Shown: positions 1 through 64,000 of the stretch, in pieces | Position numbering within the stretch: position 1 is the first letter of the stretch | Layout: every line of letters begins with the position of its first letter | Source of the DNA: Alphaproteobacteria bacterium | GTDB taxonomy: Bacteria > Pseudomonadota > Alphaproteobacteria > Rs-D84 | Direction of reading: 5' to 3' | NCBI GenBank assembly: GCA_017962125.1 | Contig: JAGCVZ010000011.1 | Location: 182,255 to 246,254, forward strand | DNA length: 64,000 nt | Notes under the pieces: model-generated | Seen by the model: only the letters and a program-made list of their open reading frames with translations | The model's database searches: none | Told to the model about the DNA's origin: nothing | Position numbers and translations under genes: made by a program

Positions 1-171
1 ATATTCCATAGGCCGACCTGAACATCCTTCCGCCAACACCCCATGTGTACCCATTACAACCGCGATTGCAACGATACTAATAACTACCAAGCCTATTCTT
101 CTCCCTATCATTCCCGAACCTTTTCATAGTTTTGTGTACACCAGACATTCTATTATTCCTGTTTCATGCCA

Positions 172-1035
172 CTAATAAATTCCAAACTTTGTTATATAAT
201 TGAAAGACAAGCCGATGATAAAATTGCTACCATAATTTTCAGCATCGCGCGCCTTGGCACGACGATATTGAACGTATGGACCTAACGCAAAATCGCCCCA
301 AAGGTTCGTATCCATGCGCGCAGTGACACTAAGGTCGCGTTCCAAATCTGTTCCTACATATTGTGAATAGTCTAAATACTCACGATAATATCCATCAGTA
401 GAAAGTTTTACACCTTCACGCACATCATATTCCAGTCGCCATCCAACTTCTGCGGCAAGTTTACTAACTTGATCATGACCGTATGTAAAGTCATATTCAT
501 AAACACCCGCAATATGTAAATCTTTGATTATCGGGGAATCAAAAATTGCAAAACCCGCCATTCCGCGCAAAACCTTTAACCTATGATCCGAATCATTTGC
601 CGGAACAAATTCCGTTTCGTATGCCGCCCGCGCCATTGGTCCAAGTTTGAACGTATCATAATCCCAACATGCATAATTCAAATTACTAGACAGCAAAATT
701 TTATCGGCACTTTCGTTCACGGTCTTCGGTTCGTTATAAGGTTTCACCTCTGTCCGACCATATTCCATAAACAAACTGTTATCCCAATTAAAACGCCCAT
801 GTGTATATTCCAACGCCGTATCAAATACGCCCTTGATAAATTCTTGGTCATCGGCACTTAGTGCAGAAATCGGCGAAGTTGCATATTCGTCCGAATGCCT
901 CACAGACGTTTTTGAAATATCAAGTCCGATTCGCCGAATATTCAAAATCAGTTCTTTACCTTCCAAATCAACATCAGATGCAAATGCCACAACAGGTGCG
1001 AACAATGCGCACAAAACAACAGAAATTTTCTTCAT
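172..1035 (-). CDS. outer-membrane beta-barrel protein (porin-like)
   Basis: ORF 172..1065 minus. The internal ATG at 1035 gives the signal peptide MKKISVVLCALFAPVVAFA. Alternating amphipathic strand pattern and an aromatic C-terminus (..KFGIY) are typical of OM barrels. Confidence 0.55.
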   Translation of the reverse strand: MKKISVVLCALFAPVVAFASDVDLEGKELILNIRRIGLDISKTSVRHSDEYATSPISALSADDQEFIKGVFDTALEYTHGRFNWDNSLFMEYGRTEVKPYNEPKTVNESADKILLSSNLNYACWDYDTFKLGPMARAAYETEFVPANDSDHRLKVLRGMAGFAIFDSPIIKDLHIAGVYEYDFTYGHDQVSKLAAEVGWRLEYDVREGVKLSTDGYYREYLDYSQYVGTDLERDLSVTARMDTNLWGDFALGPYVQYRRAKARDAENYGSNFIIGLSFNYITKFGIY

Positions 1036-1070
1036 TATAAATCCTTTGATTTTATTCCCTGGCAAAATTA

Positions 1071-1688
1071 TTACTTAAAGATATGCAAAAGTCCATCCCT
1101 ATCTTGGTAACGCCATCCGTTTTCACGCAATGCCAACGTCAGAGCACCGCGCTTTTCCGCCAAAACACGAAAAGCAATCTGGTTACCATTTATGGATTCT
1201 GTTTCCAAATCAATTCCTGCGCCCATCGCGACACGACGTATCTGCCCCCAATCAGCAAATTTATCTTGCAACGTTGCGACCATTACGAACTTATCGCCAT
1301 TATCATCTTCGACACGCAACCAATTTTGCACACCTTGTTCAAGCAACCAATTCTTAGCGGCTATCCGATTCACCGTCATTTTTATATTCGCTGAATACGT
1401 TGTATCAGAAAGTCGTTCCCCAGAAATCCCAGAACTTTCAACAAGGTTAGTCAACACCGCATTCTTTTCATTTGCAACCGCACTGCGCAATGCGGATGAA
1501 TCAGAATAAGGCGACAAAACATCAACGATTATTTGGCGGCGCGCCTCGTCAAAAGCCATTTTCTTTGCAGTTGCCGCAGTATCACTTGTCACATTCACAT
1601 GTGCCGTTCCCGTCAAATCCACAGCCCCAGCAAATACCGGCACCACCGCTATCAAAACAATAATTAAAAATCTCTTCATATTAAACAT
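1071..1688 (-). CDS. secreted hypothetical protein
   Basis: 205 aa with a signal peptide (MKRFLIIVLIAVVPVFAGA). No family recognised. ATG confirmed at 1686-1688. Confidence 0.5.
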   Translation of the reverse strand: MFNMKRFLIIVLIAVVPVFAGAVDLTGTAHVNVTSDTAATAKKMAFDEARRQIIVDVLSPYSDSSALRSAVANEKNAVLTNLVESSGISGERLSDTTYSANIKMTVNRIAAKNWLLEQGVQNWLRVEDDNGDKFVMVATLQDKFADWGQIRRVAMGAGIDLETESINGNQIAFRVLAEKRGALTLALRENGWRYQDRDGLLHIFK

Positions 1689-1702
1689 ACGCTATCCAAT
1701 TT

Positions 1703-3238
1703 TTAAAACTTTGCCTGAACCCCGACATGGATTCCCATTGATTTATAAATCGATTCGATTTCGTTGTCAACCTTGCAAACCCACCCCGGACATTCAGATG
1801 CAATTTGTGCTATGTTTTGTGCAGTGGTATCATGTTCCAACATATATGCTTCTATCTGAGCATCAGATGTCCCAGACGGCAACACACCCGCATAATACTC
1901 AAACAAACGATTATACGCATCAATATAGTAATTACCATTCAGGTAAGTCGTCGCATCACCCCCGGACAGAGTATAATAATCAAACGTGAACCCAAGCGAT
2001 AAAAATACACTTTCCGTTAATGCCGTCATATAGTTTGCACCCAACCCAATATGCCACGCATCACCAAATCCACCCTTGTCTTCTACACTTTTCGGATGTT
2101 GCCAATCGACACGATACGGCTGATTTCCGGTCGCGGTATACATCGGTAACCCTAATTCAAAGCGCGCATTGAATTTATTATACACATTAACATCATAATC
2201 CAAATCCAATGCCAAAAACGGCCCCATCCAAGTTGTTTCATACGAATGACTTATACTTGGCAAATGAAACATATAGGTCCCAGCAGTACTTACACCTTCT
2301 GCACCAGATGCAATTGGCCAAAAACCATATTGATCAGGTTCTTCACCCCAAATAACTTGCTGTGTATTACCATACTTAAGAATAACAACTGGATCACATT
2401 GGGTTTCATCACCACCGTTTACATTTGTGCAAAATCCTGTATCAATTGTTAAACCATAGTCATCCTTGGTTTCCAATTTATACTTTAAATACCTAAAACC
2501 AATCGAAGGCGTTACACGGGCAACACCGATTCTGAACACATCAGTCAAACCAAAACCCGCATAAAGTCCAAGCATATCTCCACTGCTACTGTTTCCCACA
2601 GCCAAGGAATGCCCTATCTGCTGACCAATAAATTCGTCTCCTTCGCCATCATGATCAGTATCGTTCCACCATTCAGTCACCAAATACCCACCACCGGTAA
2701 TATCATCGTCAATCATATTTGAATCACCGAATTGCATACCATACTTGGCACCGGCCTGAATTTGTAACGGCACCGACCCACCGAATCTGTATAACATATC
2801 CGCCTCTAACACATTCCAGCGAATATCGTCATAGTTCAACTTACTGCCGGCATCATTCATACTAAAATTCCAACTAGCAAATTCGTGCGCCAAACCCAGA
2901 TTAAAAAAGAAACCTTTATCCGTATTATTGACGTTATTTGTAACACGGGTTTGATTTGTGACCTGAGCTTTATCAGTTCCAACAACACGAGTATAATTTT
3001 GATATGGCGCACCAATATAAGCATTATCATTCGGTGAAACTGTTCGTGTCCGCGTATAAGTAGTATCTTGAGTATAACTTGTTTGCTGTTGTTGGCGATT
3101 CGCATACGAAGCCTTGGAATAATTTTGCTGTGGCGAACGATAGTTCCCCGTATAATAAGTTCCCGCCGCATTAGCACACATGATCGTCATAGCCCCCAAA
3201 CAGCACCCAAAAAGTGTTTTACGCATAATAGTACTCAT
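1703..3238 (-). CDS. outer-membrane beta-barrel protein with Q/T/N-rich N-terminal region
   Basis: 511 aa. AGGAG lies 5 nt upstream of the ATG at 3238. Signal peptide present. The Gly/aromatic-rich C-terminal half ends ..VQAKF (terminal aromatic). Confidence 0.55.
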   Translation of the reverse strand: MSTIMRKTLFGCCLGAMTIMCANAAGTYYTGNYRSPQQNYSKASYANRQQQQTSYTQDTTYTRTRTVSPNDNAYIGAPYQNYTRVVGTDKAQVTNQTRVTNNVNNTDKGFFFNLGLAHEFASWNFSMNDAGSKLNYDDIRWNVLEADMLYRFGGSVPLQIQAGAKYGMQFGDSNMIDDDITGGGYLVTEWWNDTDHDGEGDEFIGQQIGHSLAVGNSSSGDMLGLYAGFGLTDVFRIGVARVTPSIGFRYLKYKLETKDDYGLTIDTGFCTNVNGGDETQCDPVVILKYGNTQQVIWGEEPDQYGFWPIASGAEGVSTAGTYMFHLPSISHSYETTWMGPFLALDLDYDVNVYNKFNARFELGLPMYTATGNQPYRVDWQHPKSVEDKGGFGDAWHIGLGANYMTALTESVFLSLGFTFDYYTLSGGDATTYLNGNYYIDAYNRLFEYYAGVLPSGTSDAQIEAYMLEHDTTAQNIAQIASECPGWVCKVDNEIESIYKSMGIHVGVQAKF

Positions 3239-3285
3239 AATAACTCCTATTCCTTTATATCAAAAAGTATTTTATCACAAAAAGA

Positions 3286-3313
3286 TTGAAAAAAAAACAT
3301 TATTATGTAGAAT
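3286..3313 (+). promoter_or_regulatory. putative sigma70-type promoter for tRNA-Leu (TTGAAA-N16-TAGAAT)
   Basis: Hexamers read by eye about 25 nt upstream of the tRNA 5' end. Coordinates approximate. Confidence 0.3.
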
Positions 3314-3338
3314 AGCAAAAGGTTTTTAATACCACCGT

Positions 3339-3423
3339 GCGGATATGGCGGAATTGGTAGACGCTCAGCACTAAGGATGCTGTGGAGAAATCCGTGGGGG
3401 TTCAAGTCCCCCTATCCGCACCA
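3339..3423 (+). tRNA. tRNA-Leu (type II, long variable arm); anticodon loop reads CUAAGGA, i.e. apparent anticodon AAG
   Basis: Cloverleaf folds by hand: acceptor GCGGATA/TATCCGC, D-arm GCGGAATTGGTAGACGC, anticodon stem CAGCA/TGCTG, T-arm GGGGG-TTCAAGT-CCCCC, encoded CCA. Length 85 nt. Confidence 0.8.
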
Positions 3424-3492
3424 AAATTGTATTTATTTGCACATTTTCCACTTGCCCAAAAAATCATTATTTTGCTAACCTTATCCCAAGGG

Positions 3493-6303
3493 ATGAAAGG
3501 ATTAAGATTACTTTTTTACGTATGCCTTGGCATGCTTGCCTTTGGGCGGGCGATTGCTGTTGACGGCGACGATACTGCACGCGCCGCTACGCGTCGTTCC
3601 ACATCATCAACAACAATAACAACAACGGCACGTGGCGCACCAACCACAACCACTAAAACCAACGCAACCCCACGCACCGCGACCGTAGCGCCACGAACTG
3701 CTGCAACCGAATCGCGTGGGGCAACCCAGGTGCAAAACGTGATTCCGCGTACGGCATCTTCACGTTCCGCGCCTGCAACTCGCCCGAATGTTCAAAATCG
3801 AACTGCGACCCCCATATCACAAACGCGCCACGAAACGGCAACACGCACTGCGACATCACGCACCGCAACCTCGTCACGCACTGCGGTACAGAAAAAACGC
3901 CCCAAAAGAACACTATCACGTGCGGCAACAAGTGAATCTGGCGCATTGATGACAACATATACAAAATGCCGCACAATTTTTTACGAATGCATGGACGAAT
4001 TTTGTGCGACCAAGGATGCAAACCTACGCCGTTGCGCCTGCTCTAGCCGGTTTAACGAATTTGACGGCATAAAAAAGCAAATGGACAACGTTGAAAATAA
4101 AATGTTAGATTTTAATCAACGCTTGTTAATGGTGAACATGGATGCCGAAGACGTTAACGCAATAAACAACGCTACCGAAGGCGAAGATGCGTTTTATTCC
4201 ACACGTGACACAACGAAATCGAAACGTGTGCTTGACGATATCGCCAAAAAGTTAAACGCAAAATTCGGGGACACAGACTCCAGTAGCAGTAGCACAGGTC
4301 TTGGTGCAATATCGTTAACATTAAACGTTGATGCGGCATTTGACACGGTTGATTCTTTCATGGGAATTGATACGACGACTAAATCTGGGGTTGCGCTCTA
4401 TAATGCGGCAATACCTGTATGTCATGACATCGCATCAGAGGTTTGCACCGACGAAGAACTATCACTTGCACAAAGTGGTTATCAAATGCAGATAGAACAA
4501 GACTGCAATACGGTTAAAAAAGCCTATCAATCTCAGGCTGATCAGGCACGTGCCAAGGTTTTCGAAAGCGGTGCTTTACTTGACATGTCACGCCTTGATG
4601 CGTATCAAACACGAAATTCCGACGACCTTTTGACATGCAAGCGCAAGATGCTTGAAATGTTAACAGATACAACTGTTTGTGGTGCAAAAATGGAAAAATG
4701 TCTTGATATGACGGGGCGTTACATTGATCCAACAACAGGCAAGGCATTCCTTAGTGTGAATTTAGCAGATTTGGACACAATGATTCTACGTCCTGGGGTA
4801 AACCAAACATGGACATCTGCAAACAGCTCTGGAAAATTCATCACCTTTTTAAATGACCGTAAAAAATTTCTGCAAACCGCAACAGAACATTGCGAAAGTA
4901 TCGCTGACACAGTGTGGGATGGTTTTATTGAAGATGCCTTGGCTCAAATCAAACTTGCACAAACCGCAAAACTTGAAGAAATCCGCCAGGCATGTACAAA
5001 ACTAACCACCGAATGTCTTGAACATGCATCGGATTCTATCGAAGAATTTGATGCCCGCGCACTTTCGATATTTGGCGTAATGGCGGACAAAGCGGCGAAC
5101 ACCATGTGTGCCGAGGTGCAAACTTCGTGTGCGAATCTGCTCGGTGCAACGGGGGATGCCTCTTGGGAAACTGGGGTTCATGAAATTTCGACTAACATAA
5201 CATATGAATCCATTCTGTCCAGTTGCACCCAAGTCGGACAAAACTGCATTATCCAAGCATGTAAATCTATTTCCAGTAATTTTGGTCTGTGCAATGACAT
5301 TGATTTTTCTCCAAATCGCCATTCTATATTGGAACGCACCGCATGTTGGGGCGAAGTACTTGATTGTGTTGCGGCGGCGGGCGATGATGCAATTATATCA
5401 ATAATGACTCAACTTAACCCACCCCAAGGTGGTTCCAATCCATACTCTTTTTATAACACACTTTATAATGCCCCAGAATACATAGATGATATTTGTGCTA
5501 ATCAATGTGATGATAGTGATTTTGAATTATCTGAATGTGGAAAATGTCGAATTGCTGAACGCATTTGGGGAAATTGTGAAGCCCCCCCAACAACAACAGT
5601 GGGCAGTCCGGCGCACAACCAAATACTTATCTACACACCGTCGAACAATGGTCAAAGCACACTGTTGTCATGGTTCGCATCAAACACAAACACCAACGAC
5701 GACCCGCGCAGTTGCGTAAATGTCCGTTGCGATTCAAACCACATTGTCTATGATTCAACAGGAACAGAAATGTGTTACACGGATGATCAAGCCCAGAATG
5801 TAACCGATGGCGACCATACGTATTGTCCAGCAAACACCGGCTCACACTTGACCATAATAGTCGACGAAACCCAAAAACAAAATTGTTGTCCCACTGGTCA
5901 AACAATGGGCAGCACAGGTCCATGTTGTGTGGGTAACTTAATCGCGGATGGTATTTGTACTCCGAACAACAACTTCACCAATGTCAACCAGTTGGGGACA
6001 AAAGGCAACACCAAAATATATTGCATTGGCACTATAAGTGGTGACGGATCAACGAATGGCGAATTTCCACAAGGTGATCAGGTAACTTGTAATGGCGTAT
6101 TCGTCATTATTAGCAATGACCAAAAATACTATGGAATGCAATATAATGATAATATTTCAGGTACTATCCCTAATGGTACAAAATACACACCGCAAATGGG
6201 GTATTATACCGGCCCACATAATAATGATGGCAACTTTCAACCTTTTACTACTACTATTGATGACGACAGCAGTTGGTTTATCAGATACATAACGACGCCA
6301 TAA
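3493..6303 (+). CDS. large secreted cysteine-rich protein, paralog P1 of a 5-member family
   Basis: ORF 3382..6303 overlaps the tRNA, so it is trimmed to the ATG at 3493 (MKGLRLLFYVCLGMLAFGRAIA signal peptide). A T/R/A/P-rich low-complexity region of about 150 aa is followed by the motif CRTIFYECMDEFCATKDANLRRCACSS. More than 50 Cys. Confidence 0.7.
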   Translation: MKGLRLLFYVCLGMLAFGRAIAVDGDDTARAATRRSTSSTTITTTARGAPTTTTKTNATPRTATVAPRTAATESRGATQVQNVIPRTASSRSAPATRPNVQNRTATPISQTRHETATRTATSRTATSSRTAVQKKRPKRTLSRAATSESGALMTTYTKCRTIFYECMDEFCATKDANLRRCACSSRFNEFDGIKKQMDNVENKMLDFNQRLLMVNMDAEDVNAINNATEGEDAFYSTRDTTKSKRVLDDIAKKLNAKFGDTDSSSSSTGLGAISLTLNVDAAFDTVDSFMGIDTTTKSGVALYNAAIPVCHDIASEVCTDEELSLAQSGYQMQIEQDCNTVKKAYQSQADQARAKVFESGALLDMSRLDAYQTRNSDDLLTCKRKMLEMLTDTTVCGAKMEKCLDMTGRYIDPTTGKAFLSVNLADLDTMILRPGVNQTWTSANSSGKFITFLNDRKKFLQTATEHCESIADTVWDGFIEDALAQIKLAQTAKLEEIRQACTKLTTECLEHASDSIEEFDARALSIFGVMADKAANTMCAEVQTSCANLLGATGDASWETGVHEISTNITYESILSSCTQVGQNCIIQACKSISSNFGLCNDIDFSPNRHSILERTACWGEVLDCVAAAGDDAIISIMTQLNPPQGGSNPYSFYNTLYNAPEYIDDICANQCDDSDFELSECGKCRIAERIWGNCEAPPTTTVGSPAHNQILIYTPSNNGQSTLLSWFASNTNTNDDPRSCVNVRCDSNHIVYDSTGTEMCYTDDQAQNVTDGDHTYCPANTGSHLTIIVDETQKQNCCPTGQTMGSTGPCCVGNLIADGICTPNNNFTNVNQLGTKGNTKIYCIGTISGDGSTNGEFPQGDQVTCNGVFVIISNDQKYYGMQYNDNISGTIPNGTKYTPQMGYYTGPHNNDGNFQPFTTTIDDDSSWFIRYITTP

Positions 6304-6352
6304 CCCAGGCAATGTAACCTTGTCTTGCAAAAGAAACCATAGCGTGACAATT

Positions 6353-6874
6353 TTATAATTCTATTTTATCAATTACTGATTTTATCTCTTTCAATTGGGA
6401 TGCAGTAAATTTTCCTAAAACCCAATCCGCGGCATCAATCGGCAGACCCAAATCACGCGGGTGCCCAATACCAATTCTTATTCGTTTGTATTCGCGCCCA
6501 ATTGCCGAATCGATTGACTTTATGCCGTTGTGACCGGCGCTGCTGCCCCCTATTTTGGTGCGAACATCACCAATCTTTAAATCCATATCATCATGAATCA
6601 CTGTTACATTTTCAATTGGAATCTTGTAGTAATCAACTATAGCCCGAACGGCGCGACCACTGTCATTCATAAATGTTTGTGGCATAGCAAAAATCACCCG
6701 TATACCGTCAATGTCAAATTTTGTCGTTTTCGCAAACAATTCGCTTTTCCAGGTTGCATCGTTACCCGCCAAATACATAACCGCCATGAAACCAGCATTG
6801 TGACGCGTGTTCACATATTCCTTGCCTGGGTTACCCAAGCCAACAATCAAAAACACAGGTTTATTTCCTTGCAT
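6353..6874 (-). CDS. pth: peptidyl-tRNA hydrolase
   Basis: 173 aa. LIVGLGNPG and HNGIKS motifs characteristic of Pth. Confidence 0.9.
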   Translation of the reverse strand: MQGNKPVFLIVGLGNPGKEYVNTRHNAGFMAVMYLAGNDATWKSELFAKTTKFDIDGIRVIFAMPQTFMNDSGRAVRAIVDYYKIPIENVTVIHDDMDLKIGDVRTKIGGSSAGHNGIKSIDSAIGREYKRIRIGIGHPRDLGLPIDAADWVLGKFTASQLKEIKSVIDKIEL

Positions 6875-6920
6875 ACATCAAACTCTTTTTCTATTATATT
6901 ATCATAAAAAGGAGCGAAAG

Positions 6921-7463
6921 ATGAAGTTAAAAACATCAATTATTCTGTGTTCTTTGGCGACCGTCATGGCAACGCCGGCGATGGCAAATTCTGTGTGGGA
7001 TTTATACGCTGGGGTATCTGTGGGTGTCGGTGCACAAACTTTGTTTGGCGACGGAAAAAATGAAACTGGAACTGCACAATCTTTTGGTGCAATGTTTGGT
7101 CTGGATGTTCCTTTGTTCCGTGGCGAAGTGGAATATACATACATTAACGAATCAGATTCACACGCAAGCATTGGTTTTGCAAACGCTTACTTTAAAATGC
7201 CGTCAACCGTTATTCGCCCTTACTTTGGATTGGGGGTCGGTGTTATGTTTAACGGCGAAGAAAACGCAAAGTACAACAAAAAATTCGACACCAAACCCGC
7301 ATACCAAGGTATGCTTGGTGTGACAATTGACGTGCCGAAATTACCGTTTAAGTTCGATGTCGAAGCACATGCAATTTATATCCCAGACGTATTGCGATTC
7401 GGTAACGAACGTCCAGATATCTTGCATTACGAAGCCAGAATAAAATTACGCTATATCTTTTAA
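6921..7463 (+). CDS. small outer-membrane beta-barrel protein (OmpW/OmpA-N-like 8-strand barrel)
   Basis: ORF 6807..7463 trimmed to the ATG at 6921, which is preceded by AAGGAG. Signal peptide MKLKTSIILCSLATVMATPAMA. Gly/aromatic strand pattern; ends ..LRYIF. Confidence 0.65.
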   Translation: MKLKTSIILCSLATVMATPAMANSVWDLYAGVSVGVGAQTLFGDGKNETGTAQSFGAMFGLDVPLFRGEVEYTYINESDSHASIGFANAYFKMPSTVIRPYFGLGVGVMFNGEENAKYNKKFDTKPAYQGMLGVTIDVPKLPFKFDVEAHAIYIPDVLRFGNERPDILHYEARIKLRYIF

Positions 7464-7476
7464 ACATGCAAAATCT

Positions 7477-7504
7477 TGCGGGGCACGATGCCCCGCATTT
7501 AAAA
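7477..7504 (+). terminator. GC hairpin (TGCGGGGCA-CGA-TGCCCCGCA) plus T-rich tail after the OMP gene
   Basis: Seen in sequence 14 nt after the stop at 7463. The same GCGGGGCA/TGCCCCGC stem recurs at about 45543. Confidence 0.4.
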
Positions 7505-7520
7505 TATACTGGGGAAAAAC

Positions 7521-10283
7521 ATGCTAACACTGATTGATGGGAATTCGATTTTATTTCGTGCTTACTATGGTGTGCACAGTCGTCTTACACGCGCCGATGG
7601 CACCCCAACCGGTGCAGTATTTGCATTTTTTAACATGATGTTACCGGTATTTGCTGCGGCAAAACCTGACGATATTTTCGTATGTGTGTTCGACGCATCA
7701 CGACAAACTTTCCGTCAGAAAATATACCCAGAATACAAAGCAAACCGAACAGAAACCCCCGCCGATTTGATTTCCCAGGCATTATTGGTTCAACGCGGGC
7801 TCGGTGAAATGGGCGTACCAGTTCTTTGCGTACCTGGTGTAGAGGCCGATGATGTCATCGCAACCATTGCAACAAAAAACTGTCAAATTGCGGAAAAAAC
7901 ACGAATCATGACTGGCGATAAAGATTTAATGCAGTTAGTTTCTGATTGTGTTTTTCTTTATGATGGAATGAAACAACGGCGCATTGAACGTGCCGAAGTC
8001 ATTGAAAAATTTGGTGTTCCGCCTGAACGCGTTATTGATGTTCAATCACTCATGGGCGATTCGTCTGATAACGTTCCAGGTGTTCATGGAATTGGCCCTA
8101 AAAAAGCCGCAGAACTTATCAATGAATTTGGTTCACTTGATGAACTTTACTCGCATTTAAGCGACATAAAAAATGAGCGCACTCGGAAATTACTTTCCGA
8201 ATCGCGTGATTCCGCATATATATCGCGCGAACTTGTAACATTAAAACGTGATGTCGATTTATCAGGATTAAAATTGGGGCCACTACATTTCAATCGGGCA
8301 GCCGCATTAGAATTTGTTCAAAAAGAAATAGAAAGCAATTCGCTGTATGAAAAAATTTCAAAGTTGTTTACGGAAACCGCGACCACACCAACAAAATTTG
8401 AATTTCCAAATTCTGTATGTCCCACAGATACGCCTGCGCCAGAAGACAAGCCAAAACCAGAATCAAAAATGACATTTGCAAAAATAACCACTTTAACGGA
8501 ATTGGAAAAATTCTTGTCTGGGGTTCGTGATGTTATCGCACTGGATACCGAAACCACAGGACTTGACCAAACGACTGCAAAAATGGTTGGAATGTCACTT
8601 GCGATTGACCCCATGCACGGCGTTTATATTCCATTGCGCCACCGCACGACAGCGGGCGATTTGTTTGGTGGTGATGCTGTCGCACCAGGGCAAATTTCAA
8701 TCAAGGATTTGTATAAAAAAATCTGGCCAATTTTAACGGACAAAAAAGTTACTAAGGTTGGTCATAACATAAAGTTCGACCTGCACATTATGGCAAATGA
8801 AGGTTGGGATATTACAAAAATCACACCGATTGACGACACAATGTTGCTGTCATATGCATTACACGGAACATTGCACTCTCACAGCATGGACGAATTGGCA
8901 CTAAGATATTTAAATCACCAAGATATAACTTTCGCATCGTTATTTCCGCCAAAGACACGCGATGCAGATATGCGTTTTGATGAATTACCAATCGACACCG
9001 CTTATCCATACGCTGCCGAAGATGCCGCCATCACGATGGCACTGTATAAACTTATGCGACCGCAACTTGATGCGAACGAAAAACTTCATGAATTGTATGA
9101 AAAATGTGACCGACCACTATTGATAGTTCTGACACAGATGGAACAATGGGGCGTATTGGTGAACAAAAGCAAATTGTTACAACTGTCCGGCGTATTTCAT
9201 GAACAACTTACAAACATAAGTGGTGAAATCTTCGAACTTGCAGGGCATGAATTTAATATCGCAAGTCCGAAACAACTTGCGACCATCCTGTTCGACGAAT
9301 TGCATTTGCCGGGAAACAAAAAACGTTCCACTGATGCGGATTCACTAAACGATTTAATCGAACACCACGAAATCATCGAAAAGATTTTGAATTGGCGTTC
9401 GATTGCGAAACTTGCAGGGACATATGCGGATGCCCTGCCCCGCCAAATTGGTGATGACGGACGTATTCACACAACATATTTGCAAACGAGTACGAATACA
9501 GGCCGTCTGTCCAGTCGCGATCCAAACCTGCAAAACATTCCGGTAAAAACCGAACTTGGAGAAGAAATCCGTAAGTGTTTCGTTGCCGGACCGGGCAAAA
9601 AACTTATTGCGGTCGATTATTCACAAATTCAATTACGCTTGCTTGCGGACGTTGCGAACATAAAAACGTTCAAGGATACATTTATCGCGGGCGCGGACAT
9701 TCACGAACAAACCGCGCGGAAAATCTTTAACATTCCACAAACGACCATAGTTCCGCGTGACCTGCGGCGCGCAGCAAAGACGGTGAACTTTTCTATTATA
9801 TATGGAATTTCATCAATCGGTCTTGCGGCCCAGTTAAATGTTTCGCGCGCGCAGGCGGCGGACATAATAAATTCGTACATGTCGGGGTTACCGGAAATAA
9901 AAAAATATATCGATGATACCAAAGAATTCGCGCGCAAAAACGCATGTGTTTACACACCATGGGGGCGCCGCATCGAATTACCAGAGGTAAAAAATTCCCG
10001 CATGCGTGCATATGCTATGCGTGCTGCAATCAACGCCCCGATTCAGGGGTATGAGGCCGATTTAATGCGTCGCGCGATGGTGGACATTTATAACAAAATC
10101 GTTGTTCCGAACGTCGACAAAATAAAACTTATCATGCAGGTTCACGATGAAATGGTCTTTGAATGTGATGAAGGATCTGCGGAAAGTTTCGCCGAACAAA
10201 TCAAAAACATTATGGAAAACGTAACAAAGATATCTGTACCGCTGCGTGCCGATTATGTCATCGCACCATTTTGGGGAAAGTAA
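7521..10283 (+). CDS. polA: DNA polymerase I
   Basis: 920 aa. Domains recognised: 5'-3' exonuclease N-terminus, 3'-5' exonuclease, and the polymerase motifs DYSQIQLRLLA and QVHDEMVFE. Confidence 0.9.
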   Translation: MLTLIDGNSILFRAYYGVHSRLTRADGTPTGAVFAFFNMMLPVFAAAKPDDIFVCVFDASRQTFRQKIYPEYKANRTETPADLISQALLVQRGLGEMGVPVLCVPGVEADDVIATIATKNCQIAEKTRIMTGDKDLMQLVSDCVFLYDGMKQRRIERAEVIEKFGVPPERVIDVQSLMGDSSDNVPGVHGIGPKKAAELINEFGSLDELYSHLSDIKNERTRKLLSESRDSAYISRELVTLKRDVDLSGLKLGPLHFNRAAALEFVQKEIESNSLYEKISKLFTETATTPTKFEFPNSVCPTDTPAPEDKPKPESKMTFAKITTLTELEKFLSGVRDVIALDTETTGLDQTTAKMVGMSLAIDPMHGVYIPLRHRTTAGDLFGGDAVAPGQISIKDLYKKIWPILTDKKVTKVGHNIKFDLHIMANEGWDITKITPIDDTMLLSYALHGTLHSHSMDELALRYLNHQDITFASLFPPKTRDADMRFDELPIDTAYPYAAEDAAITMALYKLMRPQLDANEKLHELYEKCDRPLLIVLTQMEQWGVLVNKSKLLQLSGVFHEQLTNISGEIFELAGHEFNIASPKQLATILFDELHLPGNKKRSTDADSLNDLIEHHEIIEKILNWRSIAKLAGTYADALPRQIGDDGRIHTTYLQTSTNTGRLSSRDPNLQNIPVKTELGEEIRKCFVAGPGKKLIAVDYSQIQLRLLADVANIKTFKDTFIAGADIHEQTARKIFNIPQTTIVPRDLRRAAKTVNFSIIYGISSIGLAAQLNVSRAQAADIINSYMSGLPEIKKYIDDTKEFARKNACVYTPWGRRIELPEVKNSRMRAYAMRAAINAPIQGYEADLMRRAMVDIYNKIVVPNVDKIKLIMQVHDEMVFECDEGSAESFAEQIKNIMENVTKISVPLRADYVIAPFWGK

Positions 10284-10601
10284 TCAAGATACCGTACTTT
10301 CCTTTATCCAATTCAAATAATCCGAACTGCCCGCGACAATCGGCATTGCTATTATTTGGGGCACATCATATTCGGAACATTCTTTGATTGCGGATTCCAC
10401 TTTTTCTATCAGACAGGCACGCGTTTTTATGCTCAACAACTGTTCTTGCTTATTGTGAATTTTGCCCTGCCACCAGTAATGCGAATCAATGCTGGACACC
10501 TGAACGTCCGCAGACAATTTATTTTCCAACAACACCTTTATCAATTTTGCCGTCCACGCTTCATTATCAGTGGTCGTTTGAATCAAAACATACTTGTCCA
10601 T
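10284..10601 (-). CDS. cutA: divalent-cation tolerance protein CutA
   Basis: 105 aa. CutA1 family pattern (..HYWWQGKI.., ..EYDVPQIIAMPI..GSSDYLNWI). GGAG lies upstream of the ATG. Confidence 0.7.
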   Translation of the reverse strand: MDKYVLIQTTTDNEAWTAKLIKVLLENKLSADVQVSSIDSHYWWQGKIHNKQEQLLSIKTRACLIEKVESAIKECSEYDVPQIIAMPIVAGSSDYLNWIKESTVS

Positions 10602-10619
10602 AATTTTCTCCTCGTTGGC

Positions 10620-10661
10620 AAAATCACATCTGAATAAAGCCTTTTGGATTTTGTTCCAAAC
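10620..10661. repeat. 42-bp perfect direct repeat, copy 1 (equals the last 11 codons plus stop of the M23 peptidase gene)
   Basis: AAAATCACATCTGAATAAAGCCTTTTGGATTTTGTTCCAAAC, identical to 11150..11191. Confidence 0.85.
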
Positions 10662-10664
10662 CTA

Positions 10665-11126
10665 CTATACTCTCACTTTTGATGACATTAATAACTGCCT
10701 ATTCATCGCTATTGCATCAGATATTAATTTATAGGTTACTGTCTTGCTTCTTTCATGCTTGCTATATAAATAAGGTGCCCTCATCCTTTTCTTTTTAACA
10801 TAGAAATATGTCACTGCTGGATTTTTTTCTTGTTTGGAATGTAAATACGCAATCTCATTAAAAATCTCTGAAAACACAGAATCTTCCACCAATTTGTGTC
10901 CAAAATTTGCAACAAAAAATTCACATTCTTTGTCGACTTTATTCCAACCAACATGAAGAATTATTTTTTTCGTGTTTGAATCAGTAATCGTGTAATACTT
11001 CCATCTTGCTTTGAACGGTCTAAGTTGTACATCCGGATTAAATATATTAAATTGAATTCCTTCTTCTGTTTTTTCAAAAAATTTGATTTCGTAATTTATA
11101 CCATTCAACAATTCTTCTAACGTCAT
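10665..11126 (-). CDS. hypothetical protein (153 aa, cytoplasmic), carried on the repeat-flanked insertion
   Basis: ATG at 11124-11126 with an AGGTG RBS. No signal peptide and no recognisable family. Confidence 0.5.
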   Translation of the reverse strand: MTLEELLNGINYEIKFFEKTEEGIQFNIFNPDVQLRPFKARWKYYTITDSNTKKIILHVGWNKVDKECEFFVANFGHKLVEDSVFSEIFNEIAYLHSKQEKNPAVTYFYVKKKRMRAPYLYSKHERSKTVTYKLISDAIAMNRQLLMSSKVRV

Positions 11127-11149
11127 TTCCGCACCTTTTTATTTTTAAT

Positions 11150-11191
11150 AAAATCACATCTGAATAAAGCCTTTTGGATTTTGTTCCAAAC
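11150..11191. repeat. 42-bp perfect direct repeat, copy 2 (functional 3' end of the M23 peptidase gene)
   Basis: Identical to 10620..10661. Encodes ..LEQNPKGFIQM-stop on the minus strand. Confidence 0.85.
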
Positions 11192-12449
11192 TTTCTATGG
11201 CCCTATCCAAAGTCACACGATATTCCAAGAACTTCTTTTTATTCGCGGCATCTAAATTATCTATCGCCGGCAATTTTACCGTCATTGGATTTACATGCTT
11301 GCCGTCCTTGATAATTTCATAGTGCAAATGCGGTCCTGTTGAAAGTCCGGTTGACCCCGAATATCCAATAATCTGTCCCTGCTTTACTGCGGTACCAACT
11401 TTTACATTTTTCGCAAATTTTGACATGTGCGCATACAGCGTTTCAAAAGAACTATTATGACGAATCCTTACAAAGTTCCCATGCCCACGATTATAGCCAC
11501 GTGCAACGACACGCCCCGCCCCAGCAGATGGGATCGGGGTTCCGGTCGGTGCGCGGAAATCGACCCCCTTGTGCGCACGCGTGAACCCCAAGACGGGATG
11601 CTTGCGCCGCGTTGAAAAACTACTTGTTACTTTCGCGTTATTTATCGGTGTACGCTTCAACGATTTAATTGCGCCATTTCCATTTGGGTCATAATACCCG
11701 ACCGATTTATCAGATTTTTTAAATCGGTACATTTTTACATTTCCGCGTAACGCATCAAAGGAAACAACCGATACTGCACCATTATCGACCTTTACATTAT
11801 CATGATAGTTTTCTTCATACAGCACAGAAAATTTCTGTCCGGCACGCACATCGCGTTCAAAGTCCATTTCAAAAGCAAGCAAATCATAAACATCCGCCAA
11901 AATACCAGCCGGAATTCCGGCACGCATACCCGCAAGATAAAAGCTATCGCCATCCAAAATTTCCCCTTGTCGATAAACCAAGCGCGTATCGCGTTCAATA
12001 TCAATCGCGTTACAATTCCACACACCTGCATCATCACAAGTCAATTCCACACGCCGCCATGATCCTGGCAGCACAACAATCTTTGTTATTGGTGTTTCGG
12101 GGCCACCGTCACGCACAATTTCAATTTTATCCTTGTCCGCACGCAAACCCGTTATACCCGCCTTGGTCTTTAAAACATTTGCAATAGAATTTATATCTTT
12201 GCCACCAATACCATTCTCTGACAAAATCTTTGACAGTGTGTCCCCTGCTGCAACATTTATCACTGTTGTCTTATCGTCAACCACAGATTCTGTTACAAAA
12301 TCGGCATTAACAGATGACGGTCGCCCACGCAATACAGACCATAAAACAACCACAACCGCAAACGCGGCAACCAGTCCTGCAATCCATAAAACCGCGCGGA
12401 CAAACTTCCCAGAAGTAATAATATTTTTTGCTTTTTCCATGGCGTCCAT
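11154..12449 (-). CDS. M23 family metallopeptidase (membrane-anchored, LytM/NlpD-like)
   Basis: HKGVDF..GYSGSTGLSTGPHLHYE M23 catalytic motifs with an N-terminal TM helix. Start taken at the internal ATG 12449; the ORF extends to 12476. Confidence 0.8.
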   Translation of the reverse strand: MDAMEKAKNIITSGKFVRAVLWIAGLVAAFAVVVVLWSVLRGRPSSVNADFVTESVVDDKTTVINVAAGDTLSKILSENGIGGKDINSIANVLKTKAGITGLRADKDKIEIVRDGGPETPITKIVVLPGSWRRVELTCDDAGVWNCNAIDIERDTRLVYRQGEILDGDSFYLAGMRAGIPAGILADVYDLLAFEMDFERDVRAGQKFSVLYEENYHDNVKVDNGAVSVVSFDALRGNVKMYRFKKSDKSVGYYDPNGNGAIKSLKRTPINNAKVTSSFSTRRKHPVLGFTRAHKGVDFRAPTGTPIPSAGAGRVVARGYNRGHGNFVRIRHNSSFETLYAHMSKFAKNVKVGTAVKQGQIIGYSGSTGLSTGPHLHYEIIKDGKHVNPMTVKLPAIDNLDAANKKKFLEYRVTLDRAIESLEQNPKGFIQM

Positions 12450-12461
12450 TATAATAGTTTT

Positions 12462-13229
12462 ATGACAATAAATCAAGCCTTTGAACTTTTGAAAAAATCT
12501 GGTGGCATTCGTGCAGCACGAATTATTACCGACGAAATCAAAAATTTATCGTGGTTTCGCGCACATATAATCGCGCATCGGTTGCGCAGTGGCACACCTG
12601 TTGCAAAGATAATTCACAAAAAATGGTTTTACGGTTTGGAATTTTATACCAATCATCACACATTGGACCCACGACCCGACACCGAAACTTTGGTTGAATC
12701 GGTCATAAACGACAAATGGATTGCACCAAAGATTTTAGATTTAGGCACCGGCACAGGTTGTATAATTGTGGCACTGGTTAAGAACATCGATTCTGCAACC
12801 GGCACAGCGGTTGACATATCACGTGGCGCACTGCGCGTGGCACGCCGAAACATAAAAAAACTGAACCTGCGCGACAGAATAAAAATCAAGCATGGTTCTT
12901 TCGCAAACCAAAAACTACTGCCGCACGAAAAATTTGATATTATCGTATCAAACCCACCATATATTGCATATGGTGACCCGCGTGTGGATGCGGGCGCGAA
13001 ACACGACCCGAAAATCGCACTCTACGCAAAAAAACGCGGCATGGCGGCATACGAACAAATTGCAAAAAATGCAAAAAACTGGATTGCGGAAAGCGGAAAA
13101 TTATATATCGAAATCGGCGCCGGTGGCGAAGTATCAGTTCGCAAGATTTTTGAATCGCATGGTTGGCAATTCGTCCGCGCCACCCGTGATCTTTCCGGCA
13201 TTACCCGCGTGTTGGTGTTTAAATTTTAA
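12462..13229 (+). CDS. prmC: release-factor glutamine N5-methyltransferase (HemK/PrmC)
   Basis: 255 aa. NPPY motif (IVSNPPYI) and SAM-binding LDLGTGTG. Confidence 0.8.
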   Translation: MTINQAFELLKKSGGIRAARIITDEIKNLSWFRAHIIAHRLRSGTPVAKIIHKKWFYGLEFYTNHHTLDPRPDTETLVESVINDKWIAPKILDLGTGTGCIIVALVKNIDSATGTAVDISRGALRVARRNIKKLNLRDRIKIKHGSFANQKLLPHEKFDIIVSNPPYIAYGDPRVDAGAKHDPKIALYAKKRGMAAYEQIAKNAKNWIAESGKLYIEIGAGGEVSVRKIFESHGWQFVRATRDLSGITRVLVFKF

Positions 13230-13259
13230 CAAAAACGCGAAGTTAATTCTGGGGATATT

Positions 13260-13709
13260 TTACCTTCGTTTACCGTATTGGTCTGGGAAAAAAATTCTGC
13301 CGATATACTTTCTAATAAATGGCGATGGACATTTACCGGACGCAATACATACCGGGCAATCATGCCAACTTGTCGCGACACAATCAGTGTCTTTCGAAAC
13401 ACACGACCGCATTATAATAACCATTTCATCCTTTTCCGCCTTGTTCACACTTGAATCTGGTTTCCATTCAACCGCGGGATGCAAACGATCAGGTTTTACT
13501 TCAAACGCTGTATTATCATCATAATATACAACAAACCCACAATGAAATCTGTTGCCGTCCACAGGTTTACAATTCCGCATAAGTTCAATAAATTGTTTTT
13601 GAAAATTTTCGGTAACCGCCCCAACATTTATTTGCGTAGGGCGACCACTGTAATCCGGTGTATAGCGATTATAAGTAAAGTTTTGGATGATTACAAATTT
13701 TTCTGCCAT
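13260..13709 (-). CDS. hypothetical protein (149 aa, Cys-containing)
   Basis: ATG at 13707-13709 with an AAGGAT RBS. No family recognised. Confidence 0.45.
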   Translation of the reverse strand: MAEKFVIIQNFTYNRYTPDYSGRPTQINVGAVTENFQKQFIELMRNCKPVDGNRFHCGFVVYYDDNTAFEVKPDRLHPAVEWKPDSSVNKAEKDEMVIIMRSCVSKDTDCVATSWHDCPVCIASGKCPSPFIRKYIGRIFFPDQYGKRR

Positions 13710-13842
13710 TTTTGTATCCTTTTATCACACAAGAAAGACTAGCACAATTTTCCCCAATGTCAAATATTCCGTCATAACGTCCAATGTTATAAATTCGATG
13801 ATTGAAAAAATGTTCGTATTTCAGGTAAAAACGCTTTACAAG

Positions 13843-14016
13843 AAAGAATTGTCATTGCGGATTTAGTCCGCAATAGGGTCTATAAACCTGTGACGAATAA
13901 CACAAATTTATTACGAAATATTCGTCACAACTGTTTAGCCCTATGGCGGACCACGGGTCCCACGAAAAATGAAATTTTTCGTGGGTGACACCTGCCCGCC
14001 ATGACAATTCTTTTTT
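13843..14016. repeat. ~170-bp highly structured palindromic element (nested inverted repeats), possibly a structured RNA
   Basis: Outer IR GAATTGTCATTGCGG / CCGCCATGACAATTC encloses TGTGACGAATA..TATTCGTCACA and CCCACGAAAAAT-GAA-ATTTTTCGTGGG hairpins. Lies between two minus-strand genes. Confidence 0.5.
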
Positions 14017-14070
14017 AACAAAGGATTTTACCAAACATCAAACACATTTCATCACTAAATTCAACGTCAT

Positions 14071-14679
14071 CTATAATCCACTATGGGAAAACCGTGCCTT
14101 AATATCGCGCATCATGGAATCCACGCCATGCCCGTGGACAACATAGGTATCATCGGGCAAATCGCGCGCAATCAGTTCAGAAATCGTTTTATCCAGTTCA
14201 TCGGCATTACCACCAGGCAAATCGGTGCGCCAAACGCCGTCATGAAAAATCGTATCACCACTTAGTAAAATTTTATATTCCGGAAAATAAAACATAACGC
14301 CGCCCGCCGAATGCCCTGGCGCCGCGATAATTTCCATATCTATATCACCTAAAATTTTGACAGCCCCCGCACGCAAATCATTCGGTTTAACAAAGTCATC
14401 GGCAATCCGTGGCAATCCAAAAGAATCAAGCATTTCACGTTTCCACAATATCAATGGGACATCCGCCGAATTCAGAAACCACGGCACATTATATCGACGT
14501 GAAAGTTCCGGCGCGGCGGAAATATGATCACCATGCCCATGCGTTGCATAAATCGCCCGCAGTTTCAACCCCCGCGATTCCAATAATTTTTGCCAATCAT
14601 CCGCGCGCCCCCACGCATCAAAAATAATACAATCGTCACCCGACACCACCAATACTGAATTAGTATTTTCCGGGGGCAT
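14071..14679 (-). CDS. MBL-fold metallo-hydrolase (glyoxalase II-like)
   Basis: HGHGDH and later His/Asp metal-binding motifs. The ORF extends to a GTG at about 14784, overlapping the ftsH stop, and encodes a very basic N-terminal extension. The internal ATG at 14679 is preferred, but the start is uncertain. Confidence 0.65.
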   Translation of the reverse strand: MPPENTNSVLVVSGDDCIIFDAWGRADDWQKLLESRGLKLRAIYATHGHGDHISAAPELSRRYNVPWFLNSADVPLILWKREMLDSFGLPRIADDFVKPNDLRAGAVKILGDIDMEIIAAPGHSAGGVMFYFPEYKILLSGDTIFHDGVWRTDLPGGNADELDKTISELIARDLPDDTYVVHGHGVDSMMRDIKARFSHSGL

Positions 14680-14776
14680 ACGCAAAATTTCGAATTTATT
14701 TTTTTGCAACACGCGCCTTTTTTGGTTTTGCAATTTTTTTAGTCGTGACTTTCTTTCCAGAAACAATTTCCAAGAT

Positions 14777-16573
14777 TTATTCACCGGTCAATGTTTCACG
14801 TACCAACAATTCATTAGCCAATTTTTCAACAGTCTTTTTATTTTTTGTTAGAATTTTTATCGCATCTTTATATGCAGCATCAGTCCACGCCTTTATTTCT
14901 GCATCAACCATTTCGGCGGTTTTCTCAGAAGCAGCCTCTAATGGAACGCGTGCACCGAACGTCTGCACCTGGTTCACGGAAACCATACCGATTTTACCCG
15001 AAAGCCCCGCCGTTGTTATCGAACGCCGCGCCAACGCAGTCGCCGCCGCGATATCGGATTCCGCACCGGTCGTGATTTTATCCGCGCCAAAGAAAATTTC
15101 TTCGGCCGCACGCCCGGCAAGGTCAATTACCAAATTCGCCTTAACCTCGGCCAAACTCATAGAAACTTTATCATCAATCGGCAAATGTTGCACCATCCCG
15201 AGTGCCCTACCACGTGGAATAATTGTCGCCTTGTGTATCGGATCAGTGATACCGGCAAACGCAGTGCTTGCGAACGCATGTCCAGCCTCGTGATACGCAG
15301 TAAGTTTAATATCTTCAGGGCGCATTTTGCGTATTTTACGCGGTCCCATCAACGATTTATCGCGTGCTTCTTCTATATCTTCATTGGCAACCTGTTTACG
15401 TCCCGAACGCACAGCATGTAACGCAGACTCATTTAATAAATTTTCCAAATCTGCCCCTGAAAAACCAGTTGTTCCACGCGCAAGTTTCCCAAGGTCAACA
15501 TCTTCATGCATTTTAATTTTTTTCGCATGCAACTTTAAAATTTCTTCGCGACCTGCCATATCTGGCAAATCAATATGAACCTGGCGATCAAAGCGACCCG
15601 GACGCAATAGTGCAGGATCCAACATATCCGGACGATTCGTTGCACCAATCACAATTATTCCAGTTTCATTTGAAAACCCATCCATTTCAATCAGCAACTG
15701 ATTCAATGTTTGCTCGCGATCTTGATCATTGAACGAATTCTGGCTGCGCCGTTGACCAATCGCATCTATTTCATCAATAAACAGCAAACATGGCGCATTC
15801 CGCTTTGCCATTTCAAAAATATCTTTGATTTTTGCAACCCCAAGCCCAACAATGATTCCTGAAAAATCACTGCCAGACGTAGCAAAGAACGGAACGTTCG
15901 CCTCACCTGCAATTGCGCGCGCAAGCAATGTTTTCCCTGTTCCCGGTTCACCCGAAAGCAACACACCACGCGGCACGCGCGCACCAACCGCAGCAAACTT
16001 TGATTTATCGCGCAAGAAATCTACAACCTCTGCCAACTCCTGCTTTTCCGAATCGATTCCGGCAACATCTTTGAATGTTGTTTTCGGCTTTCCAGTCACA
16101 ACCTTGGTTGGATTTTGCCCAACAAGCGCGCGCCCCAATCCACCACCAGCACCGCCACGTATCCCACGAAAAATCCACCATATAAAGAATAACCCCATAA
16201 TAATCGGCACCCACACACCAAGATAGTCAACCCAACCTTTGGATGTATCAATCGAAACCGCAGTTCCGTTATTTGCAAACTTTTCAAGCATTTCGGGACT
16301 ATATGTAAGTGTGGCATGATATTCTGTTCCATCAGACATTTTTCCAGTCGCCGTATCACCGCGCACTTTCATCGTCTGAATTTCATCCGCGCGACGCAAA
16401 ACATCAGAAAAAGACAATTCTATGGGCCCTGTTTTAACAACATTGTTTGGTGTCTCTTCCCTCATAAAAGAATTTATAACCACCGCCAAGAACAGCGCAA
16501 CAAAAACCCCAAAGAAAATCGACGATATTCCAAAGCGGGATTTACTTGAATTTTTAAATATATTTTTTTCCAT
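14777..16573 (-). CDS. ftsH: ATP-dependent zinc metalloprotease FtsH
   Basis: 598 aa. Two N-terminal TM helices, Walker [12 protein letters not shown] second region of homology, and the HEAGHA zinc motif. Confidence 0.9.
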
Positions 16574-17528
16574 GTCTTTTCCTAAAGCTTGTCTTCTCGC
16601 CTTCGGGCACGATCATAATTTGACCACGAAACCGCCGTACCGTACAGTGCCCAAGTGTGAATTTGCAATCCGCACGCAACGCATCCACGGCACGAACAAG
16701 AGAATCTAAACGCGGTAAATACCTGTCCCCCCCAATTCGGCGAATGATTGTTCCGATAAACTTTAGCCTAATATCATCGCCCAGGTCAAATAGAAAAGTT
16801 TCATCAAACACGGCGCGATTTCCACGCACAATCCGTCGCACCAAACCACCAAGATTTAATTCACGTTCCGCGCGTACACGCCCAAGATTTTGAATCGCGG
16901 TCAAAATACGTTCATCAGAAATTCCAAGTCTTTCCCCAACCAAATGCCGATTTTGCCGAATTCGGACACGCGTATAGTGCGGGTCGTCGTTCATTTCATC
17001 AGAAAAATACTTAATCCCCAGCGAATCGCAATAATCACGAAGTTCACGTCTAAACACCCCAAGCAGTGGTCTGATTATCTTTATTCCAAACATTAAACTT
17101 TCACTACGCATTGCGGCCAAGCCATAAACACCACTACCCCGTGCCAAATTCATCAGAAACGTCTCGATTTGATCATCCGCCTGGTGCGCCGTAGCTATAA
17201 AATCAATTTTATTTTTATGACAAAAATCCGTCATCATCTTATACCGCGCAAGACGCGCCGCATCTTCGACCCCAGTTTCGGGTTTTTCACCATTCCAATA
17301 AAACACATGACACGGAACATTTAACTTTTTGCATAAGTCCCGAACATAATTCGCCTCAGTCTCCGCGGCGGCACGCAAACCATGATTCACATGCAAACAC
17401 ACAATATCCCCACGCGCGATTTCCGCCATCCAATACAGCAACGCAACCGAATCAACCCCACCACTAACGGCGACGGCGATTTTATGGCCGGCATATTTTC
17501 TCATAAAATTTACAAAATTTTTGTTCAT
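16554..17528 (-). CDS. tilS: tRNA(Ile)-lysidine synthetase
   Basis: 324 aa. PP-loop SGGVDS at the N-terminus. Confidence 0.8.
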   Translation of the reverse strand: MNKNFVNFMRKYAGHKIAVAVSGGVDSVALLYWMAEIARGDIVCLHVNHGLRAAAETEANYVRDLCKKLNVPCHVFYWNGEKPETGVEDAARLARYKMMTDFCHKNKIDFIATAHQADDQIETFLMNLARGSGVYGLAAMRSESLMFGIKIIRPLLGVFRRELRDYCDSLGIKYFSDEMNDDPHYTRVRIRQNRHLVGERLGISDERILTAIQNLGRVRAERELNLGGLVRRIVRGNRAVFDETFLFDLGDDIRLKFIGTIIRRIGGDRYLPRLDSLVRAVDALRADCKFTLGHCTVRRFRGQIMIVPEGEKTSFRKRHGKKYI

Positions 17529-17577
17529 AACCGTTATATTCTATGCTATAATCCTGAAAAATAAAGGAAAAAAAGAT

Positions 17578-18135
17578 ATGGAACATAAAATCAAAACTGT
17601 TGCGGTTTATTGCAGTCATACATTTGGATTATACCCTGAATTTATGCACGATGCCGATTTGATGGGTGAACTTATTGCAAAAAATGGCCTTAACATGGTG
17701 TTTGGTGGCGGTAATGTCGGGCTAATGGGCACGGTGGCCAGTGCCGCACTTAAAAACGGCGCACACGTGACCGGCATTTCAACCGAACATGTTATCGCAC
17801 TCCAAGAACCCGTCCATAAACACATAAAGGTCGAAATTGTCGGTGGCGTGAACGAACGGAAACAAAAAATGTTTGAATTGGCCGATGCATTTATCATACT
17901 GCCCGGCGGCATTGGAACATTGAACGAAGTGACGGATATTTTAACCATGCAACAAATTGGCGAAACATCCAAACCGATATTCTTTTTGAATACTTGCCGA
18001 TTTTGGGCATCGTTCCATAATTTGATTGTCGATATGTTAAACAATAAATTTATTGAAACATTGGACGATTACAAGGTCAATATCTGTGGCACACCAAACG
18101 AACTTATAGACGCGGTTTTGAAATATCGGGACTAA
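17578..18135 (+). CDS. LOG family protein (TIGR00730, cytokinin riboside 5'-monophosphate phosphoribohydrolase-like)
   Basis: ORF 17521..18135 trimmed to the ATG at 17578 (AAAGGA RBS). Motifs GGGNVGLMG and PGGIGTLNE. Confidence 0.75.
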   Translation: MEHKIKTVAVYCSHTFGLYPEFMHDADLMGELIAKNGLNMVFGGGNVGLMGTVASAALKNGAHVTGISTEHVIALQEPVHKHIKVEIVGGVNERKQKMFELADAFIILPGGIGTLNEVTDILTMQQIGETSKPIFFLNTCRFWASFHNLIVDMLNNKFIETLDDYKVNICGTPNELIDAVLKYRD

Positions 18136-18569
18136 GGCAATTTAATCCGATTTGTTATTTTGATTCTTCCGGCATTTGTTTGGCTACTTTTCGCGCCCAA
18201 ACCAAGGCTTTTTGACAAGTATTTTCTATACTGGCTTCATGTTCTTTTAATGTGTTCCCTTCACGATTCAAACGATTTTGTGTTATCTTATCGGTTAATT
18301 TATAATACGTATTTACCAACGGTCAACATACATAATCTCTCCCCAAAGCATACATATCTTTGACAAGTGGTATGATTATATCAGCACCGTAATAATTATC
18401 CTCAATACGTGACAAGGTATCATCATCAAGGGTACTAACACGGTCTAACTGCCATGCCCAATTATAAATAAAATTCCTCTTGCCCCAACCAGTCCAAGAC
18501 CAGAAATCATCAAAATTTTTCCCGGTCAACCCGTTACGATTTAACACTGTACACAAAACAATATAAACG

Positions 18570-18800
18570 TCAATACTTATTAGAAATTTCCACCACCTTG
18601 TCCCGCGATGTTGCGCCACGAACAATTTTAATTTGCGATTTCGGCACATGAAAGTGTTCGGCCAATGCGCGAATAACCGCATCGTTCGCCGCACCATCGA
18701 CCGGCGCGGCGGTTATATGCACCCGCAGTGTCCCGTCCGCATCGGTGGTAATTTTATTCTGTCGCGCGCGCGGAATCACACGCAAATTTATTTTTGGCAT
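18570..18800 (-). CDS. DUF167/YggU family protein
   Basis: MPKINLRVIPRA..LRVHITAAPVDGAAN.. matches the UPF0235 pattern. ATG at 18798-18800. Overlaps the HIT gene end by about 13 nt. Confidence 0.65.
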   Translation of the reverse strand: MPKINLRVIPRARQNKITTDADGTLRVHITAAPVDGAANDAVIRALAEHFHVPKSQIKIVRGATSRDKVVEISNKY

Positions 18801-19174
18801 AGCATTTCTTTCATAATTTCGATACAAGCATCCGTCTTTTCACCGGCGAGCAGGTGCAAATGAAAATGGAACACACTTTGGTTAAACAGCGGCGCCGACA
18901 ATCCCGCATTTGCAAAGACATTAAATTCAGCACTTACACCAATCGCATCCGCGGTTTTGACAAAGCAATCCCAAAATCCGGCCTGCTCTGCCGCAGACGC
19001 ATGCTGTGCAAAATCAAGGATATTTTCATATTCGCCCTTTGGCACAACCAACACATGCTTTTCACACATCGGATTCACATCATAAAAAGACAACGCATAT
19101 TCATTTTCAACAACTTTTTTTGACGGTATTTCGCCACGAATAATTTTTGCAAAAACATTATTTGAATCATACAT
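18788..19174 (-). CDS. HIT family hydrolase (histidine triad)
   Basis: 128 aa with the HFHLHLL histidine-triad motif. Confidence 0.8.
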   Translation of the reverse strand: MYDSNNVFAKIIRGEIPSKKVVENEYALSFYDVNPMCEKHVLVVPKGEYENILDFAQHASAAEQAGFWDCFVKTADAIGVSAEFNVFANAGLSAPLFNQSVFHFHLHLLAGEKTDACIEIMKEMLCQK

Positions 19175-19295
19175 TTGATTTTCTCCGTTTTATAGCAAAC
19201 TGATTCTATCATAACACACAAATTCCGCAATGAAAAAATCTAAAAATCACTTGCGGTATTTTTTATTTTTTTGCTAGCATTGTCTTGACTAAGGA

Positions 19296-21590
19296 ATGAA
19301 AGGGAAAATACTTTCTTTTATACTATGCGCTTTCTGCGCCTTTTCGGCGTTGGCCGCTGTTCGTACGCAAAATTCACCATCCCGCACACCGATTTCAGAA
19401 ACAACAAATCGCACCGATGCCAATGTCGCTACACGCGTGGCAACAAACACGCGAACCATATCAAACCGACGGATAACCAATACCAGACTTGGCACAACCC
19501 GTATCGCACGTATTACACAAACTGCGACATCACCACGTGGCGCGATAACAATGGCGGCAATCGGACGCGCCACGACCAGGAAAAATACAGCACGCGCCAC
19601 AACGGCACGTGCAACCGCCACTCCAACAGTTCAAACAAATACATTCGATGAAAATTATCATAAATGTTACGAGGCATATTTTTCCTGTATGGATCAATTT
19701 TGCGCAACTGTTGATGACCATTATCGTCGTTGTATATGTTCATCAAAACTGGACGGCGTTCAAACACGCGAACGCGCGTTAACTCAGGCATCAAATCAAT
19801 TACAGGATTTCAAAGACCTTAATATCGAAGTAATCTTGAAAACCCCAGAAGAAGTTAAATCTATGCTGTCTGCATCCGAAGGGGAGAAAAAACTTAGCAC
19901 CACACACGATAATTCTGAATCTTCAAAAAAATTAACCGCAATCGGTGATGTTTTAAAGAAAGCCAAAACAAATTCACTATCAACCGCTGGAACATTGGAC
20001 ATAGCCGGCGATATTGGTCAGATATGGAACACAACTGACATCGTATCCGGGGCAAACATTGCAAACCTTACGGGTGAATCGTTATACAACGCCGTACATT
20101 CTCAGTGTGCGGAACTTGTATTACCCACTTGTCCATCAATGACGACATTAAATATGGTTTCTTCGGCATATGGAATGTATATTGAAAACGATTGTTCAAT
20201 ACTGCTTACTGCCCTAGAAAAACAATCTGTAACAGCAAACGCGGCGGTTCGTGAAACGAATCGCGAAATGAACGCGGCACGACTTGAAAATTATAATGCG
20301 CACAATTCAACCGTGATAAACGATTGTATTGCGGGCGTGCGGGCGGATATAACGGCAGATACTGCATGTGGTGAAAATTATGTCCACTGTTTGGATTTAA
20401 CTGGATTATACCTTAATCGTATAACTGGGGAACCAATATATACCAAGAATTTTTATAAACTGAACGACCAGATCTCACTATCTGGGAACATTTTAACAAA
20501 CAGCACTAATGCGAAACTTGTTACCGAATTAAATTCCAAGAGAAAATTCGCCACACACACACTTGAAACATGTCGCGACATCGCCGATACCGTTTGGGAC
20601 GAATATCTGCGCCAGGCAATAACCGAGATATACCAAGGTCAACAATCAAAAATTCAACAGGTTAAGAACGAATGTATGGATGTCGTAAATAAATGCTATG
20701 ACACAAAGACATCGCAATTACGTGATTACAGTAATATCGAAGAACAAATGTTACTTGGTTCTCGTCTTGAACTGTCCGAAGAAATGTGTTCGGAAAAATT
20801 GGAAACATGCAGTAATCTTTACGGTGGTGGTCCAACGGGACTTGCATTGTTAGTAACAGAAATGCATAAAATTGTTGACCAAAAAATTTCGCAAAAATGT
20901 CTTGCCACATTGCAAAATTATGCCCAAAAATTGTGTCGTGTTTCCGGGAACGATATATCACATCAATATCCATATGGATGTCGTGTTTATAAGCCAGGCG
21001 ATATACTTAACGCAACAAATCCAGAATGCACATACAGTGCCGAAATTTATTATGATGGTGACGAACATACCGCACCATCTTCTAGTGGAACCAGTGTCGA
21101 TAGTCTACCCACCGGTTACGATTGTTGGGGTATTCGCGAATACAGCTTATGCAGAACCAACTATTATCTCCATCAAGACAATGACGGTAGGAATAAATGT
21201 TACGTTTGTCCAACAGATTGGTACTGTCCTGGCGGAACAGAGCAACCGCAAAAACACAATGACAACTGCAGTGATTACATAGGAAGCCTGTATCAAAAAA
21301 TGGTTCAGTACGCATTACAATATTGTGTTCGACCAACCGAAGCACAGGCAACAAACACTATTCCTATCGAAGTGCTGGCCGACGTTAATACTGTAATGGA
21401 TTCTATACGTTCCGACATGGCGACAATATTATCCAAAGAATGCACCGACCTGAATGGAACATGGACAGATTATACATCAGCCGCAGAAGACAAGGCATAT
21501 ATAGATTTTTATAACAAAACAAATGCAGACTATAAGTGGGGAGTGTGCATCAATTCGACAGAAGGGTCAGAAAGCGGTGAAGGTGAATAA
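19296..21590 (+). CDS. large secreted cysteine-rich protein, paralog P2
   Basis: 764 aa. Signal peptide MKGKILSFILCAFCAFSALAAV, then a T/R/N-rich basic low-complexity region, then CYEAYFSCMDQFCATVDDHYRRCICSS. The block ETCRDIADTVWDEY matches P1. Confidence 0.7.
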   Translation: MKGKILSFILCAFCAFSALAAVRTQNSPSRTPISETTNRTDANVATRVATNTRTISNRRITNTRLGTTRIARITQTATSPRGAITMAAIGRATTRKNTARATTARATATPTVQTNTFDENYHKCYEAYFSCMDQFCATVDDHYRRCICSSKLDGVQTRERALTQASNQLQDFKDLNIEVILKTPEEVKSMLSASEGEKKLSTTHDNSESSKKLTAIGDVLKKAKTNSLSTAGTLDIAGDIGQIWNTTDIVSGANIANLTGESLYNAVHSQCAELVLPTCPSMTTLNMVSSAYGMYIENDCSILLTALEKQSVTANAAVRETNREMNAARLENYNAHNSTVINDCIAGVRADITADTACGENYVHCLDLTGLYLNRITGEPIYTKNFYKLNDQISLSGNILTNSTNAKLVTELNSKRKFATHTLETCRDIADTVWDEYLRQAITEIYQGQQSKIQQVKNECMDVVNKCYDTKTSQLRDYSNIEEQMLLGSRLELSEEMCSEKLETCSNLYGGGPTGLALLVTEMHKIVDQKISQKCLATLQNYAQKLCRVSGNDISHQYPYGCRVYKPGDILNATNPECTYSAEIYYDGDEHTAPSSSGTSVDSLPTGYDCWGIREYSLCRTNYYLHQDNDGRNKCYVCPTDWYCPGGTEQPQKHNDNCSDYIGSLYQKMVQYALQYCVRPTEAQATNTIPIEVLADVNTVMDSIRSDMATILSKECTDLNGTWTDYTSAAEDKAYIDFYNKTNADYKWGVCINSTEGSESGEGE

Positions 21591-21661
21591 GAACCATAAA
21601 GACAATAAACATCAAAACTTGAACATTATAAGAAAAACTGATATAATAAAAAGGGAGAAAG

Positions 21662-22369
21662 ATGAAAAAACAAATCGCGACTTTATTATTTGGCGTTACC
21701 ACATGCGGAACCGCATTTGGTGCGGGGATTGATTGGTGGAATCGTAACACAATTTGTCAAATAAATGACACTCGGTGTTATGCAGAATCCACGGTTGGTA
21801 TAGATTTTAGCTTTGAAACGGGTTGGGATATATCCGGTAACTGTCGCGGCAAAAAGTTTATCTGTGCCGAAGCACTTAGTACCGATGCATCTGATTCTGT
21901 CGGCATGGAACGCGTTGATATTTTACGCAAAAACGGGATTAGCTCTGACTTTGATACAGATGTTTATGTTTCATCTGGTAATTGTTATGGTGCACGCAAA
22001 ACTTCGCAAAATGGAACGATGGCTTTGGTAGATGGCGAATATGTTCGTGTATGGTGTAATGGGATTCTATCTAACCCGACTGGTACTGTTGCGAATGGTG
22101 AAATAACAACAAATGCAAATCCAACATGTCGTGAGTTAGCGGACATGAATTATGTCGCGACATTGAATGGTAATTGTTACGGCAAAAAATACAATCCGGC
22201 AAATTATGCCATTGATTGTGATGGTGAAAATCCAATAATAATTATCTTGAACGGCGCAGAATACGATTCAAACGGTCGCAATCCCATGACAATTTCAACC
22301 GTCAATACGCTCTTTGATAAAATGCAAGCAAACGCAGCCGCACAACGCGCAATTCATTTTCCACAATAG
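21662..22369 (+). CDS. secreted cysteine-rich protein (235 aa)
   Basis: Signal peptide with 14 Cys. Strong RBS AAAGGGAGAAAG. Lies 70 nt downstream of P2. Confidence 0.55.
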   Translation: MKKQIATLLFGVTTCGTAFGAGIDWWNRNTICQINDTRCYAESTVGIDFSFETGWDISGNCRGKKFICAEALSTDASDSVGMERVDILRKNGISSDFDTDVYVSSGNCYGARKTSQNGTMALVDGEYVRVWCNGILSNPTGTVANGEITTNANPTCRELADMNYVATLNGNCYGKKYNPANYAIDCDGENPIIIILNGAEYDSNGRNPMTISTVNTLFDKMQANAAAQRAIHFPQ

Positions 22370-22425
22370 GCTATATTATAAATTGCATTGTTGATATATT
22401 TATTTATGCGATATCAAATAATAAA

Positions 22426-22452
22426 AACCGCCGAAAGAATTCGGCGGTTCTT
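22426..22452. terminator. bidirectional intrinsic terminator (ACCGCCGAA-AGAA-TTCGGCGGT)
   Basis: Hairpin with a T-run on the minus strand side (after the DUF805 gene) and a TCTT tail on the plus side. Confidence 0.5.
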
Positions 22453-22474
22453 AATAACACTAAACTTTGATGAA

Positions 22475-23005
22475 TCACTTCCTGCTTGGCAAACATCCGA
22501 CAACAATATTGAATATAGTATCAACAATAAAGAACAATGCATACAATGCCATCCCAGAAGACACATACCCAAACGCCATCATCGCATACCATTTCGTACC
22601 ACGAAGAATTGGCACCAAGTAAATAACCAACATTGGAATAAGGTACAACCACACCGAAATCCCAGCATCACGAAAACGACGAACTGAAAGCGACATAATC
22701 GGGATGAATAAAATTGCACTAACAATCAACGAAACTATCCCCCCAGGGAAGAAATACGCAAAGCACCAATTCACCAAGAACGCAAACAATAGACCAAACC
22801 AAAATTCCGCACGCGTGGAACGACCAACGAAATCAAAATACCGCCGCCAAAAACTTGCAATCGCAGATAACGGTCCAACCATAGGACGTGGACGCGGAGC
22901 CTGAACGACCTTTTCACGCACAATCGCACGACGCGCCGGTGCACGTTTCACAGATTTTTTTGTTGTTGTTTTCTTTGCTGTTGTTTTCTTTTTTGCAACT
23001 GGCAT
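22475..23005 (-). CDS. DUF805 family inner-membrane protein with Lys-rich histone-H1-like N-terminal tail
   Basis: The pattern SFWRRYFDFVGRSTRAEFWF matches DUF805. N-terminus is MPVAKKKTTAKKTTTKKSVKRAPARR. RBS AAGGAGAG. Confidence 0.6.
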   Translation of the reverse strand: MPVAKKKTTAKKTTTKKSVKRAPARRAIVREKVVQAPRPRPMVGPLSAIASFWRRYFDFVGRSTRAEFWFGLLFAFLVNWCFAYFFPGGIVSLIVSAILFIPIMSLSVRRFRDAGISVWLYLIPMLVIYLVPILRGTKWYAMMAFGYVSSGMALYALFFIVDTIFNIVVGCLPSRK

Positions 23006-23032
23006 ATTCTCTCCTTTTCTTTCACGCGCACA

Positions 23033-23692
23033 TTATACATTATTTTTGAATCCAAGTCCAACAATAAACATTTCAACAGAATCCTTGCGCGATGCAGCAG
23101 GTTTCACATGATGAACCGATTCGAATTTTTCCTTTATTTGTTTAAGCAACTCATTCGTTGTTCCGCCAGTGAACGATTTTGCAACAAATGTCCCGCCCGG
23201 CTTTAACGCACGACACGCAAAATCAAATGCGTATTCTAAAAGCACCATTTGGCGCAAGTGATCTGTTTTCTGGTGTCCCACCGTATTCGGTGCCATATCA
23301 GACACAACAACATCTACCACACCGTTCGCATTATCATCCAATTTCAATTTTTCTTCTAACCATTGCAACGCCACATCAGTTGTAAAATCGCCTTGATAAA
23401 ATTCGACATTGTTGATTGGTGTTATTTCCAGCAAATCCATCGCAAAAATTTTTGTCTGTGGAAAAGTTCGCGCAATAAATTGCGACCACGAACCCGGTGC
23501 CGCACCTAAATCTACAACCGTTTGCCCATTCTTTAGGAACTTGTACTTTTCATTTATTTCAATCAGTTTATACGCCGCACGCGCACGATACCCATCATGA
23601 TGCGCCCGCGCAACATACGGGTCGGCGGCCTGACGCTGTAACCACGCCACCGAAGATTTATGTTTTGCAATTTTTTTATTTTGTATTTTCAT
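23033..23692 (-). CDS. rlmE: 23S rRNA (uridine2552-2'-O)-methyltransferase RlmE/FtsJ
   Basis: 219 aa. Motifs KLIEI and DLGAAPGSWSQ. Confidence 0.85.
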   Translation of the reverse strand: MKIQNKKIAKHKSSVAWLQRQAADPYVARAHHDGYRARAAYKLIEINEKYKFLKNGQTVVDLGAAPGSWSQFIARTFPQTKIFAMDLLEITPINNVEFYQGDFTTDVALQWLEEKLKLDDNANGVVDVVVSDMAPNTVGHQKTDHLRQMVLLEYAFDFACRALKPGGTFVAKSFTGGTTNELLKQIKEKFESVHHVKPAASRKDSVEMFIVGLGFKNNV

Positions 23693-23701
23693 TTTGTTGT
23701 C

Positions 23702-23764
23702 ATCCCGCAGAGCCCGCCTGCGCCGTTCACCACCGAACGGCGGTCATCAGGGCGAGTGCGGGAT
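23702..23764. repeat. GC-rich palindromic element immediately upstream of the rlmE start
   Basis: ATCCCGCA..GCGCCGTTC-ACCACC-GAACGGCGG..TGCGGGAT nested inverted repeats. Conspicuous in the AT-rich context. Confidence 0.5.
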
Positions 23765-23767
23765 TTA

Positions 23768-24016
23768 TTATTTGTTATTTTCATTTTGTGTTGCTAACAA
23801 ATAGCAGTAAAATTCGCATACTTTCTTGTACCTATGCCGCCAAAAAAGCCGACCCTTTTCAAAATAACGTGATCGCGGCTCAACAATTTCAAGACATCCA
23901 AATTCAGGATAAACCTCTTTCCATTGTACATTCCAACCACGTAAACTCTGTGGGTTCCCTCCATCATCGTAAACATATACTGGTACGATTCCTATATCTC
24001 TAATTTCTACTGACAT
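23768..24016 (-). CDS. small hypothetical protein A (83 aa), tandem paralog of 24131..24394
   Basis: ATG at 24014-24016 with a GAGGGA RBS. Shares PVY..D..G..GW.V.W with protein B. Confidence 0.4.
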   Translation of the reverse strand: MSVEIRDIGIVPVYVYDDGGNPQSLRGWNVQWKEVYPEFGCLEIVEPRSRYFEKGRLFWRHRYKKVCEFYCYLLATQNENNK

Positions 24017-24130
24017 ATTTTTAGTCCCTCTATTATTTATCATTGCTTTTTGCAGAATAAACAAGAAAATTCTTATATTCCTTATACTGCGTTGCAAGAC
24101 CTTGTAAATAAGCCATTTGTTTTTCCTTTA

Positions 24131-24394
24131 CTACCTATTATTACTTTGTTTTAACAATCTTTCTTTAAATCTTTGCGCGGCGCGTTCGCTGTTTCTAAAC
24201 CATGTTTCCTTGTAAAAATGTTTCCACTGTATCCGAATGGGAAAGATTTTTTTCTCAACGCCCCACCATGTCACTTCCCATCCAATAAATTTCCCATTCT
24301 CTTCATCGTACACCGGACTCGATTCCACATCATAAAAAACGAACCTTCTCGTCTCTTCATTATACAGGGCATACAACACATCACCAATAATCAT
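24131..24394 (-). CDS. small hypothetical protein B (87 aa)
   Basis: ATG at 24392-24394 with an AAGGAAG RBS. Motif GWEVTWWGV. Confidence 0.45.
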   Translation of the reverse strand: MIIGDVLYALYNEETRRFVFYDVESSPVYDEENGKFIGWEVTWWGVEKKIFPIRIQWKHFYKETWFRNSERAAQRFKERLLKQSNNR

Positions 24395-24407
24395 AACAAA
24401 ATCTTCC

Positions 24408-24890
24408 TTACTTCGCGCCTGGTTCACCACCACCCTGTTTCATGCGTTCCATAACGGCCTCCATACCGCCCATGCGCTGAATCATCGCCATTTGCTGTTT
24501 CATTTTCAGATATTGTTTAATAATATGTTCCACGTCACGCACAGTAACACCCGCGGTTTCCGCAATGCGCGCCTTGGCATTGGCAAAGATTTTTTCCGGG
24601 TCTGCACGTTCCGCGGCGGTCATTGCTTCCAGTATTTTAATCTGAGCATCGACACTGCCGTCCTTGATTTTTTCCTTCATCGCCGCAACCGCGCCCGACA
24701 TACCTGGCACCATTTTCAGCAGCCCACTAAAATTACTCATCTTTTTAATCTGCTTTAATTGTGCAAGCATATCGTTCATATCAAACTGCCCCGCCATCAT
24801 GCGTTCCGCGGTTTCTTTCATGCCCTTTGGCATATGCGGTTCTTCCGCGCTAACATTTTCTTCTTTTTTCTTTTTACCAAATCCAAACAT
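24408..24890 (-). CDS. stand-alone SRP54/Ffh M-domain homolog (no NG/GTPase domain)
   Basis: 160 aa. FDMNDMLAQLKQIKKM..LKMVPGM.. and a Met-rich ..MKQQMAMIQRMGGMEAVMERM.. align to the Ffh M domain. Own GGAGAA RBS. Only 45 nt separate it from the uvrA stop, so no NG domain lies upstream. Confidence 0.6.
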   Translation of the reverse strand: MFGFGKKKKEENVSAEEPHMPKGMKETAERMMAGQFDMNDMLAQLKQIKKMSNFSGLLKMVPGMSGAVAAMKEKIKDGSVDAQIKILEAMTAAERADPEKIFANAKARIAETAGVTVRDVEHIIKQYLKMKQQMAMIQRMGGMEAVMERMKQGGGEPGAK

Positions 24891-24935
24891 TTTGTTCTCC
24901 TTATGTTTTCTTGTTTGATTTTATTTTACGAAACT

Positions 24936-27779
24936 CTATTTGTCCAGATACTTTGCCAAATATTTTCCGGTAAGCGATTCCGGATTCCGCGCCACATCTT
25001 CGGGCGTGCCGGTTGCAACCACGCGACCACCGCCCGCACCGCCCGCCGGTCCCAGGTCAATAATCCAATCTGCTGTTTTGATTACTTCCAGATTATGTTC
25101 AATGACTATGACGGTATTGCCCTGCTCTACAAATTCATGCAAAACAGCAAGTAATTGTTTAATATCTTCAAAATGCAATCCTGTTGTCGGTTCGTCTAAG
25201 ATATACAACGTTTGCCCTGTTCCGCGCGCAGATAATTCTTTGGACAATTTTATACGCTGTGCTTCACCCCCCGACAAATCAAGAGAACTTTGCCCAAGTT
25301 TTATATAATCCAACCCAACGCGTTTTAATAACTCTAGCTTCCGACTAATTTGGGGATGATTGATAAAGAAACGATACGCTTCGTCCACAGTCATATCCAA
25401 CACATCAGCAATGGATTTTCCCTTGTATTTAACGCTAAGTGTTTCTTCGTTATACCGCGTACCATGACATTTATCACATTCAACATAAATATCTGCCAAG
25501 AAATTCATTTCAATTTTTATCTGGCCATCCCCCTGGCACGCTTCGCACCGACCACCTCGAACATTAAAGGAAAAACGTCCTGGTCCATATCCACGAATTT
25601 TAGATTCTGGTAATTCGGCGAAGAAATCACGAATATTAGAAAACACACCAGTATAAGTTGCAGGATTGCTACGCGGGCTACGTCCTATGGGGGATTGGTC
25701 GATATCCACAACCTTGTCTATATTTTCCATACCACGAATAATATCATGCGCCCCAGATTCCACCTTTGAACCATAAAGTGCGCGCATCAATGCAGGATAC
25801 AAGGTATTTAATAATAATGTAGACTTGCCCGACCCCGACACACCGGTCAACGCAATAAATTTTCCAAGCGGAAATTCAACATTTACATTTTTAAGATTAT
25901 TTGCATGCGCGCCATAAATTGTAATGGATTTTCCATTTCCTGTCCTGCGCTTTTTGGGCACCGGAATTTTTTTTACACCAGATAAATATTGCCCCGTAAG
26001 AGAATTTTTATTTTTTATAACCTGGGCCGGAGTGCCAGCAGCGATGATATTTCCACCATTCACACCCGCACCACGACCAATATCTATAAGGTAATCTGCT
26101 GCACGCATTGCGTCTTCATCGTGTTCAACAACAATCACACTATTGTCTTTATCGCGCAACATTTTCAGTGTTTCAAGCAATTTGTCATTATCACTTTGAT
26201 GCAACCCAATCGACGGCTCATCCAACACATAAAGAACGCCAGATAAACCGCTACCAATCTGTGATGCAAGACGGATACGTTGTGCTTCACCACCCGAAAG
26301 CGTTCCGGACATACGCGACATAGTCAAATATCCAAGTCCAACATTTTTAAGGAAAAACAACCTACTTGTTATTTCGCGCAACACCATCTTCGCAATATCA
26401 TTTTCCTTTTGCGTTAAATGATTCGGCAAATCTATAAACCACACGTAAGAATCATCAATTGACATATCACAAACATCAATAATATCCGCACCATTTATCT
26501 TTATACACAATGCCTGAACATTAAGACGTTTTCCGTGGCACACCGGACACGGCTTTTCCGATTGATACTTTGCTAATTCAGCACGCATAGCATCAGATTC
26601 AGACTCTCGCCAACGCCGTTCAATGTTTGGAATAACACCTTCAAAAGGTTTTTCATAAACGAACCCGTTCCAATTTATCTTTATCGGTTTATCGCCCGTC
26701 CCATATAAAATGATATTTTTGTGTTCTTCGCTAAGCGTATGCCATGGCTTCCCGAGTGGAATTTTGTATTGCCGGTGCAACGCATTTATCAAATGTTCAA
26801 ATTGCGACAGCATACCCCCACGCGACCAAGGAGCAATCGCCCCATCCAAAATCGACTTTGACGGATCAGGAACAACTAAATCTGGCGACATATTCAGTTG
26901 CACCCCCAAACCATCGCACGCACTGCATGCACCAATCGGCGCGTTAAAAGAAAACAATCTTGGTTCAATTTTCGGCACTGCAAAACCACTAACTGGACAC
27001 GCGTAATTTTGCGAATAAAGAACATCTTCATTAGTATCAAGCCGCCGCAAAATCACCGACCCCGGCACCAAGCGCAACGCACCTTCGAACGAAGAGTAAA
27101 TACGCGAACGAAAATCTTCACGTTCAGAATCTGTCGCATCCCCTGACGGCATTTGAATTCGGTCAATTATAACAAAAATATCGTGTTTTTTGTTTTTATC
27201 CAACGCCGGCACTGCCGTTAAATCATAAAGTTCACCGTCAATAATTACCCTTTGGTAACCCTGTTTTACTAAAAAAGCCAATTCTTTTTTATACTCGCCC
27301 TTACGCGCCCGAACCAATGGCGCCATAATAAATGCACGTGTCCCTGCCGGAATATCCATGGTCAAATCAACCATTTCTGCGATAGTTTGTGATTTTATGG
27401 GCAACCCTGTAACCGGCGAATACGGCACCCCGATTCGCGCCCACAGCAAACGCAAATAATCATATATTTCTGTAACCGTTCCAACGGTAGAACGGGGATT
27501 TTTTGACGTAGTTTTTTGCTCGATAGATATTGCCGGCGCCAAACCTTCAATTAAATCGACATCAGGCTTTTTCTGCATATCTAAAAACTGTCGCGCATAA
27601 CTGGACAGCGATTCGACATAACGCCGTTGTCCTTCGGCATAAATCGTATTAAACGCAAGTGAAGATTTTCCTGATCCGGATACACCAGTTACGACCACCA
27701 ATTTGTTCTTTGGTATGTCAAGATCGATATTTTTAAGATTGTTTTCGCGTGCACCGCGAATTTTTATAACGCCACTCAT
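24936..27779 (-). CDS. uvrA: excinuclease ABC subunit A
   Basis: 947 aa. Two ABC ATPase modules ([10 protein letters not shown] twice) with zinc-finger Cys clusters. Confidence 0.9.
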
Positions 27780-27838
27780 GGCACTAAATATAGAACTTTT
27801 TTACCGGTTTTCAATAACCCTTGCAAAACAAAAGTTCC

Positions 27839-28708
27839 TTATTTATCCGATTTTTTCTTGGCCAGTTTCCCCGCATCCAAAGCAACACCAGTTTTACGCA
27901 CGTTATCATCACCAATTTTACCAACCAGTTCGTTATTAACCCAAACCTCTATCGCGCCCGCGTTACCAAATGTTCCCTTATGCTTGTTTCCCGCCGGAAC
28001 ATAGTAAACATCGCCAGGCACCAAAACGCGGCTAAACACAGTTTTTCCCCGTGCGTCTTCAATTTTTACCCAAGATTCTTTGACCGCCTGAATTATTATT
28101 TCAGCCTTGTCGGCATTCTCAGTTCCGAATTTTTCACGTACTTCGACACTATATTTTGGTTCGATGACCATAACCTGTTGCGGTGCCGCAACCTTAACCA
28201 CCATACGCGTTGCCTTGGCATCCTCAGCACTTGGTAATATCAAAACAAGCGCAACAAGCAAAACAATAAATACGCCCAACCCCGCCGTCAACCAAAGCCA
28301 ATGTTTCTTCACATAAGCAACAATCTTGGCCTGTTTTTCACCAAGAACCATCTTTTTTACCTTATCCACCGTTGCGACCTTGGGCTGTTCAGGTTTATCG
28401 TGTGCAACCATCGCTTCGGCCAACTTCATAATCCCAAGCTCACGTTTAATTTTTGCGACGATTATATCCGGATTCAAACCCAACTCCATCGCATAGTTAC
28501 GTGCAAAACCCAATATGTAAACCGTTTCCGGCAAAACAGTATAATTCCCATCTTCTAATGCCTGAAGAAATTCTTCACGAATGCAAAGTTGCTTTGAAAT
28601 CGTTTGGATTTCACGTTTACGCCGCCCCGTTGTGCGTGCCGCACGTAACATTTCGCCCGCCGTCATTTCAGGATTTATACTTGGTGCGTCTGTAAATTCT
28701 TCTGTCAT
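27839..28708 (-). CDS. rodZ: RodZ-like cytoskeleton protein (HTH + TM + C-terminal DUF4115-like)
   Basis: N-terminal XRE-like HTH (LRAARTTGRRKREIQTISKQLCIREEFLQALE), a single TM helix, and a periplasmic C-terminal domain. Confidence 0.65.
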   Translation of the reverse strand: MTEEFTDAPSINPEMTAGEMLRAARTTGRRKREIQTISKQLCIREEFLQALEDGNYTVLPETVYILGFARNYAMELGLNPDIIVAKIKRELGIMKLAEAMVAHDKPEQPKVATVDKVKKMVLGEKQAKIVAYVKKHWLWLTAGLGVFIVLLVALVLILPSAEDAKATRMVVKVAAPQQVMVIEPKYSVEVREKFGTENADKAEIIIQAVKESWVKIEDARGKTVFSRVLVPGDVYYVPAGNKHKGTFGNAGAIEVWVNNELVGKIGDDNVRKTGVALDAGKLAKKKSDK

Positions 28709-28759
28709 GGAGTGATTCCTTTTTATATATTACTTGTATCCATTATAATAGAACTATCT

Positions 28760-29677
28760 TTACGCAACGCAACCCCAAAATTGCAAAATTTCATGTTTCA
28801 TTTCCGTTGCGTCCGTTATCTGATTGATTTTGACCCTAAAATCGCTTGAATTTGGCATTCCAGCACTATACCAGGCCAAGTGTTTTCTAAACATAGGCAC
28901 CCCAGCACGTGCTCCATAGTATTCCAAAACCAAATTCAAATGCCGTACAACTAATTCGCCTATATTTTTTGGTTTTTCACCACTTTCTAAAATTTCACCC
29001 AAAATCCAAGGTCGTCCCATCATTGCGCGCCCTATCATCGCACCAGCGTATCCATTATCAATCGCACTTTGGACCCCAGTGGCATCAACAATATCACCAT
29101 TTGCAATAATTGGTATCGGCATATTTTCAATCTTTGGATGCACCGCCCCCCCAGTATATCCCTGTGCCCGTGTCCGCCCATGCAATGTCACAAATTTTGC
29201 GCCGGAATCAGCCGCCACATGCACCAAATCAATCCAATCCATATTTTCCGCATCCCATCCAAGTCGCGTTTTAATAGATACCGGGGTTTTAACAGCTTGT
29301 GCAACCGCACTTATAATTCGACCCGCTAATTTATGATTCCGCATAAGGAAGGCGCCCGCATTTGCGCGTGTTGCAACCTTTGGCACCGGGCATCCCATGT
29401 TTATATCAATCCATGTTGCGCCGGCATCTTCCAAAATTTTTGCGGCATCCGCCATCAATTCTGGTGCTGCGCCAAAAATTTGCGCACCTATGTTGCCTTC
29501 GCGCCCATAATCATCAAAATTTCGCAAACAATTTTTATGCTGTTCTACCAAAGAATGACAGGAAATCATTTCGGTCATAACCGGCACATTTGGTGCAAAT
29601 TCGCGTACAATACACCTAAACGGGTAATCAGAAACCCCCGCCATCGGTGCAGCAAAAATTTGATTATTAGATATCAT
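28760..29677 (-). CDS. dus: tRNA-dihydrouridine synthase
   Basis: ORF 28760..29848 trimmed to the ATG at 29677 (MISNNQIFAAPMAGVSDYPFR). TIM-barrel Dus motifs present. Confidence 0.8.
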   Translation of the reverse strand: MISNNQIFAAPMAGVSDYPFRCIVREFAPNVPVMTEMISCHSLVEQHKNCLRNFDDYGREGNIGAQIFGAAPELMADAAKILEDAGATWIDINMGCPVPKVATRANAGAFLMRNHKLAGRIISAVAQAVKTPVSIKTRLGWDAENMDWIDLVHVAADSGAKFVTLHGRTRAQGYTGGAVHPKIENMPIPIIANGDIVDATGVQSAIDNGYAGAMIGRAMMGRPWILGEILESGEKPKNIGELVVRHLNLVLEYYGARAGVPMFRKHLAWYSAGMPNSSDFRVKINQITDATEMKHEILQFWGCVA

Positions 29678-29687
29678 TTGTGATATA

Positions 29688-30023
29688 ATGCCACGTATGA
29701 AAGACAAAATCAAAAATTTATTTGGATTTATTGGTCGTGCATGGCGCGGTGGCGTTCGTGGCAAGTTTGGCGTATTTTTTGCGGCATTCGCTCTGCTTGC
29801 GTTCATAAGGATTTTTTTCGGCGAAGTAAATGTTGGACGGTTTGTCACAAATATATGGCATCTATCTGCAGAACGTGCCGAATTAGTTGCGGAAACAAAA
29901 AAACTTGAAACAATTCAACACCACATACAGTTATTAAAACAACACAGCCCCGATTACATCGAAGAATTGGGGCTGCGATATCTGAATGTTGGTGACCCAG
30001 AATTCAAAATTCTTAAAATTTAG
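29688..30023 (+). CDS. ftsB: septum formation initiator FtsB-like
   Basis: 111 aa. TM helix plus coiled coil. C-terminal SPDYIEELGLRYLNVGDPEF resembles the FtsB DYIEE..LG..KPGE region. Divergent from dus, with TATAAT at 29683-29688. Confidence 0.55.
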   Translation: MPRMKDKIKNLFGFIGRAWRGGVRGKFGVFFAAFALLAFIRIFFGEVNVGRFVTNIWHLSAERAELVAETKKLETIQHHIQLLKQHSPDYIEELGLRYLNVGDPEFKILKI

Positions 30024-30493
30024 TTCATCATAACAATATACGAATTCATATAGAACGCGAACATCAGCCATAACAGATATGGTATAACCAATGCCATTGC
30101 CCGTCTATCTATGTTATAAAACACTCGCGCCATCCATGTCGACACAATAAACAGCACCAACAGCACCAACAATGCAAATGCGGTCATATGCAAACCAAAG
30201 AACAAATACGACCATCCCGCATTCAATAACATTTGTGCCACGAATAAAACATAAGCCATTACTTTTTCAGATTTACCACGTACACTTTTAATAACCAAGA
30301 ATAAAGCGAACCCAAGCAGCGCATATAAAATTGTCCATGCCGCACCAAACACCGCACCTGGTGGTGTTAAACCTGATTTAACCAAACTGTTATACCACAA
30401 ATTCGAACCACCATGTGGCGTAAAGAAAACACCAAAAATCCCAGGCAAGAAAGAAATTACTATTGCAACACAAAATTGAATTAATCGTTTCAT
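30020..30493 (-). CDS. tspO: TspO/MBR tryptophan-rich sensory protein
   Basis: 157 aa with five TM helices, and the WY..L.KSGLTPP..VFG.AWTILYALLG pattern. Confidence 0.75.
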   Translation of the reverse strand: MKRLIQFCVAIVISFLPGIFGVFFTPHGGSNLWYNSLVKSGLTPPGAVFGAAWTILYALLGFALFLVIKSVRGKSEKVMAYVLFVAQMLLNAGWSYLFFGLHMTAFALLVLLVLFIVSTWMARVFYNIDRRAMALVIPYLLWLMFAFYMNSYIVMMN

Positions 30494-30615
30494 ATTTTTT
30501 CCTTTTGTTTTATTGGTTTAATTTTATCACATTCAAACCAATCAAAACATAGGAAGAAAAACACACCAACGACCAAACAGTTACCAACAACAAAACATAT
30601 TTTACAAAAAATAAA

Positions 30616-31056
30616 TTACTCGACCAGATTGCCAAATATAGCGGTGCGAAGGCCAAGGTTCGACCCAAGGTTATTACTGCATTTTTGTGCACACCCACTT
30701 GAACAAGAGTTACCCGGATAACCATTCCCTATCCAGATAGATTCCACAGGATGCAACATTTTACAAAAGCAATAAGTCTTTTGCGTCTGATTCATAAGAC
30801 AATCTTGGCTCGTTGGTACAACCCCAGGCGCACTTGAGGTGTTTTGACCACAGGCATAACTACATATAGAAATCCCACTTACAATCCCGTAACTAAACTG
30901 TGTGGACCATGTGTTGTTGGTTGCATCACTTGACAAGCCTGTCCCGCTAATTTGCGGGTCCAAGACGACCATAATACTGCCGTCTTTTACGCACATGTTT
31001 TCCCCATATGCAATAATTGGTAAAATCATAAATAATAATATAATTATTCTTTTCAT
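30616..31056 (-). CDS. small secreted cysteine-rich protein (trio member 1)
   Basis: ORF trimmed to the ATG at 31056 (MKRIIILLFMILPIIAYG). 10 Cys. C-terminal ..LRTAIFGNLVE. Confidence 0.55.
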   Translation of the reverse strand: MKRIIILLFMILPIIAYGENMCVKDGSIMVVLDPQISGTGLSSDATNNTWSTQFSYGIVSGISICSYACGQNTSSAPGVVPTSQDCLMNQTQKTYCFCKMLHPVESIWIGNGYPGNSCSSGCAQKCSNNLGSNLGLRTAIFGNLVE

Positions 31057-31076
31057 TTTATTTCCCTTTTTCCTTT

Positions 31077-31526
31077 TTACCACACGCCCCCAAACATCGC
31101 CGTCCGGAATGCCGTCGATGTTTGAACTTTTTCCCCACACTTATCCGCACAATTCAACGCGCATGTCGCGGTATCCGCGTAATCTTTGTGTGCCAACACA
31201 GAATAAGACACCAATGGTTTCCGCATCACACACCAACAATATGGTCCAGATTCTTCACCCCCAGTTATACCTACCGTTGTATCCACTGTATCGATTGCAT
31301 TACTCGCACCAACTTCGGCACATCCCGCATAGCCACTAACATACGGTGTATTCGAACTTGATGTGTTATAACCCATAGTTACCGTCCATGCGCCGTTATT
31401 CCCCGTCGTATGCGATACACCATTGTCGTATATTGATAAACTTGCTACATACGAACCCGTATGAACGCACATGCTCGTCGCATTCGCCATCATCGGCAAC
31501 ATTATCAACGCAAGTATTGTCTTCAC
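31077..31526 (-). CDS. small secreted cysteine-rich protein (trio member 2, paralog of member 1)
   Basis: GTG start overlapping the upstream stop (TAGTG), with a G-run RBS. Shares ..MCV..G.., CxC..P and ..FRTAMFGG with member 1. Confidence 0.5.
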   Translation of the reverse strand: MKTILALIMLPMMANATSMCVHTGSYVASLSIYDNGVSHTTGNNGAWTVTMGYNTSSSNTPYVSGYAGCAEVGASNAIDTVDTTVGITGGEESGPYCWCVMRKPLVSYSVLAHKDYADTATCALNCADKCGEKVQTSTAFRTAMFGGVW

Positions 31527-32341
31527 TATTCCCCCCCATAGTATGTTTGATTATTATATTTCAGATTTATCGTCCCATGCCGCGACCCGTTACCAAGGTT
31601 CACATAACATACATCCCCATTCGCAAACCTTATGTTAATAGACGGAATCGTCGCTCGTTCGCGATATAACGGTAACGCAACACCATTTGATGCGTGCAAT
31701 ACAGTCCCCCCAGATGTACATGCAAGTTGCGGTGTACAAAAGTCCGACATGTTACTAAACCCAAGATACACACGACAATAATCCGCATCTCCATATAATG
31801 AATAGTTCGTCGGGCATTCATCATTCGCATTTGCACGGACAAACGCCATACTGGGAACCGGCGCAAAAAAATTATCTGGACAATTTTCAACCGGATTAGA
31901 CGAACAACCTGATACCGTCGGATATTCCCCAGAACCACATGTTGTCGCACTGCTAACTATTAAATATGCAACATTGCGAGTCGTTTGTTGCGCCTGGTAT
32001 CCCGTATAGCATGTTCCTCCTAATGGTTGAACCACCATAGATGAATTTGTGGTCGCATCGTGAAACCCGGCCGCACAATTACCAACCGTATCGTTTACAC
32101 ATGTACCGTTTGACATATGTTGACCCGTTGGGCATACAATACCACTGGCCTGTGAGACGAATCGAAAATTCCCAATGTTACCTGTATATATTTCATAGCC
32201 GGAATAGCATCTCCCTCCACGTGGGGCAACGGTGCTGGTCGAACTTATCCCCGATGACACAGTCCACCCGTTACCACAGGTTTCATCCGCCATTACCGGT
32301 AACCCAAACACAAATACAAAAATGTAACAAACTTTCTTCAA
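31526..32341 (-). CDS. secreted cysteine-rich protein (271 aa, trio member 3)
   Basis: TTG start with a GAGGGG RBS. Signal peptide. 20 Cys in a T/S/G-rich sequence. Confidence 0.5.
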   Translation of the reverse strand: MKKVCYIFVFVFGLPVMADETCGNGWTVSSGISSTSTVAPRGGRCYSGYEIYTGNIGNFRFVSQASGIVCPTGQHMSNGTCVNDTVGNCAAGFHDATTNSSMVVQPLGGTCYTGYQAQQTTRNVAYLIVSSATTCGSGEYPTVSGCSSNPVENCPDNFFAPVPSMAFVRANANDECPTNYSLYGDADYCRVYLGFSNMSDFCTPQLACTSGGTVLHASNGVALPLYRERATIPSINIRFANGDVCYVNLGNGSRHGTINLKYNNQTYYGGE

Positions 32342-32388
32342 TTTGCCCCTCGCAATATAAAAAATTTAAACCGCCAAACGGAAATGAC

Positions 32389-32461
32389 GGTCGGGGTGTT
32401 CGAAAATCAAATCTGCTATGACTCCCGTAACATTTAGATATACGCCACAGGCACCCCGACC
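32389..32461. repeat. conserved 74-nt stem-loop element, copy B (GGTCGGGGTG...GATATAC...CACCCCGACC)
   Basis: Same terminal 10-bp complementary arms and spacing as 43896..43969. Loop contains GATATAC in both. Confidence 0.5.
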
Positions 32462-32672
32462 AATGATCGAGGCATAAAACATAATGACGGCACAAAACAT
32501 CGGAAAATAATAGATTACGACAATTCTGTGCCGGCAGATTTGGGCCTTCGACAGCCCCAAAACGAATTCCCATTCGCTTCGAAAAGTATGCTACTAAAAG
32601 GCACCACCAAAAGCAAGCAAAAACGGCGCCCTTGTTTTTTGAAAAAAATAAGTTATAATAATCCTACGTCAC

Positions 32673-32749
32673 GTGCCCATGGCTCAATTGGATAGAGCAA
32701 TTGCCTTCTAAGCAATAGGTTGCAGGTTCGAGTCCTGCTGGGCACGCCA
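32673..32749 (+). tRNA. tRNA-Arg (anticodon TCT)
   Basis: Acceptor GTGCCCA/TGGGCAC, anticodon stem ATTGC/GCAAT with loop CTTCTAA, T-arm GCAGG-TTCGAGT-CCTGC, encoded CCA. Confidence 0.85.
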
Positions 32750-32755
32750 AAAATT
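32733..32755 (+). repeat. 23-bp direct repeat copy 1 (3' end of tRNA-Arg, TCCTGCTGGGCACGCCAAAAATT)
   Basis: Repeated exactly at 32967..32989. Attachment-site-like duplication. Confidence 0.75.
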
Positions 32756-32966
32756 CAACTCGACCTTTTTGGTCGGTTTTAATTTTTGTTGCGTAACCAA
32801 AGGACGAGAACCCAGGTTCGAAAACAAGTAGATTTTGCAAATGTAATGCAGCAAAATCGTCACGGTTTGCGCGCAGTGTCGGCAAAGCCGACCAAGCGAC
32901 CCGATAGTTGATGAGAACGAGTGTAAACGAAGTTCGAATCTTACGTGTGGTGAGCATAGCGAACAA

Positions 32967-32989
32967 TCCTGCTGGGCACGCCAAAAATT
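32967..32989 (+). repeat. 23-bp direct repeat copy 2 (att-like)
   Basis: Identical to 32733..32755. The ~210 bp between copies contains tRNA T-loop-like fragments (GGTTCGAAAAC, GTTCGAATC). Confidence 0.75.
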
Positions 32990-33010
32990 TAAATCTGTTG
33001 CGATTGCAAC

Positions 33011-33034
33011 CGGTTTAACCACTAACACTAATCA
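33011..33034 (-). repeat. solo stop-motif terminus (TGA-TTAGTGTTAGTGGTTA) of the IR-element family at the mscS stop
   Basis: On the minus strand the mscS stop TGA is the first triplet of TGATTAGTGTTAGTGGTTA. Confidence 0.5.
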
Positions 33035-33922
33035 CTTTTTAACATGCACATCCACTTGCGGAAAAGGAAAGTGAATCTTCTTTTTCGGCAGTTTATTGTA
33101 TATCGCTTCTAACATATCGCCTCGACTAGGGATCATATCGTTCGCTGATGTCCAATAGCGCACTGTAAGTACAACCGCACTATCCCCTAAATCAGAAACA
33201 AAAACATTTGGAGCTGGATCTTTTAAAACACGTTTATCCGCCTTGATTATCGCCAGTATCTCTTTACGCGCTACATCAACACTGTCGCCATAAGAAATTG
33301 CAACCGATAGTTCCGCGCGCCGCGTTTCATTTCCCGAAAGGTTTGTTATCTGACTATTGGACAGCGCACCGTTCGGCAACAAAACAACCTGGTTATCAAA
33401 AGTATGAATTTCAGTTGTAAAAATCATAATCTTTTTAACAATCCCAGTTTTGCCATCAGATGTTGAAATAATGTCACCAACCTTGAACGGTTTTAGAAAC
33501 ATAATGATAATTCCGCCGGCAAAATTCTGCATTGTTCCGGACAATGCCATACCAACCGCCAACGAAGCCGCACCAATAACAGCAACAATAGATGTCATTT
33601 GAACGCCAACGGTCGCAAGTGATATAATAACTACGAATATCCGCAAAAGTATATTCACAAACGAACCTAAAAAAGTAACAAGCGATGCATCTGATCCGCG
33701 CCGTTCTAACATACGTTTGAAAGATTTCGCAAGACGCTTTGCTATCCACATTCCACCCATCAAAACAACAAGTGCCGCAAGCAACTTTAAACTAAAATCC
33801 ACCGCCATGCTCGTCAGTGATGAAATCAAAGTTTTTAATTCCTCTGCGCTGGCTTGAACCTTTTCTGGCACAGTCTGTATCGCATCAACCGCATTACCAA
33901 CAACACTATCAACAACTTCCAT
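33032..33922 (-). CDS. mscS: small-conductance mechanosensitive channel MscS
   Basis: 296 aa. TM helices, then the conserved beta-domain region (..GDIISTSDGKTGIVKKIMIFTTEIHTFDNQVVLLPNGAL..). Confidence 0.8.
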   Translation of the reverse strand: MEVVDSVVGNAVDAIQTVPEKVQASAEELKTLISSLTSMAVDFSLKLLAALVVLMGGMWIAKRLAKSFKRMLERRGSDASLVTFLGSFVNILLRIFVVIISLATVGVQMTSIVAVIGAASLAVGMALSGTMQNFAGGIIIMFLKPFKVGDIISTSDGKTGIVKKIMIFTTEIHTFDNQVVLLPNGALSNSQITNLSGNETRRAELSVAISYGDSVDVARKEILAIIKADKRVLKDPAPNVFVSDLGDSAVVLTVRYWTSANDMIPSRGDMLEAIYNKLPKKKIHFPFPQVDVHVKK

Positions 33923-33937
33923 TATTTTCCCTTTTGA

Positions 33938-36514
33938 TTACATTTGCATATCTTCACACTTTTCAACCGGGTCAGACTCAGTACAATTAACTTCGTCCTT
34001 TTGTCCTATACCCAAGAATCCATTTTTATGCACTGTATTGCAACTCTTGGTCACCGTCGAAGAACAAAGCCGACATATACGCGTTTCACGATTAAATGTT
34101 GACCACATTTGGCGCGTGCCACCTGGGATATTATATGCACTTTTATTACCGGCACCAGACAAGGCATATACACCTTCACTTGCGCCAAGCGATACAGCCG
34201 CCGACAAACCACGCATAACCTTATCGCCCACACCTTTGCCATAACCCGCTCTCTCGTTACTCACACTGCCCATACCACTTGTTGCGGACGTACCATGACC
34301 ACCCTGGGCAAGCAATCTATTATCCAACCCCACCCCTACTTCATAACTAATCGCGTATGGTGGCGCAAGATTTACCTGTTGTTCTTGTACTGCCTTTCCA
34401 CCAAAAATTCCACGTGAAAAAGGCAACATTTGGCAATTATATTGTGCAATGTCAACCTCTGCATCTCGGCTTGCCTTGGCAACATATTCATCGAATTTAG
34501 CTCTCTGATTCTCTGATGCTTTATTCAACGCCGCACTTGTGATTTTGCCCAAATACTGATTTAACAAATTCGGGAAACGCGCCACAGTGGATGTACCAGT
34601 ATCACCTGTTATCTGATCCAAACTACGCCCTGTTACACAGAACTGAATTTTTGGATCCAATTCAATCATATCTATCACACGATTTATTTTCTCTGCAACA
34701 CTGTTCAACTCCATTTCTATAGATGCCAAAATACCTTCTGAATCCTTAACGCCATCATTTACCTCTCTAGCACGCGCCATATAATCTTTGACACCAACTT
34801 TACCAAGGCCAAGCTTCTTACCCCCATCTTTCTTGGTGCTACCATCGCCGACGTTCAGCATATCAAACGAAATCATCCCAGTAATACGATATACATTACC
34901 ATCTTTCACACTGCGCAAACTGCCTGTGCCAATTGTTTCATCAGATGCCCAACGATTGCAATCGGTTGTAGAACCACAAATTTCCATCATTTTATCTTCG
35001 ACAACTTTCTGACAATTTTCTAATGCTTTGTTATCCATATTCAGATAAAGCCCCATTATCATGGAATCAATATCTTCCATCTTGAAGTTTTTATTATTCG
35101 CCTTGCAAACCACAAGTTTATCAAGTGGACAAAGATTATGAACAAATTCCCAATCCATACCTATACAATTCATAAAATCAGGTCCACAACGATCTTCGGA
35201 ATAAATACAATCTTTAACCTCCTGGGTGCACGCATCAACACGCATCGCCGCTAACTTGTCTTTTACATATCCCCAAATCAGTGGTTCCATACGTTCACAC
35301 GGATCAAGTTGAACCTTGCAAAACGATCTCGCCATATCAGGTCGTGATAAACACGAATCCATTGTCGCCTTGCCCTTGCCCACAATATCATCTTTGCAAG
35401 CCGTTTGAATACATTTCGTAATATCCGTTAAACAAGATTGCCGCACATTGGATTCTGCACGCAATTCTGCAAGTTTCAAACTTGGGGCAACTTCACGTAA
35501 AAACGCAGTCCAAACATTATTACGTACCGCCATACATTGGTCCAAAACTCGTTCACAAATTGTTCGTTTTGATTCAAGCCGTTCCAACACTGACGGTGTT
35601 ATATCGTAAGCAACGGTTGTACTTACCTTGGTCCCGGCGGTACTAGTTGCGGTCTTGTTTTGCATATTTTCATTTGCAATTATGGAAACACAATTTACCC
35701 AATCATCCCCGCAAGCATCAGCGCCAAGCATACAGTTTTTCAATTCAACCATGCATTCACCCTGATTGAATTTATTAGATGAATCAAAACTTTCTTTTAA
35801 CGCGGTTCTAACATCGGATTCTGCCGAATTCATTGCGGATTTCGCCGCAGCACGTTGTTCGGCAATACTATTTGCAAACCCACGACAATCCGATTCTATC
35901 TGACGTTGATAAATCTGTTTTAACAATTTTATATCTTTAACACACGATGAACCCAACTGATCTCGACATGTATCATCCGCAACTTTGAACAGTTCCGCCC
36001 CAGTCTTGTGCATAATATCATCATCGTCTTCTTCGTCATCTTCTTCGCTTAAATTTGTTTCAAACATCTTCATCAAACTTTCACGTTTCGATTTTCTCTT
36101 ATCCGCCGCGGTCATCTCTCCGACTTTGATAACATTTCCTTTTTCGTCATATTTGCGTTCACCCGTAAAGACAATATCTGCATTTGCACCAAGTTTTATT
36201 TTTTCTACCTCTACCGTTTTTACACGATCGGCCTCGGCTAACATTTCGTTTATTTCTTCAAGTTCGGCTTCATACTTTGTATTACTGTTACTACACAGAC
36301 AACTGCCCCCATTTATATTTTCCGACATACAAAATTGATCCATACAACCATAGTATTCATCATAGCATTCCTGAGAATAAATGCCCTTGGCCGCAACCCG
36401 CGCACGAACATTTGTCCCATTTTGAATTGCTGATTGTTTCTTTGCTGTTGCCGCAACCGCAACAACCGGTATAATCAATAACGCTGATAAAAAGGCAATT
36501 TTTTTCATTTTCAT
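33938..36514 (-). CDS. large secreted cysteine-rich protein, paralog P3
   Basis: 858 aa. Signal peptide, then CYDEYYGCMDQFCMSENINGGSCLCS, an acidic DDEEDDDD run, ICERVLDQCMAVRNNVW, and a C-terminal ..CTESDPVEKCEDMQM. Confidence 0.7.
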   Translation of the reverse strand: MKMKKIAFLSALLIIPVVAVAATAKKQSAIQNGTNVRARVAAKGIYSQECYDEYYGCMDQFCMSENINGGSCLCSNSNTKYEAELEEINEMLAEADRVKTVEVEKIKLGANADIVFTGERKYDEKGNVIKVGEMTAADKRKSKRESLMKMFETNLSEEDDEEDDDDIMHKTGAELFKVADDTCRDQLGSSCVKDIKLLKQIYQRQIESDCRGFANSIAEQRAAAKSAMNSAESDVRTALKESFDSSNKFNQGECMVELKNCMLGADACGDDWVNCVSIIANENMQNKTATSTAGTKVSTTVAYDITPSVLERLESKRTICERVLDQCMAVRNNVWTAFLREVAPSLKLAELRAESNVRQSCLTDITKCIQTACKDDIVGKGKATMDSCLSRPDMARSFCKVQLDPCERMEPLIWGYVKDKLAAMRVDACTQEVKDCIYSEDRCGPDFMNCIGMDWEFVHNLCPLDKLVVCKANNKNFKMEDIDSMIMGLYLNMDNKALENCQKVVEDKMMEICGSTTDCNRWASDETIGTGSLRSVKDGNVYRITGMISFDMLNVGDGSTKKDGGKKLGLGKVGVKDYMARAREVNDGVKDSEGILASIEMELNSVAEKINRVIDMIELDPKIQFCVTGRSLDQITGDTGTSTVARFPNLLNQYLGKITSAALNKASENQRAKFDEYVAKASRDAEVDIAQYNCQMLPFSRGIFGGKAVQEQQVNLAPPYAISYEVGVGLDNRLLAQGGHGTSATSGMGSVSNERAGYGKGVGDKVMRGLSAAVSLGASEGVYALSGAGNKSAYNIPGGTRQMWSTFNRETRICRLCSSTVTKSCNTVHKNGFLGIGQKDEVNCTESDPVEKCEDMQM

Positions 36515-36515
36515 C

Positions 36516-38666
36516 CTACATATTTACATCTTCACAAGATTCTATTTCCTGGCAGAAAGTTTCTTGACCGCCCGATGCGTAACCCATTGCACCAAAAGCA
36601 GCCGCACCAACAAGTGCCCCAATCGCAGTTCCCCAACCAGCACTTACCATGGTTCCCGCAGATGCTCCGGTTGATAAACCGCCAGCCGCAGCCTTTAACA
36701 TCGAGGTAGATTTCTTTTCGCCCCCAACTTCACAAACGCGTTGCATACGGCATACATGGCAATTACGTAATGAAGGTTCAAAAGAAACACTCTTTATATA
36801 AGAGTAAGACGTTTTTTCATCTTTTTCTTCTGCTTTTTTCTTTTCTGGCTTATAAAGTGTCAAACAATTTTCACGTGCTTCTTCCACATCTTGTTGCCGC
36901 GACAATTCCGCCACACGCGATTCCAAATCGGTAAGATAGCGATTTTCTGCGCCATTTTCTGCTATCATTTTTGCCGTCACAAAAATACTATCTTTCAAAC
37001 TTTTCCGACCTGCGGGTTGCTGCGCGCTTTTACATGCATCAACAGTAGCCTCCTTTTCAAACTGCTTAAAGAACTCCTCAACTGCAGTTTTACTTTCATC
37101 TTTCACTCTCTGACGCAAATCAGTCTTTCCAGATTCAGTACTAGGTAATTTAGTTAAAGTTTCTACAATATCACTCTTTGGTAAACAATTCATATCTGTT
37201 CCACAAATACGTCCCAGCATATCATCGTAATAGTTAATACAGCCTTGCATCATTTGATAATTCATCTGCAACAGCACAGAACTTACAATAACATCATAAA
37301 ATTTTTCACTTTTGCACGAAGGAAACATATCTTGGGGGCAAAGATCGACAATTTCTTGCGCGTTTTTCCCAAGGCACTGCGGTCCTGTGAAATTTTCACC
37401 ACATTTATTGCGCAAACATTTATCAACATCCGACTGACAAAAATCTGTCCGCAATGCCACCAACTTTTCGTTCCAACTCTGTTTAAGCCCCGGAATTTTA
37501 GCATCACATTCGTTTATAATTGGGCACACCCCCGCCGCAACATTTACATTCGTTAAACACCCTGTATCAGTCGACACAGCGCACCCATCTTCTAAACAAG
37601 CACGAATTTTGGCATTGCACGTCAGACGCATATTTCTATCACTATAAACCGCCGCATCGGCAAGAATCATTTTTGCTTCGTCCTTCCAATCATCCAAAAC
37701 GAAAGTTCTAACCGCCATACATTGATCTAAAATATTTTCACACGCATTTGCACGCCGTTCCAAAAGTTTTGCATCTAAACAATTTTCAAACTGAACACCA
37801 CAACCACCCTTGTCGGCAATACATGCGCGATACGCAAGCAAACATTCACCACGATTATACTTATTTGTAGTTCCTAACATATCCAATGTCGCCGACCGCA
37901 CAGCCGCATCCGCCGTCCGCTTGTTGGATTCCGCTGCGCGCTTTTGTTCTGCTAGATACCCAGTAAAAGTTTTACAATCTTTGAGTATTTCGCGCTGATA
38001 AAGTTTTTCTTCCATATCGGCACGTTTATTGTCACATGTTTTTAAAATAAAATCACAAGATTCAGCCGCTATATCATAAAGATTATCACCAATATCAGCA
38101 TCAGCATCCAAACTGGAATTCGTATCGCCATTTATCCATGCAACAAGGTCTATCCCCGTCTTGCGCGAAGATTTTTTTGCTTGGTCACTTTCACCAAATT
38201 TTATAAATTTCGCCTTGGCTCCAAGTTTTTCACGTTCGACCCCTTCTGTATATTGCTTTTCCGCCGCGAGTTCAATATCTTGAATTTCTTTAATTAATTT
38301 TTTTGATTGTTTTATATTGTTCGAACAAGAACAACGCCCCCCTTCGGATTCGTCCAACAAACAAAAATCATCCATACATTCACGATAGGCTTCGCGACAT
38401 TCTTCTGGACTAAGGTTTTCAATATCGTATTCTTCAACTTCCTCAGATGTAACACTAACCTCTTCTACTTCCGCGGGCTCCTCTACTTTTGCCACTGGCG
38501 CGCTTGAACTTTTACTATTCACTAAATTTATATTTTTTGTCTTAACCGCAGGACCAACAGACAACGACGGTCCACGAATGCCCGCCCGATTACCACCATC
38601 GCGCGTTGCCCCAAAACTAACACATGGCAAAAGCGCCAAAATAACAAAGAATATTTTGATTTTCAT
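36516..38666 (-). CDS. large secreted cysteine-rich protein, paralog P4 (tandem with P3)
   Basis: 716 aa. RBS AAGGAAAAA. CREAYRECMDDFCLLDESEGGRCSCS, ACENILDQCMAVRTFVL, a Gly-rich segment near the C-terminus, and ..CQEIESCEDVNM. Stop is 1 nt from the P3 ATG. Confidence 0.7.
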   Translation of the reverse strand: MKIKIFFVILALLPCVSFGATRDGGNRAGIRGPSLSVGPAVKTKNINLVNSKSSSAPVAKVEEPAEVEEVSVTSEEVEEYDIENLSPEECREAYRECMDDFCLLDESEGGRCSCSNNIKQSKKLIKEIQDIELAAEKQYTEGVEREKLGAKAKFIKFGESDQAKKSSRKTGIDLVAWINGDTNSSLDADADIGDNLYDIAAESCDFILKTCDNKRADMEEKLYQREILKDCKTFTGYLAEQKRAAESNKRTADAAVRSATLDMLGTTNKYNRGECLLAYRACIADKGGCGVQFENCLDAKLLERRANACENILDQCMAVRTFVLDDWKDEAKMILADAAVYSDRNMRLTCNAKIRACLEDGCAVSTDTGCLTNVNVAAGVCPIINECDAKIPGLKQSWNEKLVALRTDFCQSDVDKCLRNKCGENFTGPQCLGKNAQEIVDLCPQDMFPSCKSEKFYDVIVSSVLLQMNYQMMQGCINYYDDMLGRICGTDMNCLPKSDIVETLTKLPSTESGKTDLRQRVKDESKTAVEEFFKQFEKEATVDACKSAQQPAGRKSLKDSIFVTAKMIAENGAENRYLTDLESRVAELSRQQDVEEARENCLTLYKPEKKKAEEKDEKTSYSYIKSVSFEPSLRNCHVCRMQRVCEVGGEKKSTSMLKAAAGGLSTGASAGTMVSAGWGTAIGALVGAAAFGAMGYASGGQETFCQEIESCEDVNM

Positions 38667-38788
38667 GATTTTTCCTTCCTACAACTTTATATAATTTTAT
38701 CAAAACATTAGAACCTTGGCAAATAAAAAATTCTTGATTTTTTTAAATATAGACATAAAATTGATGACGTTTTATCAAAGGGATAAAT

Positions 38789-39040
38789 ATGGCAAAAGAT
38801 GACGTAGTCGTTTTTGAAGGCACAGTAGTCGAAAAATTACCGAACACAATGTTTCGTGTTCGGCTTGATAACGAGCATGAAATTTTGGCAACCGTTTGTG
38901 GCAAAATGCGCAAGTTGCGCATCTGGGTTAACGTGGGCGAAAGGGTTCGCGTTGAAATGACACCATATGATTTGGCCAAAGGTCGCATCACATTTGTCGA
39001 ACGTAAACGCGTTGGCACAGCTGAACAGCAAAATCAGTAA
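38789..39040 (+). CDS. infA: translation initiation factor IF-1
   Basis: [66 protein letters not shown] is a near-canonical IF-1 S1 fold. Short C-terminal extension. Confidence 0.85.
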
Positions 39041-39073
39041 ATTCTGAAAATTTTTTTGAAACTACCGCAGACT

Positions 39074-40330
39074 TTATGCGGCTTTTTTAGCGGTACGCAT
39101 GATTTCAATTGGTGCCTTTTTACCGTTTACCACATCTTTATCGATGACAATTTCCGCCAAATCTTTTTTATCCGGTGCATAGAACATCGGTTCCAATAAA
39201 ATCTTTTCTAAAATACTGCGTAATCCCCGCGCCCCCGTTTTCCGCACAAGCGCAAGTTTCGCAATTTCACGCAGACCATCATCCTTTATCGTCAACTTCA
39301 CATCGTCCATGGCAAGCATCGCTGTATATTGCTTTACAATCGCATTTTTCGGCTCGGTAAGAATTTGCACCAACGCATCTTCATCTAATTCCGAAAGTGT
39401 CGTAATTACCGGCAACCGCCCAACTAATTCCGGAATAATTCCAAACTTTACCAAATCTTCGGGTTGCACATCAGATAAATAATTTTTCGCATCGCGTTCT
39501 TTCTTTGACGAAACATCCGCACCAAATCCGATTCCTGCGCGTTCGCACTTGCGATTTGCGATTACGCGATTAAGCCCATCAAACGCCCCGCCACAGATAA
39601 ACAAAATCTTGCTTGTATCCAAACGAACAGTCGCTTCGCCTGGATGCTTGCGCCCGGCACCACTGGCGGGAACATTTGCAATCGTGCCTTCAACCAGTTT
39701 CAATAGTGCCTGTTGCACACCTTCGCCCGACACATCCCGCGTCAGTGACGGATTTTCAGATTTCCGCGCGATTTTATCAATTTCATCAATATAGACGATT
39801 CCACGTTGCGCCTTTTCCACATCAAAATTCGCATTGTGCAACAGTTGCGTCAAAACATTTTCCACATCTTCGCCGACATATCCGGCCTCAGTGAGTGTTG
39901 TTGCATCAGCAATCGCGAACGGCACATCTAAAATACGAGCCAACGTTTGCGCGAACAAAGTTTTTCCGGTCCCTGTTGGACCAATCAATAAAACATTGGA
40001 TTTTTGAATTTCAACATTTGACGACAAAGAAACACTATGACGTTTATAGTGATTATACACTGCAACCGCCAATGTCCTTTTTGCAGAATCTTGACCAATG
40101 ATATACTCATTAAGGAAATCATAAATCTGTGACGGAGTCGGCAATTTTTCTGCATCACGCGTAACATTTGTCCGAACATCATCCGCCATGATGTCGTTGC
40201 ACAGCGCTATACATTCATCACAAATGCAGACATTACGACCACTGACCAGTTTTTTTACTTCGTAAACCGCCTTGCCACAGAAACTGCAAAACTGCTGCTT
40301 TTTTTCTGTTGTTTTCTTTTCGTCCGTCAT
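39074..40330 (-). CDS. clpX: ATP-dependent Clp protease ATP-binding subunit ClpX
   Basis: 418 aa. Zinc finger CSFCGK..CICDEC, Walker A GPTGTGKT. Confidence 0.9.
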
Positions 40331-40338
40331 ATTCCGCC

Positions 40339-40923
40339 CTATTTTTTCCTTGTCAAAACATTATCAATTATTCCAAAATCTTTTGCCTGATCCGCGGTCA
40401 TCCAATTATCACGTTCCATCGCATCATGTAATTCCTTGACCTTACGACCGGTAAATTCGGACATTTGTTTGGTAATAGTTTCTTTGACCATTTTCATTTT
40501 GCGCATACCGATTTCCATATCAGTCGCCTGCCCTTGCAAACCACCAAGTGGCTGATGAATCATAATCTCTGTATTCGGCAACGCAAATCTTTTACCCTTT
40601 TCACCCGCCGCCAAAATTACAGAAGCCATAGATGCAACCAAACCCATACCAATCGTTGTAACCGGCGATTTAATATACTGCATTGTATCCATAATCGCCC
40701 AACCGGCTGATATAACTCCGCCCGGACTATTGATATAAAGTGAAATATCCGCATTTGGATTTTCCGATTCCAAAAACAACAACTGCGCCACAACCGTATT
40801 GGCCATTTGCAATTCTATATCGCCATTTATCATAACAATCCTATCCCGCAACAAACGCGAATAGATATCAAACGACCGTTCGCCACGTGGGGATTCTTCT
40901 ATGACCATTGGTATCAAAGACAT
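40339..40923 (-). CDS. clpP: ATP-dependent Clp protease proteolytic subunit ClpP
   Basis: 194 aa. Ser-His-Asp protease core (..[13 protein letters not shown].., ..MIHQPLGG..). Confidence 0.9.
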
Positions 40924-40992
40924 AACTCACACCTTTTCTTATTTTTCTTGATTATACCACACAAAAAAGCCATTCGCAAACGCGAGGTTCAA

Positions 40993-41508
40993 TTATTTTG
41001 CAACGACCACCATCGCAGTACGCAAAACATTATCCCCAAACATATATCCAGATTGCATTTCTTCAACTATTGTATCTGGCTTTGCGCCATTCTCCACCGC
41101 CACGACCTGAATTGCATTGTGTAGCGTGGGATTCAACACTTCGCCGACCGCCGGTATCTTTGTGATTCCAATCTGTTCAAACGCAGATTCCATCGCCCGC
41201 GCCATAGATTGAATTCCCGCATCATCGGGCGAATGTTTAAGTGCCGCCTGAACGGCGTCCATAACCGGCAAGATTTTTTCCGCAACCGACATAGCCCGCG
41301 ACCGCGCGCGTGTCTCGACATCAATGGCAGCGCGACGACGGGTATTTTCCAACTCCGCTGCCATACGCAAGTATTTATCGTTCAGTTCCGCAATTTGCGC
41401 GGTCATTTCCGCAACTTCATCTTTATTTTCGTCTTTTCCCGACGTTTTTTCAGGCTTTACCGCATCTTTTACCGATACAGCTTCCATTTTGACTTCTTTG
41501 TCTTCCAT
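40993..41508 (-). CDS. grpE: nucleotide exchange factor GrpE
   Basis: 171 aa. N-terminal coiled coil and the GrpE C-terminal beta domain (..GEVLNPTLHNAIQVV..YMFGDNVLRTAMVVVAK). Confidence 0.8.
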   Translation of the reverse strand: MEDKEVKMEAVSVKDAVKPEKTSGKDENKDEVAEMTAQIAELNDKYLRMAAELENTRRRAAIDVETRARSRAMSVAEKILPVMDAVQAALKHSPDDAGIQSMARAMESAFEQIGITKIPAVGEVLNPTLHNAIQVVAVENGAKPDTIVEEMQSGYMFGDNVLRTAMVVVAK

Positions 41509-41527
41509 AATATTTTCTCTATTTTTG

Positions 41528-42232
41528 TTACTTTGCGTTTTCTATTATAGTGACAAATTCTTGCGGTTTCAAGGATGCACCACCAACAAGTACTCCATCA
41601 ACATTACTAATCGCGACAATATCGGCCACATTTTCACCATTTACGCTTGCACCGTATAAAATTGGTGTTCCATCCAAACCCATATAAGACAAATTATCCG
41701 CAATAACTTTATGCGCATCTGCAATTTCTTGAGCTGTGGGTGTTATCCCCGCACCAATCGCCCACCGCGGTTCATAGGCGATGATGATATCATCATGCGC
41801 ATCTTCCGGCACAGATTCTTTGACCCCCGCCTCTATGATATCAAATGTTTTTCCGGCCCGTTTTTCTTCCATTGTTTCACCAACACAGATAATCGGAGTC
41901 AACCCATTTTCTAATGCCATCTGGGCCTTTTGACGAACAATATCATTAGTCTCATCATGATACATACGACGTTCACTATGTCCAACAATCACATATTTTG
42001 CACCGGCTTCGACCAACATAGAACCTGACACTTCACCAGTATATGCGCCCTTGGCATGCGCACTGATGTCCTGGGCACCGATTGCAACATTACTTGTTCC
42101 CGCACGCACAATGGTAAAAGGCACACATAAAACCACCCGATTTTCGGTTTTTACCCCAGAAATAGTAGCAATCATCTCATCCAAAGCCGCACGCGACCCG
42201 TTCATTTTCCAATTTCCTGCAATAATTTTCAT
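41528..42232 (-). CDS. tpiA: triosephosphate isomerase
   Basis: MKIIAGNWKMNGS.. N-terminus with the catalytic VGHSERR motif. Confidence 0.9.
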   Translation of the reverse strand: MKIIAGNWKMNGSRAALDEMIATISGVKTENRVVLCVPFTIVRAGTSNVAIGAQDISAHAKGAYTGEVSGSMLVEAGAKYVIVGHSERRMYHDETNDIVRQKAQMALENGLTPIICVGETMEEKRAGKTFDIIEAGVKESVPEDAHDDIIIAYEPRWAIGAGITPTAQEIADAHKVIADNLSYMGLDGTPILYGASVNGENVADIVAISNVDGVLVGGASLKPQEFVTIIENAK

Positions 42233-42298
42233 TTTTCTTCCTTTTTTCCGTTGATTTTTTAGGTTACATTTTGCTATGTTACCGCAAAAGGTGGAAAA

Positions 42299-43708
42299 AT
42301 GCTAGAATATTTACGTAATGCGGCTGATAAACCATTAGCCAAAGTTTTAATGGGAATTCTAATCTTTTCGTTCGTTGGATGGGGTGTTGCTGAATGGGTT
42401 TTTGGTCTTACATCGTCCGACACAACACTTTTGCGTGTTGGTGGCGAAAAAATTTCGATACAACAATATAACAATGTTCGATCAAACGAACTTGCAGCCA
42501 TGTCGCGCGAAGAACAACGCGAATTGTATTCAAATCCTGTCAAAATGTTGGATTTTCAAAACGGTGTAATACAACATATCGCTTCGGCACGCCGAATTGA
42601 TAAACATGCCCATGATTTAGGATATGTTGTATCAGATCACCGAATCGCAAATACAATTCGTGCTATTCCGCAATTCCAAGACAACGGAAAATTTTCACCC
42701 GCGACATTTGATATGGTTTTACGTGGTTCTGGGTTAACCGAATCGGATATAGCAGCAGACATCCGCGTAAAGGCACTAAACACAATGGTTCTAACACCAA
42801 CAATAACGCCAATAACCACACCGCAATTTGTCGCACTGGCTACATATAACGCGCGCAATGCAAAGCGCGATGTAAACATGACAACGGTAAAATTTTCTGA
42901 TTTCAAAGTTGGGAAACCAACAGATGAAAACTTGCGCGATTTTTACGCAAAAAATCCGCACCATGTTCCCGAAGCACGTGATATATCATACGTAATGATT
43001 CCGGCGGCAATGGATAAACCAGACGAATATGAAAACGGCCTTAAAGCGGCCCAGAAAATGGAAGACGATATAATAGGTGGCGAAACATTAGTTGCCGCGG
43101 CCAAGAAACATGGCGCAACATTTAAACAACATAACGGTATTTCGTCGGAAAAACTGCCAAATGATAAAAACATTAACGAATCGGTTATCGCAAAAATTTT
43201 TGAACTTGCCCCAGAAACCGAAAGTGAACTTATCGAAACAAAGCAAGGTTTTGTCATTGTGCGGGTTGATAAAATTATTCCTGAACATAACGCAGACTTT
43301 GATTCAATAAAAAAGGAACTTGTAAACGAATGGACACATGCCGAACAAGAAAAACTGGCGTATGTCCGGGCGAATGAGTTATTAGTTGATTTAAACAAAA
43401 CCGGCAATTTACAAAACGCAAAAAAGTTAACAGTTTCACGCACAGATGGGGCACCGATGCCGGTCTTGGTTGCGGCATTCAAAAACCCAATAGGCGACAA
43501 ATCAATTGTGGCTGCGCCTAATGCATTCTATGTCTTGAATGTTATAAACGAAAAATTGCCAGAACTTGACACCAAAAAGATTGAACAAATAAAACCAGAA
43601 ATTACAAATATGGCTATGCAACATCTAAATGCGGATTATAATTCATACCTTGAACGCGAATATCCCACCAAGATAAACGAGAAAATGTATAACAGATTTG
43701 TAAAATAA
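42299..43708 (+). CDS. periplasmic chaperone PpiD-like (SurA N-terminal domain protein, TM-anchored)
   Basis: 469 aa. N-terminal TM anchor (VLMGILIFSFVGWGV), then a SurA-N-like domain. No clear intact PPIase motif seen. Confidence 0.65.
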   Translation: MLEYLRNAADKPLAKVLMGILIFSFVGWGVAEWVFGLTSSDTTLLRVGGEKISIQQYNNVRSNELAAMSREEQRELYSNPVKMLDFQNGVIQHIASARRIDKHAHDLGYVVSDHRIANTIRAIPQFQDNGKFSPATFDMVLRGSGLTESDIAADIRVKALNTMVLTPTITPITTPQFVALATYNARNAKRDVNMTTVKFSDFKVGKPTDENLRDFYAKNPHHVPEARDISYVMIPAAMDKPDEYENGLKAAQKMEDDIIGGETLVAAAKKHGATFKQHNGISSEKLPNDKNINESVIAKIFELAPETESELIETKQGFVIVRVDKIIPEHNADFDSIKKELVNEWTHAEQEKLAYVRANELLVDLNKTGNLQNAKKLTVSRTDGAPMPVLVAAFKNPIGDKSIVAAPNAFYVLNVINEKLPELDTKKIEQIKPEITNMAMQHLNADYNSYLEREYPTKINEKMYNRFVK

Positions 43709-43715
43709 TTCTTTT

Positions 43716-43740
43716 CCCCGCAATCGCGGGGATTTTTTTA
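43716..43740 (+). terminator. intrinsic terminator of the ppiD-like gene (CCCCGCAATCGCGGGG + T7)
   Basis: Hairpin 8 nt after the stop, followed by TTTTTTT. Confidence 0.6.
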
Positions 43741-43782
43741 CTTGCCTTGAATTAGTTAAGTTTGTTAGCATAAATACGAAGC

Positions 43783-44022
43783 CATGTGGGAACTTGGTTT
43801 CGGGCTGTAGCAGGCCTTACCTATTCGGTGCGAAGCATCGTAATCCATTGTGATTTCTCATGCTTTTGCACCGTCAAAGATAAAACCCCGATTTTGGTCG
43901 GGGTGCCCTTGGGATATACATAAAACCCATGGGGTCATCTAATAGGTATGATTTGCTAACACCCCGACCGCTTGGTTTCCAAAGCGGTGTTTTTATTTTA
44001 CAGAAAAAAAAGGGGGAGGAAC
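43783..44022 (+). promoter_or_regulatory. structured 5' leader of the 44023 gene with an intrinsic terminator (putative attenuator / riboswitch-like)
   Basis: Candidate promoter TTGAAT-N17-ATAAAT at ~43748-43776. GGTCGGGGTG (43896-43905) can pair with either an upstream CCCCGA hairpin or with CACCCCGACC (43960-43969). The latter overlaps the 5' arm of the terminator ACCGCTTGG..CCAAAGCGGT + T-run (43967-43996), which sits 26 nt before a strong-RBS ATG. Confidence 0.35.
43896..43969. repeat. conserved 74-nt stem-loop element, copy A
   Basis: GGTCGGGGTG ... GATATAC ... CACCCCGACC, matching 32389..32461. Confidence 0.5.
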
Positions 44023-45510
44023 ATGAGAAAGTTCATGATATTCGGGTTGTTCGCGGCATTTATCGGTTTCGCATTCGCCGATGATATTGCCGACAGGCAA
44101 ACAGTAACATCACTAACGTATGTAAATGATGAACTTTCTGAAAAACAAGATATATTCGGTGCGCAATCAGGAACAAAAGTTGCAACTTTTACCAATACCG
44201 CCGGGGAAATCACACCACGCGAAGTAAAATCAGATTTAGGCAATAACACAAACGACACCGCATTACCAACGGTTAGTGCAGTGAATACAGGTTTAGATGC
44301 CACCCAAGATACACTTGGTGCAAACAAACATGCGGATTATGTTGCGACATATACAAATGCGCCGGGTGAATTAGGTGAAAAAGGAATCTATCAAGACAGT
44401 GGCACATACGCCGAACAACAAAATGCACTTGTTGATGCGGGAACATTTAATGCGGCATTACAAAACGGATTGGATAATGAATTTGTTTGTGCCGGCAATG
44501 ACCCCGCAACCGGTAATTGTTGGTTATGGACGACACATAATGGACCGGTGAACTTGTTTAATGGGACCATGTATAAAGGCGGTTTAAATCTCAACGTCTC
44601 GTTTGTAGCTTCCAATTTTAAAAAAATTACTTCGCCATATACCCCAAACTCTGACTTTTATGGTCCAACCTTTTATGCAAGGGTTAAACCAAATACGAAA
44701 TACATGGTAACCATGACCACGAGTGCAAGATATAAATACGTTGCCTATTATTCAAACGAAAGTGATATTACCGATAGAAGTCTGGCATTAGGATATGCCA
44801 ACGTATCTAATAACATGTTCACCACACCATCAGGTGCAAATTACGCTGTTATTAGTTTTACTAATGCCAACACCAATGAAATAACATGGTCAAATGTCGA
44901 GCTCTATGAAATACCTGATTCCATTCTGGTTCCTTATGCATATACCCCGTTGGAATATATAGAAGCAACAAACGAAACCACAACTATTAATTTAGGGCTT
45001 TCCGGAGATATGAATTTTCTGGTTGTAGCACAATCAAGTAGAATAAAAGGCGCTTCACAAACCTTGCTTTCATCTACAAATGGCGGAAACACTAGTACAT
45101 GGTTTGGCGAGGCTACAACTACGCATACTTGGGGCGTGAGCGGTGCTAGCGGCGCTCATGCTATCTATTCAACTGAAAAGATATCTGCTAATATCACATT
45201 TGATTCTTTTGGGGCAAGGGGGACGGTAAATGGGCAAACCATTGTGAGAAATAAAGATACAACACAACAAAATTGGTGTTTGTTTAGTACTTGTATTGGC
45301 TATTATCCGTTTTTAGGCAAAGTTTGGACATTGCGAGCATATCAAAATGGTGTGCTTGTAGGAAATTTTATCCCCGCAAAACGTAATAGCGATAATGAAA
45401 TTGGTATGTACGATACAGTATCGGGCACGTTTAAAACTAACACTGGCACCGGAACACTTATCGCCGGGCCAGAGATAAGTAATAATGTTTACCTGCCCCA
45501 GAATCAGTGA
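44023..45510 (+). CDS. secreted Cys-poor T/N/S/G-rich beta-rich protein (adhesin- or fibre-like)
   Basis: ATG at 44023 with RBS AGGGGGAGGA and signal peptide MRKFMIFGLFAAFIGFAFA. About 495 aa with only 3 Cys. C-terminal ..GMYDTVSGTFKTNTGTGTLIAG... Confidence 0.6.
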   Translation: MRKFMIFGLFAAFIGFAFADDIADRQTVTSLTYVNDELSEKQDIFGAQSGTKVATFTNTAGEITPREVKSDLGNNTNDTALPTVSAVNTGLDATQDTLGANKHADYVATYTNAPGELGEKGIYQDSGTYAEQQNALVDAGTFNAALQNGLDNEFVCAGNDPATGNCWLWTTHNGPVNLFNGTMYKGGLNLNVSFVASNFKKITSPYTPNSDFYGPTFYARVKPNTKYMVTMTTSARYKYVAYYSNESDITDRSLALGYANVSNNMFTTPSGANYAVISFTNANTNEITWSNVELYEIPDSILVPYAYTPLEYIEATNETTTINLGLSGDMNFLVVAQSSRIKGASQTLLSSTNGGNTSTWFGEATTTHTWGVSGASGAHAIYSTEKISANITFDSFGARGTVNGQTIVRNKDTTQQNWCLFSTCIGYYPFLGKVWTLRAYQNGVLVGNFIPAKRNSDNEIGMYDTVSGTFKTNTGTGTLIAGPEISNNVYLPQNQ

Positions 45511-45596
45511 TTAGTGGTTAGTATTTTGTCTTTTTGCGGAAACGCGGGGCATTTGCCCCGCGCATTAACACTTATCACTTACACTAACCACTATTA
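45507..45596. repeat. IR-bounded GC-hairpin element between convergent genes (stop-motif family)
   Basis: Left arm GTGATTAGTGGTTAGTA includes the TGA stop of the 44023 gene. Centre CGCGGGGC-ATTT-GCCCCGCG. Right arm ACTTACACTAACCACTATTA includes the TAA stop of the minus-strand ygiW-like gene. Confidence 0.6.
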
Positions 45597-45980
45597 TAAC
45601 TTCTTCATTGCGGACACATCAATTTCAATCATAGATGCACCATTTTTATCAACTTCGCCCCAAACTTCAACGTAATCTGATGGTGAAACACTCATACCAC
45701 CCCAATCTTCTTGGTCTATTTCCAAATTGATTGTTCCTGTTTCATCTTGGAAAATATATGAATTTTCACCATTTTGGCGCAACAAGTACCCGCGAACAAT
45801 AACCGGCGAATTATCAGACAAACCACGAACCTGTTCGATTGTCATAACTTCGGTCATTGTATTGTTATTCATATTATTATTCGCCATGGTGCCTGGTCCT
45901 GCAAAAGCGGCCGTTGACGCAACAATACCCAACGCCACCATCACAGATATTTTTTTGCATTCTTTATTTTTTTCCTTCAT
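45594..45980 (-). CDS. YgiW/YdeI BOF (bacterial OB-fold) family periplasmic protein
   Basis: ORF trimmed to the ATG at 45980 (MKEKNKECKKISVMVALGIVASTAAFAG). ..TIEQVRGLSDNSPVIVRGYLL..YIFQDETGTINLEID..YVEVWGEVDKN..IEIDV matches the BOF pattern. Confidence 0.7.
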   Translation of the reverse strand: MKEKNKECKKISVMVALGIVASTAAFAGPGTMANNNMNNNTMTEVMTIEQVRGLSDNSPVIVRGYLLRQNGENSYIFQDETGTINLEIDQEDWGGMSVSPSDYVEVWGEVDKNGASMIEIDVSAMKKL

Positions 45981-46068
45981 TTTTTCTTCCTTTGTTTGGT
46001 TTTTGTTATGTGCTTTTAACACATCAAAATTATACCGAAAAACAAGGCGGAAATACTCAGGAATGGTT

Positions 46069-46776
46069 TCAAAGGAATTTATGCAAATCGGCACCATTTT
46101 GATTCAGCCACCGTCGCGCGCGCTCAACCCCAAAACCGTATAGTTCACGAACCTGAGCCCAAAAAGCATCAGAATGATCCATATGTTTGACATGTGCCAA
46201 TTCATGCATCACGACATACCGCATAACATCAAACGGCGCAAACGCCAAACGCCACGAAAAAGAAACTGTTCCCGTCGTTGACCGTGACCCCCAACGCGAT
46301 ATCGTATCACGCAGGCAAATCCTTTTCGGCCAAAATTCACGTGGTGTCTTATGAATTAAATCTTTTATTTGTTTTAACAATTCAGATTTGACGAATAAAC
46401 GCACACGGTTTTCAAGCAATTTTTCATCACCACCAACAAATAGAGTCCACGTTCCATCGTCATTCAAAACAAACTTGTTCCCGCGTAAAGTTCCATCATA
46501 GATAACACAAACGCGCTTATCCAAGAAATCAAATATATTTCCGGATTTCAAATGTTCCTTGCGCGGGGCATTTGCAAAAAACCGCTCAAGCCACCGACGT
46601 TTTTGTTCAACAAATTTCATAACCGTTGAATTTGACGAAATTATCGGTCGTGTTGCATCAATCCTACGCACATCACCACCACGCGGTCGCAAAGTTATAT
46701 TCCGCACCCCAGTACGTATATTAATAATGACTGGTATTTTTTCCCCAGATGAAGTTACAAATTCAAATTCAGACAT
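46069..46776 (-). CDS. YgjP-like metal-dependent hydrolase (DUF45 / M48-related, HExxH)
   Basis: 235 aa. C-terminal ..YVVMHELAHVKHMDHSDAFWAQV.. is the typical DUF45 zinc-binding motif. Confidence 0.7.
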   Translation of the reverse strand: MSEFEFVTSSGEKIPVIINIRTGVRNITLRPRGGDVRRIDATRPIISSNSTVMKFVEQKRRWLERFFANAPRKEHLKSGNIFDFLDKRVCVIYDGTLRGNKFVLNDDGTWTLFVGGDEKLLENRVRLFVKSELLKQIKDLIHKTPREFWPKRICLRDTISRWGSRSTTGTVSFSWRLAFAPFDVMRYVVMHELAHVKHMDHSDAFWAQVRELYGFGVERARRWLNQNGADLHKFL

Positions 46777-48547
46777 GTTTTATCTTTGCACGAATCGCTT
46801 TCGCGATTTTTTCCGCATCAAACCCGCACACACGATACACCATGTCACCCGGCCCTGACAAGCCAAAATCATCAAGTCCAATCACAATATCAGCAAATTC
46901 AAACCAAGGCGCAGTCGCTGCGGCTTCTATTGCGACAACAGTGCCGGCCAAAATTTTTTCTTTATACCGCGCATCCATCGCACGAAAATGCCCAACCGAC
47001 GGCATACTTACAACCTGAATTGCGCCCCCAATCATACGCGCCGCATCCATTGCAAGTGGAACCTCGGCCCCAGTTGCGATAATAGTTATCTTGGCACGCG
47101 CCACGCTAGACTTATAAACAACATACCCACCAAACTTTATTTCGCCAAAAACCGAATTTCCCACCGGCGCAATCGCTTGCCGCGAAAGCACAATACATGA
47201 CGGTCGATTTATCTCTGATAATGCTGTTTGCCAAGACCATGCAACCTCTGCCATATTGCACGGTCGAAACACGTTCATGTTTGGAACAAGACGCAGACTA
47301 GCCAATTGCTCGACCGGTTGATGTGTTGGTCCATCTTGCCCGACGGCAACACTGTCATGCGTCAAAACATAGACAACTGGCAAACCCGAAATTGCAGCAA
47401 GCCTCATTGCACCACGCATATAATCACTAAATGCCAAAAATGTTGAGCCCGCCACACGCAACCCAGCATACGCCATACCGTTCATAATCGCCGCCATAGC
47501 GTGTTCGCGCACGCCATAGTTTATATAACGCCCTGAAAAATTATTTGCGGTAATTTCACGCACACCAGGAACTAGCACTTTTGTATTCTGACCCAAATCT
47601 GCACTACCGATAATAACCTCTGCACCCGCCTCCATAATCGCAGTCAAATATTCACCAGACATTTCGCGCGTTGATTTGTCAGATGTTTTTTGCGGTAAAT
47701 ATAACTTTGGCACGTTCGCATATTTTATTTTTTTCGATTTTTTATGCACGCGTGCAACTTTCCGCCACAAATCACGTCCAATATCTGAATCCAGATGTTT
47801 TATTAAACTCGCAATCTCACTTTCGCTAAGTGCAAACCCGTGCGCACGCGCCGTTCCAGAAACACTTGAACCTTGACCCAATGTTGTGTCACAGCGCACA
47901 AATAACGGTCCATCTGCCTTTGTTACGATTGCATCATAAAGTTCATCCGTATCTGTACCATCCACACCGCGCACAGTCCAGCCCGCTGCACGCATACGCA
48001 TTGAAACATTTTTATCCGTTTGCGCTACACCATCAATGCTTATTCCATTATTATCCCAAAGCAGCACCAAGTTATCTAATTTATATCGCCCGGCAAAACC
48101 AATTGCTTCCTGTGCAACACCTTCCATTAAATCGCCATCAGAACAAAGGCAATACACGCGACCACCAGTTTTGTTGTGCTTTGCAGCAATCGCCATACCG
48201 ACCGCATTTGCAACACCTTGCCCTACTGGCCCTGTCGTTGCCGCAACACCATCGATACCAAATTCCGGATGCCCTGGCAATCCACCAATTTGCCGAAAAG
48301 ATTTTAAATCACCAATATTATATCCCGAAAGTTTAAGCATCGCATACAGCATCGCCGAACCATGTCCCGCAGATAAAACAAACCTATCACGTACAGGATT
48401 CAAAAACACAGCGTAAATCATCGTGATAATATCAGCAGCATCAAGAACAATTCCTATATGCCCACTTTTGGCACTTCTAATAGCGCGTAACGCATCCGCA
48501 CGCACAGTATTTGACATTTCGTGTAAATTCTTGGAATCTATTTTCAT
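46769..48547 (-). CDS. tkt: transketolase
   Basis: 592 aa, compact but with the motifs present: SGHIG/ThDP-binding GDG..EG, Pyr domain, and C-terminal domain. Overlaps the ygjP-like start by 8 nt. Confidence 0.85.
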   Translation of the reverse strand: MKIDSKNLHEMSNTVRADALRAIRSAKSGHIGIVLDAADIITMIYAVFLNPVRDRFVLSAGHGSAMLYAMLKLSGYNIGDLKSFRQIGGLPGHPEFGIDGVAATTGPVGQGVANAVGMAIAAKHNKTGGRVYCLCSDGDLMEGVAQEAIGFAGRYKLDNLVLLWDNNGISIDGVAQTDKNVSMRMRAAGWTVRGVDGTDTDELYDAIVTKADGPLFVRCDTTLGQGSSVSGTARAHGFALSESEIASLIKHLDSDIGRDLWRKVARVHKKSKKIKYANVPKLYLPQKTSDKSTREMSGEYLTAIMEAGAEVIIGSADLGQNTKVLVPGVREITANNFSGRYINYGVREHAMAAIMNGMAYAGLRVAGSTFLAFSDYMRGAMRLAAISGLPVVYVLTHDSVAVGQDGPTHQPVEQLASLRLVPNMNVFRPCNMAEVAWSWQTALSEINRPSCIVLSRQAIAPVGNSVFGEIKFGGYVVYKSSVARAKITIIATGAEVPLAMDAARMIGGAIQVVSMPSVGHFRAMDARYKEKILAGTVVAIEAAATAPWFEFADIVIGLDDFGLSGPGDMVYRVCGFDAEKIAKAIRAKIKHV

Positions 48548-48584
48548 TTTATGATATTATATCACAAACAAAGGATGAAATAAA

Positions 48585-49013
48585 ATGCTAAAAATTTGGA
48601 CAGACGGAAGTTGCCTTGGTAATCCCGGTCCCGGTGGATGGGCTTTTGTTGCAACAGATGGAAAAAATCGCGCAGAACGTAGTGGCGGCGAAAAAGATAC
48701 AACCAACAATCGCATGGAATTGACCGCGGTTATACGCGCAATATCCGCCGCGCGCCGGCACAATGAAATTGAAATCCACACCGACAGTCAATATGTAAAA
48801 AACGGCACACAAACTTGGATTAAAAATTGGAAGAAAAATAATTGGCGCACTGCGGATAAAAAACCTGTAAAGAATCAAGACCTATGGCAACAACTGGATG
48901 AATTGGTGTCCGCGGTCAAAGTTCACTGGGTTTGGGTACGTGGGCATAATGGCGAAGAATTAAATGAACGCTGTGACGAACTTGCGCGCGCCGCCGCCGA
49001 AAAATTAAAATAA
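48585..49013 (+). CDS. rnhA: ribonuclease HI
   Basis: 142 aa. MLKIWTDGSCLGNPGPGGWAFV.. and the DEDD catalytic residues pattern. Confidence 0.9.
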   Translation: MLKIWTDGSCLGNPGPGGWAFVATDGKNRAERSGGEKDTTNNRMELTAVIRAISAARRHNEIEIHTDSQYVKNGTQTWIKNWKKNNWRTADKKPVKNQDLWQQLDELVSAVKVHWVWVRGHNGEELNERCDELARAAAEKLK

Positions 49014-49014
49014 A

Positions 49015-49680
49015 ATGAAACTTGAATCAGCCGGTCTTTTAATATCTCTGCGCCCATTTAATGAACGTGATGCGGTTGCACACATATTCACACGCGAACA
49101 TGGTGTTATTGCAGGAATGTTGCGTGGCGCAATCACAACAAAAACAAACAAGCCACTTGTCGGACAAATCGGCAACGCCACGTGGGGCGCACGACTCGAT
49201 TCCGCCCTGGGTGTGTTTCATTGGGAAAGCGAAAGAAATTTAACAGCGCCAATAATGATGAATTTCGAACGTATAAAATTTGTGAACTGCGTTTTCGATT
49301 TGATAAAAACATTATTGCCTGAACGCGAATCTTATGGCGCGCTTTACGATTCGACTGTGAATTTTTTAACAAATTTGCCGAATACAAATTCACCCGTTGA
49401 TGATTATTTACGTTGGGAAATTGTTTTATTACGCGAACTTGGGTTTGCATTGGATTTAACAAAATGTTCCGGTTGTGGACGGGTGGAAAAATTGACTCAT
49501 CTTTCACCAAAGACTGGACGTGCAGTATGCGCCGAATGCGCCGCACCTTATGTAAACCGGCTGTTTCAATTACCTTTGACAACGGATACAACTCTTAAAT
49601 TTATCGAAAAAATTTGCACAGAACTTGGCACAAAAATCCCAAATTCACGTCTAAGTTTGACCTGCGAAAAAAATTCTTAA
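49015..49680 (+). CDS. recO: DNA repair protein RecO
   Basis: 221 aa. N-terminal OB fold, C-terminal Cys4 zinc motif (CSGCG..CAEC). Start is 1 nt after the rnhA stop. Confidence 0.8.
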   Translation: MKLESAGLLISLRPFNERDAVAHIFTREHGVIAGMLRGAITTKTNKPLVGQIGNATWGARLDSALGVFHWESERNLTAPIMMNFERIKFVNCVFDLIKTLLPERESYGALYDSTVNFLTNLPNTNSPVDDYLRWEIVLLRELGFALDLTKCSGCGRVEKLTHLSPKTGRAVCAECAAPYVNRLFQLPLTTDTTLKFIEKICTELGTKIPNSRLSLTCEKNS

Positions 49681-49746
49681 AAATCTCTTGCACGGGCGCA
49701 AAAAAATTTCTAAGATACAACCGTTCAACAAGCAAAGGAGAAAAAC

Positions 49747-50571
49747 ATGTTTTGGACAATCCTCATTCTGGTTATCGGAATTGCACTCTTCTTGTTTGGC
49801 GGCATGTTCGTTAAACACGATGGTAAAAAATCTGAATCCAGTCCTACGATGATCGTAAAATTGATCAAATTGGTTGCTATCATTTTGATCGCTGGCTGTG
49901 TCTGCCGTTTGTACACACCGTACTACCTGACACATACAAACCCAATGATTCTGCAAGAAATGGTATCTGCGATGCAGGAACAACAGAACGCTGAAAAGAA
50001 CAAGGCGATTCGCAAATATGTTCGTTCGAATATGAAGGACATGATTGGCGATGCACCGATTTGGGGTAAAGAAGATGCGAAAAAAACTATCTTCTTGTGG
50101 TCTGATTATTCTTGCCCATATTGCCGTCGTGTTCATGGCGAATTGGCTCGTGTTATGGGAAGTCGTGATGATGTTCGCGTTGTCTTGAAAAACTTCTCTA
50201 TCCATGGTGAATTGTCTGATGCACCGGCCAAGGCTGTTATCGCTGCAAGATTACAAGGCAATGACAAAGCCGCCGCATTAGATAGAAAGTTGATGGAAAA
50301 AGAATATTATACCCAAGATGATATGAAAGATCGTTCTAAACTTGGTGAAAAAATCAAAAAGAACGTCATGAAGTTGGCTGCTGAAGTTGATTTGGATACC
50401 GCCCAGTTAGAAAAGGATATGAACGGTGAAGTTGTCGCACGTGAATTGAAAAACGTTCGTGATTTGGCACAACGTTTCGAAATCAGTGGCACGCCATACC
50501 TGGTTATTGGCGAAGAAGCTTTCCCAGGCGCGATACCATACGATCAGATTATCAAGGCGTTGGATAAATAA
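49747..50571 (+). CDS. membrane-anchored DsbA-family thiol:disulfide oxidoreductase
   Basis: 274 aa. Two N-terminal hydrophobic segments, then a thioredoxin fold with the CPYC active site (..LWSDYSCPYCRRVH..). Confidence 0.75.
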   Translation: MFWTILILVIGIALFLFGGMFVKHDGKKSESSPTMIVKLIKLVAIILIAGCVCRLYTPYYLTHTNPMILQEMVSAMQEQQNAEKNKAIRKYVRSNMKDMIGDAPIWGKEDAKKTIFLWSDYSCPYCRRVHGELARVMGSRDDVRVVLKNFSIHGELSDAPAKAVIAARLQGNDKAAALDRKLMEKEYYTQDDMKDRSKLGEKIKKNVMKLAAEVDLDTAQLEKDMNGEVVARELKNVRDLAQRFEISGTPYLVIGEEAFPGAIPYDQIIKALDK

Positions 50572-50590
50572 TTATTCCGATACACAAAAA

Positions 50591-50620
50591 TCCCCACTGA
50601 TACGTGGGGATTTTTTTTTT
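50591..50620 (+). terminator. intrinsic terminator (TCCCCAC-TGATAC-GTGGGGA + T10)
   Basis: Hairpin plus a 10-T run 20 nt after the dsbA-like stop. Confidence 0.65.
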
Positions 50621-50652
50621 ACTTTTTATAGAAAAAGTGATATAATCAATGT

Positions 50653-51591
50653 ATGGGATTTTTAATCAAAAAAATTTTTTTAATATATACTCTTTTCGTG
50701 ACCACCGCATACGCTGATGAAAATACATTCGTGGCGGCATTACGAAACACTTATTCTTCTTGCATTGGGATTGAATCTGAACTTGCTGAATTAAAACGTA
50801 TGGCCGGAATCAATACCGCTGTAACCGGGGTTGGAACCGGTCTTGGTATTGGCGCAACAGCGGTTGGCATTGTAAAATCCAAACATGACAAAGAAATCGA
50901 AGATATTACCGCTCAACTTGATGCAATGGGTGCAACCGAAATAAAAACAGAAGAACAATTATATGATATTTTGGCCGAATTAATGGATGAAACCCAAACC
51001 CAAAAGGGTCGTGAAATGGCGGATGCGCTGCGTGCTGAAAAGAAACGTAAAGAAGAACAATCTAAAAAACTTGGCAACTGGCGTACAGGACTACTTGCAG
51101 CAAACACCGCAACAAATATTGCAGGCACAATCATCGCGACCCAAAATCGTACAGATGGAAATTTGCAAAATCAAATTGATAAATGCAAATCGGCCGTATC
51201 AAATTTGAAACAGGCCCGCGCTCAGGCACAACTTGACGGAATTGATATAAACGAAGCCACACAAATCATAAATGCCTGTGACGGATTCAATACTGTTGAT
51301 ATCTCAAAAATCAACGTGCGCGCGGATGGCGCAAAAATCGCCGGAATTGTAGGTGCAACAACGGGGCTTACCGGCACGATAACCAGTGCCGTCGCCAACA
51401 CCGATGCCACGCGCCAAGACAATACGGATTCTGGGAAACAACGTGAAAGAAACCTTAATACTGCATCCAATGTTTTGGCGGGCGCATCAACTGTCGCATC
51501 GGCAACCGCCACCGTTTTCAATGCCACACAAATCAAGGCAATTAAAGACATCGCAGATGTCGCCACAAAATGTACGGGGGCGTTAAAATGA
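50653..51591 (+). CDS. secreted T/A/G-rich helical hypothetical protein (312 aa)
   Basis: Signal peptide MGFLIKKIFLIYTLFVTTAYA. Stop overlaps the next ATG (ATGA). Confidence 0.5.
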   Translation: MGFLIKKIFLIYTLFVTTAYADENTFVAALRNTYSSCIGIESELAELKRMAGINTAVTGVGTGLGIGATAVGIVKSKHDKEIEDITAQLDAMGATEIKTEEQLYDILAELMDETQTQKGREMADALRAEKKRKEEQSKKLGNWRTGLLAANTATNIAGTIIATQNRTDGNLQNQIDKCKSAVSNLKQARAQAQLDGIDINEATQIINACDGFNTVDISKINVRADGAKIAGIVGATTGLTGTITSAVANTDATRQDNTDSGKQRERNLNTASNVLAGASTVASATATVFNATQIKAIKDIADVATKCTGALK

Positions 51592-52664
51592 AAAAAGTAT
51601 TTCTTGCTATTTTTTCTTTATTTTTATGTTTATCGGCACATGCAGATGGCGACCCACAAATCATGATATTTGAATTAAACGGCAAAGCATACTACCTAAC
51701 TGATGAAAAATTACTTGAAGCGTTGATAAAATCCGAAACCTGTATCCAGGGTGCATCCGAAGGAGAAATAGCAAAACTCTATCTTTTACTGTACGATGCT
51801 TGCAAACAAAGTATCGCCGCATTAAGCGAAGAAGCCCGCGAACAAGGAATAAATCCACATACAAGATTCAATAATTTTATGCGAAATATCGGCACAAAAA
51901 TTGCCACTTCGAATTTTGCAAAACAAATTGGACTAAGCGAAACAGATAAAGAAACCATACTTCGAACAGGACTCAAAAATTGCCTTATAACCAAAGAATC
52001 TTTAACCAAAAGGTTAACACAAAATTCAAAAATGCACCCAACCGTAACTACAAAAATTACCGCAGATATCGATAAATGCATAAGCAACATCGGAATCTTA
52101 CCCCCAATAAAAAATGATATATGTCCATTGTATCCAAGTGTCCCAGATGAAAAATATATAGAAAATATTTTTAATCTTAACGCAACATACAGTACACAAA
52201 CTTTTCATTTTCCAACCGACACACCAATTAGCACGAATAAAATCATCATCTTCAATGGTAATGTCCTTGTGGCATGTGAAAATAATATCCCAAAATATCT
52301 TGTTCGACCCACGTATTCAGGACGCGAATCTTGCCAAAACGGACAATACCAAAGCATCCCATATTCTGGCGGAACGCCGAACGGGGTTTATGTAGTCCGC
52401 GCCAAAGACAAAGACACACTATCCAAAGAAAAACAACTTGCGTGGGGGCAATACCGCATTCCACTTATACCGGCCAATGAAACCAACACTTTTGGACGCA
52501 CGAATATGTACCTGCATGGAACAACAGACCCAAACAAACATCGTTCTGGTGGGTGCATAAGTTTGGGACTCGCCATAGATGAATTCGTTGAAACAAATTT
52601 TATTGATAGCACAATCCCGATAATCGTGGATGTAGATACCGTTTACCAAGATTGGAACAATTAA
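51588..52664 (+). CDS. secreted protein with C-terminal L,D-transpeptidase-like (YkuD) domain
   Basis: ATG at 51588 (MKKVFLAIFSLFLCLSAHA). C-terminal ..NMYLHGTTDPNKHRSGGCISLG.. resembles the HGT...(S/T)xGC(I/V)R catalytic motif. N-terminal ~250 aa unassigned. Confidence 0.55.
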   Translation: MKKVFLAIFSLFLCLSAHADGDPQIMIFELNGKAYYLTDEKLLEALIKSETCIQGASEGEIAKLYLLLYDACKQSIAALSEEAREQGINPHTRFNNFMRNIGTKIATSNFAKQIGLSETDKETILRTGLKNCLITKESLTKRLTQNSKMHPTVTTKITADIDKCISNIGILPPIKNDICPLYPSVPDEKYIENIFNLNATYSTQTFHFPTDTPISTNKIIIFNGNVLVACENNIPKYLVRPTYSGRESCQNGQYQSIPYSGGTPNGVYVVRAKDKDTLSKEKQLAWGQYRIPLIPANETNTFGRTNMYLHGTTDPNKHRSGGCISLGLAIDEFVETNFIDSTIPIIVDVDTVYQDWNN

Positions 52665-52671
52665 AAAAACG

Positions 52672-52698
52672 CCCCACGAAATTCGTGGGGATTTTTTT
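52672..52698. terminator. bidirectional intrinsic terminator (CCCCACG-AAATT-CGTGGGG flanked by A/T runs)
   Basis: Lies between convergent genes (plus-strand stop at 52664, minus-strand stop at 52718). Confidence 0.6.
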
Positions 52699-52717
52699 GA
52701 TTTGGTTCATAAAAACA

Positions 52718-53419
52718 CTATCGTTCTAAGTTCTTTTGCGCCAAATTTCTGCCAGCACGTAACTGTGCCAATTCTAAAGATATTTCTTTCAAATGACGTT
52801 TATTGACTTTCATTTTATATTCCGCACTGTGATTGGAACCTTTTACTTCAGTTTTACCGCTTGGAACATAAGATACACTTTTAATAACTTCTTCACCATG
52901 GCTAACCCCCATATTGTATTCTGCCTTATACTTTGGACCAACGACCACAGAAGACTGTTCGTCTATCCACTTCAAAGCCGCTTCAAACGAAATATTGGGA
53001 TGGAGTTCTTGTATGCACCATGCATCCCTATAAATTGCATTTGCGTATTTGGTTGAATCTGATACCAAATCTTGAATACGACCATCCCAGTAACCTGGGT
53101 CAAATTTATAATTTTCGCTCCATTCTCGTATACTACGTTTACTTGGTATGGCATAAGCCCGTACATCTTCAATTATATAATTAGCAAAATCGTGTGCCCG
53201 TTTCGCCTGTCTTTCTTTCTCGACTTGTTCTAATTTTTTTTGTGCTTCTTCTTGTTCCTTAGCTTTTTTATCTGCTTTCGCCAGCCAAACAAAAGCGCAA
53301 CCAAACACAACGACCAAGAAAACACAAGTAAGGAAATTATTTCTAGCATCCTTACTATGCTTCATATTCCAAACAAACGAACGCCACTTATAATTCATTT
53401 TTTCTTTAAAATTCGCCAT
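52718..53419 (-). CDS. membrane-anchored hypothetical protein (233 aa)
   Basis: ORF 52718..53710 trimmed to the ATG at 53419 (AAGGAG RBS), because the upstream part overlaps rplI and its terminator. TM helix FLTCVFLVVVFGCAFVWLA, then a K/E-rich coiled coil. Confidence 0.5.
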   Translation of the reverse strand: MANFKEKMNYKWRSFVWNMKHSKDARNNFLTCVFLVVVFGCAFVWLAKADKKAKEQEEAQKKLEQVEKERQAKRAHDFANYIIEDVRAYAIPSKRSIREWSENYKFDPGYWDGRIQDLVSDSTKYANAIYRDAWCIQELHPNISFEAALKWIDEQSSVVVGPKYKAEYNMGVSHGEEVIKSVSYVPSGKTEVKGSNHSAEYKMKVNKRHLKEISLELAQLRAGRNLAQKNLER

Positions 53420-53500
53420 AATATGCTCCTTTTTTCTTATGACAACAACTAATATAACACCAAAAACAAAAATTGTCAAGTTTTTTGTTAAATATAACAC

Positions 53501-53575
53501 GCCCCACAATATCATGTCCCACAAAAAATGTGAAAAACATTTTTTGTGGTAAATTCCCTGTGGGGCGTAAGCATA
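53501..53575 (-). terminator. nested-hairpin terminator after rplI
   Basis: ACGCCCCACA..[CCCACAAAAAATGT-GAAAAA-ACATTTTTTGTGG]..TGTGGGGCGT, seen on both strands. Confidence 0.45.
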
Positions 53576-53588
53576 ACCAAAATCGGAA

Positions 53589-54197
53589 TTATTTTTCTTC
53601 CGCCGGTTCTGATTTTTCAGACTCCGCGGATACTTCTGTTTCTTTAACTTCCGCTTCGTCTTTTGGTTCTTCTTTGGTTTCAGTTTCTTCTTCAACCTTT
53701 TTGGTTCCAAAGGTCAAGACCTTGCCGGCGACCAACGCTTCGATTTCATCGTTTGTACGTGCGACATAAACCTTAATCGGAACAATCACATCTGGATGCA
53801 GTGCGATTTTCGTGTCAAACGCACCAATCGATTTAATCGGCGCACCCAACATAACCTGGGCCGAAGAAATATCAACATTCGCAACTTCTTTAAGTGTCCG
53901 CGCGATATCACGACTTGACACAGAACCATACAACTGACCGGTATCACCCGCCTGGCGTATCATATACATCTTGGCGTTCTTCACCGCGTCAACCTTAGAT
54001 TCTGCGGCCTTGCGTGCATTTTCATGACGCGCCTGCAGTTCCGCCTTTTGCGCTTCGAACAAAGCAACATTTTCACGCGACCAACGCAATGCCTTGTTAT
54101 TAGGCAATAAAAAGTTCCGTGCGTAACCAGTTTTAACCTCAACTGTGTCACCAATAGTCCCAAGACCTGTAATTTTTTCTGTTAAAATAACTTTCAT
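53589..54197 (-). CDS. rplI: 50S ribosomal protein L9 with ~50-aa E/K-rich C-terminal extension
   Basis: MKVILTEKITGLGTIGDTVEVKTGYARNFLLP is a canonical L9 N-terminus. The tail is ..KKVEEETETKEEPKDEAEVKETEVSAESEKSEPAEEK. Confidence 0.85.
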   Translation of the reverse strand: MKVILTEKITGLGTIGDTVEVKTGYARNFLLPNNKALRWSRENVALFEAQKAELQARHENARKAAESKVDAVKNAKMYMIRQAGDTGQLYGSVSSRDIARTLKEVANVDISSAQVMLGAPIKSIGAFDTKIALHPDVIVPIKVYVARTNDEIEALVAGKVLTFGTKKVEEETETKEEPKDEAEVKETEVSAESEKSEPAEEK

Positions 54198-54243
54198 TTT
54201 ATCTGTCCTTTTTATTTAAAGTTAGGGGTATACCCAAATATCT

Positions 54244-54471
54244 TTATCCAATGTTGTTGCGCACAAACGGCAATAACCCCAAATGACGCGCACGTTTAAT
54301 CGCCTGAGCCAACAAACGTTGGTCTTTCTGGGAAACACCACTGATGCGGCTCGGCACGATTTTACCACGCTCGGTAATATAGTGTCCCAACATTTTAACA
54401 TCTTTATAATCAATAACCTTACCCTTTAACGGGTTGGCTTTTTTACGATAGATTGCTGCACGAACTGCCAT
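54244..54471 (-). CDS. rpsR: 30S ribosomal protein S18
   Basis: 75 aa with the ..[48 protein letters not shown] pattern. Confidence 0.9.
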
Positions 54472-54809
54472 TATTCTGCCTCCTCGGTATTCTTTTTCAT
54501 CATGATGGACGGTCCATCCGCCAATTTTTCAACACGCACATTCAAGAAACGGATAACGTCTTCATCAATACGACTGCGCCGTTCAAGTTCGGCAATCGAC
54601 TTACCCGGCATTTCCACATTCATCATAACATAATGTGCCTTGCGATTTTTACGAATGACATAGGCCAAGTTTTTCAATCCCCAAAACTCTGTGGATTTTA
54701 CTTCGCCACCCAGTTCTTTGATAATACCTGCAAATTTATCCGCTTTTTCTTTGACCTGCGGCTCGGTCAAATCCTGGCGAAACACCAGAATACTTTCATA
54801 GTAAGCCAT
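54471..54809 (-). CDS. rpsF: 30S ribosomal protein S6
   Basis: 112 aa. [14 protein letters not shown].. S6 N-terminus. Operon rpsF-rpsR-rplI with no gene between. Confidence 0.9.
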
Positions 54810-54977
54810 TTTATTTCCTTTGGTTTATGTCAGCCGTCACCCCCATTGGCAACAGCAGGAACAAGCGCAATTATTACAATTTTTTATAAAAAATCAAGTA
54901 AAAATATGAAAAAAAAGTTTTATATCTTAAGTTTTTATGATATAATTCAAACATAATCACGGAAGGGAGAAACACAA

Positions 54978-56090
54978 ATGAAAAAATTCTTATTATTATT
55001 GTCCATATTAGGGCTCGCCGCATGCGACAGACCGACTTCCAATGCCGAATTAACCTGCACAGTTGATAAACATTGGCAGCGATCAAATGTATTGTACTTA
55101 AACAACAATTACTATGATCCAGCGGCCAGGGAAGATACCGAAATAAAGGTCAAAATTGTGACTTATGATGATTATGCTAAAGTAACGGTTGATGGCGTAA
55201 TCACCACGTTTGAAAAGGTCATAGAACGCCGCGATAATGGCGAATTTGGATATGTTAGTCTAACATACAAGGGTAATTTTCCCGATTCAGAAAGAACGGC
55301 TTTGTTGGACATTTATGGCGATATAACCAACAAACAAATTCTACAATACCAGCTTAGTTTCATAGGGCAAAAGACAAAAAACGACTCTGGACGTGAATTC
55401 AGTATGAGTCATTCTTGCCGTCCTGTAAAAGAAGAATATAAAGGCAAATCATGGGGCGCTGCGGTTCCTTTCCACCACAATTATAAAATGCCGAACAAAA
55501 TTGAACGGTGCATTACTGATATTTGCAAAACGGTGTACTGTGGCGACGGAACATGCACAAGCCTTACCATTTTAAATGATGAAAACGGAAAAGAATTTCC
55601 ATTATCACCCCAAGACGCTCTTTCATTATCGAGAAATTGGGATTATTCTAATCTAAAACGGTACAGTAACGACGGAAAATTAGAAGATTATGAAAAAGAT
55701 GCGTGCGAAGTTCTGGATAAAATAAACAAATTTATTGCCGACCATGATTTATTTTTCGATGCATATAAAACGATTCAAGATGCAATGGATAACTGCGGGG
55801 AAAATTGTAACCGCATACTTACAAAAGGTGAAAAAGGAGATTTTCTAATTCAAATACCAGAAACCAAAGACTTGCGCAAAATTGCAACCAAGCAAAAAAA
55901 TGTTAAATTTTTATCGATATTTAATCCAAACTCACATGCCAAAGCCGATTACTGTCTTGTTAATGTAATCCCATACGACACTATGAAAAAGTTAGGAACG
56001 CCCGATAGCGATTGTCATTACCGCATTTACTGTGGTGCCCCAGAACATATGAACTATAACGAACCCTATGCAGTGGAAGTGTGTTATTAA
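54978..56090 (+). CDS. lipoprotein, Cys-rich hypothetical (370 aa)
   Basis: Lipobox LGLAAC after the signal peptide. 20 Cys. No family recognised. Confidence 0.55.
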   Translation: MKKFLLLLSILGLAACDRPTSNAELTCTVDKHWQRSNVLYLNNNYYDPAAREDTEIKVKIVTYDDYAKVTVDGVITTFEKVIERRDNGEFGYVSLTYKGNFPDSERTALLDIYGDITNKQILQYQLSFIGQKTKNDSGREFSMSHSCRPVKEEYKGKSWGAAVPFHHNYKMPNKIERCITDICKTVYCGDGTCTSLTILNDENGKEFPLSPQDALSLSRNWDYSNLKRYSNDGKLEDYEKDACEVLDKINKFIADHDLFFDAYKTIQDAMDNCGENCNRILTKGEKGDFLIQIPETKDLRKIATKQKNVKFLSIFNPNSHAKADYCLVNVIPYDTMKKLGTPDSDCHYRIYCGAPEHMNYNEPYAVEVCY

Positions 56091-56115
56091 AAGTTTTAGA
56101 TATTTAAAAAAAAAA

Positions 56116-56141
56116 TCCCGAACAATGTTCGGGATTTTTTT
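56116..56141 (+). terminator. intrinsic terminator (TCCCGAAC-AAT-GTTCGGGA + T7)
   Basis: Follows the lipoprotein gene. Confidence 0.6.
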
Positions 56142-56219
56142 AAAGACATATTTCATGAACAAACCCGTTGACACAACATTTAAAAATTTTCTAAGATGAA
56201 ACTGTAACGGGGGAAAAAT

Positions 56220-56993
56220 ATGAACAGTTTTCACAAAAATCTTAACCGAATGGCGATTTTTACGGCTTTTGTACTATGCTTGTGCATCATTTTTTACCGG
56301 ACATTTTTTGCTATTGCCATTGCAAACATATACCTTAACGGTGTAATCATCGGCACAACGCTTTTCGGAATAATCGTCTGTTTTATCAAGATGTTTGCAT
56401 TACTGCCGGAACACAGGTGGTTAAATGAATATACTCATGGGGTCAAAAAACCTAAATTACCTCCCCGCCTGCTTCGCTCTGTTGCGTTATTATTACATTA
56501 CCAACGCAATAAATTGACTGCTGGGGGGTTGCGCAGTGTATTGGATATAATTCAGATAAAAATGGATGATGATGGTGAATCGGTACGTTACACCGTAAAC
56601 ACCCTTGTTTTTTTAGGTTTACTTGGTACATTTTGGGGGTTATTGGTAACCATCGGTGGCTTTGCAGAACTAATAAGTAATTTAAATTTCAATAATGAAA
56701 CTGTATTAGAAACAATGCAAGCCGGACTTTCACAACCGCTTGGTGGTATGGCGACCGCGTTTACCAGTTCGCTACTCGGCCTTGGGGGCAGTTTGGTTGT
56801 CGGTTTCTTAGGTTTACAATTACAGCTAGCACACAATGCGATACTTCACAATCTTGAAGAATTCTTGTCGGCACGGACGAATATATCTCATACAAATTTG
56901 GTAGAATCCGCCCTGCCCCAGATTGAATCAGTACTTGACCGCATTCATAGTCACGTTGAAAACTTAGATGAAAAATTGGAACTAATCGAATAA
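56220..56993 (+). CDS. MotA/TolQ/ExbB proton-channel family protein
   Basis: 257 aa. TM helices and the conserved C-terminal TM pair ..LGLLGTFWGLL.. and ..LGGMATAFTSSLLGLGGSLVVGFL... ATG at 56220 with a GGGGGAAAAA RBS. Confidence 0.7.
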   Translation: MNSFHKNLNRMAIFTAFVLCLCIIFYRTFFAIAIANIYLNGVIIGTTLFGIIVCFIKMFALLPEHRWLNEYTHGVKKPKLPPRLLRSVALLLHYQRNKLTAGGLRSVLDIIQIKMDDDGESVRYTVNTLVFLGLLGTFWGLLVTIGGFAELISNLNFNNETVLETMQAGLSQPLGGMATAFTSSLLGLGGSLVVGFLGLQLQLAHNAILHNLEEFLSARTNISHTNLVESALPQIESVLDRIHSHVENLDEKLELIE

Positions 56994-57018
56994 AAAACAG
57001 TGCGAGGGAGAAAACAAA

Positions 57019-58152
57019 ATGTTCAGATTAAATTTTCGAAGCAAACCAAATACATGGCCGGCATTCATAGACCTGTTTTCAAATTTGGTTATAATATTGA
57101 TATTTTTGCTAATCGTCTTTGTGTTTTTATGGACGACGACCAGCGTATTTAATAAACGCAACGGGGTTAAGACTATTGCGGAATTAAAACAAATGAACAT
57201 AGAACAAACTGCACAAATCAATCAAATGACCGCAGATAATGAAGAAGCCATGCGGTTATTAATTCAAGCACGTGCAGAATTGCTATCTAACCAAGACGAA
57301 TTGGACAGCAAGAATTTATCTATGATTGACATAATTACCGCATATGAAAACGAAGTATCCAAGGTAAAATCCAGTGATGATGCCGCCCGACGCGAAGTCG
57401 CAGAACTGCGCGAACAACTAGCACAAACAACTGCTATCAAAGAACAACTTGTCGAATTAGAACAACAACGCAGTATATTACAGGAAAAAATGCAAAAACA
57501 GGTAAATGTTCAACAAGAATTGATAGATGCCCAAGAATCAGAAATGGCGAAATATACGTCGGAATTAAAACGTCTAAATGCCGCGCTTACCAACGCAGAC
57601 AAAGAACTTTTAAGCCAACAGGTTAAATACATCGAAATGTCAAATAAACTAAACAAGGCGCTTGCCGACAAAGTTGCCGAATTGCAAGACATGCGCGAAT
57701 ACCAGTCTGAATTTTATCGTGCGGTAAAAATTGCACTTGGCGATACAGAATCAATAGAGGTTGATGGAGACCGCTTTATCGTGCAAAGCGACATACTATT
57801 TCCAACCGGCTCATACAAGTTATCAACCGAAGGTAAAAAACAATTACGCCTTGTATCAAATGTCATCAAAGAAATGGAAATGAAAATTCCATCAGACATT
57901 GAATGGATAATTCGTGTTGATGGTCATACTGACAATAAGCCTGTCGTTCCTGGCAATCGCGCATATTCAAATAACATGGAATTGTCATTACTGCGTGCGA
58001 CGGCGGTAGTGAACGAACTAGTGCGGGACGGCGTACAGAGCAAACGTCTTGTTCCTACGGGATTTGGCGATATGTACCCATTTGTTCCGAACACAACCAA
58101 GGCGAACATGCAGAAAAACCGTCGCATTGAATTGAAACTCACGAATAAATAG
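57019..58152 (+). CDS. MotB/OmpA-C-like peptidoglycan-binding protein with long coiled-coil linker
   Basis: 377 aa. N-terminal TM (LVIILIFLLIVFVFLW), an ~200-aa Q/E/L-rich coiled coil, and a C-terminal OmpA/MotB domain (RVDGHTDNKP..NMELSLLRATAVVNELV..NRRIEL). RBS GAGGGAG. Confidence 0.7.
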   Translation: MFRLNFRSKPNTWPAFIDLFSNLVIILIFLLIVFVFLWTTTSVFNKRNGVKTIAELKQMNIEQTAQINQMTADNEEAMRLLIQARAELLSNQDELDSKNLSMIDIITAYENEVSKVKSSDDAARREVAELREQLAQTTAIKEQLVELEQQRSILQEKMQKQVNVQQELIDAQESEMAKYTSELKRLNAALTNADKELLSQQVKYIEMSNKLNKALADKVAELQDMREYQSEFYRAVKIALGDTESIEVDGDRFIVQSDILFPTGSYKLSTEGKKQLRLVSNVIKEMEMKIPSDIEWIIRVDGHTDNKPVVPGNRAYSNNMELSLLRATAVVNELVRDGVQSKRLVPTGFGDMYPFVPNTTKANMQKNRRIELKLTNK

Positions 58153-58345
58153 TGGAAAGTGTTAGTGTAAGTGGTTAGTAATTTCTGGAATTATTTCATA
58201 ATTGTGAAATTATTCTGGAAAACAAAGTTCCCCTCTGGAAATCACCCACAAAAAATGTTGCACTTTTTTTGCGGGAACCGGTATAGGGGTGCCGCGGCAC
58301 CGCTTTGTGGTGACGGGCGGGGTGTCGCCCACTAACACTTTCCAC
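58150..58345. repeat. IR-bounded GC-rich element (MITE/REP-like), stop-motif family
   Basis: Perfect 16-bp terminal inverted repeats GTGGAAAGTGTTAGTG (58152-58167) and CACTAACACTTTCCAC (58330-58345). Left end begins with the motB-like stop TAG (TAGTGGAAAGTGTTAGTGTAAGTGGTTAGTAA). Core has GGTGCCGC-GGCACC and the AAAGTTCCCCTC block. Confidence 0.6.
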
Positions 58346-58407
58346 TCCAACACTTTTCCCTTTCCTTTTTTCATAACTTATGATAAAATGCATCAGCATA
58401 GAGAGAG

Positions 58408-60393
58408 ATGAAATTCTATTCGAGCCTTTTATTCGGTGTAATTTTTGCAATGACTGCTTTGCCGGCGGTCTCTAATGTTGCGACAACGGCTGGATCGAAC
58501 CTTACTGCATACAATGGCACCGGTGCCACGAATAATAACAAATGGAATAACCTTATGAACGGTCGCGCCGGTATGTCGCAAACCACGGCAGAGGCGAATT
58601 TTGGAAACTGTAATGCGATTGTGTTGCGTTGCGCGTCGCCAAAGTGCGCATCGGGTGGATGTACCGACATGAATGTTGCGGCGGCAATAGTTGCAGGGTG
58701 TGTAAATTCAAATCAAAATTGCAAGCAATATGGCGATGACTTAATCCAGTACATCACCGCCCAGGTTGTGGCGCAATCAACTGCCAAGGTGCAGCAACAA
58801 CAAAACGCCGTTGAAATAGCCAAGGCACAGGCCGATGCCCAGGCGTCCGCAGCAGCGCAGAGTAACGCCCAAATGCAACAAATGCAGCAGCAAATGGCGC
58901 AGATGCAACAGCAAATGGCGGAATCTATGAACGCGATGCAGGAGCAAATGGCGGCGGCGGCGGAATCACAAAACGCACAAATTCAAAGCGCATTAGAAGC
59001 CCAGACCACATCGGCAAATGCCTATGCAAACACCGGCGCAGCCCCGATCGAAACCGGCGCGGTGATTTCGGGACTCGAAGGCCTTGGGGTCGCGGAACAA
59101 CTGGCCGCGAAAAACGGCATCAGTGCGGAAATTTTGGTTCGCGAACAAATTGGCGGTCAAATTGAAACCGCGATTGAAGATGCAACACTTAAAATGAAAG
59201 AATTAAAACAGCAACTTGATGCAATCATTGAATACGCAGGTTGTGACCCATCGGTAACAAAATGTACCGGTCCAAAACGTGTTAAAAAATTCAAAGACAT
59301 GGCAAACGAATTTTTCGACCCGTACGAAGGTGTTCTTGAAAGTATGTATGATGCACTTATTACCGCAGTTACGGTCGGTATTGATGTGAGTGATGTTGTT
59401 ATGTTGCTAAGTGATTCATGTAATTTGTGGGGAAAATTCCTTTGTGACCCATGCTCTTTACCCCAAGCAAAAAAAGATGGACAAGCCACAGATCCATCTA
59501 CCAATGAAATTTGCTTCTGTAATAATTATAACGATACAACACACGAATACACAAATTGTTACTATCGCGTCAAGACAAGTTCATCAAATGATGGACGTGT
59601 TACCAGCAAACAAAGTCATTGCCGTATGGTCGGCCAAGTAGGCAACAAAGAAGATGTTTGGCACGAATGGATTGATCCAAATTCGGGCATAGGCGGCGCA
59701 ACCCAGGTCGCGTGCGCTTCTGATATTATCGGGGATATATCCATATTTAGTACCGTTATAAAACGCAAAAACACAACGATAGATATCGAAACATTACGCG
59801 ACCTTATAAACCAAGATTCTTGTACCTGCGGTGTTAACAAAGACGGCTCTTTCGATGTTTTAGAAGATTGTTGCGCCAGACGTTGCAATGTTGACCCACA
59901 TAACGATAAAGATAGAATGAGCCAATTACAAACAGCCGTCGACACAAAAAAGTGGCCAACAAAAAATGCGTGCTTTGCAGATGAAAAAAGTTTCAGAAAA
60001 TTAGACAACGGCGGTTCATCGAATAGTGAAATCGCCACAACAACCAACATAACCGTCACTGGGTTGAATACAAACATTAATTCTTGCGATGCATATCTAA
60101 CAGAAACAGCCTGCACATTTGTATCCGATAATTGCATATGGTTAAGCGCATCAAAAAAATGTATCAGTAAAACCATAGACACCAATTTAACATTTAACCA
60201 AAATTTGGTTAACAATGAAAACAACATCTTAAAAGGCACAAACACAACTATTGAAGCAAAGAACGGTATAATACAGGCACAATCTGGTTTTTCCGGTGTT
60301 GTTAACGGGGCATGCAGTTCTTACAATCTGTTTGAATGTCCGGAAAATGTATGCAAAAAAAATTACATAACAGGTAAATGTGTGAATAAATAA
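58408..60393 (+). CDS. large secreted cysteine-rich protein, divergent paralog P5
   Basis: 661 aa. Signal peptide, then CNAIVLRCASPKCASGGC (Cx6Cx4Cx4C), a Q/M/A-rich repeat (..QMQQMQQQMAQMQQQMAESMNAMQEQMAAAAE..), and a Cys-rich C-terminal half. RBS GAGAGAGA. Confidence 0.65.
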   Translation: MKFYSSLLFGVIFAMTALPAVSNVATTAGSNLTAYNGTGATNNNKWNNLMNGRAGMSQTTAEANFGNCNAIVLRCASPKCASGGCTDMNVAAAIVAGCVNSNQNCKQYGDDLIQYITAQVVAQSTAKVQQQQNAVEIAKAQADAQASAAAQSNAQMQQMQQQMAQMQQQMAESMNAMQEQMAAAAESQNAQIQSALEAQTTSANAYANTGAAPIETGAVISGLEGLGVAEQLAAKNGISAEILVREQIGGQIETAIEDATLKMKELKQQLDAIIEYAGCDPSVTKCTGPKRVKKFKDMANEFFDPYEGVLESMYDALITAVTVGIDVSDVVMLLSDSCNLWGKFLCDPCSLPQAKKDGQATDPSTNEICFCNNYNDTTHEYTNCYYRVKTSSSNDGRVTSKQSHCRMVGQVGNKEDVWHEWIDPNSGIGGATQVACASDIIGDISIFSTVIKRKNTTIDIETLRDLINQDSCTCGVNKDGSFDVLEDCCARRCNVDPHNDKDRMSQLQTAVDTKKWPTKNACFADEKSFRKLDNGGSSNSEIATTTNITVTGLNTNINSCDAYLTETACTFVSDNCIWLSASKKCISKTIDTNLTFNQNLVNNENNILKGTNTTIEAKNGIIQAQSGFSGVVNGACSSYNLFECPENVCKKNYITGKCVNK

Positions 60394-60397
60394 AAAA

Positions 60398-61150
60398 ATG
60401 AAAACGAAAATGAAAATCTTTAATATTGTTGTTGGTGCAATTCTTTGTGCACTGCCGATAACATCGCATGCAACCGAAGAATGCACATTCTTTTCACCCG
60501 CCTTGGCACTGTGCAGTGTGCACGCTTATAACGTTGGTGACGCAGAAAACCCGACAGATACGGGGCGCGCAACCGATATCGAAAATGTTATCGCACTTAA
60601 ATCTACATTTATGGTGCAACAGTTAAAACAACAATACGATAAATTAAATACGGTTATCAAACGCCTTAAAACCCAACTGAACAAGGCGGTTTTAACCAGT
60701 AAAATAGAAGTCCTTACGGGCAACACATCGTCATCATCAAATTCATCATCGGGCGGGTCGAATTCGAATAATACTGTATCGATATCCGGCGCATCCGATT
60801 GTTCAACTTATTCCGGAACGGCAAACATTGCACAGTGTTTGCAACCGAACATTCAATTGATTATAAACACCGCAAATTCCGGTAAAATCACAGAAGCCCG
60901 AAATCAACTTATCAAAGATATGAACACAGCGACTACTTGGAAGTTATGTGATAAAGAACAGACTCAGACGGCATGTTGTAGCGCCATAAAAGGCAAAGAC
61001 ATAACTCAAGCCATCAAGGGTATGAATGCCGCAAATTTAATTTCTTGTGCAAATGAATTTCGCGCGGCAATTGTAATAAAGATGGAAGAAAATAATAACA
61101 AGAATCGTAATAACTATTCTGGTTGGGGTGCCAACAATAACGGTGGCTAA
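60398..61150 (+). CDS. secreted Cys-containing S/N-rich protein (250 aa)
   Basis: ATG is 4 nt after the P5 stop. Signal peptide ..ILCALPITSHA. 10 Cys. Ser-rich spacer SSSSNSSSGGSNSNN. Confidence 0.55.
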   Translation: MKTKMKIFNIVVGAILCALPITSHATEECTFFSPALALCSVHAYNVGDAENPTDTGRATDIENVIALKSTFMVQQLKQQYDKLNTVIKRLKTQLNKAVLTSKIEVLTGNTSSSSNSSSGGSNSNNTVSISGASDCSTYSGTANIAQCLQPNIQLIINTANSGKITEARNQLIKDMNTATTWKLCDKEQTQTACCSAIKGKDITQAIKGMNAANLISCANEFRAAIVIKMEENNNKNRNNYSGWGANNNGG

Positions 61151-61159
61151 CCCCCAAAT

Positions 61160-61404
61160 TTCCAAATAATTCCAGAGACTAAAGTTCCCCTCCTGCGGAG
61201 GGGTGCTGGGTAGCACCCGGCGGGGTGGTCTTTTACAAACAATTTGAAAATTCAAACGACCACCTCCCCCTTCGGGTACTCCTCCACAGGAGGAGAACTT
61301 TGCACTCTGCCCCCGCGGAGATACCGCTTTTCAACGGTATGACGATAAAAAACGGGCACAACCGCGCCCGTTTTCCATCAATCACTAACCACTAACACTC
61401 CCCA
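61160..61404. repeat. composite GC-rich structured element related to the 58150 element, ending in a stop-motif terminus at the pgk stop
   Basis: AATTCCAGAG, the AAAGTTCCCCTCC block, hairpins CCCCTCC-TGC-GGAGGGG, GGTGCT-GGGTA-GCACC, CTCCTCC-ACA-GGAGGAG and ATACCG-CTTTTCAA-CGGTAT. On the minus strand the end reads TAG-TGGGGAGTGTTAGTGGTTAGTGAT, where TAG is the pgk stop. Confidence 0.55.
61351..61375. terminator. bidirectional intrinsic terminator (AACGGGC..GCCCGTT flanked by A6/T4)
   Basis: Within the composite element. T-run follows on the minus strand after pgk. Confidence 0.45.
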
Positions 61405-62574
61405 CTAACACTCACGCAACACTTCTATCCCCGGCAATTCGCGACCTTCGATAAATTCCAAAAATGCGCCACCTCCGGTTGACACATACGTTATATCGCC
61501 CATCACGCCGCACGCATCCAAGGCCGCCACCGTATCGCCACCACCAACAATACTTTCAAGTTTTCCACTACGTGTATTATTGGCAATCGCACGCGCAATC
61601 GCGAACGATCCAAACGACCACGTCGGTTGCCACTCCGCCATACCAACCGTTCCGTTCCAAATTACAGTTGCGGCCTGGCCTATTTCAACCGCATCACGCT
61701 GCGCGGTTTTCGGTCCACCGTCAATAATCACATCGTCCGGCGCAATGTCCGCAATATCTTTATCAGTGCGTGGCGCATTAGGTTCAAAGACCGGTCCAAC
61801 ACCCTTGTCCAGTGGCACCAAGAAACGGCAGTTATTTTCGCGCGCGTATTCCATAATCGCAAGTGCGTTTTCTTTCTGGTCCGGTTCATACAGCGAATTT
61901 CCAACCGCATCACCCATTGCATAATTAAAAGTCGTTCCCAATGCACCGCCAACAATAATCGTGTCCGACAGTTTCGCCAATGCACGCAGCACGCCGATTT
62001 TCGTCGAAACCTTGGAACCTGCGACTATAGAAAGCACAGGGTGCTTTGGATTTTCCATAACGCGTGTCAGGTTATCTATCTCGCTCTCTAACAACAACCC
62101 AGCATAGGACGGCAAAAATTTTGTTACACCAACAGTACTTGCATGCGCGCGGTGCGAAACTGCAAACGCGTCATTCACAAAGACATCAAATCCCGCTGCT
62201 AACTTTTCGGCGAACGCCGGGGCGTTTTCTTCTTCACCTGCATAAAAACGCAAATTTTCAAGCAACACCACATCGCCATCTTGCATTTCCGCCATAAAAT
62301 CGCGGTTCAGACAATCATCGACAAACGGCAACTTCATATATTCCGCCACACCGCGCAACGAATATTTCATGTCACGCGTTCCCTTTGGCCGCCCCAGGTG
62401 AGAACAAATCGCAACCCGCGCGCCCGCATTGCGCAATGCCTCTATCGTAGGCATACTCCGTTCAATACGAAATCCTTCGGTAATTTTACCATCAACAATT
62501 TGCACATTAAAATCATCGCGCAACAACACATACTTGCCCCGCAAATCCAGCCCCTGAATTGTCCTAAGTTTCAT
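61405..62574 (-). CDS. pgk: phosphoglycerate kinase
   Basis: 389 aa. MKLRTIQGLDLRGKYVLLRDDFNV.. N-terminus. Hinge and C-terminal nucleotide-binding motifs present. Confidence 0.9.
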   Translation of the reverse strand: MKLRTIQGLDLRGKYVLLRDDFNVQIVDGKITEGFRIERSMPTIEALRNAGARVAICSHLGRPKGTRDMKYSLRGVAEYMKLPFVDDCLNRDFMAEMQDGDVVLLENLRFYAGEEENAPAFAEKLAAGFDVFVNDAFAVSHRAHASTVGVTKFLPSYAGLLLESEIDNLTRVMENPKHPVLSIVAGSKVSTKIGVLRALAKLSDTIIVGGALGTTFNYAMGDAVGNSLYEPDQKENALAIMEYARENNCRFLVPLDKGVGPVFEPNAPRTDKDIADIAPDDVIIDGGPKTAQRDAVEIGQAATVIWNGTVGMAEWQPTWSFGSFAIARAIANNTRSGKLESIVGGGDTVAALDACGVMGDITYVSTGGGAFLEFIEGRELPGIEVLREC

Positions 62575-62669
62575 TTTCCCCTTTCCTTTTTTTGGTGGCT
62601 TACTTCACATTTGGCAGAAAATTCATGCCATGTTTTCCTTTGTCTTTTCCAGCTATGATTTAAAAGTTT

Positions 62670-63857
62670 TTACTGTTTAACGCCAAAGCTTATATCCATA
62701 CGAACTTCGGGTGTTTCGTCATAATTATTCATACACTCCGCGCCACCACAATCACGAACTTGGATAAGACCAACCGCCTCGGTTGGCACCCCATTTTCAC
62801 CGAAATAGCGGACATCAGAATTCACACGACTAACTTCTTCACCGTCATCTGTCCATGTCAAAGTATTATCCAACATCAAACCACTCGCGGCATCACTCGC
62901 ATACACACCGCCTTCTTCTACGTCGCTGACCAAACGATACAAATCGTCATCACCTTCGCCATCGGCGGTATAAGTATAATCAGAAAACCGTACAACTTTG
63001 CCGGCATCATCTTCTGTATATTGCACCGCGTACCAATTTTCGAAATTTGCATTCATAACACTGGTCGGACCGTTTGTGCCATCCTGATTAAAAGTCAAAC
63101 TAGCCGTCGCCTCCAACGGTAACGCCTGACCATTATCTTCGCCATCTTTAACAGACATAACATGCCCAACCACGCGTCCTGTGAAAGTATCATCACTTGT
63201 GATTCCAGTTATGTTTTCTTTTGCAATTTTTTTGCCATCATCATATCCCGCAATAAATGCTGGGCGCCAAAATTCACGACCTTCGGTATCTATATCAACA
63301 TATCCAAAGTCTGAATAACGCAACCCGAGTCCTTCGGTTTTACCCAAGGAATTATAGGTATATACCGCCGGTTTCCAATTACTCCTGCCACCATTACCAT
63401 TGTTATTGCCATTTCCATCGTTTACCAAGCCGGTAAATTCTATACTGTCGTCTTCGGCACCACGTTCAAGATATGCCGGGCCGTCCTCTGGATAACTATC
63501 ATGTTCACTAAATCCCATATCTATTCCAATAATTTTTCCATCGCCATCAACAACGAATTTAAACCCTTCGTCATCAAAACCTTCATCTGCTATTGCAAAA
63601 TGCACATTAGATAAATCATACGTACCGGCCGTACTACGCACAGACGCCCCACGTCCAAAAACCGTATTTCCATTTGCATCTGTTTGCAAAAACGTCAACA
63701 TTCCCGTCACATTTTTATTACTCGCAATCGCAGCCCTTTGCGCCGGGGTTAATTCATCAGATCCGCCCGCCGATATTCCACCCCCCGAACCATCGCGGAT
63801 TCCACCACCGTTTGTACACGCAGATAAAGCAAAACACACAATTAAAAATTTTTTCAT
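62670..63857 (-). CDS. surface lipoprotein, possibly TbpB/fHbp-like handle/barrel-domain protein
   Basis: Lipobox FALSAC. Gly-rich N-terminus after the lipobox. D/G/T-rich. C-terminus ..RMDISFGVKQ resembles the ..FGAKRQ / ..IAGKQ endings of TbpB-like domains. Confidence 0.45.
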   Translation of the reverse strand: MKKFLIVCFALSACTNGGGIRDGSGGGISAGGSDELTPAQRAAIASNKNVTGMLTFLQTDANGNTVFGRGASVRSTAGTYDLSNVHFAIADEGFDDEGFKFVVDGDGKIIGIDMGFSEHDSYPEDGPAYLERGAEDDSIEFTGLVNDGNGNNNGNGGRSNWKPAVYTYNSLGKTEGLGLRYSDFGYVDIDTEGREFWRPAFIAGYDDGKKIAKENITGITSDDTFTGRVVGHVMSVKDGEDNGQALPLEATASLTFNQDGTNGPTSVMNANFENWYAVQYTEDDAGKVVRFSDYTYTADGEGDDDLYRLVSDVEEGGVYASDAASGLMLDNTLTWTDDGEEVSRVNSDVRYFGENGVPTEAVGLIQVRDCGGAECMNNYDETPEVRMDISFGVKQ

Positions 63858-64000
63858 AATTTTCCCCCTTGATTATTTACTACATCCACATCATAGCAAA
63901 AGTATAAAAAAAATATCAAGTTTAATTCAAATAATTTTCTAAAATTTTCTTCACCGGTCCAAATGTTCGCCGATGATGTTTCGTAATGCCATATTTTTCA

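What the first reader, a model, noticed from the sequence alone, without database searches (positions are those of the whole stretch)
45507..45596. Single IR element serving as stop codon and convergent terminator for two genes simultaneously
Its left arm contains the TGA stop of the plus-strand 44023 gene. Its right arm contains the TAA stop of the minus-strand ygiW-like gene. Its centre is the 8-bp hairpin CGCGGGGC-ATTT-GCCCCGCG. The whole intergenic space between the convergent genes is the element itself, so both C-termini end inside it. The same GCGGGGCA/TGCCCCGC stem occurs as the terminator hairpin at 7477..7497.
Basis: seen in the sequence. Interest (0 to 1): 0.5.

Follow-up and report, generated by a model that had tools for sequence, protein, structure and literature searches.

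The report
Lineage-specific inverted-repeat terminator element
The 83 bases between two convergent genes are one small copy of a previously undescribed repeat family in uncultured gut Alphaproteobacteria: two facing arms of stop-codon-rich TAGTG units around a GC hairpin, sitting against both stop codons without shortening either protein.

Summary
Two convergent genes end 83 nt apart (TGA 45508-45510; TAA 45596-45594). The gap holds a perfect 11-nt inverted repeat (45512-22 / 45583-93; 1 of 2000 shuffles) around a 9-bp GC hairpin (45543-62).

The arms are not unique. They are copies of a C-free repeat of 6/7-nt units (TAGTGGT / TAGTGT / TAAGTG), found 6 times in the window. The repeat occurs only in the closest relatives (order Rs-D84, Ca. 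Enterousia-like) and on more than 120 rumen and termite-gut metagenome contigs.

Across 214 arms:
- 119 abut or overlap the stop of an ORF, and in 41 the arm's first TAG is that stop.
- Facing pairs outnumber back-to-back pairs 43:1.
- Convergent gaps are enriched (40% vs 18%).
- Cores are modular hairpins.
- One filled/empty site shows arm-core-arm behaving as one unit.

Both proteins keep the C-termini of homologs that lack the element, so nothing is truncated. The hairpin has no U-tract on either strand, although homologous copies elsewhere do, so terminator activity is plausible but unproven.

Verdict: a new foldback/MITE/SPRITE-like repeat family.

The parts
45508..45510 (+). TGA stop of the 495-aa + gene (44023..45510). 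It lies inside the first unit (AGTGATT) of the left arm.
   Evidence: paralogs without the element end in TAA
45506..45523 (+). Left arm, AGTGATT-AGTGGTT-AGTA (about 2.75 units, no C). It closes all three reading frames within 14 nt (TGA, TAG, TAG).
45512..45522 (+). Perfectly complementary segment of the left arm (TAGTGGTTAGT).
   Evidence: I2, 100%
45524..45542 (.). T-rich spacer TTTTGTCTTTTTGCGGAAA. Read on the - strand (TTTCCGCAAAAAGACAAAA) it matches the decayed T-run/GCAAAAA tail seen after the same hairpin in L171 and L149.
45543..45562 (.). Central GC hairpin CGCGGGGCA-TT-TGCCCCGCG, about -20 kcal/mol. No U-tract follows it on either strand.
   Evidence: (I6)
45563..45593 (-). Right arm, read on the - strand: TAGTGGTTAGTGTAAGTGATAAGTGTTAATG (4 units). 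It closes all three frames within 32 nt of the TAA.
   Evidence: The orthologous arm sits behind ygiW in L196 and L006, with short or degenerate versions in L027 and L005.
45583..45593 (-). Perfectly complementary segment of the right arm (+ strand ACTAACCACTA).
   Evidence: I2
45594..45596 (-). TAA stop of the YgiW/BOF-family gene (about 45594..45980). It is followed in frame by the arm's TAG, giving a tandem stop.
33014..33037 (-). Another arm of the same family, behind the MscS-like gene 33032..33922. That gene's TGA (33034-33032) lies inside the arm. The arm is conserved at the orthologous site in L027, L013 and L014.
58150..58180 (+). Another arm. Its first TAG (58150-58152) is the stop of the OmpA-family gene 57019..58152.
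58330..58354 (-). Facing partner arm of 58150-58180. It does not follow any gene. The pair encloses a cluster of hairpin modules.
61383..61412 (-). Another arm. Its TAG (61407-61405) is the stop of the phosphoglycerate kinase gene. A canonical terminator follows (61344-61379).

Best explanation
The interval 45506-45596 is one compact copy of a lineage-specific, foldback-like interspersed repeat. The repeat has two facing arms built from a variable number of 6/7-nt units (TAGTGGT / TAGTGT / TAAGTG / TAGTGAT). The arms are essentially free of C and carry TAG, TGA or TAA in every reading frame. They enclose a core of one or more GC-rich hairpins. Such units sit preferentially at gene 3' ends, especially between convergent genes.

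**Shown**
- Membership of the family.
- The family's restriction to this clade.
- Its bias towards gene 3' ends and convergent gaps.
- The fixed arm polarity.
- The all-frame stops.
- The intact C-termini of both proteins.
- One filled/empty site in relatives.

**Inferred mechanism**
- Ribosomes coming from either gene are released at or right next to the arm, whatever their frame.
- RNA polymerase from the ygiW side meets arm, then hairpin, then a degraded T-run (UUUCC). This is a weakened version of the arm-hairpin-T-run terminator module that follows other genes in relatives.
- Polymerase from the 495-aa gene meets the same hairpin with no U-tract at all, so termination on that side is probably inefficient or factor-assisted.
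- Transcripts that read through can pair the G/U-rich 5' arm with the A/C-rich 3' arm (11-14 bp here, up to about 40 bp in other copies). That gives a larger foldback which could block 3' exonucleases or be cut by RNase III.

Whether the family spreads as a mobile element or is maintained by the host is not settled. I regard an originally mobile or recombining repeat that now serves, at least passively, as the 3' end region of both genes as most likely.
For: **Anatomy.** Searches give the layout. The IR is beyond chance and the fold z-scores are -6.2 and -6.6.

**Family.**
- There are 6 arms in the window.
- Arm density per 100 kb is 7.8 in the window, 7.7 in the closest relatives and 2.5 in the next tier. 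It is 0 in more distant Rs-D84-like genomes and 0.1 in about 0.9 Mb of outgroups.
- More than 120 metagenome contigs carry an 18-mer of the arm.

**Statistics over 214 arms**.
- 0.9% of arm bases are C.
- Unit spacer counts after AGTG: GTT 265, TT 222, TA 86, ATT 37.
- 119 arms lie at ORF stops. In 41 the first TAG is the stop, and in 28 more the stop lies inside the arm.
- 43 facing pairs against 1 back-to-back pair.

**Context**. 40% of elements lie in convergent gaps against an 18% baseline.

**Hairpins**. A GC hairpin follows within 25 nt in 49% of arms against 17% at random positions. A hairpin plus T-run follows in 16% against 1.5%.

**This hairpin.** The stem GCGGGGC..GCCCCGC occurs 5 times in the metagenome loci, each time next to an arm and four times with a T-run. 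L149 has TAG-arm-CGCGGGGCTTTTGCCCCGCG-TTTCATTTTTT behind rplY, which is homologous to the ygiW side here.

**Unit behaviour.** L174 carries a 155-nt arm-core-arm where L124 has 13 nt, between conserved flanks.

**No truncation.**
Against: - No U-tract follows the hairpin on either strand, and the terminator scan did not flag it. The genome's other terminators do have T-runs.
- Only 16% of arms precede a canonical hairpin plus T-run.
- The whole 90-nt unit has no second copy in about 2 Mb of fetched sequence. Only the arms and the stem recur.
- No target-site duplication and no transposase between wide-spaced arms were found.
- Arms of one element are not significantly more complementary to each other than to arms of other elements (16.4 vs 14.9 nt, p = 0.08), so the foldback may not be selected.
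- 128 of the 214 arms are unpaired.
- The ygiW arm exists in relatives without a partner arm.
- There are no expression or 3'-end data.
Confidence: 0.55

Rival explanations
1. There is no single element. Each gene carries its own host-maintained 3'-end motif (stop codon plus G/U-rich TAGTG repeat) upstream of a terminator. Because the two genes converge on one hairpin, the two sense copies happen to form an inverted repeat.
For: - The ygiW arm is conserved behind ygiW in L196, L006, L027 and L005, although the downstream neighbour differs (tRNA-Arg, or another gene) and no partner arm is present.
- The arm behind the MscS-like gene is kept at the orthologous site down to relatives with about 70% transketolase identity, while the adjacent hairpin sequence changes.
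- 128 of 214 arms are unpaired, and 68 of those lie at ORF stops.
- In co-directional gaps, solo arms are sense to the upstream gene 22 times against 11.
- Own arms are not more complementary than foreign arms.
Against: - 24 of 43 facing pairs have at least one arm that does not follow an ORF. One example in the window is 58330-58354, and that arrangement is conserved in L005, L006, L027 and L153.
- Both arms and the core are absent together at the L124 empty site.
- Some arms lie outside the flanking genes' own terminators (L151, L158, L173).
- Arms flank a whole PF05635 gene in L095, L104 and L179.
- Most genes (about 55 of 60 in the window) lack the motif, and relatives terminate the same genes without it.
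Confidence: 0.22
2. The arms are an array of binding sites for a sequence-specific protein. The protein could bind RNA, as an oligomer that reads repeated UAG/AGUG triplets every 6-7 nt in the way TRAP reads (G/U)AG repeats, or it could bind DNA. The element would then be a regulated 3'-UTR or insulator rather than a simple terminator.
For: - The unit sequence is far better conserved than the neighbouring hairpins at orthologous sites.
- The periodicity is strict at 6/7 nt, the unit number varies from 2 to 18, and the arms are almost free of C, so they stay single-stranded unless the partner arm is transcribed.
- The polarity is fixed.
Against: - No candidate protein was identified and no Rfam family matches.
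- Arms also occur antisense and outside transcription-unit ends.
- The TRAP analogy comes from my general knowledge and was not tested.
Confidence: 0.1
3. The element is a purely selfish or neutral repeat (a decaying MITE or foldback remnant) with no role in ending either gene. The real 3' ends would be made elsewhere, for example by Rho on the G-free stretch that follows the hairpin.
For: - The hairpin lacks a U-tract.
- The left arm is short and the T-run is degraded relative to homologous copies.
- On the + transcript, the 47 nt after the hairpin contain no G, which is rut-like by inspection.
- The family shows indel polymorphism.
Against: - No other hairpin or terminator exists in the 83-nt gap.
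- The family is 10-fold enriched for hairpin plus T-run downstream of arms and 2-fold enriched in convergent gaps.
- Arms persist at orthologous sites over large divergence.
Confidence: 0.12
4. It is a chance inverted repeat around an ordinary terminator.
For: GC hairpins after stop codons are common in this genome.
Against: A perfect IR of 11 nt arose in 1 of 2000 shuffles. The arm sequence recurs in the window, in relatives and on more than 120 metagenome contigs.
Confidence: 0.01

Closest known systems
[quoted passage not shown] 2011, as summarised in PMC3184786)
   Same: [quoted passage not shown] The same bias is seen here, along with enrichment of hairpin plus T-run.
   Different: It comes from an unrelated phylum and has an unrelated sequence. 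SPRITE is a roughly 105-bp unit of fixed sequence. Here the conserved part is the pair of tandem-unit arms and the core is modular and variable. This copy lacks the U-tract.
Correia elements / NEMIS (Neisseria MITE, about 104-157 bp; PMC3184786)
   Same: - Both are small elements bounded by inverted repeats, occur in many copies and lie close to genes.
- They are reported to affect transcripts through promoters, an IHF site and RNA processing.
- From my own knowledge, the Correia terminal repeat starts TATAGTGGATTAA, which resembles TAGTGGTTAG.
   Different: - Correia TIRs are a fixed 26-bp sequence with a TA duplication and a conserved interior.
- Here the arms are variable arrays of 6/7-nt units (2-18 units).
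- No duplication was detectable.
- The interiors are mosaic.
- The sequence resemblance is 8 of 10 bases and untested for homology.
REP / BIME / REPIN (enterobacteria, Pseudomonas)
   Same: Both are extragenic, favour 3' ends and convergent gaps, occur as inverted pairs with variable linkers, persist at orthologous sites, and have proposed roles in mRNA 3'-end stabilisation and termination.
   Different: A REP is itself a GC-rich imperfect palindrome with a 5' GTAG. An arm here contains 0.9% C and cannot fold on itself. RAYT transposase was not looked for genome-wide.
BOX elements (S. pneumoniae)
   Same: Both have a modular build, with end modules and a variable number of internal modules (PMC3184786). 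Here the internal modules are the CTGGAAT hairpin, the GTTCCCCTC hairpin and GC hairpins.
   Different: The sequences are different, and BOX ends are not tandem short-unit arrays.
Eukaryotic foldback (FB-type) transposons
   Same: The terminal inverted repeats are built from tandem short subrepeats whose number varies between copies. The variable middle can carry cargo. This comparison rests on my general knowledge.
   Different: They are eukaryotic and far larger, with known transposases in some cases. No bacterial counterpart is known to me, and nothing here shows transposition chemistry.
Bidirectional intrinsic terminator between convergent genes
   Same: A single GC-rich hairpin lies midway between two convergent stop codons.
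   Different: There is no A-tract/U-tract pair (tails TTTCCGCA and CATTAACA). The flanks are instead the two arms.

Membership tests
Intrinsic (Rho-independent) bidirectional terminator | Stable GC-rich stem-loop immediately downstream of the stop codons | tested here: met
   The stem is 9 bp (45543-45562) at about -20 kcal/mol.
Intrinsic (Rho-independent) bidirectional terminator | U-tract directly after the stem on each transcribed strand | tested here: not met
   The site was not flagged by the scan. The tails are CATTAACA (2 T of 8) and TTTCCGCA (3 T of 8).
Intrinsic (Rho-independent) bidirectional terminator | Mapped RNA 3' ends at the hairpin | not testable with these tools
   No transcript data are available.
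MITE (e.g. Correia) | Terminal inverted repeats | tested here: met
   An 11-nt perfect IR is present here. Across the family there are 43 facing pairs against 1 back-to-back pair.
MITE (e.g. Correia) | Target-site duplication flanking the element | tested here: inconclusive
   No direct repeat is evident in 55 pairs. The ends are TA-rich, so a TA duplication cannot be excluded. The single filled/empty pair is too diverged to tell.
MITE (e.g. Correia) | Filled and empty orthologous sites | tested here: inconclusive
   One pair was found in relatives, L174 against L124. None is available for this locus.
MITE (e.g. Correia) | Uniform size and conserved internal sequence among copies | tested here: not met
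   Gaps between arms range from 24 to 357 nt in the 43 pairs. The cores are mosaic. The whole unit has no second copy.
MITE (e.g. Correia) | Cognate autonomous element or transposase with the same ends | tested here: inconclusive
   None lies between wide-spaced arms in the fetched loci. Whole genomes were not searched.
REP / REPIN | Each repeat is a 20-40 nt imperfect palindrome with a conserved 5' GTAG | tested here: not met
   Arms contain 0.9% C and cannot self-pair. The unit is (T)TAGTG(G), not GTAG plus a palindrome.
REP / REPIN | Extragenic location with bias to 3' ends and convergent gaps | tested here: met
   Convergent gaps hold 40% of elements against an 18% baseline, and divergent gaps 11% against 17%.
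REP / REPIN | RAYT (Y1 transposase) gene in the genome | not tested
   Only 64 kb plus about 45 kb of this genome was available.
SPRITE-like terminator repeat | The repeat carries a terminator-like hairpin plus U-run and lies near 3' ends of convergent genes | tested here: inconclusive
   For the family, hairpin plus T-run follows 16% of arms against 1.5% at random, and the convergent bias is met. This copy lacks the U-run.
Foldback-type element (arms of tandem subrepeats) | Inverted arms made of a variable number of short tandem units | tested here: met
   Arms hold 2-18 units of 6/7 nt.
IVS-like / RNase III-processed stem | Long (about 20 bp or more) duplex formed by the two ends | tested here: not met
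   Only 11-14 bp form here. Other copies reach 24 bp to about 40 bp.
Any Rfam RNA family | Covariance-model match | tested here: not met
   Nothing reached the gathering score in the window apart from 2 tRNAs. Only chance-level hits appeared at E up to 10 in 45300-45800.

The most novel reading that the evidence does not exclude
The TAGTG-arm units are a new class of bacterial foldback element, so far seen only in genome-reduced gut Alphaproteobacteria (Rs-D84). The element homes to stop codons, inserting at the TA of TAA or TAG so that its first TAG becomes the gene's stop. It brings a ready-made 'stop translation in all frames, then stop transcription' cassette. It sometimes carries cargo, such as a PF05635 23S-rRNA-IVS-type gene. 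In this reading the copy at 45506-45596 ends two genes at once.
Probability: 0.2. Interest if true: 0.65.

Novelty: new variant of a known kind. Interest (0 to 1): 0.42.

Why it matters
Small interspersed repeats such as REP, Correia, BOX and SPRITE shape transcript ends, mRNA stability and genome plasticity. They have been described almost only in cultured model bacteria.

This family is abundant, at about 8 arms per 100 kb, in uncultured gut symbionts whose genomes are under 1 Mb (PMC12306168). Repeats are usually purged from genomes of that size.

Its arms are unusual in three ways: they are tandem 6/7-nt units, they are free of C, and they carry stops in every frame. In a third of arms that lie at an ORF stop (41 of 119), the arm's first TAG is that gene's stop codon.

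If the family is mobile, it would be a repeat that can land on the end of a gene without damaging it. If it is host-maintained, it is a sequence-specific 3'-end signal of unknown reader.

In practice, gene callers and terminator predictors for these MAGs should know the motif. The motif is also a convenient lineage marker in rumen and termite metagenomes.

Tried and rejected
1. **Truncation of either protein: rejected.** Homolog C-termini match, as do three paralog loci and 11 YgiW orthologs.
2. **A second copy of the whole 90-nt unit: none found.** Only the arms and the stem recur.
3. **The hairpin as a 'subfamily'.** The stem GCGGGGC..GCCCCGC is absent from about 1.36 Mb of transketolase-anchored loci and occurs 5 times in the metagenome loci, always next to an arm. 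The 7478 copy has no arm and unrelated flanks, so common descent is undecided.
4. **Target-site duplications: none seen**.
5. **Transposase or other mobility gene between wide-spaced arms: none found**.
6. **Co-variation of the two arms of one element: not significant** (p = 0.08).
7. **Rfam: nothing found**.
8. **Literature.** No paper carries the arm sequence in this sense. Searches on terminators and MITEs gave only comparators.
9. **An orthologous empty site for this exact locus: not available.** Relatives carry a different gene in place of the 495-aa gene.
10. **DNA-level oriented signals** (uptake sequences, Chi/KOPS-like, DnaA, IHF or CtrA boxes, integron attC core GTTRRRY): set aside. 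Arm orientation follows genes rather than the constant GC skew, the density is too low for uptake sequences, and the consensus matches are poor. These are by-eye comparisons from my own knowledge, not tests.
11. **A 'spacer that keeps the terminating ribosome off the hairpin': weakened.** Relatives place terminators 3-10 nt after the same stop codons without any arm.
12. **Contaminating hits.** L159, a telomere-like satellite, is a chance hit to the 18-mer. It was excluded from the count but not.
13. **'Viral' contigs with arms.** L205 carries dnaB and HTH genes plus a weak terminase fragment, which is uninformative.
Full report
**1. What is at the coordinates**

The + strand ORF 44023..45510 (495 aa, no Pfam hit) ends with TGA at 45508-45510. 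The - strand ORF ending with TAA at 45596-45594 is a BOF/YgiW-family protein (PF04076, E = 5e-22).

The 83 nt between them contain:
- a perfect 11-nt inverted repeat, TAGTGGTTAGT 45512-45522 / ACTAACCACTA 45583-45593;
- a central perfect hairpin, CGCGGGGCA-TT-TGCCCCGCG, at 45543-45562.

A perfect IR of this length arose in 1 of 2000 shuffles of the region. The 111-nt region folds into outer helix plus inner hairpin with z = -6.2 on the + strand and -6.6 on the - strand. The 8-mer GCGGGGCA also makes the hairpin at 7478-7496.

One correction is needed: complementarity stops short of both stop codons. TGA lies 2 nt outside the left complementary segment, and TAA directly abuts the right one.

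**2. The arms are copies of a repeat**

Read in the sense of the adjacent gene, both arms are strings of AGTG separated by 2-3 nt:
- + gene: CAG-TGA-TTAGTGGTTAGTA
- ygiW: TAA-TAGTGGTTAGTGTAAGTGATAAGTG

The same kind of string occurs four more times in the window: 33014-33037 (-), 58150-58180 (+), 58330-58354 (-) and 61383-61412 (-).

Five of the six arms touch the stop codon of the upstream gene, in sense:
- TGA 45508 (495-aa gene)
- TAA 45596 (ygiW)
- TAG 58150 (OmpA-family gene)
- TAG 61407 (phosphoglycerate kinase)
- TGA 33034 (MscS-like gene)

About 55 other genes in the window have no such motif.

**3. Organism and distribution**

The 495-aa protein is identical to a protein of 'MAG: Alphaproteobacteria bacterium' with J6Y07_ locus tags, from a ruminant gut assembly.

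Transketolase-anchored loci from species-representative genomes place the MAG among Candidatus Enterousia-like MAGs. This is the order Rs-D84, whose genomes are mostly under 1 Mb (PMC12306168).

Arms with at least 3 units occur at these densities per 100 kb:

| Group | Arms per 100 kb |
|---|---|
| Window | 7.8 |
| Three closest relatives (transketolase 83-84% identical) | 7.7 |
| Next tier (69-72% identical) | 2.5 |
| More distant Rs-D84-like genomes (247 kb) | 0 |
| Outgroups (891 kb; one unrelated chance hit) | 0.1 |

From their contig names I take these to be mostly rumen and termite-gut samples. It also hit 3 'viral' contigs.

**4. Family anatomy** (window + relatives + metagenome loci; 214 arms with at least 3 units)

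- **Units.** Spacer counts after AGTG: GTT 265, TT 222, TA 86, ATT 37. Of 204 arms with enough flank, 157 are preceded by T. Copies hold 2-18 units (3-18 in this tally). C makes up 0.9% of arm bases.
- **Frames.** Because the period is 6 or 7, the TAG, TGA or TAA in each unit rotates through all frames. At the finding, all three frames are closed within 14 nt (+ gene) and 32 nt (- gene).
- **Stops.** 119 arms abut or overlap the stop of a long ORF in sense. In 41 the arm's first TAG is the stop, and in 28 more the stop lies inside the arm.
- **Polarity.** Within 400 nt, arms face each other 43 times and lie back-to-back once.
- **Context.** 40% of elements lie in convergent gaps (18% baseline) and 11% in divergent gaps (17% baseline).
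- **Hairpins.** A GC hairpin follows within 25 nt in 49% of arms (17% at random). A hairpin plus at least 5 T in 8 follows in 16% (1.5% at random).
- **Cores.** They are mosaics of a few recurring modules:
  - plain terminator hairpins;
  - an AT-rich palindrome TCTGGAAT...ATTCCAGA;
  - a GTTCCCCTC...GAGGGG hairpin;
  - other GC hairpins.

  The last three module types also occur in the window, at 58183-58330 and 61151-61380.

**5. Is arm-core-arm one unit?**

For:
- L174 carries a 155-nt arm-module-module-hairpin-arm where the orthologous site in L124 has 13 nt, between conserved flanks.
- 24 of 43 facing pairs have an arm that follows no ORF. In the window, 58330-58354 is one such arm, and the arrangement is conserved in L005, L006, L027 and L153.
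- Some pairs lie outside the flanking genes' own terminators.
- Three orthologous loci have arms flanking a PF05635 (23S-rRNA-IVS protein) gene between rbfA and lepA.

Against:
- 128 of the 214 arms are solo.
- The ygiW arm is present in L196, L006, L027 and L005 with different downstream neighbours and no partner arm.
- The MscS-gene arm persists at the orthologous site across the subclade while its hairpin changes.
- No target duplication was found.
- No transposase was found.
- There is no significant arm-arm co-variation.

I conclude that the family is a foldback/MITE/SPRITE-like repeat. Its arms can persist alone. Whether it is currently mobile is open.

**6. The hairpin**

The exact stem GCGGGGC..GCCCCGC is absent from 1.36 Mb of transketolase-anchored loci. 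It occurs 5 times in the metagenome loci, always next to an arm and four times with a T-run.

L149 has rplY-TAG(arm)-CGCGGGGCTTTTGCCCCGCG-TTTCATTTTTTGC. L171 has arm-CGCGGGGCAATGCCCCGCG-TTTTTTGCAAAAA. Both match the ygiW side of the finding, arm-CGCGGGGCAAATGCCCCGCG-TTTCCGCAAAAAG.

So the core is oriented as ygiW's terminator module, with a decayed T-run. For the 495-aa gene the tail is CATTAACA. The consensus terminator scan did not flag the site, while the genome's other terminators have clear T-runs. Terminator activity is therefore plausible for ygiW, doubtful for the + gene, and untested for both.

**7. Do the proteins end 'inside' the element?**

They are not truncated.
- Most of the homologs inspected end in ...(V/I)Y(L/I)PQNQ, sometimes with a few added residues.
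- Three paralog loci end in ...YLPQNQ(N) with TAA and no arm.
- All 11 YgiW orthologs end in ...DVSA(M/I)KK(L/I). Seven of them have TAA or TAG followed by a canonical terminator and no arm.
- OmpA-family, PGK and MscS orthologs likewise keep the same last residues with or without arms.

The arms begin at or right after the stop. For the + gene, the TGA (against TAA in the paralogs) lies within the first unit, so the element may have replaced the stop codon without changing the protein.

**8. Mechanism**

*Shown:* the anatomy, the family, the biases, and the intact C-termini.

*Inferred:*
- Ribosomes from either side are released at or next to the arm in any frame.
- Polymerase then meets the hairpin.
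- Read-through RNA can pair the G/U-rich 5' arm with the A/C-rich 3' arm. The same polarity arises on both strands because the unit is symmetric.
- On the + transcript, the 47 nt after the hairpin contain no G and could load Rho.

*Alternatives* are listed as rivals:
- a host 3'-end motif rather than an element;
- a protein-binding array;
- a neutral remnant.

**9. Comparison with known systems**

The closest in kind are:
- SPRITE, a terminator-like repeat near convergent 3' ends;
- Correia elements;
- REP/BIME;
- the modular BOX elements (PMC3184786).

The arm architecture, variable tandem subrepeats, resembles eukaryotic foldback transposons (my own knowledge).

Defining features of REP are not met: a palindromic unit with GTAG. 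Defining features of classical MITEs are also not met: a fixed TIR, a duplication and a uniform interior. I therefore do not file it in either family. No paper in the library carries the arm sequence in this sense, and Rfam has no match.

**10. Verdict**

It is an IR element of a real family that touches both stops, with no truncation and an unproven terminator.
- Novelty: a new variant of a known kind of bacterial interspersed repeat.
- Interest is moderate for the family and low to moderate for this single locus.

Noticed in passing
window 44023-45510; paralog loci L002 10001-11512, L003 1564-3087, L004 10001-11140: The 495-aa protein belongs to a multi-copy family with no Pfam match. At least 5 paralogs occur in this MAG and 192 database hits were found, mostly unnamed MAG or metagenome proteins. 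The N-terminal part and the C-terminal third are conserved around a variable middle, and the extreme C-terminus is near-invariant...N(V/I)Y(L/I)PQNQ*, sometimes followed by SAQNQ. This looks like a variable surface or secreted protein family with a C-terminal sorting or anchoring tag.
   Followed up: partly
window 58183-58220, 58225-58236, 61151-61206; also L099, L115, L127, L152, L154, L155, L171, L173, L174, L204-L206: Two further conserved intergenic hairpin modules recur inside arm-bounded cores across the clade. One is an AT-rich palindrome, TCTGGAATnAnTTC..AATTAcG..ATTCCAGA. The other is a GTTCCCCTC-loop-GAGGGG hairpin. Neither has an Rfam match and their function is unknown.
   Followed up: partly
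L095 2235-2640, L104 1483-1885, L179 216-675: In three orthologous metagenome loci a facing pair of arms encloses a complete gene for a PF05635 '23S rRNA-intervening sequence protein' (E = 2e-29), inserted between rbfA and lepA. The layout resembles an rRNA intervening sequence (a long stem around a small ORF), but it sits in an mRNA context.
   Followed up: partly
window 32966-32984 versus tRNA-Arg(tct) 32673-32749: A second copy of the last 17 nt or so of the tRNA-Arg gene (tcctgctgggcacgcca) lies about 215 nt downstream of the intact tRNA, right next to the hairpin and arm behind the MscS-like gene. In relative L006 the same hairpin abuts the intact tRNA. This may be the scar of an integration or excision at the tRNA 3' end.
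   Followed up: no
window 10620-10668 and 11150-11198: A 49-nt direct repeat at 96% identity, 530 nt apart, brackets the small - strand ORF 10665..11126 (family D7). It may be a local duplication of a gene end.
   Followed up: no
L167 966-1073; L179 596-676: These are extreme arms with 18 and 13 tandem units (about 110 and 80 nt). They show that unit number can expand like a minisatellite.
   Followed up: no
L174 1722-1876 versus L124 10093-10119: This is the filled/empty site for a 155-nt arm-core-arm unit. It lies between a terminator and a TTGACG..TATACT promoter-like sequence, so it is not at a stop codon.
   Followed up: yes
L204, L205, L206 (IMG/VR contigs): Arms also occur on contigs classed as viral. 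In L205 the stop TAG of a dnaB-type helicase is the first TAG of an arm. The contig also carries HTH regulators and a weak terminase-N hit, so it may be a prophage or a chromosomal fragment.
   Followed up: partly
L159 1-480: This contig matched the 18-mer four times but is a telomere-like or satellite tandem repeat (TTAGGG-rich, period about 81-93 nt) unrelated to the family. It shows that a few of the 120 metagenome hits are chance matches.
   Followed up: yes

Follow-up and report, generated by a model that had tools for sequence, protein, structure and literature searches.

Results

The A-B locus

Two genes, here called A and B, form an operon in the 64-kb window, by which we mean the whole stretch of DNA that was analysed (Table 1). 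It comes from a gut or rumen alphaproteobacterium resembling Candidatus Enterousia. Both open reading frames proved genuine at the coordinates first assigned to them, and database homologues are abundant for each, with more than 6000 for A and more than 5600 for B at E<=1e-3. The two genes are closely spaced, as had been described in an earlier note made from the sequence, but the spacer counts 25 nt (56994-57018) and not 26 nt. The good ribosome binding sites claimed in the same place were found as RBS-like sequences, GGGGGA at 56209-56214 for A and GAGGGAG at 57004-57010 for B.

A hairpin at 56116-56141, which was seen by eye only and went unreported by the consensus scan, looks like a bidirectional terminator that would end the upstream Cys-rich gene and mark the 5′ boundary of the operon. 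The sigma-70-like promoter candidate counts for little as evidence, since equally good matches are no commoner here than in shuffles.

Table 1. Features of the A-B locus, in positions of the window.
Feature	Position	Strand	Basis or remark
Hairpin tcccgaac/gttcggga, 3-nt loop, between A-run and T-run (terminator-like)	56116-56141		read by eye
Sigma-70-like promoter candidate, TTGACA-18-TAAGAT	56168-56197	+	10/12 matches; ends 23 nt before the A start codon
Gene A	56220-56993	+	ORF, 257 aa
A residues 131-141, FLGLLGTFWGL, TM3	56610-56642	+	invariant Thr137, codon 56628-56630
A residues 173-192, PLGGMATAFTSSLLGLGGSL, TM4	56736-56795	+	invariant Ser184, codon 56769-56771
Gene B	57019-58152	+	ORF, 377 aa
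B residues 13-42, sole TM helix, WPAFIDLFSNLVIILIFLL...	57055-57144	+	hydropathy; Asp18 codon 57070-57072
B residues 45-239, periplasmic coiled-coil stalk	57151-57735	+	AF2 secondary structure; heptad-like pattern
B residues 250-377, OmpA-type peptidoglycan-binding domain	57766-58149	+	Pfam OmpA 3e-16; invariant columns
Cys-rich protein gene	58408-60393	+ (B's strand)	directly downstream of B

B is followed by a MITE-like element with perfect 17-nt terminal inverted repeats (58151-58167 and 58330-58346). Of its earlier description as a MITE the terminal inverted repeats are borne out, while further copies were not found within the 64-kb window. Paralogs of the Cys-rich proteins, which had also been proposed, were not recovered either by tblastn within the window at E<=1e-3.

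The channel subunit A

Gene A encodes a subunit of the MotA/ExbB/TolQ superfamily and belongs to its ZorA-like branch. In fold and in transmembrane (TM) motifs the protein matches the subunits that make up the pentamers of 5:2 ion motors; four TM helices are predicted, with both the N- and the C-terminus in the cytoplasm. The Pfam scan of A at E<=0.1 gave no match, MotA_ExbB (PF01618) included, and this family was matched by 42 of 62 relatives, all weakly (best 1e-6). A matches ZorA/MotA-core profiles; PADLOC ZorA1 matched A itself at 1e-11 and every one of the 62 relatives (best 5e-17). ZorA is the closest sequence relative of A, and the PDB structure of ZorA, 8vvn, was the best or sole motor match, similarity to TolQ being marginal (E about 0.3). 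The AF2 monomer model of A is of moderate confidence (pLDDT 74.7), and a fold search with this model retrieved 5:2-motor A subunits alone. A has the helical-hairpin TM fold common to ExbB, TolQ, MotA, PomA and ZorA.

The catalytic residues Thr137 and Ser184 are invariant in 62 diverse members and conserved in at least 99% of 146 sequences. Thr137 corresponds to the Thr that lines the pore in related motors, i.e. T147 in ZorA and the Thr ring in ExbB-TolQ, and profile alignments, rather than a structure, suggest that Ser184 corresponds to S184 of ZorA. TM4 is Ser-rich and reads TSS in the window protein, where the family consensus has SSS. The roles of the ZorA residues, T147 among them, were taken from a published study (PMC11946911).

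At 257 aa, with a short, acidic and helical tail of about 52 aa after the last TM helix, A is indeed short and devoid of a long cytoplasmic tail, as had been pointed out. The tails of its relatives are helical and cytoplasmic, and extend for a median of 102 residues beyond the end of the window protein; in the family the tail aligns with the proximal part of the ZorA tail. Since the relatives have about 100 extra tail residues, the window protein is judged to be a truncated, lineage-specific form.

The stalk subunit B

The layout of B is that of a MotB-like subunit, and all three parts read from it earlier, a single TM helix, a long coiled coil and an OmpA C-terminal domain, were found. The conserved protonatable Asp that a MotB-like TM helix was expected to carry is D18 (Asp18), a position without variation in the family alignment. 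Of 125 family members, 122 have the motif W[PG][AGS]F[IV]D, among them the S. meliloti and Rhodospirillales-type orthologues; the equivalent of Asp18 in S. meliloti B is D20.

In the AF2 monomer of B, a model of low confidence (pLDDT 64.3; coiled coil <55), the TM helix passes straight into the coiled coil. Residues 45-239 are all-helical over about 195 residues, with no Pro and one Gly, and fall into two segments (about 45-164 and 172-239) with a variable hinge near 157-173. Indels in the stalk cluster at about 122-128 and 157-173, and many are sized 7, 14, 21, 11, 18 or 25. The long stalk is a trait of the whole B family, in which it ranges from 161 to 259 aa.

The OmpA domain displays the canonical peptidoglycan-binding motif with invariant GHTD (D305) and N319-x2-L-x3-RA (R326). 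The closest solved folds are the periplasmic domains of MotB-like DVU_2228, MotS, PomB and H. pylori MotB, with TM-scores of 0.72-0.76 normalised to the target. The Pfam scan of B matched OmpA and did not return MotB_plug, and no ExbD/TolR family match was seen in Pfam and NCBIfam scans.

Family membership and gene neighbourhood

Sequence comparison places B, as a divergent member, in the NCBIfam family PRK09039 (NF006542-NF006546), named 'peptidoglycan-binding protein'. It matches NF006543 end to end (its residues 11-376 align with positions 15-349 of the 350 in the model, E 3.2e-67), with 227.8 bits against a curated cutoff of 305 bits, while the S. meliloti and Rhodospirillales-type orthologues exceed the cutoffs (692, 490, 462 and 467 bits). 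B agrees with bona fide PRK09039 members in its TM-Asp, its Pro-free coiled coil, its OmpA domain and the A-family gene directly upstream. NCBI names the A family 'MotA/TolQ/ExbB proton channel family protein', and some database entries name homologues 'MotA' or 'chemotaxis protein MotB'. The A-B architecture is that of an ancient family across the Alphaproteobacteria, already catalogued by NCBI, and not a local oddity.

A lies next to B in 34/34 related loci, obtained by a contig scan with one protein as query (relatives of 53-81% identity), and in four distant loci from S. meliloti and Rhodospirillales-type genomes, the S. meliloti locus having been read from a chromosome mislabelled in PLSDB. 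The pair was seen in Sinorhizobium, Shinella and MAGs named Rhodospirillales, Rhodospirillaceae and Hyphomicrobiales. Its neighbours in the window are rpsF-rpsR-rplI, Cys-rich ORFs and pgk, and in other loci suhB, an ABC transporter and rpmE. A-B is single-copy and lies, from order to order, in a conserved housekeeping synteny with ribosomal and glycolytic genes. Many relatives have a gene for a secreted Pro-rich OmpA-like protein upstream of A. A rotor or effector gene linked to A-B was not found in the related and distant loci examined, and genes for a TolA/TonB transducer or for TolB/Pal/CpoB are absent from the window and from every related locus examined. The earlier observation that no flagellar or Tol genes are adjacent extends to the whole 64-kb window.

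Discussion

Ion-driven 5:2 motors power flagella, Ton/Tol transport, gliding, type IX secretion and Zorya defence, and each family of such motors has, once understood, shown a new route of energy transfer across the envelope. The A-B family has thousands of members in the Alphaproteobacteria, a class which includes Sinorhizobium, Brucella and Agrobacterium, and they stand under uninformative or misleading names.

Profiles, fold and D18 agree with the initial view of the pair as a MotA/ExbB-type channel with a MotB/OmpA-type partner, and it is still best read as an envelope machine driven by the PMF. Somewhat more specifically, A and B probably constitute a peptidoglycan-anchored, proton-conducting A5B2 stator-type complex of a distinct alphaproteobacterial family with a housekeeping role in the envelope, a proposal to which we give a little better than even chances. 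Two B TM helices, each with its Asp18, would enter the centre of an A pentamer, giving the 5:2 stoichiometry. Protons, presumably in preference to sodium ions, would pass from the periplasm by way of the Thr137/Ser184 ring of A and Asp18 of B to the cytoplasm. Dimeric OmpA domains at the tip of the periplasmic coiled coil, which would act as a rigid stalk in two segments, would hold B on the cell wall, and because B would be fixed there, the flow of ions would rotate the A ring against it, as in MotAB and ZorAB. As to output site and cellular role, we infer a vertically inherited housekeeping function in the envelope, e.g. PMF-dependent coupling of inner membrane and wall, which would be neither motility, nor phage defence, nor the handling of a Cys-rich protein.

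Several features count against this proposal, among them the moderate and low confidence of the monomer models of A and B, the missing Pfam MotA_ExbB match of A and the score of B below the PRK09039 cutoff. The inner membrane-to-peptidoglycan distance in E. coli is about 9 nm (PMC11946911), and a stalk of about 195 residues would, if extended, span about 29 nm or roughly three times this gap. The geometry of B is unexplained unless the stalk is hinge-folded, tilted or wall-crossing. Moreover, the window A is nearly tail-less, and a ZorA-like cytoplasmic output is therefore doubtful in this lineage.

The long stalk and the short tail would suit an alternative in which the output is periplasmic and not at the cytoplasmic face of A, and B is a force transducer, a 'TolR-TolA-Pal in one chain'. 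PMF-driven motion of A5 would then extend, retract or twist the B stalk and make wall binding, or outer-membrane contact through the wall, energy-dependent. B does unite an Asp helix of TolR/MotB type with a long helical rod resembling domain II of TolA and with an OmpA domain akin to that of Pal; its stalk is conserved, and much longer than the gap between inner membrane and wall, while the A tail is dispensable in the window lineage, and the secreted Pro-rich OmpA-like protein encoded upstream of A in many relatives could be a partner. We nevertheless regard this alternative as rather unlikely, since B is without a periplasmic domain of TolR/ExbD type and has no partner of TolA/TonB type, the sequence of A is nearer to ZorA than to TolQ, and an OmpA domain fixed to peptidoglycan suits a static B like MotB or ZorB.

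It is improbable that the pair is a static tether, in which A would serve for stability and its channel would have ceased to pass ions. Such a tether would be in keeping with the truncated tail of the window A and with the lack of a linked rotor or effector gene, but Asp18, Thr137, Ser184 and both entire TM motifs are invariant among members that are only about 35% identical, which is hard to account for without ion conduction.

That A-B is a minimal or degenerate anti-phage sensor of Zorya type is more improbable still, even with ZorA and ZorB as the top profile matches and a family A tail that aligns with the proximal ZorA tail. ZorC/D, ZorE and ZorF/G genes are not adjacent to A-B, the NCBIfam ZorA scores are 25.6 against 500 bits and 23 against 100, and the A tail of 52 aa compares with a ZorA tail at roughly residues 223-729 (PMC11946911). 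The syntenic, single-copy position of A-B amid ribosomal and glycolytic genes across orders also speaks against a role in defence.

There is very little to commend the suggestion of the earlier note that the motor powers the secretion, or else the positioning, of the Cys-rich protein encoded next to it. In the window and in nine close relatives the gene for this protein lies immediately 3′ of B and is read in the same direction. A Cys-rich gene behind B was present in 9/34 related loci, all of close relatives, and was missing from the other 25/34; it was likewise absent from the S. meliloti and Rhodospirillales-type loci, where A-B is intact. A functional tie is unsupported because such neighbours are confined to the closest relatives, and the MITE-like element that sits between B and the Cys-rich gene holds a terminator-like palindrome. 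Least probable of all is a divergent flagellar stator, a MotAB paralogue, as the database labels 'MotA' and 'chemotaxis protein MotB' and the similarity of the B periplasmic domain to MotB and PomB might imply, for neither Pfam MotB_plug nor MotA_ExbB is matched, the 64-kb window is free of flagellar genes, in S. meliloti motA is another gene (SMc03022), located in the flagellar cluster, and nothing like the long stalk was seen in the stator structures or in the surveys consulted.

Searches of the literature for PRK09039, for ZorAB- or MotAB-like pairs and for SMc03992/SMc03993 returned no characterization of the family, PRK09039 itself appearing only as a spurious coiled-coil match in a phage paper and as an entry in a BLUF-domain table. 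The family is not described in three surveys of 5:2 motors (PMC12505986, PMC12204202, PMC9389320), and no link to A-B was found among the alphaproteobacterial signature proteins (Gupta, PMC2241609). RgsF (SMc03995, Sel1/TPR) is encoded two genes upstream of the S. meliloti pair. The S. meliloti 'Rgs' growth-zone proteins were considered as a MotA/OmpA pair, and none of them is one (Krol et al. 2020, PMC7327166); the Rgs/Tol pull-down tables of that study do not list the presumed S. meliloti pair. The presumed S. meliloti tags, SMc03993 and SMc03992, are absent from an essential-gene comparison table and have no entry in NCR Tn-seq supplements; there is a faint indication that these genes may be non-essential.

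One may speculate further, and more tentatively than for the stator-type complex itself, that the A-B family is the housekeeping counterpart of ZorAB across the Alphaproteobacteria and possibly the evolutionary source of Zorya. It would then be a PMF-driven rotary complex in which the coiled coil of a B dimer forms an axle of 25-35 nm reaching to or through the wall, an energy-dependent link between inner membrane and wall or outer membrane that combines TolR, TolA and Pal in one polypeptide and is perhaps controlled by ChvI (envelope stress). We hold this wider proposal to be possible, with the odds against it; if true, it would establish a previously undescribed energy-dependent connection of this kind. 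The family has a distinctive architecture and no assigned function that we could find, and may clarify the origin of the Zorya sensor module. The window pair itself is a modest result, being a divergent, tail-truncated member with no evident link to the Cys-rich genes.

Comparison with known systems

The standard MotAB, TolQR and ExbBD partners were rightly set apart from this pair at the outset: the plug, the TolR/ExbD domain and the TolA/TonB partner are all lacking, and neither orthology to TolQ with TolA-Pal nor identity with a flagellar stator, the two outcomes named beforehand as speaking against a new machine, was found. Like MotAB, PomAB and MotPS, the pair has a predicted 4-TM, N-in A subunit, a TM Asp and a MotB-like OmpA domain in B, and an operon order of A then B. 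It differs from them in lacking the plug motif, a flagellar context and any torque-generating cytoplasmic domain that Pfam would recognise, and in the very long stalk that replaces a short linker. Compared to TolR and ExbD, B has a different periplasmic fold, the OmpA domain.

GldLM and PorLM resemble A-B as 5:2 motors whose dimeric B-type subunit has a long periplasmic extension (PMC9389320), and no sequence or fold match of theirs to A or B was seen. The globular periplasmic domains of GldM and PorM reach an outer-membrane ring, whereas the coiled coil of B ends in an OmpA domain.

The closest parallel is with Zorya ZorAB (type I/III, 5:2), in which ZorA is akin to A in its TM core and in the proximal part of its tail and shares the conserved Thr/Ser pore pair, and ZorB, like B, combines an Asp in the TM helix with a peptidoglycan-binding domain of OmpA type and lacks a MotB plug. 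A has four predicted TM helices and ZorA three, and ZorB is without the periplasmic coiled coil of 161-259 aa seen in the B family. The arrangement had been called the reverse of Zorya, which holds for the window lineage and not for most members, where the coiled coil of B is paired with a helical A tail. Finally, A and B belong to the core genes, which are inherited vertically, and are not the cargo of a defence island.

Results

The ZorA-like channel subunit A, of the MotA/ExbB/TolQ superfamily, and its MotB/OmpA-type partner B were confirmed as a pair, with coordinates matching exactly those of an earlier note that had described a channel protein followed by a coiled-coil OmpA-type protein. 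The purine-rich RBS-like sites claimed for both genes are present, and the close spacing stands with a gap of 25 nt instead of the 26 nt given. Since more than 6000 database homologues exist for A and more than 5600 for B, both are genuine genes. Each is single-copy within the 64-kb window. The top matches of both are MAGs of uncultured Alphaproteobacteria, one entry being 100% identical to A, and related genomes bear the name Candidatus Enterousia and originate from rumen and gut.

Features of the A-B locus and other ORFs in the window
Feature	Position	Strand	Remarks
Gene A	56220-56993	+	257 aa
Gene B	57019-58152	+	377 aa
RBS-like site of A	56209-56214		GGGGGA
RBS-like site of B	57004-57010		GAGGGAG
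Promoter-like TTGACA-18-TAAGAT	ends 23 nt 5' of A	+	consensus scan; weak evidence
Hairpin and T-run	56116-56141		end of gene upstream of A; read by eye, hairpin not reported by consensus scan
Cys-rich ORF, 370 aa	54978-56090		14 Cys
Cys-rich ORF, 661 aa	58408-60393		30 Cys
Cys-rich ORF	60398-61150		9 Cys
MITE-like element	58151-58346		begins within B stop codon; between B and 661-aa ORF
Terminator-like palindrome	58285-58304		GC-rich; inside MITE-like element
Third TIR arm copy	61390-61405		2 mismatches; 3' end of pgk
L,D-transpeptidase-like ORF	51570-52664		Tlde1 1.2e-7, YkuD 1.1e-4
SRP54 M-domain ORF	24408-24890	-	160 aa; SRP_SPB, 1.2e-22
Five large ORFs	3382-6303, 19296-21590, 33938-36514, 36516-38666, 43972-45510		512-973 aa
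Pom-like ORF	1703-3238		1.4e-7

Protein B has a basic N-terminus and a single TM helix (residues 13-42) with the MotB-type motif WPAFIDLFSNL. A conserved protonatable Asp, proposed as a check on the earlier reading, is found in Asp18 of this motif, which is invariant in the close-family alignment; the TM Asp motif is present in 122/125 members, S. meliloti and Rhodospirillales-type orthologues among them. The C-terminal OmpA domain (Pfam, 3e-16) has an invariant GHTD...N-x2-L-x3-RA, including D305 and R326, in the same alignment, which we take to be the DAP-binding motif of OmpA-like domains. Its nearest solved folds are the MotB-like DVU_2228, MotS, PomB and H. pylori MotB periplasmic domains (TM-score 0.72-0.76 on target). 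End to end, B aligns with NCBIfam NF006543 (PRK09039.1-2, 'peptidoglycan-binding protein'; 3e-67), scoring 228 bits where the cutoff is 305; distant B orthologues exceed the PRK09039 cutoffs (692, 490, 462 and 467 bits). No NCBIfam model exists for the A family.

From the TM helix to residue 239 B is all-helical with one predicted break at 165-171, and after the TM helix this region contains no Pro and one Gly. Across the family the TM-to-OmpA linker spans 161-259 residues (median 197) and is Pro-free in 121/122 members; the long stalk, the periplasmic coiled coil of B, is a family trait. Indels in the stalk concentrate at residues ~122-128 and ~157-173, the latter overlapping the predicted helix break, and many measure 7, 14, 21, 11, 18 or 25 residues, which keeps coiled-coil periodicity; the commonest single one is a 10-residue deletion at 162. 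From the clusters, the sizes and the coincidence with the break, we read the stalk as two coiled-coil segments with a variable hinge between them.

Most relatives of A are 350-400 aa long, with a median of 102 additional C-terminal helical residues, and the short A of the window is a lineage-specific truncation that retains only the first helix of the cytoplasmic tail (residues 227-256). Because ZorAB assembly requires the base of the tail (PMC11946911), this remnant may by analogy be a minimal assembly element.

A and B are adjacent in 34/34 related loci (53-81% identity to A), 28 of them with the pair divergently oriented beside rpsF-rpsR-rplI. On the 3.7-Mb S. meliloti replicon a 368-aa 'MotA/TolQ/ExbB proton channel family protein', 40% identical to A, is followed after 3 nt by a 342-aa 'peptidoglycan-binding protein'. 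The pair also occurs in three distant members on long contigs (B, 397-439 aa), one from Rhodospirillaceae by name. Gene-neighbourhood conservation is evident, and the supposed uniqueness of the pair gives way to a family across Alphaproteobacteria. An exhaustive search yielded 1661 cluster representatives of A at E<=1e-3 and 149 at E<=1e-30, and all taxon-bearing source names were alphaproteobacterial or the broader 'Proteobacteria bacterium'. The order efp-suhB ... ABC transporter-rpmE-DUF1465-DUF1192 is common to the S. meliloti and Rhodospirillaceae-named loci, and in part to the other two, which argues for vertical inheritance. PLSDB gives the S. meliloti sequence, CP090106.1, the label 'plasmid pSymB', which looks wrong for a replicon of 3.72 Mb with chromosomal core genes (rpmE, rpmJ, purEK).

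A third gene lies 5' of A in the distant loci (L036 5957-6946, L038 5707-6939, L040 5926-6936) and is missing from the window and the S. meliloti locus. The product, possibly a further periplasmic component of the system, has a signal peptide followed by a long Pro/Ala/Lys-rich (TonB/TolA-like) linker that leads to a C-terminal OmpA-like domain of degenerate sequence.

The window is a housekeeping stretch (pth, polA, M23 peptidase, ftsH, tilS, rlmE, uvrA, rodZ, dus, mscS, clpXP, grpE, tpiA, a SurA-like gene, tkt, recO, a DsbA-like gene, rpsF-rpsR-rplI, pgk). The reported lack of flagellar and Tol neighbours extends to the whole 64 kb, as does a lack of Ton and defence genes. The Cys-rich ORFs have no Pfam family and, contrary to their description as paralogues, no tblastn paralogue inside the window at E<=1e-3. 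Of the 34 related loci, just 9, close relatives in every case, have the 661-aa ORF 3' of B, and just 2 have the 370-aa ORF, which there sits between rpsF and A; neither occurs in distant loci. The Cys-rich ORFs behave as variable cargo, and the suggested link of A-B to the adjacent one is not supported. The MITE reported after B is borne out as an element with perfect 17-nt TIRs (AGTGGAAAGTGTTAGTG) 162 nt apart, not as a multi-copy one, blastn of the window yielding only a 49-nt, 78% identical match (53517-53565).

The L,D-transpeptidase-like ORF (YkuD/Tlde1-type domain after a signal-peptide-like N-terminus) was found by tblastn in only 2/34 related loci (L002, L006), which makes it one more variable gene of an envelope or toxin-like kind. 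The ORF with only an SRP54 M-domain lies directly downstream of uvrA; since the upstream space is too small for the Ffh N and G domains, it is a remnant or else encodes an M-domain protein that stands alone. Five large ORFs of this otherwise well-annotated region match no Pfam family at E<=1e-5, and a further ORF weakly resembles the Protochlamydia outer-membrane protein family Pom.

Discussion

The best-supported reading of A-B is an A5B2 stator-type complex. Established for the pair are its homology, its fold, the invariance of the catalytic residues and the obligate pairing of the genes, from which we infer stoichiometry, ion type, rotation and output. An A pentamer would enclose the B TM helices bearing Asp18, protons would pass by way of Thr137/Ser184 of A and Asp18 of B, the OmpA domains would anchor B to peptidoglycan, and A would rotate around fixed B as in MotAB and ZorAB. 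If extended, the stalk of ~195 residues would measure ~29 nm, and in E. coli the inner membrane and the wall are only ~9 nm apart (PMC11946911), so it must fold at the hinge, tilt or traverse the wall.

A serious rival places the output in the periplasm, with B acting as a transducer that unites TolR, TolA and Pal, since the window lineage dropped most of the A tail and kept the B stalk. A defence role is opposed by the class-wide synteny of A-B, and a flagellar stator by the separate flagellar motA (SMc03022) of S. meliloti. The interpretation in the earlier note is borne out in part: its general idea of a possible proton-motive-force-driven envelope machine stands, unlike the uniqueness of the pair and the Cys-rich gene link.

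No paper on the pair was found in the literature, and surveys of 5:2 motors (PMC12505986, PMC12204202, PMC9389320) do not describe the family. From the S. meliloti order thiE2 (SMc03996), rgsF (SMc03995), suhB (SMc03994), A and B should be SMc03993 and SMc03992; neither is listed by diCenzo et al. 2018 in their essential-gene comparison table or appears in the Rgs/Tol pull-down tables (PMC7327166). The gene rgsF, two genes upstream of the pair, encodes an essential Sel1/TPR growth-zone protein (PMC7327166). The ChvI-bound DNA fragment F10 maps within SMc03993, the presumed A gene (PMC3687685), a weak hint of envelope-stress regulation.

The window pair belongs, as a divergent member with a truncated A tail, to a family across Alphaproteobacteria that is catalogued but apparently uncharacterized; the family merits study, and the window contributes little more than one additional member. 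A 2025 MotAB survey describes non-flagellar ('GIT') B subunits as being without OmpA-homologous peptidoglycan-binding domains (PMC12505986), a generalisation contradicted by the B family and ZorB, which are non-flagellar yet carry an OmpA-type domain. Compared with characterized systems, the A-B family is a new variant on the 5:2 motor theme.

What the first reader, a model, noticed from the sequence alone, without database searches (positions are those of the whole stretch)
58150..58345. Inverted-repeat-bounded GC-rich elements whose termini carry stops in all three frames and supply the actual stop codon of five genes
The motif stop-TAGTG..GTTAGTGGTTAGT (or its close variants) directly overlaps the stop codon of five genes:
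- the motB-like gene: aaa-TAG-TGGAAAGTGTTAGTGTAAGTGGTTAGTAA at 58150
- the 44023 gene: cag-TGA-TTAGTGGTTAGTA at 45508
- the ygiW-like gene: TAA-TAGTGGTTAGTGTAAGT on the minus strand, at 45596
- mscS: TGA-TTAGTGTTAGTGGTTA on the minus strand, at 33034
- pgk: TAG-TGGGGAGTGTTAGTGGTTAGTGAT on the minus strand, at 61407
The motif contains TAG, TGA or TAA in every frame. At 58150 the element is complete, with perfect 16-bp terminal inverted repeats (GTGGAAAGTGTTAGTG / CACTAACACTTTCCAC) flanking a GC-rich hairpin core. This looks like a MITE or REP-like mobile element that inserts into gene 3' ends and provides a frame-independent stop plus a terminator hairpin. It resembles other palindromic elements that insert at gene ends, but this family is not one I recognise.
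Basis: seen in the sequence. Interest (0 to 1): 0.75.

Follow-up and report, generated by a model that had tools for sequence, protein, structure and literature searches.

The report
Polar TTAGTG-repeat arms at gene ends
A small-genome rumen alphaproteobacterium (Candidatus Enterousia group) carries a family of intergenic palindromic repeats whose arms are short arrays of the 6-7-base unit TTAGTG; the arrays begin exactly on the stop codons of genes without shortening the proteins, and the same kind of arm brackets an 'rRNA intervening-sequence protein' gene, which points to intervening-sequence-like selfish DNA rather than a classical transposon.

Summary
Five genes in the window end in, or at, an array of T(T/A)AGTG(G) units, and 58151-58167 pairs perfectly (17 bp) with 58330-58346 around a GC-rich, strongly structured core.

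- In about 1 Mb of related rumen-metagenome DNA I found 198 such arrays. Almost all are intergenic.
- They are about five times enriched at stop codons and almost always in sense orientation (57 abutting a stop against 10.6 expected; 1 antisense against 10.5 expected).
- Orthologues of four of the five genes keep the stop at the same codon whether or not an array is present. Nothing is truncated, so the array fuses with the native stop.
- The arms are not fixed inverted repeats. They are variable-number arrays (mode 5 units) that gain and lose whole units between strains.
- About half of the arrays are unpaired. Some lie upstream of promoters, after a tRNA gene or between cistrons.
- No target-site duplication and no transposase was found.

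The interiors are swappable modules: terminators, GC hairpins, and at one locus a 23S_rRNA_IVP gene. IVP genes in three other lineages are bracketed by inverted tandem 6-7-mer arrays in the same way, as in the Coxiella 23S intervening sequence.

Verdict: a new, unusual variant of the REP/MITE/IVS-like kind. Its function is unproven.

The parts
57019..58152 (+). OmpA-family gene. Its TAG stop (58150-58152) is the first three bases of the left arm.
   Evidence: ORF list. Pfam PF00691. Orthologues end at the same codon..TNK*.
58150..58181 (+). Left arm, five units: TAGTG GAAAGTG TTAGTG TAAGTG GTTAGTA(A). It contains no C and has stops in all three frames.
58185..58218 (+). Module C: an AT-rich palindrome, CTGGAAT-N20-ATTCTGG. 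In this copy the stem is kept only through G-U pairs on the + strand. In related loci this module always lies next to GGTTAGTA / TACTAACC.
58224..58289 (+). Module B: AAAGTTCCCCTCTGGAAATCACCCACAAAAAATGTTGCAC... This is the best-conserved part of the composite element across non-orthologous copies.
   Evidence: (D16, I10)
58290..58329 (+). GC-rich hairpin module. It is related to the 'D' module CCGTCACC..GCGGTGCCGCG seen in L092, L026 and L082 in the opposite orientation.
58330..58357 (-). Right arm, four units read on the minus strand (AAAAGTG TTGGAGTG GAAAGTG TTAGTG). 58330-58346 pairs perfectly with 58151-58167.
58381..58389 (+). TGATAAAAT, an extended -10-like box for the downstream gene (ATG at 58408). 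It is conserved in L003-L005 and marks the outer limit of the element. It is a boundary, not part of the element.
   Evidence: Sequence. Its role as a promoter is inferred.
45508..45523 (+). Short arm, TGA-TTAGTG-GTTAGTA, starting on the stop codon of the 512-aa hypothetical gene.
45544..45561 (.). Central GC hairpin GCGGGGCATTTGCCCCGC between the two convergent arms.
45565..45596 (-). Arm of four or more units starting at the TAA stop of the BOF (YgiW-like) gene.
33016..33034 (-). Arm, TGA-TTAGTG-TTAGTG-GTTA, starting on the stop of the MscS-family gene. It has no partner arm.
61379..61407 (-). Arm of four units after the TAG stop of pgk. A fifth AGTG lies in the last two codons, 61408-61413.
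61347..61374 (-). Canonical intrinsic terminator (AAAACGGGCGCGGTTGTGCCCGTTTTTT on the minus strand) directly after the pgk arm.
61181..61301 (.). GC-rich palindromic module B' (AAAGTTCCCCTCCTGCGGAGGGG ... CTCCTCCACAGGAGGAGAACTT). It lies in the same intergenic region and is present at the same junction in L003 and L032.

Best explanation
The feature at 58150-58357 is one copy of a lineage-wide family of intergenic mosaic palindromic repeats in Candidatus Enterousia-type Alphaproteobacteria (order Rs-D84, genomes of about 0.9 Mb).

Shown:
- Arms. They are polar arrays, most often 5 units and about 32 nt, of the unit T(T/A)AGTG(G). The arrays read TTAGTG going into the intergenic region from either side. 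They behave like minisatellites, with whole-unit gain and loss between strains.
- Interior. It is a swappable set of modules: intrinsic terminators, several GC-rich hairpin families that nest into each other or into the arrays after TTAGT, an AT-rich palindrome, and at one locus a 23S_rRNA_IVP (S23p) gene.
- Relation to stop codons. The arrays abut or overlap native stop codons without changing protein length.

Inferred:
- Why the arrays reach the stop codon. Every unit carries TAG or TAA, so an array can extend up to, and fuse with, a gene's native stop codon without altering the protein. That would explain why so many arrays begin exactly on a stop codon and why those genes use TAG.
- Origin. 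The ORF-less copies are miniature derivatives of an IVS-like element, that is, an IVP gene enclosed by inverted tandem-repeat arms.
- Effect in transcripts. The arrays give a C-free 3' UTR pad with back-up stops. Where a partner arm is present they give a 13-35 bp stem closing the whole intergenic region. Such a stem would act as a terminator extension, a transcript-end stabiliser, or a double-strand RNase processing site that insulates neighbouring transcription units.
For: Organism and family:
- Close relatives are MAGs named Ca. Enterousia or uncultured Alphaproteobacteria; genome sizes come from PMC12306168.
- A metagenome scan gave 110 stretches carrying the seed pattern.
- There are 198 distinct arrays and only 3 lie inside called genes.

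Association with stop codons:
- 57 arrays abut a stop in sense orientation within 5 nt, against 10.6 +/- 2.7 expected if position and strand were random within the same intergenic region. Antisense: 1 against 10.5.
- 92 arrays that were not selected by the search pattern show the same picture.
- The commonest register is the stop being the TAG of the first TAGTG (28 of 91). TAG is used by 54% of array-associated genes against 19% overall, Fisher p = 1e-15.
- The stop position is ancestral in orthologues.

Array behaviour:
- Indels between strains are whole units of 6, 7, 12 and 26 nt.
- Unit number peaks at 5: counts of 15, 20, 46, 11 and 5 for 3 to 7 units.

Mobility or dispersal:
- The composite element has 81-89% identical copies at non-orthologous loci and in both orientations.
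- D modules are clean insertions after TTAGT in 7 of 8 cases.
- A 31-nt GC insert lies in a terminator loop in one strain and not in its relative.

Link to IVP:
- At the rbfA-lepA junction the arms are conserved in every species sampled (L062, L021/L012, L039, L082, L026, and L120, L122, L125, L132) while the interior is an IVP gene, GC modules, or a single hairpin.
- IVP genes at other loci are also bracketed by inverted tandem 6-7-mer arrays that start at the upstream stop codon. This holds in a Rickettsiales MAG, Paludibacter and Flavobacterium, with arm duplex energies of -41 to -49 kcal/mol.
- The Coxiella 23S IVS has a 28-bp terminal stem, an S23p ORF, variable-number heptamer repeats and RNase III excision (PMC4990558).
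Against: - No target-site duplication is visible at 58150 or elsewhere.
- No transposase or recombinase lies between arm pairs.
- The two arms of a pair are not more complementary than arms from different loci: duplex energy -30.1 against -30.5 kcal/mol, longest perfect match 12.9 against 13.2 nt. Rare units are not mirrored more than chance, 4 against 2.4, P = 0.2, and unit numbers on the two arms are uncorrelated. Selection for a specific stem is therefore not shown outside the IVP cassettes and this window's copy.
- About 45% of arrays are single.
- 45 kb more of the same genome holds no array, so the family is not dense in this strain.
- No RNase III gene was seen in the 1.05 Mb sampled.
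- There are no expression data, so every functional statement is inference.
- Gene ends in the metagenome loci come from my own simple gene caller.
Confidence: 0.55

Rival explanations
1. A MITE with defined terminal inverted repeats transposes into the 3' ends of genes. It replaces the native end and supplies a new, frame-independent stop plus a terminator.
For: - The stop codon lies inside the motif at five genes.
- In some metagenome genes the reading frame runs through one or two units before stopping, with offsets of -5 to -14 in 17 of 91 cases.
- Dispersed copies of the composite element exist.
Against: - Orthologues of four of the five genes stop at the same codon with or without arrays.
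- No duplications flank the element.
- Arm sequence and length vary from copy to copy and between strains.
- Many arrays lie far from any gene end.
- No parent IS was found.
Confidence: 0.08
2. The arrays are selected cis-elements, not selfish DNA. They would be binding arrays for an oligomeric RNA- or DNA-binding protein, for instance the pentameric IVP/S23p protein, or pads placed before terminators. On this view their position at gene ends is their function.
For: - Orientation relative to the gene is almost absolute.
- Arrays persist at orthologous junctions across species with 57-95% protein identity while the units turn over.
- The length distribution peaks sharply at 5 units instead of decaying.
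- C is nearly absent, 42 of 5336 nt.
- Arrays persist in genomes that are about 90% coding (PMC12306168).
- Arrays and IVP genes occur together in four lineages.
Against: - Only about 5-8% of genes in this genome have an array. Their products are unrelated: OmpA-like, pgk, MscS, BOF and a hypothetical protein.
- Arrays are lost in some orthologues with no visible replacement (L005).
- Arrays also sit upstream of promoters and after a tRNA gene.
- No binding protein has been identified.
Confidence: 0.17
3. The arrays are landing pads. TTAGT^G would be the insertion target of small GC-rich hairpin elements (IS200/IS605-like, or REP/RAYT-like chemistry with no duplication). On this view arrays matter only because insertions there are harmless.
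For: - D modules sit as clean insertions after TTAGT in 7 of 8 cases. Removing them restores a perfect array.
- Another GC module follows the TAGT of the mscS stop in L099.
- Interiors are swapped within conserved arms at rbfA-lepA.
- GC modules nest into hairpin loops.
Against: - The sample is small.
- No Y1 or RAYT transposase was looked for genome-wide or seen.
- The model does not explain the inverted arrangement of arms or their polarity relative to genes.
Confidence: 0.12
4. The arrays are neutral minisatellites that arise by slippage next to TAG stop codons. There is no element and no function.
For: - Whole-unit indels occur between strains.
- Stops in all three frames are only slightly more frequent than in random concatenations of the observed units: 63 against 47% for 4 units, 83 against 67% for 5 units.
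Against: - The same units occur in inverted partner arms, around shared modules and around IVP genes in distant lineages.
- The length distribution is not geometric.
- The sense-only polarity at stops is not expected from slippage alone.
Confidence: 0.08

Closest known systems
23S rRNA intervening sequences carrying an S23p/IVP ORF (e.g. Coxiella burnetii IVS; PMC4990558)
   Same: - Terminal inverted repeats form a long stem.
- Variable-number tandem heptamer repeats lie at the stem.
- A four-helix-bundle IVP gene can sit in the loop.
- The overall size is similar. In this lineage the rbfA-lepA cassette has 350-370 nt between the arms; the Coxiella IVS is 428-444 nt in total.
   Different: - Here the elements lie between protein-coding genes, not in an rRNA helix.
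- Most copies, including the one in the window, have no ORF.
- Arms are often unpaired.
- RNase III excision is untested and no rnc gene was seen in the sample.
Correia / NEMIS elements of Neisseria
   Same: - Small intergenic palindromic repeats with stops in all frames.
- Co-transcribed with neighbouring genes.
- Their inverted repeats form stems that RNase III cuts, and they can act as promoters or terminators (PMC2229807, PMC10969869).
- As I recall it, the Correia end (TATAGTGGATTAA...) even resembles TAGTGGTTAG. That is from memory, not tested.
   Different: - Correia has a fixed 26-bp inverted repeat, a TA duplication, a defined length of about 100-155 bp and an IHF site.
- Here the arms are variable tandem arrays, no duplication is seen, and spacers range from 27 to 507 nt.
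REP / BIME mosaics of enterobacteria (REPIN/RAYT systems)
   Same: - Extragenic.
- Usually at 3' ends of genes and transcribed with them.
- Mosaics of several palindromic and non-palindromic motifs.
- Other small elements nest into them.
This comparison rests on established knowledge.
   Different: - No REP-like single imperfect palindrome forms the core.
- The arms are tandem 6-7-mers with strict polarity and overlap stop codons.
- A RAYT gene was not sought genome-wide.
Pneumococcal BOX / RUP / SPRITE clusters
   Same: - Several small repeat families cluster in intergenic regions and insert into one another.
- One of them (SPRITE) is terminator-like.
- RUP has stops in all six frames.
   Different: - Those families have defined consensus sequences.
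- RUP has IS630-type ends with TA targets.
- None is built from stop-codon-anchored unit arrays.

Membership tests
MITE (miniature inverted-repeat transposable element) | Terminal inverted repeats | tested here: met
   17-bp perfect repeat, 58151-58167 / 58330-58346. 52 arm pairs in related loci. However, the arms are variable arrays rather than one conserved sequence.
MITE (miniature inverted-repeat transposable element) | Target-site duplication flanking the element | tested here: not met
   The flanks of the 58150 element (..AATAAA | .. | CCAACAC..) share no direct repeat. No consistent dinucleotide flanks the outer units.
MITE (miniature inverted-repeat transposable element) | Many similar copies at unrelated loci | tested here: met
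   81-89% identical copies in L112, L058 and L016, with different flanking genes and in both orientations.
MITE (miniature inverted-repeat transposable element) | A parent insertion sequence with the same ends and a transposase | tested here: inconclusive
   Only small ORFs (IVP and hypotheticals) lie between arm pairs spaced 300-3000 nt apart in about 0.9 Mb. Complete genomes were not available.
23S rRNA intervening sequence (IVS) | Located in a helix of 23S rRNA | tested here: not met
   All copies lie between protein or tRNA genes. No rRNA signature was found in any locus held. The 23S gene of this lineage could not be fetched.
23S rRNA intervening sequence (IVS) | Complementary termini forming a long stem, with tandem heptamer repeats of variable number | tested here: met
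   Stems of -41 to -49 kcal/mol around IVP genes. Unit-number differences between strains. The Coxiella description is in PMC4990558.
23S rRNA intervening sequence (IVS) | S23p / 23S_rRNA_IVP ORF in the loop (present in some IVSs) | tested here: met
   PF05635, E = 2e-36, for the ORF between the arms at rbfA-lepA. The window's own element has no such ORF.
23S rRNA intervening sequence (IVS) | Excision by RNase III | not testable with these tools
   Needs RNA data or an enzyme assay. No rnc homologue was found in the 1.05 Mb sampled, which is inconclusive.
REP / BIME | Extragenic mosaics of palindromic units at gene 3' ends | tested here: met
REP / BIME | Associated RAYT (Y1 transposase) gene | not tested
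   No complete genome was available, and no search was made beyond ORFs between arm pairs.
Correia / NEMIS | Fixed 26-bp inverted repeats, TA duplication, defined length classes | tested here: not met
   Arms vary from 3 to 13 units. Spacers range from 27 to 507 nt. There is no TA duplication.
Intrinsic (Rho-independent) terminator | GC-rich hairpin followed by a U run | tested here: inconclusive
   Present after the pgk arm (61347-61374) and after many arrays in related loci. The 58150 element has only one weak consensus match.
Integron attC site | Inverse core RYYYAAC on the left and core GTTRRRY on the right | tested here: not met
   Here the order is GTTAGTG ... CACTAAC on either strand, the reverse of attC, and GTTAGTG does not fit GTTRRRY (sequence; attC consensus from established knowledge).
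Minisatellite / VNTR | Copy number of the unit differs between close strains | tested here: met
   Indels of 6, 7, 12 and 26 nt that are exact multiples of units, in pairs of contigs 94-98.5% identical.

The most novel reading that the evidence does not exclude
IVS-like elements are not confined to rRNA. On this reading, cassettes made of an S23p/IVP gene enclosed by inverted arrays of 6-7-nt tandem repeats sit inside ordinary operons in several phyla: rbfA-lepA and dxs/rnhA in Alphaproteobacteria, and sdhA-sdhB and hemF-hemB in Bacteroidota. In Enterousia their ORF-less arms would have spread to roughly 5-10% of gene ends.

The arrays, typically five units, would be the recognition sites of the pentameric four-helix-bundle IVP protein and/or of a double-strand RNase. 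The family would then form a genome-wide layer of 3'-end processing or insulation, and the long-unexplained S23p family would gain a ligand.
Probability: 0.15. Interest if true: 0.8.

Novelty: new variant of a known kind. Interest (0 to 1): 0.55.

Why it matters
- Genome economy. These genomes are under 1 Mb and about 90% coding, yet they keep GC-rich repeat mosaics of 100-400 bp at particular gene junctions across species. Either the repeats do something (termination, insulation, RNA processing) or they renew themselves very efficiently. Both possibilities bear on how reduced genomes handle selfish DNA.
- Annotation. The stop-codon-anchored, strictly sense-oriented unit arrays are a clean, testable case of non-coding repeats fusing with stop codons without cost to the protein. 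They also show that a stop codon lying inside a repeat does not mean the gene was truncated.
- IVP/S23p genes. The link to IVP genes bracketed by inverted tandem-repeat arms in several phyla gives a concrete handle on two old open questions: what intervening sequences are, and what S23p proteins do.

Tried and rejected
- Known RNA families. Rfam found only two tRNAs in the window at gathering thresholds. It found nothing at E <= 1 on 58100-58420 and nothing in the 2-kb insert of L006.
- Literature. A search for the unit strings returned only unrelated eukaryotic papers. Papers on Enterousia do not mention repeats.
- Selection for three-frame stops. The frequency is barely above that of random concatenations of the observed units, so I do not claim it.
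- Arm co-evolution or pairing. Cognate against non-cognate duplex energy, longest perfect match, mirrored rare units and unit-number correlation are all null.
- Consensus structure of four copies of the composite element. It is conserved but shows almost no covariation: 1 compensatory pair in 52. The G-U pairs favour one strand, yet the element is inverted relative to its flanking genes in L112 and L016, so a fixed sense-strand RNA function is not supported.
- Transposase between arm pairs: none found.
- rRNA context: no rRNA in any locus.
- RNase III gene: not found in the sample.
- Ideas considered from the sequence and dropped for lack of fit. These were DNA uptake sequences (the units are degenerate tandem arrays, not one fixed word), integron attC (wrong order of core sites), a sigma-54 promoter in module C/B (spacing wrong), Rho rut sites on the antisense (few YC dinucleotides) and the consensus elemental pause (no G at -10).
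- Same-genome density. 45 kb more of the same genome holds no array, which lowers the density estimate.
Full report
**1. What is in the window**

In each, the stop codon is followed at once, on the sense strand, by units of the form N(1-3)AGTG.

| Gene | Coordinates | Stop | Pfam |
|---|---|---|---|
| OmpA-family | 57019-58152 (+) | TAG | PF00691 |
| 512-aa hypothetical | 43972-45510 (+) | TGA | none |
| BOF / YgiW-like | 45594-46097 (-) | TAA | PF04076 |
| MscS-family | 33032-33922 (-) | TGA | MS_channel domains |
| pgk | 61405-62574 (-) | TAG | not scanned; called as PF00162 (PGK) in L001 |

- Chains of at least three AGTG spaced 5-8 nt occur five times in the window, against 0.17 in shuffles.
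- TRF calls two of the arrays on its own.
- At 58150 the left array (58150-58181) and an inverted array (58330-58357) include a perfect 17-bp complement. They enclose 148 nt (58182-58329) that fold into three hairpins; the 221-nt region gives z = -6.5.
- The convergent junction 45505-45600 folds equally well on both strands.
- The other roughly 54 genes of the window end in plain sequence or in ordinary terminators.

**2. Whose genome it is**

- The OmpA-like protein is encoded identically on rumen-metagenome contigs.
- At 75-83% identity it is encoded in MAGs labelled Candidatus Enterousia or uncultured Alphaproteobacteria.
- The window's own genome is an NCBI MAG with locus tags J6Y07.
- Enterousia belongs to order Rs-D84. 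Genomes are 0.75-1.0 Mb and 81-94% coding (PMC12306168).

**3. Orthologues decide the 'supplies the stop' question**

| Gene | Protein end | Loci compared | With or without an array |
|---|---|---|---|
| OmpA-like | ..TNK* | window, L003, L004, L005, L006, L032, L029 | L003, L004, L032: TAG plus an array of different unit order. L005: TAA, no array. L029: TAA, an ordinary terminator, and an array only further downstream. |
| pgk | ..REC* (..EEC* in L005) | window, L003, L004, L005, L032 | Array length runs from 0 to 5 units. L006 is one codon shorter. |
| mscS | ..VHVKK* | L099 | TAG followed by GC-rich modules, no array. |
| BOF | ..KKL* | L015 | Only a degenerate array. |

The stop position is therefore ancestral. 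The array begins on it and does not create it.

The interior of the OmpA-like intergenic region is completely different between species, while arrays persist at both of its ends.

**4. The family at large**

One metagenome scan with an 18-mer made of three units returned 110 stretches, mostly from rumen samples. With a simple coding-potential gene caller I found 198 distinct arrays in about 0.9 Mb.

- Position:
  - Only 3 arrays lie inside called genes.
  - 115 have a same-strand gene 3' end on their 5' side, and 69 of these lie within 5 nt of the stop.
  - 52 lie 6-250 nt upstream of a gene start that points the other way. An array therefore always reads TTAGTG away from the nearest gene.
- Enrichment. 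If position and strand were random within each array's own intergenic region, 10.6 +/- 2.7 sense-abutting cases would be expected; 57 are observed. For antisense, 10.5 are expected and 1 is observed.
- Control for search bias. The 92 arrays that do not contain the search pattern behave the same way.
- Units. GTTAGTG, TTAGTG and TAAGTG make up 70-79% of units. 90-94% of units hold a stop triplet. C is almost absent.
- Register with the stop:
  - The commonest register is stop = TAG of the first TAGTG.
  - TAG is used by 54% of these genes against 19% overall, p = 1e-15.
- Length. Unit number peaks at five.
- Other contexts:
  - Arrays occur in divergent promoter regions and after a tRNA gene.
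  - They occur as short spacers between cistrons.
  - Translation alone therefore cannot be their reason for existing.

**5. The arms are minisatellites, not fixed ends**

- Contigs 94-98.5% identical differ inside arrays by exact multiples of units: 6, 7, 12 and 26 nt.
- Of 52 pairs (+ array, then - array, no gene between; spacer 27-507 nt, median 79), the two arms are no more complementary to each other than to arms of other loci.
- Rare units are not mirrored more than chance, and unit numbers on the two arms are uncorrelated.
- About 45% of arrays have no partner.
- The window's 17-bp perfect pairing, with the rare unit GAAAGTG on both sides, is thus above average for the family.
- Any + array can still pair with any - array at about -30 kcal/mol, simply because the units are shared.

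**6. The interiors are modular**

Recurrent modules:
- Ordinary terminators, for example CGGTTGCGAATGCAACCG plus a T run, seen at several loci and in several species.
- Module C, CTGGAAT-N20-ATTCCAG, always flanked by GGTTAGTA and TACTAACC.
- Module B, GTTCCCCTCTGGAAATCACCCACAAAAAATGTTGCAC...
- Module B', bounded by AAGTTCYCCTCC...GGAGGRGAACTT.
- Module D, CCGTCAC...GCGACGG. In 7 of 8 cases it sits directly after TTAGT, and removing it restores a perfect array.

Evidence that modules move:
- One strain has a 31-nt GC insert in the loop of a terminator hairpin that its relative lacks.
- The whole composite of the window (array, C, B, GC hairpin, array) recurs at 81-89% identity in L112, L058 and L016. 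These copies lie next to different genes, and in L112 and L016 the element is inverted relative to the flanking genes.
- The interior is better conserved than the arms.
- I saw no target-site duplication and no transposase.

**7. The link to intervening-sequence proteins**

- At the rbfA-lepA junction the arms are present in every species sampled, but the interior varies:
  - A 121-131-aa ORF of family 23S_rRNA_IVP (PF05635, E = 2e-36) in L062, L021/L012, L039, L120, L122, L125 and L132.
  - GC modules in L082.
  - A single D hairpin in L026.
- The IVP stop codon and its last residues (..LTTNTNH*) are encoded by the antisense array.
- A 57%-identical IVP in a 'Rickettsiales' MAG lies at another locus (dxs | rnhA), between arms of CTAGTG/TTAGTG units.
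- IVP genes of Paludibacter (sdhA-IVP-sdhB) and of a Flavobacterium MAG (hemF-IVP-hemB) are also bracketed by inverted arrays of tandem heptamers:
  - The units are AGTTACG / TGTAACT in Paludibacter and NTTAGCN in Flavobacterium.
  - The arms match at 19 of 21 and 28 of 31 positions.
  - In both, the left arm starts at the upstream stop codon.
  - Arm duplex energies are -41 to -49 kcal/mol.
- The Coxiella 23S rRNA intervening sequence has the same ingredients: a 28-bp terminal stem, an S23p ORF and heptamer repeats of variable number. RNase III excises it (PMC4990558).
- I found no paper in the held library that describes such cassettes outside rRNA.

**8. Most likely explanation**

Shown: the arrays are the arms of a lineage-specific mosaic repeat family. 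They are polar, unit-variable, and fused to native stop codons without changing proteins. The same arms enclose the IVP gene.

Inferred, in three steps:
- Origin. The ORF-less copies are miniature derivatives of the IVS-like IVP cassette. L082 and L026 show such a derivative arising in place.
- Position. The arrays reach the stop codon because every unit contains TAG or TAA. Slippage or conversion can therefore extend the array until purifying selection on the protein stops it. This fits TAA in orthologues without arrays and TAG in those with them.
- Effect. In RNA the arrays provide back-up stops and a C-free spacer before terminators. Where they are paired they provide long stems that could extend terminators, protect 3' ends or be cut by a double-strand RNase, as shown for Correia elements and for IVSs.

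The functional part is weak. There are no expression data, arm co-evolution is not detectable in general, and no rnc gene was seen in the sample.

**9. Rivals**

- A purely functional binding array, possibly for the pentameric IVP protein, is attractive because of the five-unit mode, the strict polarity and the long persistence. It is untested.
- A landing-pad role for GC hairpin elements is supported by the clean TTAGT^ insertions, but it does not explain the polarity.
- Pure slippage does not explain the inverted partners, the shared modules or the IVP association.

**10. Caveats**

- The metagenome loci were chosen by the motif. Density estimates from them (one array per about 4 kb) are inflated.
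- The window plus 45 kb more of the same genome gives about 6 arrays per 109 kb.
- Gene ends outside the window rest on my own caller.
- The E. coli RNase III query and the Correia end sequence were written from memory.

Noticed in passing
L130 1395-1950 (Paludibacter-type contig); L134 1095-1625 (Flavobacterium MAG); L128 2900-3425 ('Rickettsiales' MAG): 23S_rRNA_IVP (S23p, four-helix-bundle) genes sit inside ordinary operons or gene junctions: sdhA-sdhB, hemF-hemB, dxs|rnhA. Each is bracketed by inverted arrays of tandem 6-7-mers (AGTTACG, NTTAGCN, CTAGTG). In the two operon cases (L130, L134) the left arm starts at the upstream stop codon; in all three the right arm ends 5-17 nt before the next start codon. 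This looks like a general architecture that I did not find described.
   Followed up: partly
L062 3455-3913; L082 1153-1424; L026 1700-1781: The rbfA-lepA junction keeps its TTAGTG arms in every species sampled, but the interior is an IVP gene, GC-rich modules or a single hairpin. The last residues and the stop of IVP are encoded by the antisense array (..LTTNTNH*).
   Followed up: yes
L122 5194-6201; L125 5653-6366; L132 6318-6390: A phage-integrase-like gene (Arm-DNA-bind_3, Phage_int_M) lies 0-1.1 kb downstream of lepA (about 2-3 kb from the IVP cassette) in several species. Whether it has anything to do with the repeats is unknown.
   Followed up: no
window 43894-43970 and 32388-32463 (opposite strands): Two genes (43972-45510 + and 31526-32341 -) share a conserved leader of about 75 nt. 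A 10-bp stem GGTCGGGGTG...CACCCCGACC encloses about 55 nt. There is no Rfam match. It may be a shared regulatory RNA or promoter region.
   Followed up: partly
window 13824-14032: A 37-nt inverted repeat (78% complementary) encloses 135 nt of further hairpins, in a 360-nt stretch with no ORF between 13709 and 14071. There is no Rfam match. It may be an unannotated RNA.
   Followed up: no
window 10620-10668 and 11150-11198: A 49-nt direct repeat, 96% identical, flanks the small ORF 10665-11126.
   Followed up: no
window 43972-45510; L117 10001-11512; L118 1564-3087; L119 10001-11140; L006 11852-12973: The 512-aa hypothetical protein belongs to a fast-evolving paralogous family with several copies in the same genome (54-92% identity, partly over the C-terminal third only). 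Its C terminus ends NVY(L/I)PQNQ in the two copies read (window, L006). In L006 an extra 373-aa copy is inserted between the OmpA-like gene and its neighbour.
   Followed up: partly
window 53536-53565: An inverted partial copy (80% complementary over 30 nt) of module B (CCCCTCTGGAAATCACCCACAAAAAATGTT) lies between the L9 gene and the next gene. No TTAGTG arrays are nearby.
   Followed up: no
L111 about 1950-2230 on the + strand (minus-strand offsets 700, 840, 980): Three tandem copies of a unit of about 140 nt, each containing a five-unit TTAGTG array followed by the same sequence of about 100 nt. This is a higher-order repeat of the array.
   Followed up: no
L038 / L093 versus L096 (terminator after the 245-codon gene): A 31-nt GC-rich insertion sits in the loop of the terminator hairpin GCGGGGCAT^TGCCCCGC in two contigs and is absent in a 97%-identical one. 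GC modules appear to target hairpin loops.
   Followed up: partly
L117-L119 (45 kb of the same genome as the window): There is not a single array of three or more units here. The family is patchy within this genome.
   Followed up: yes
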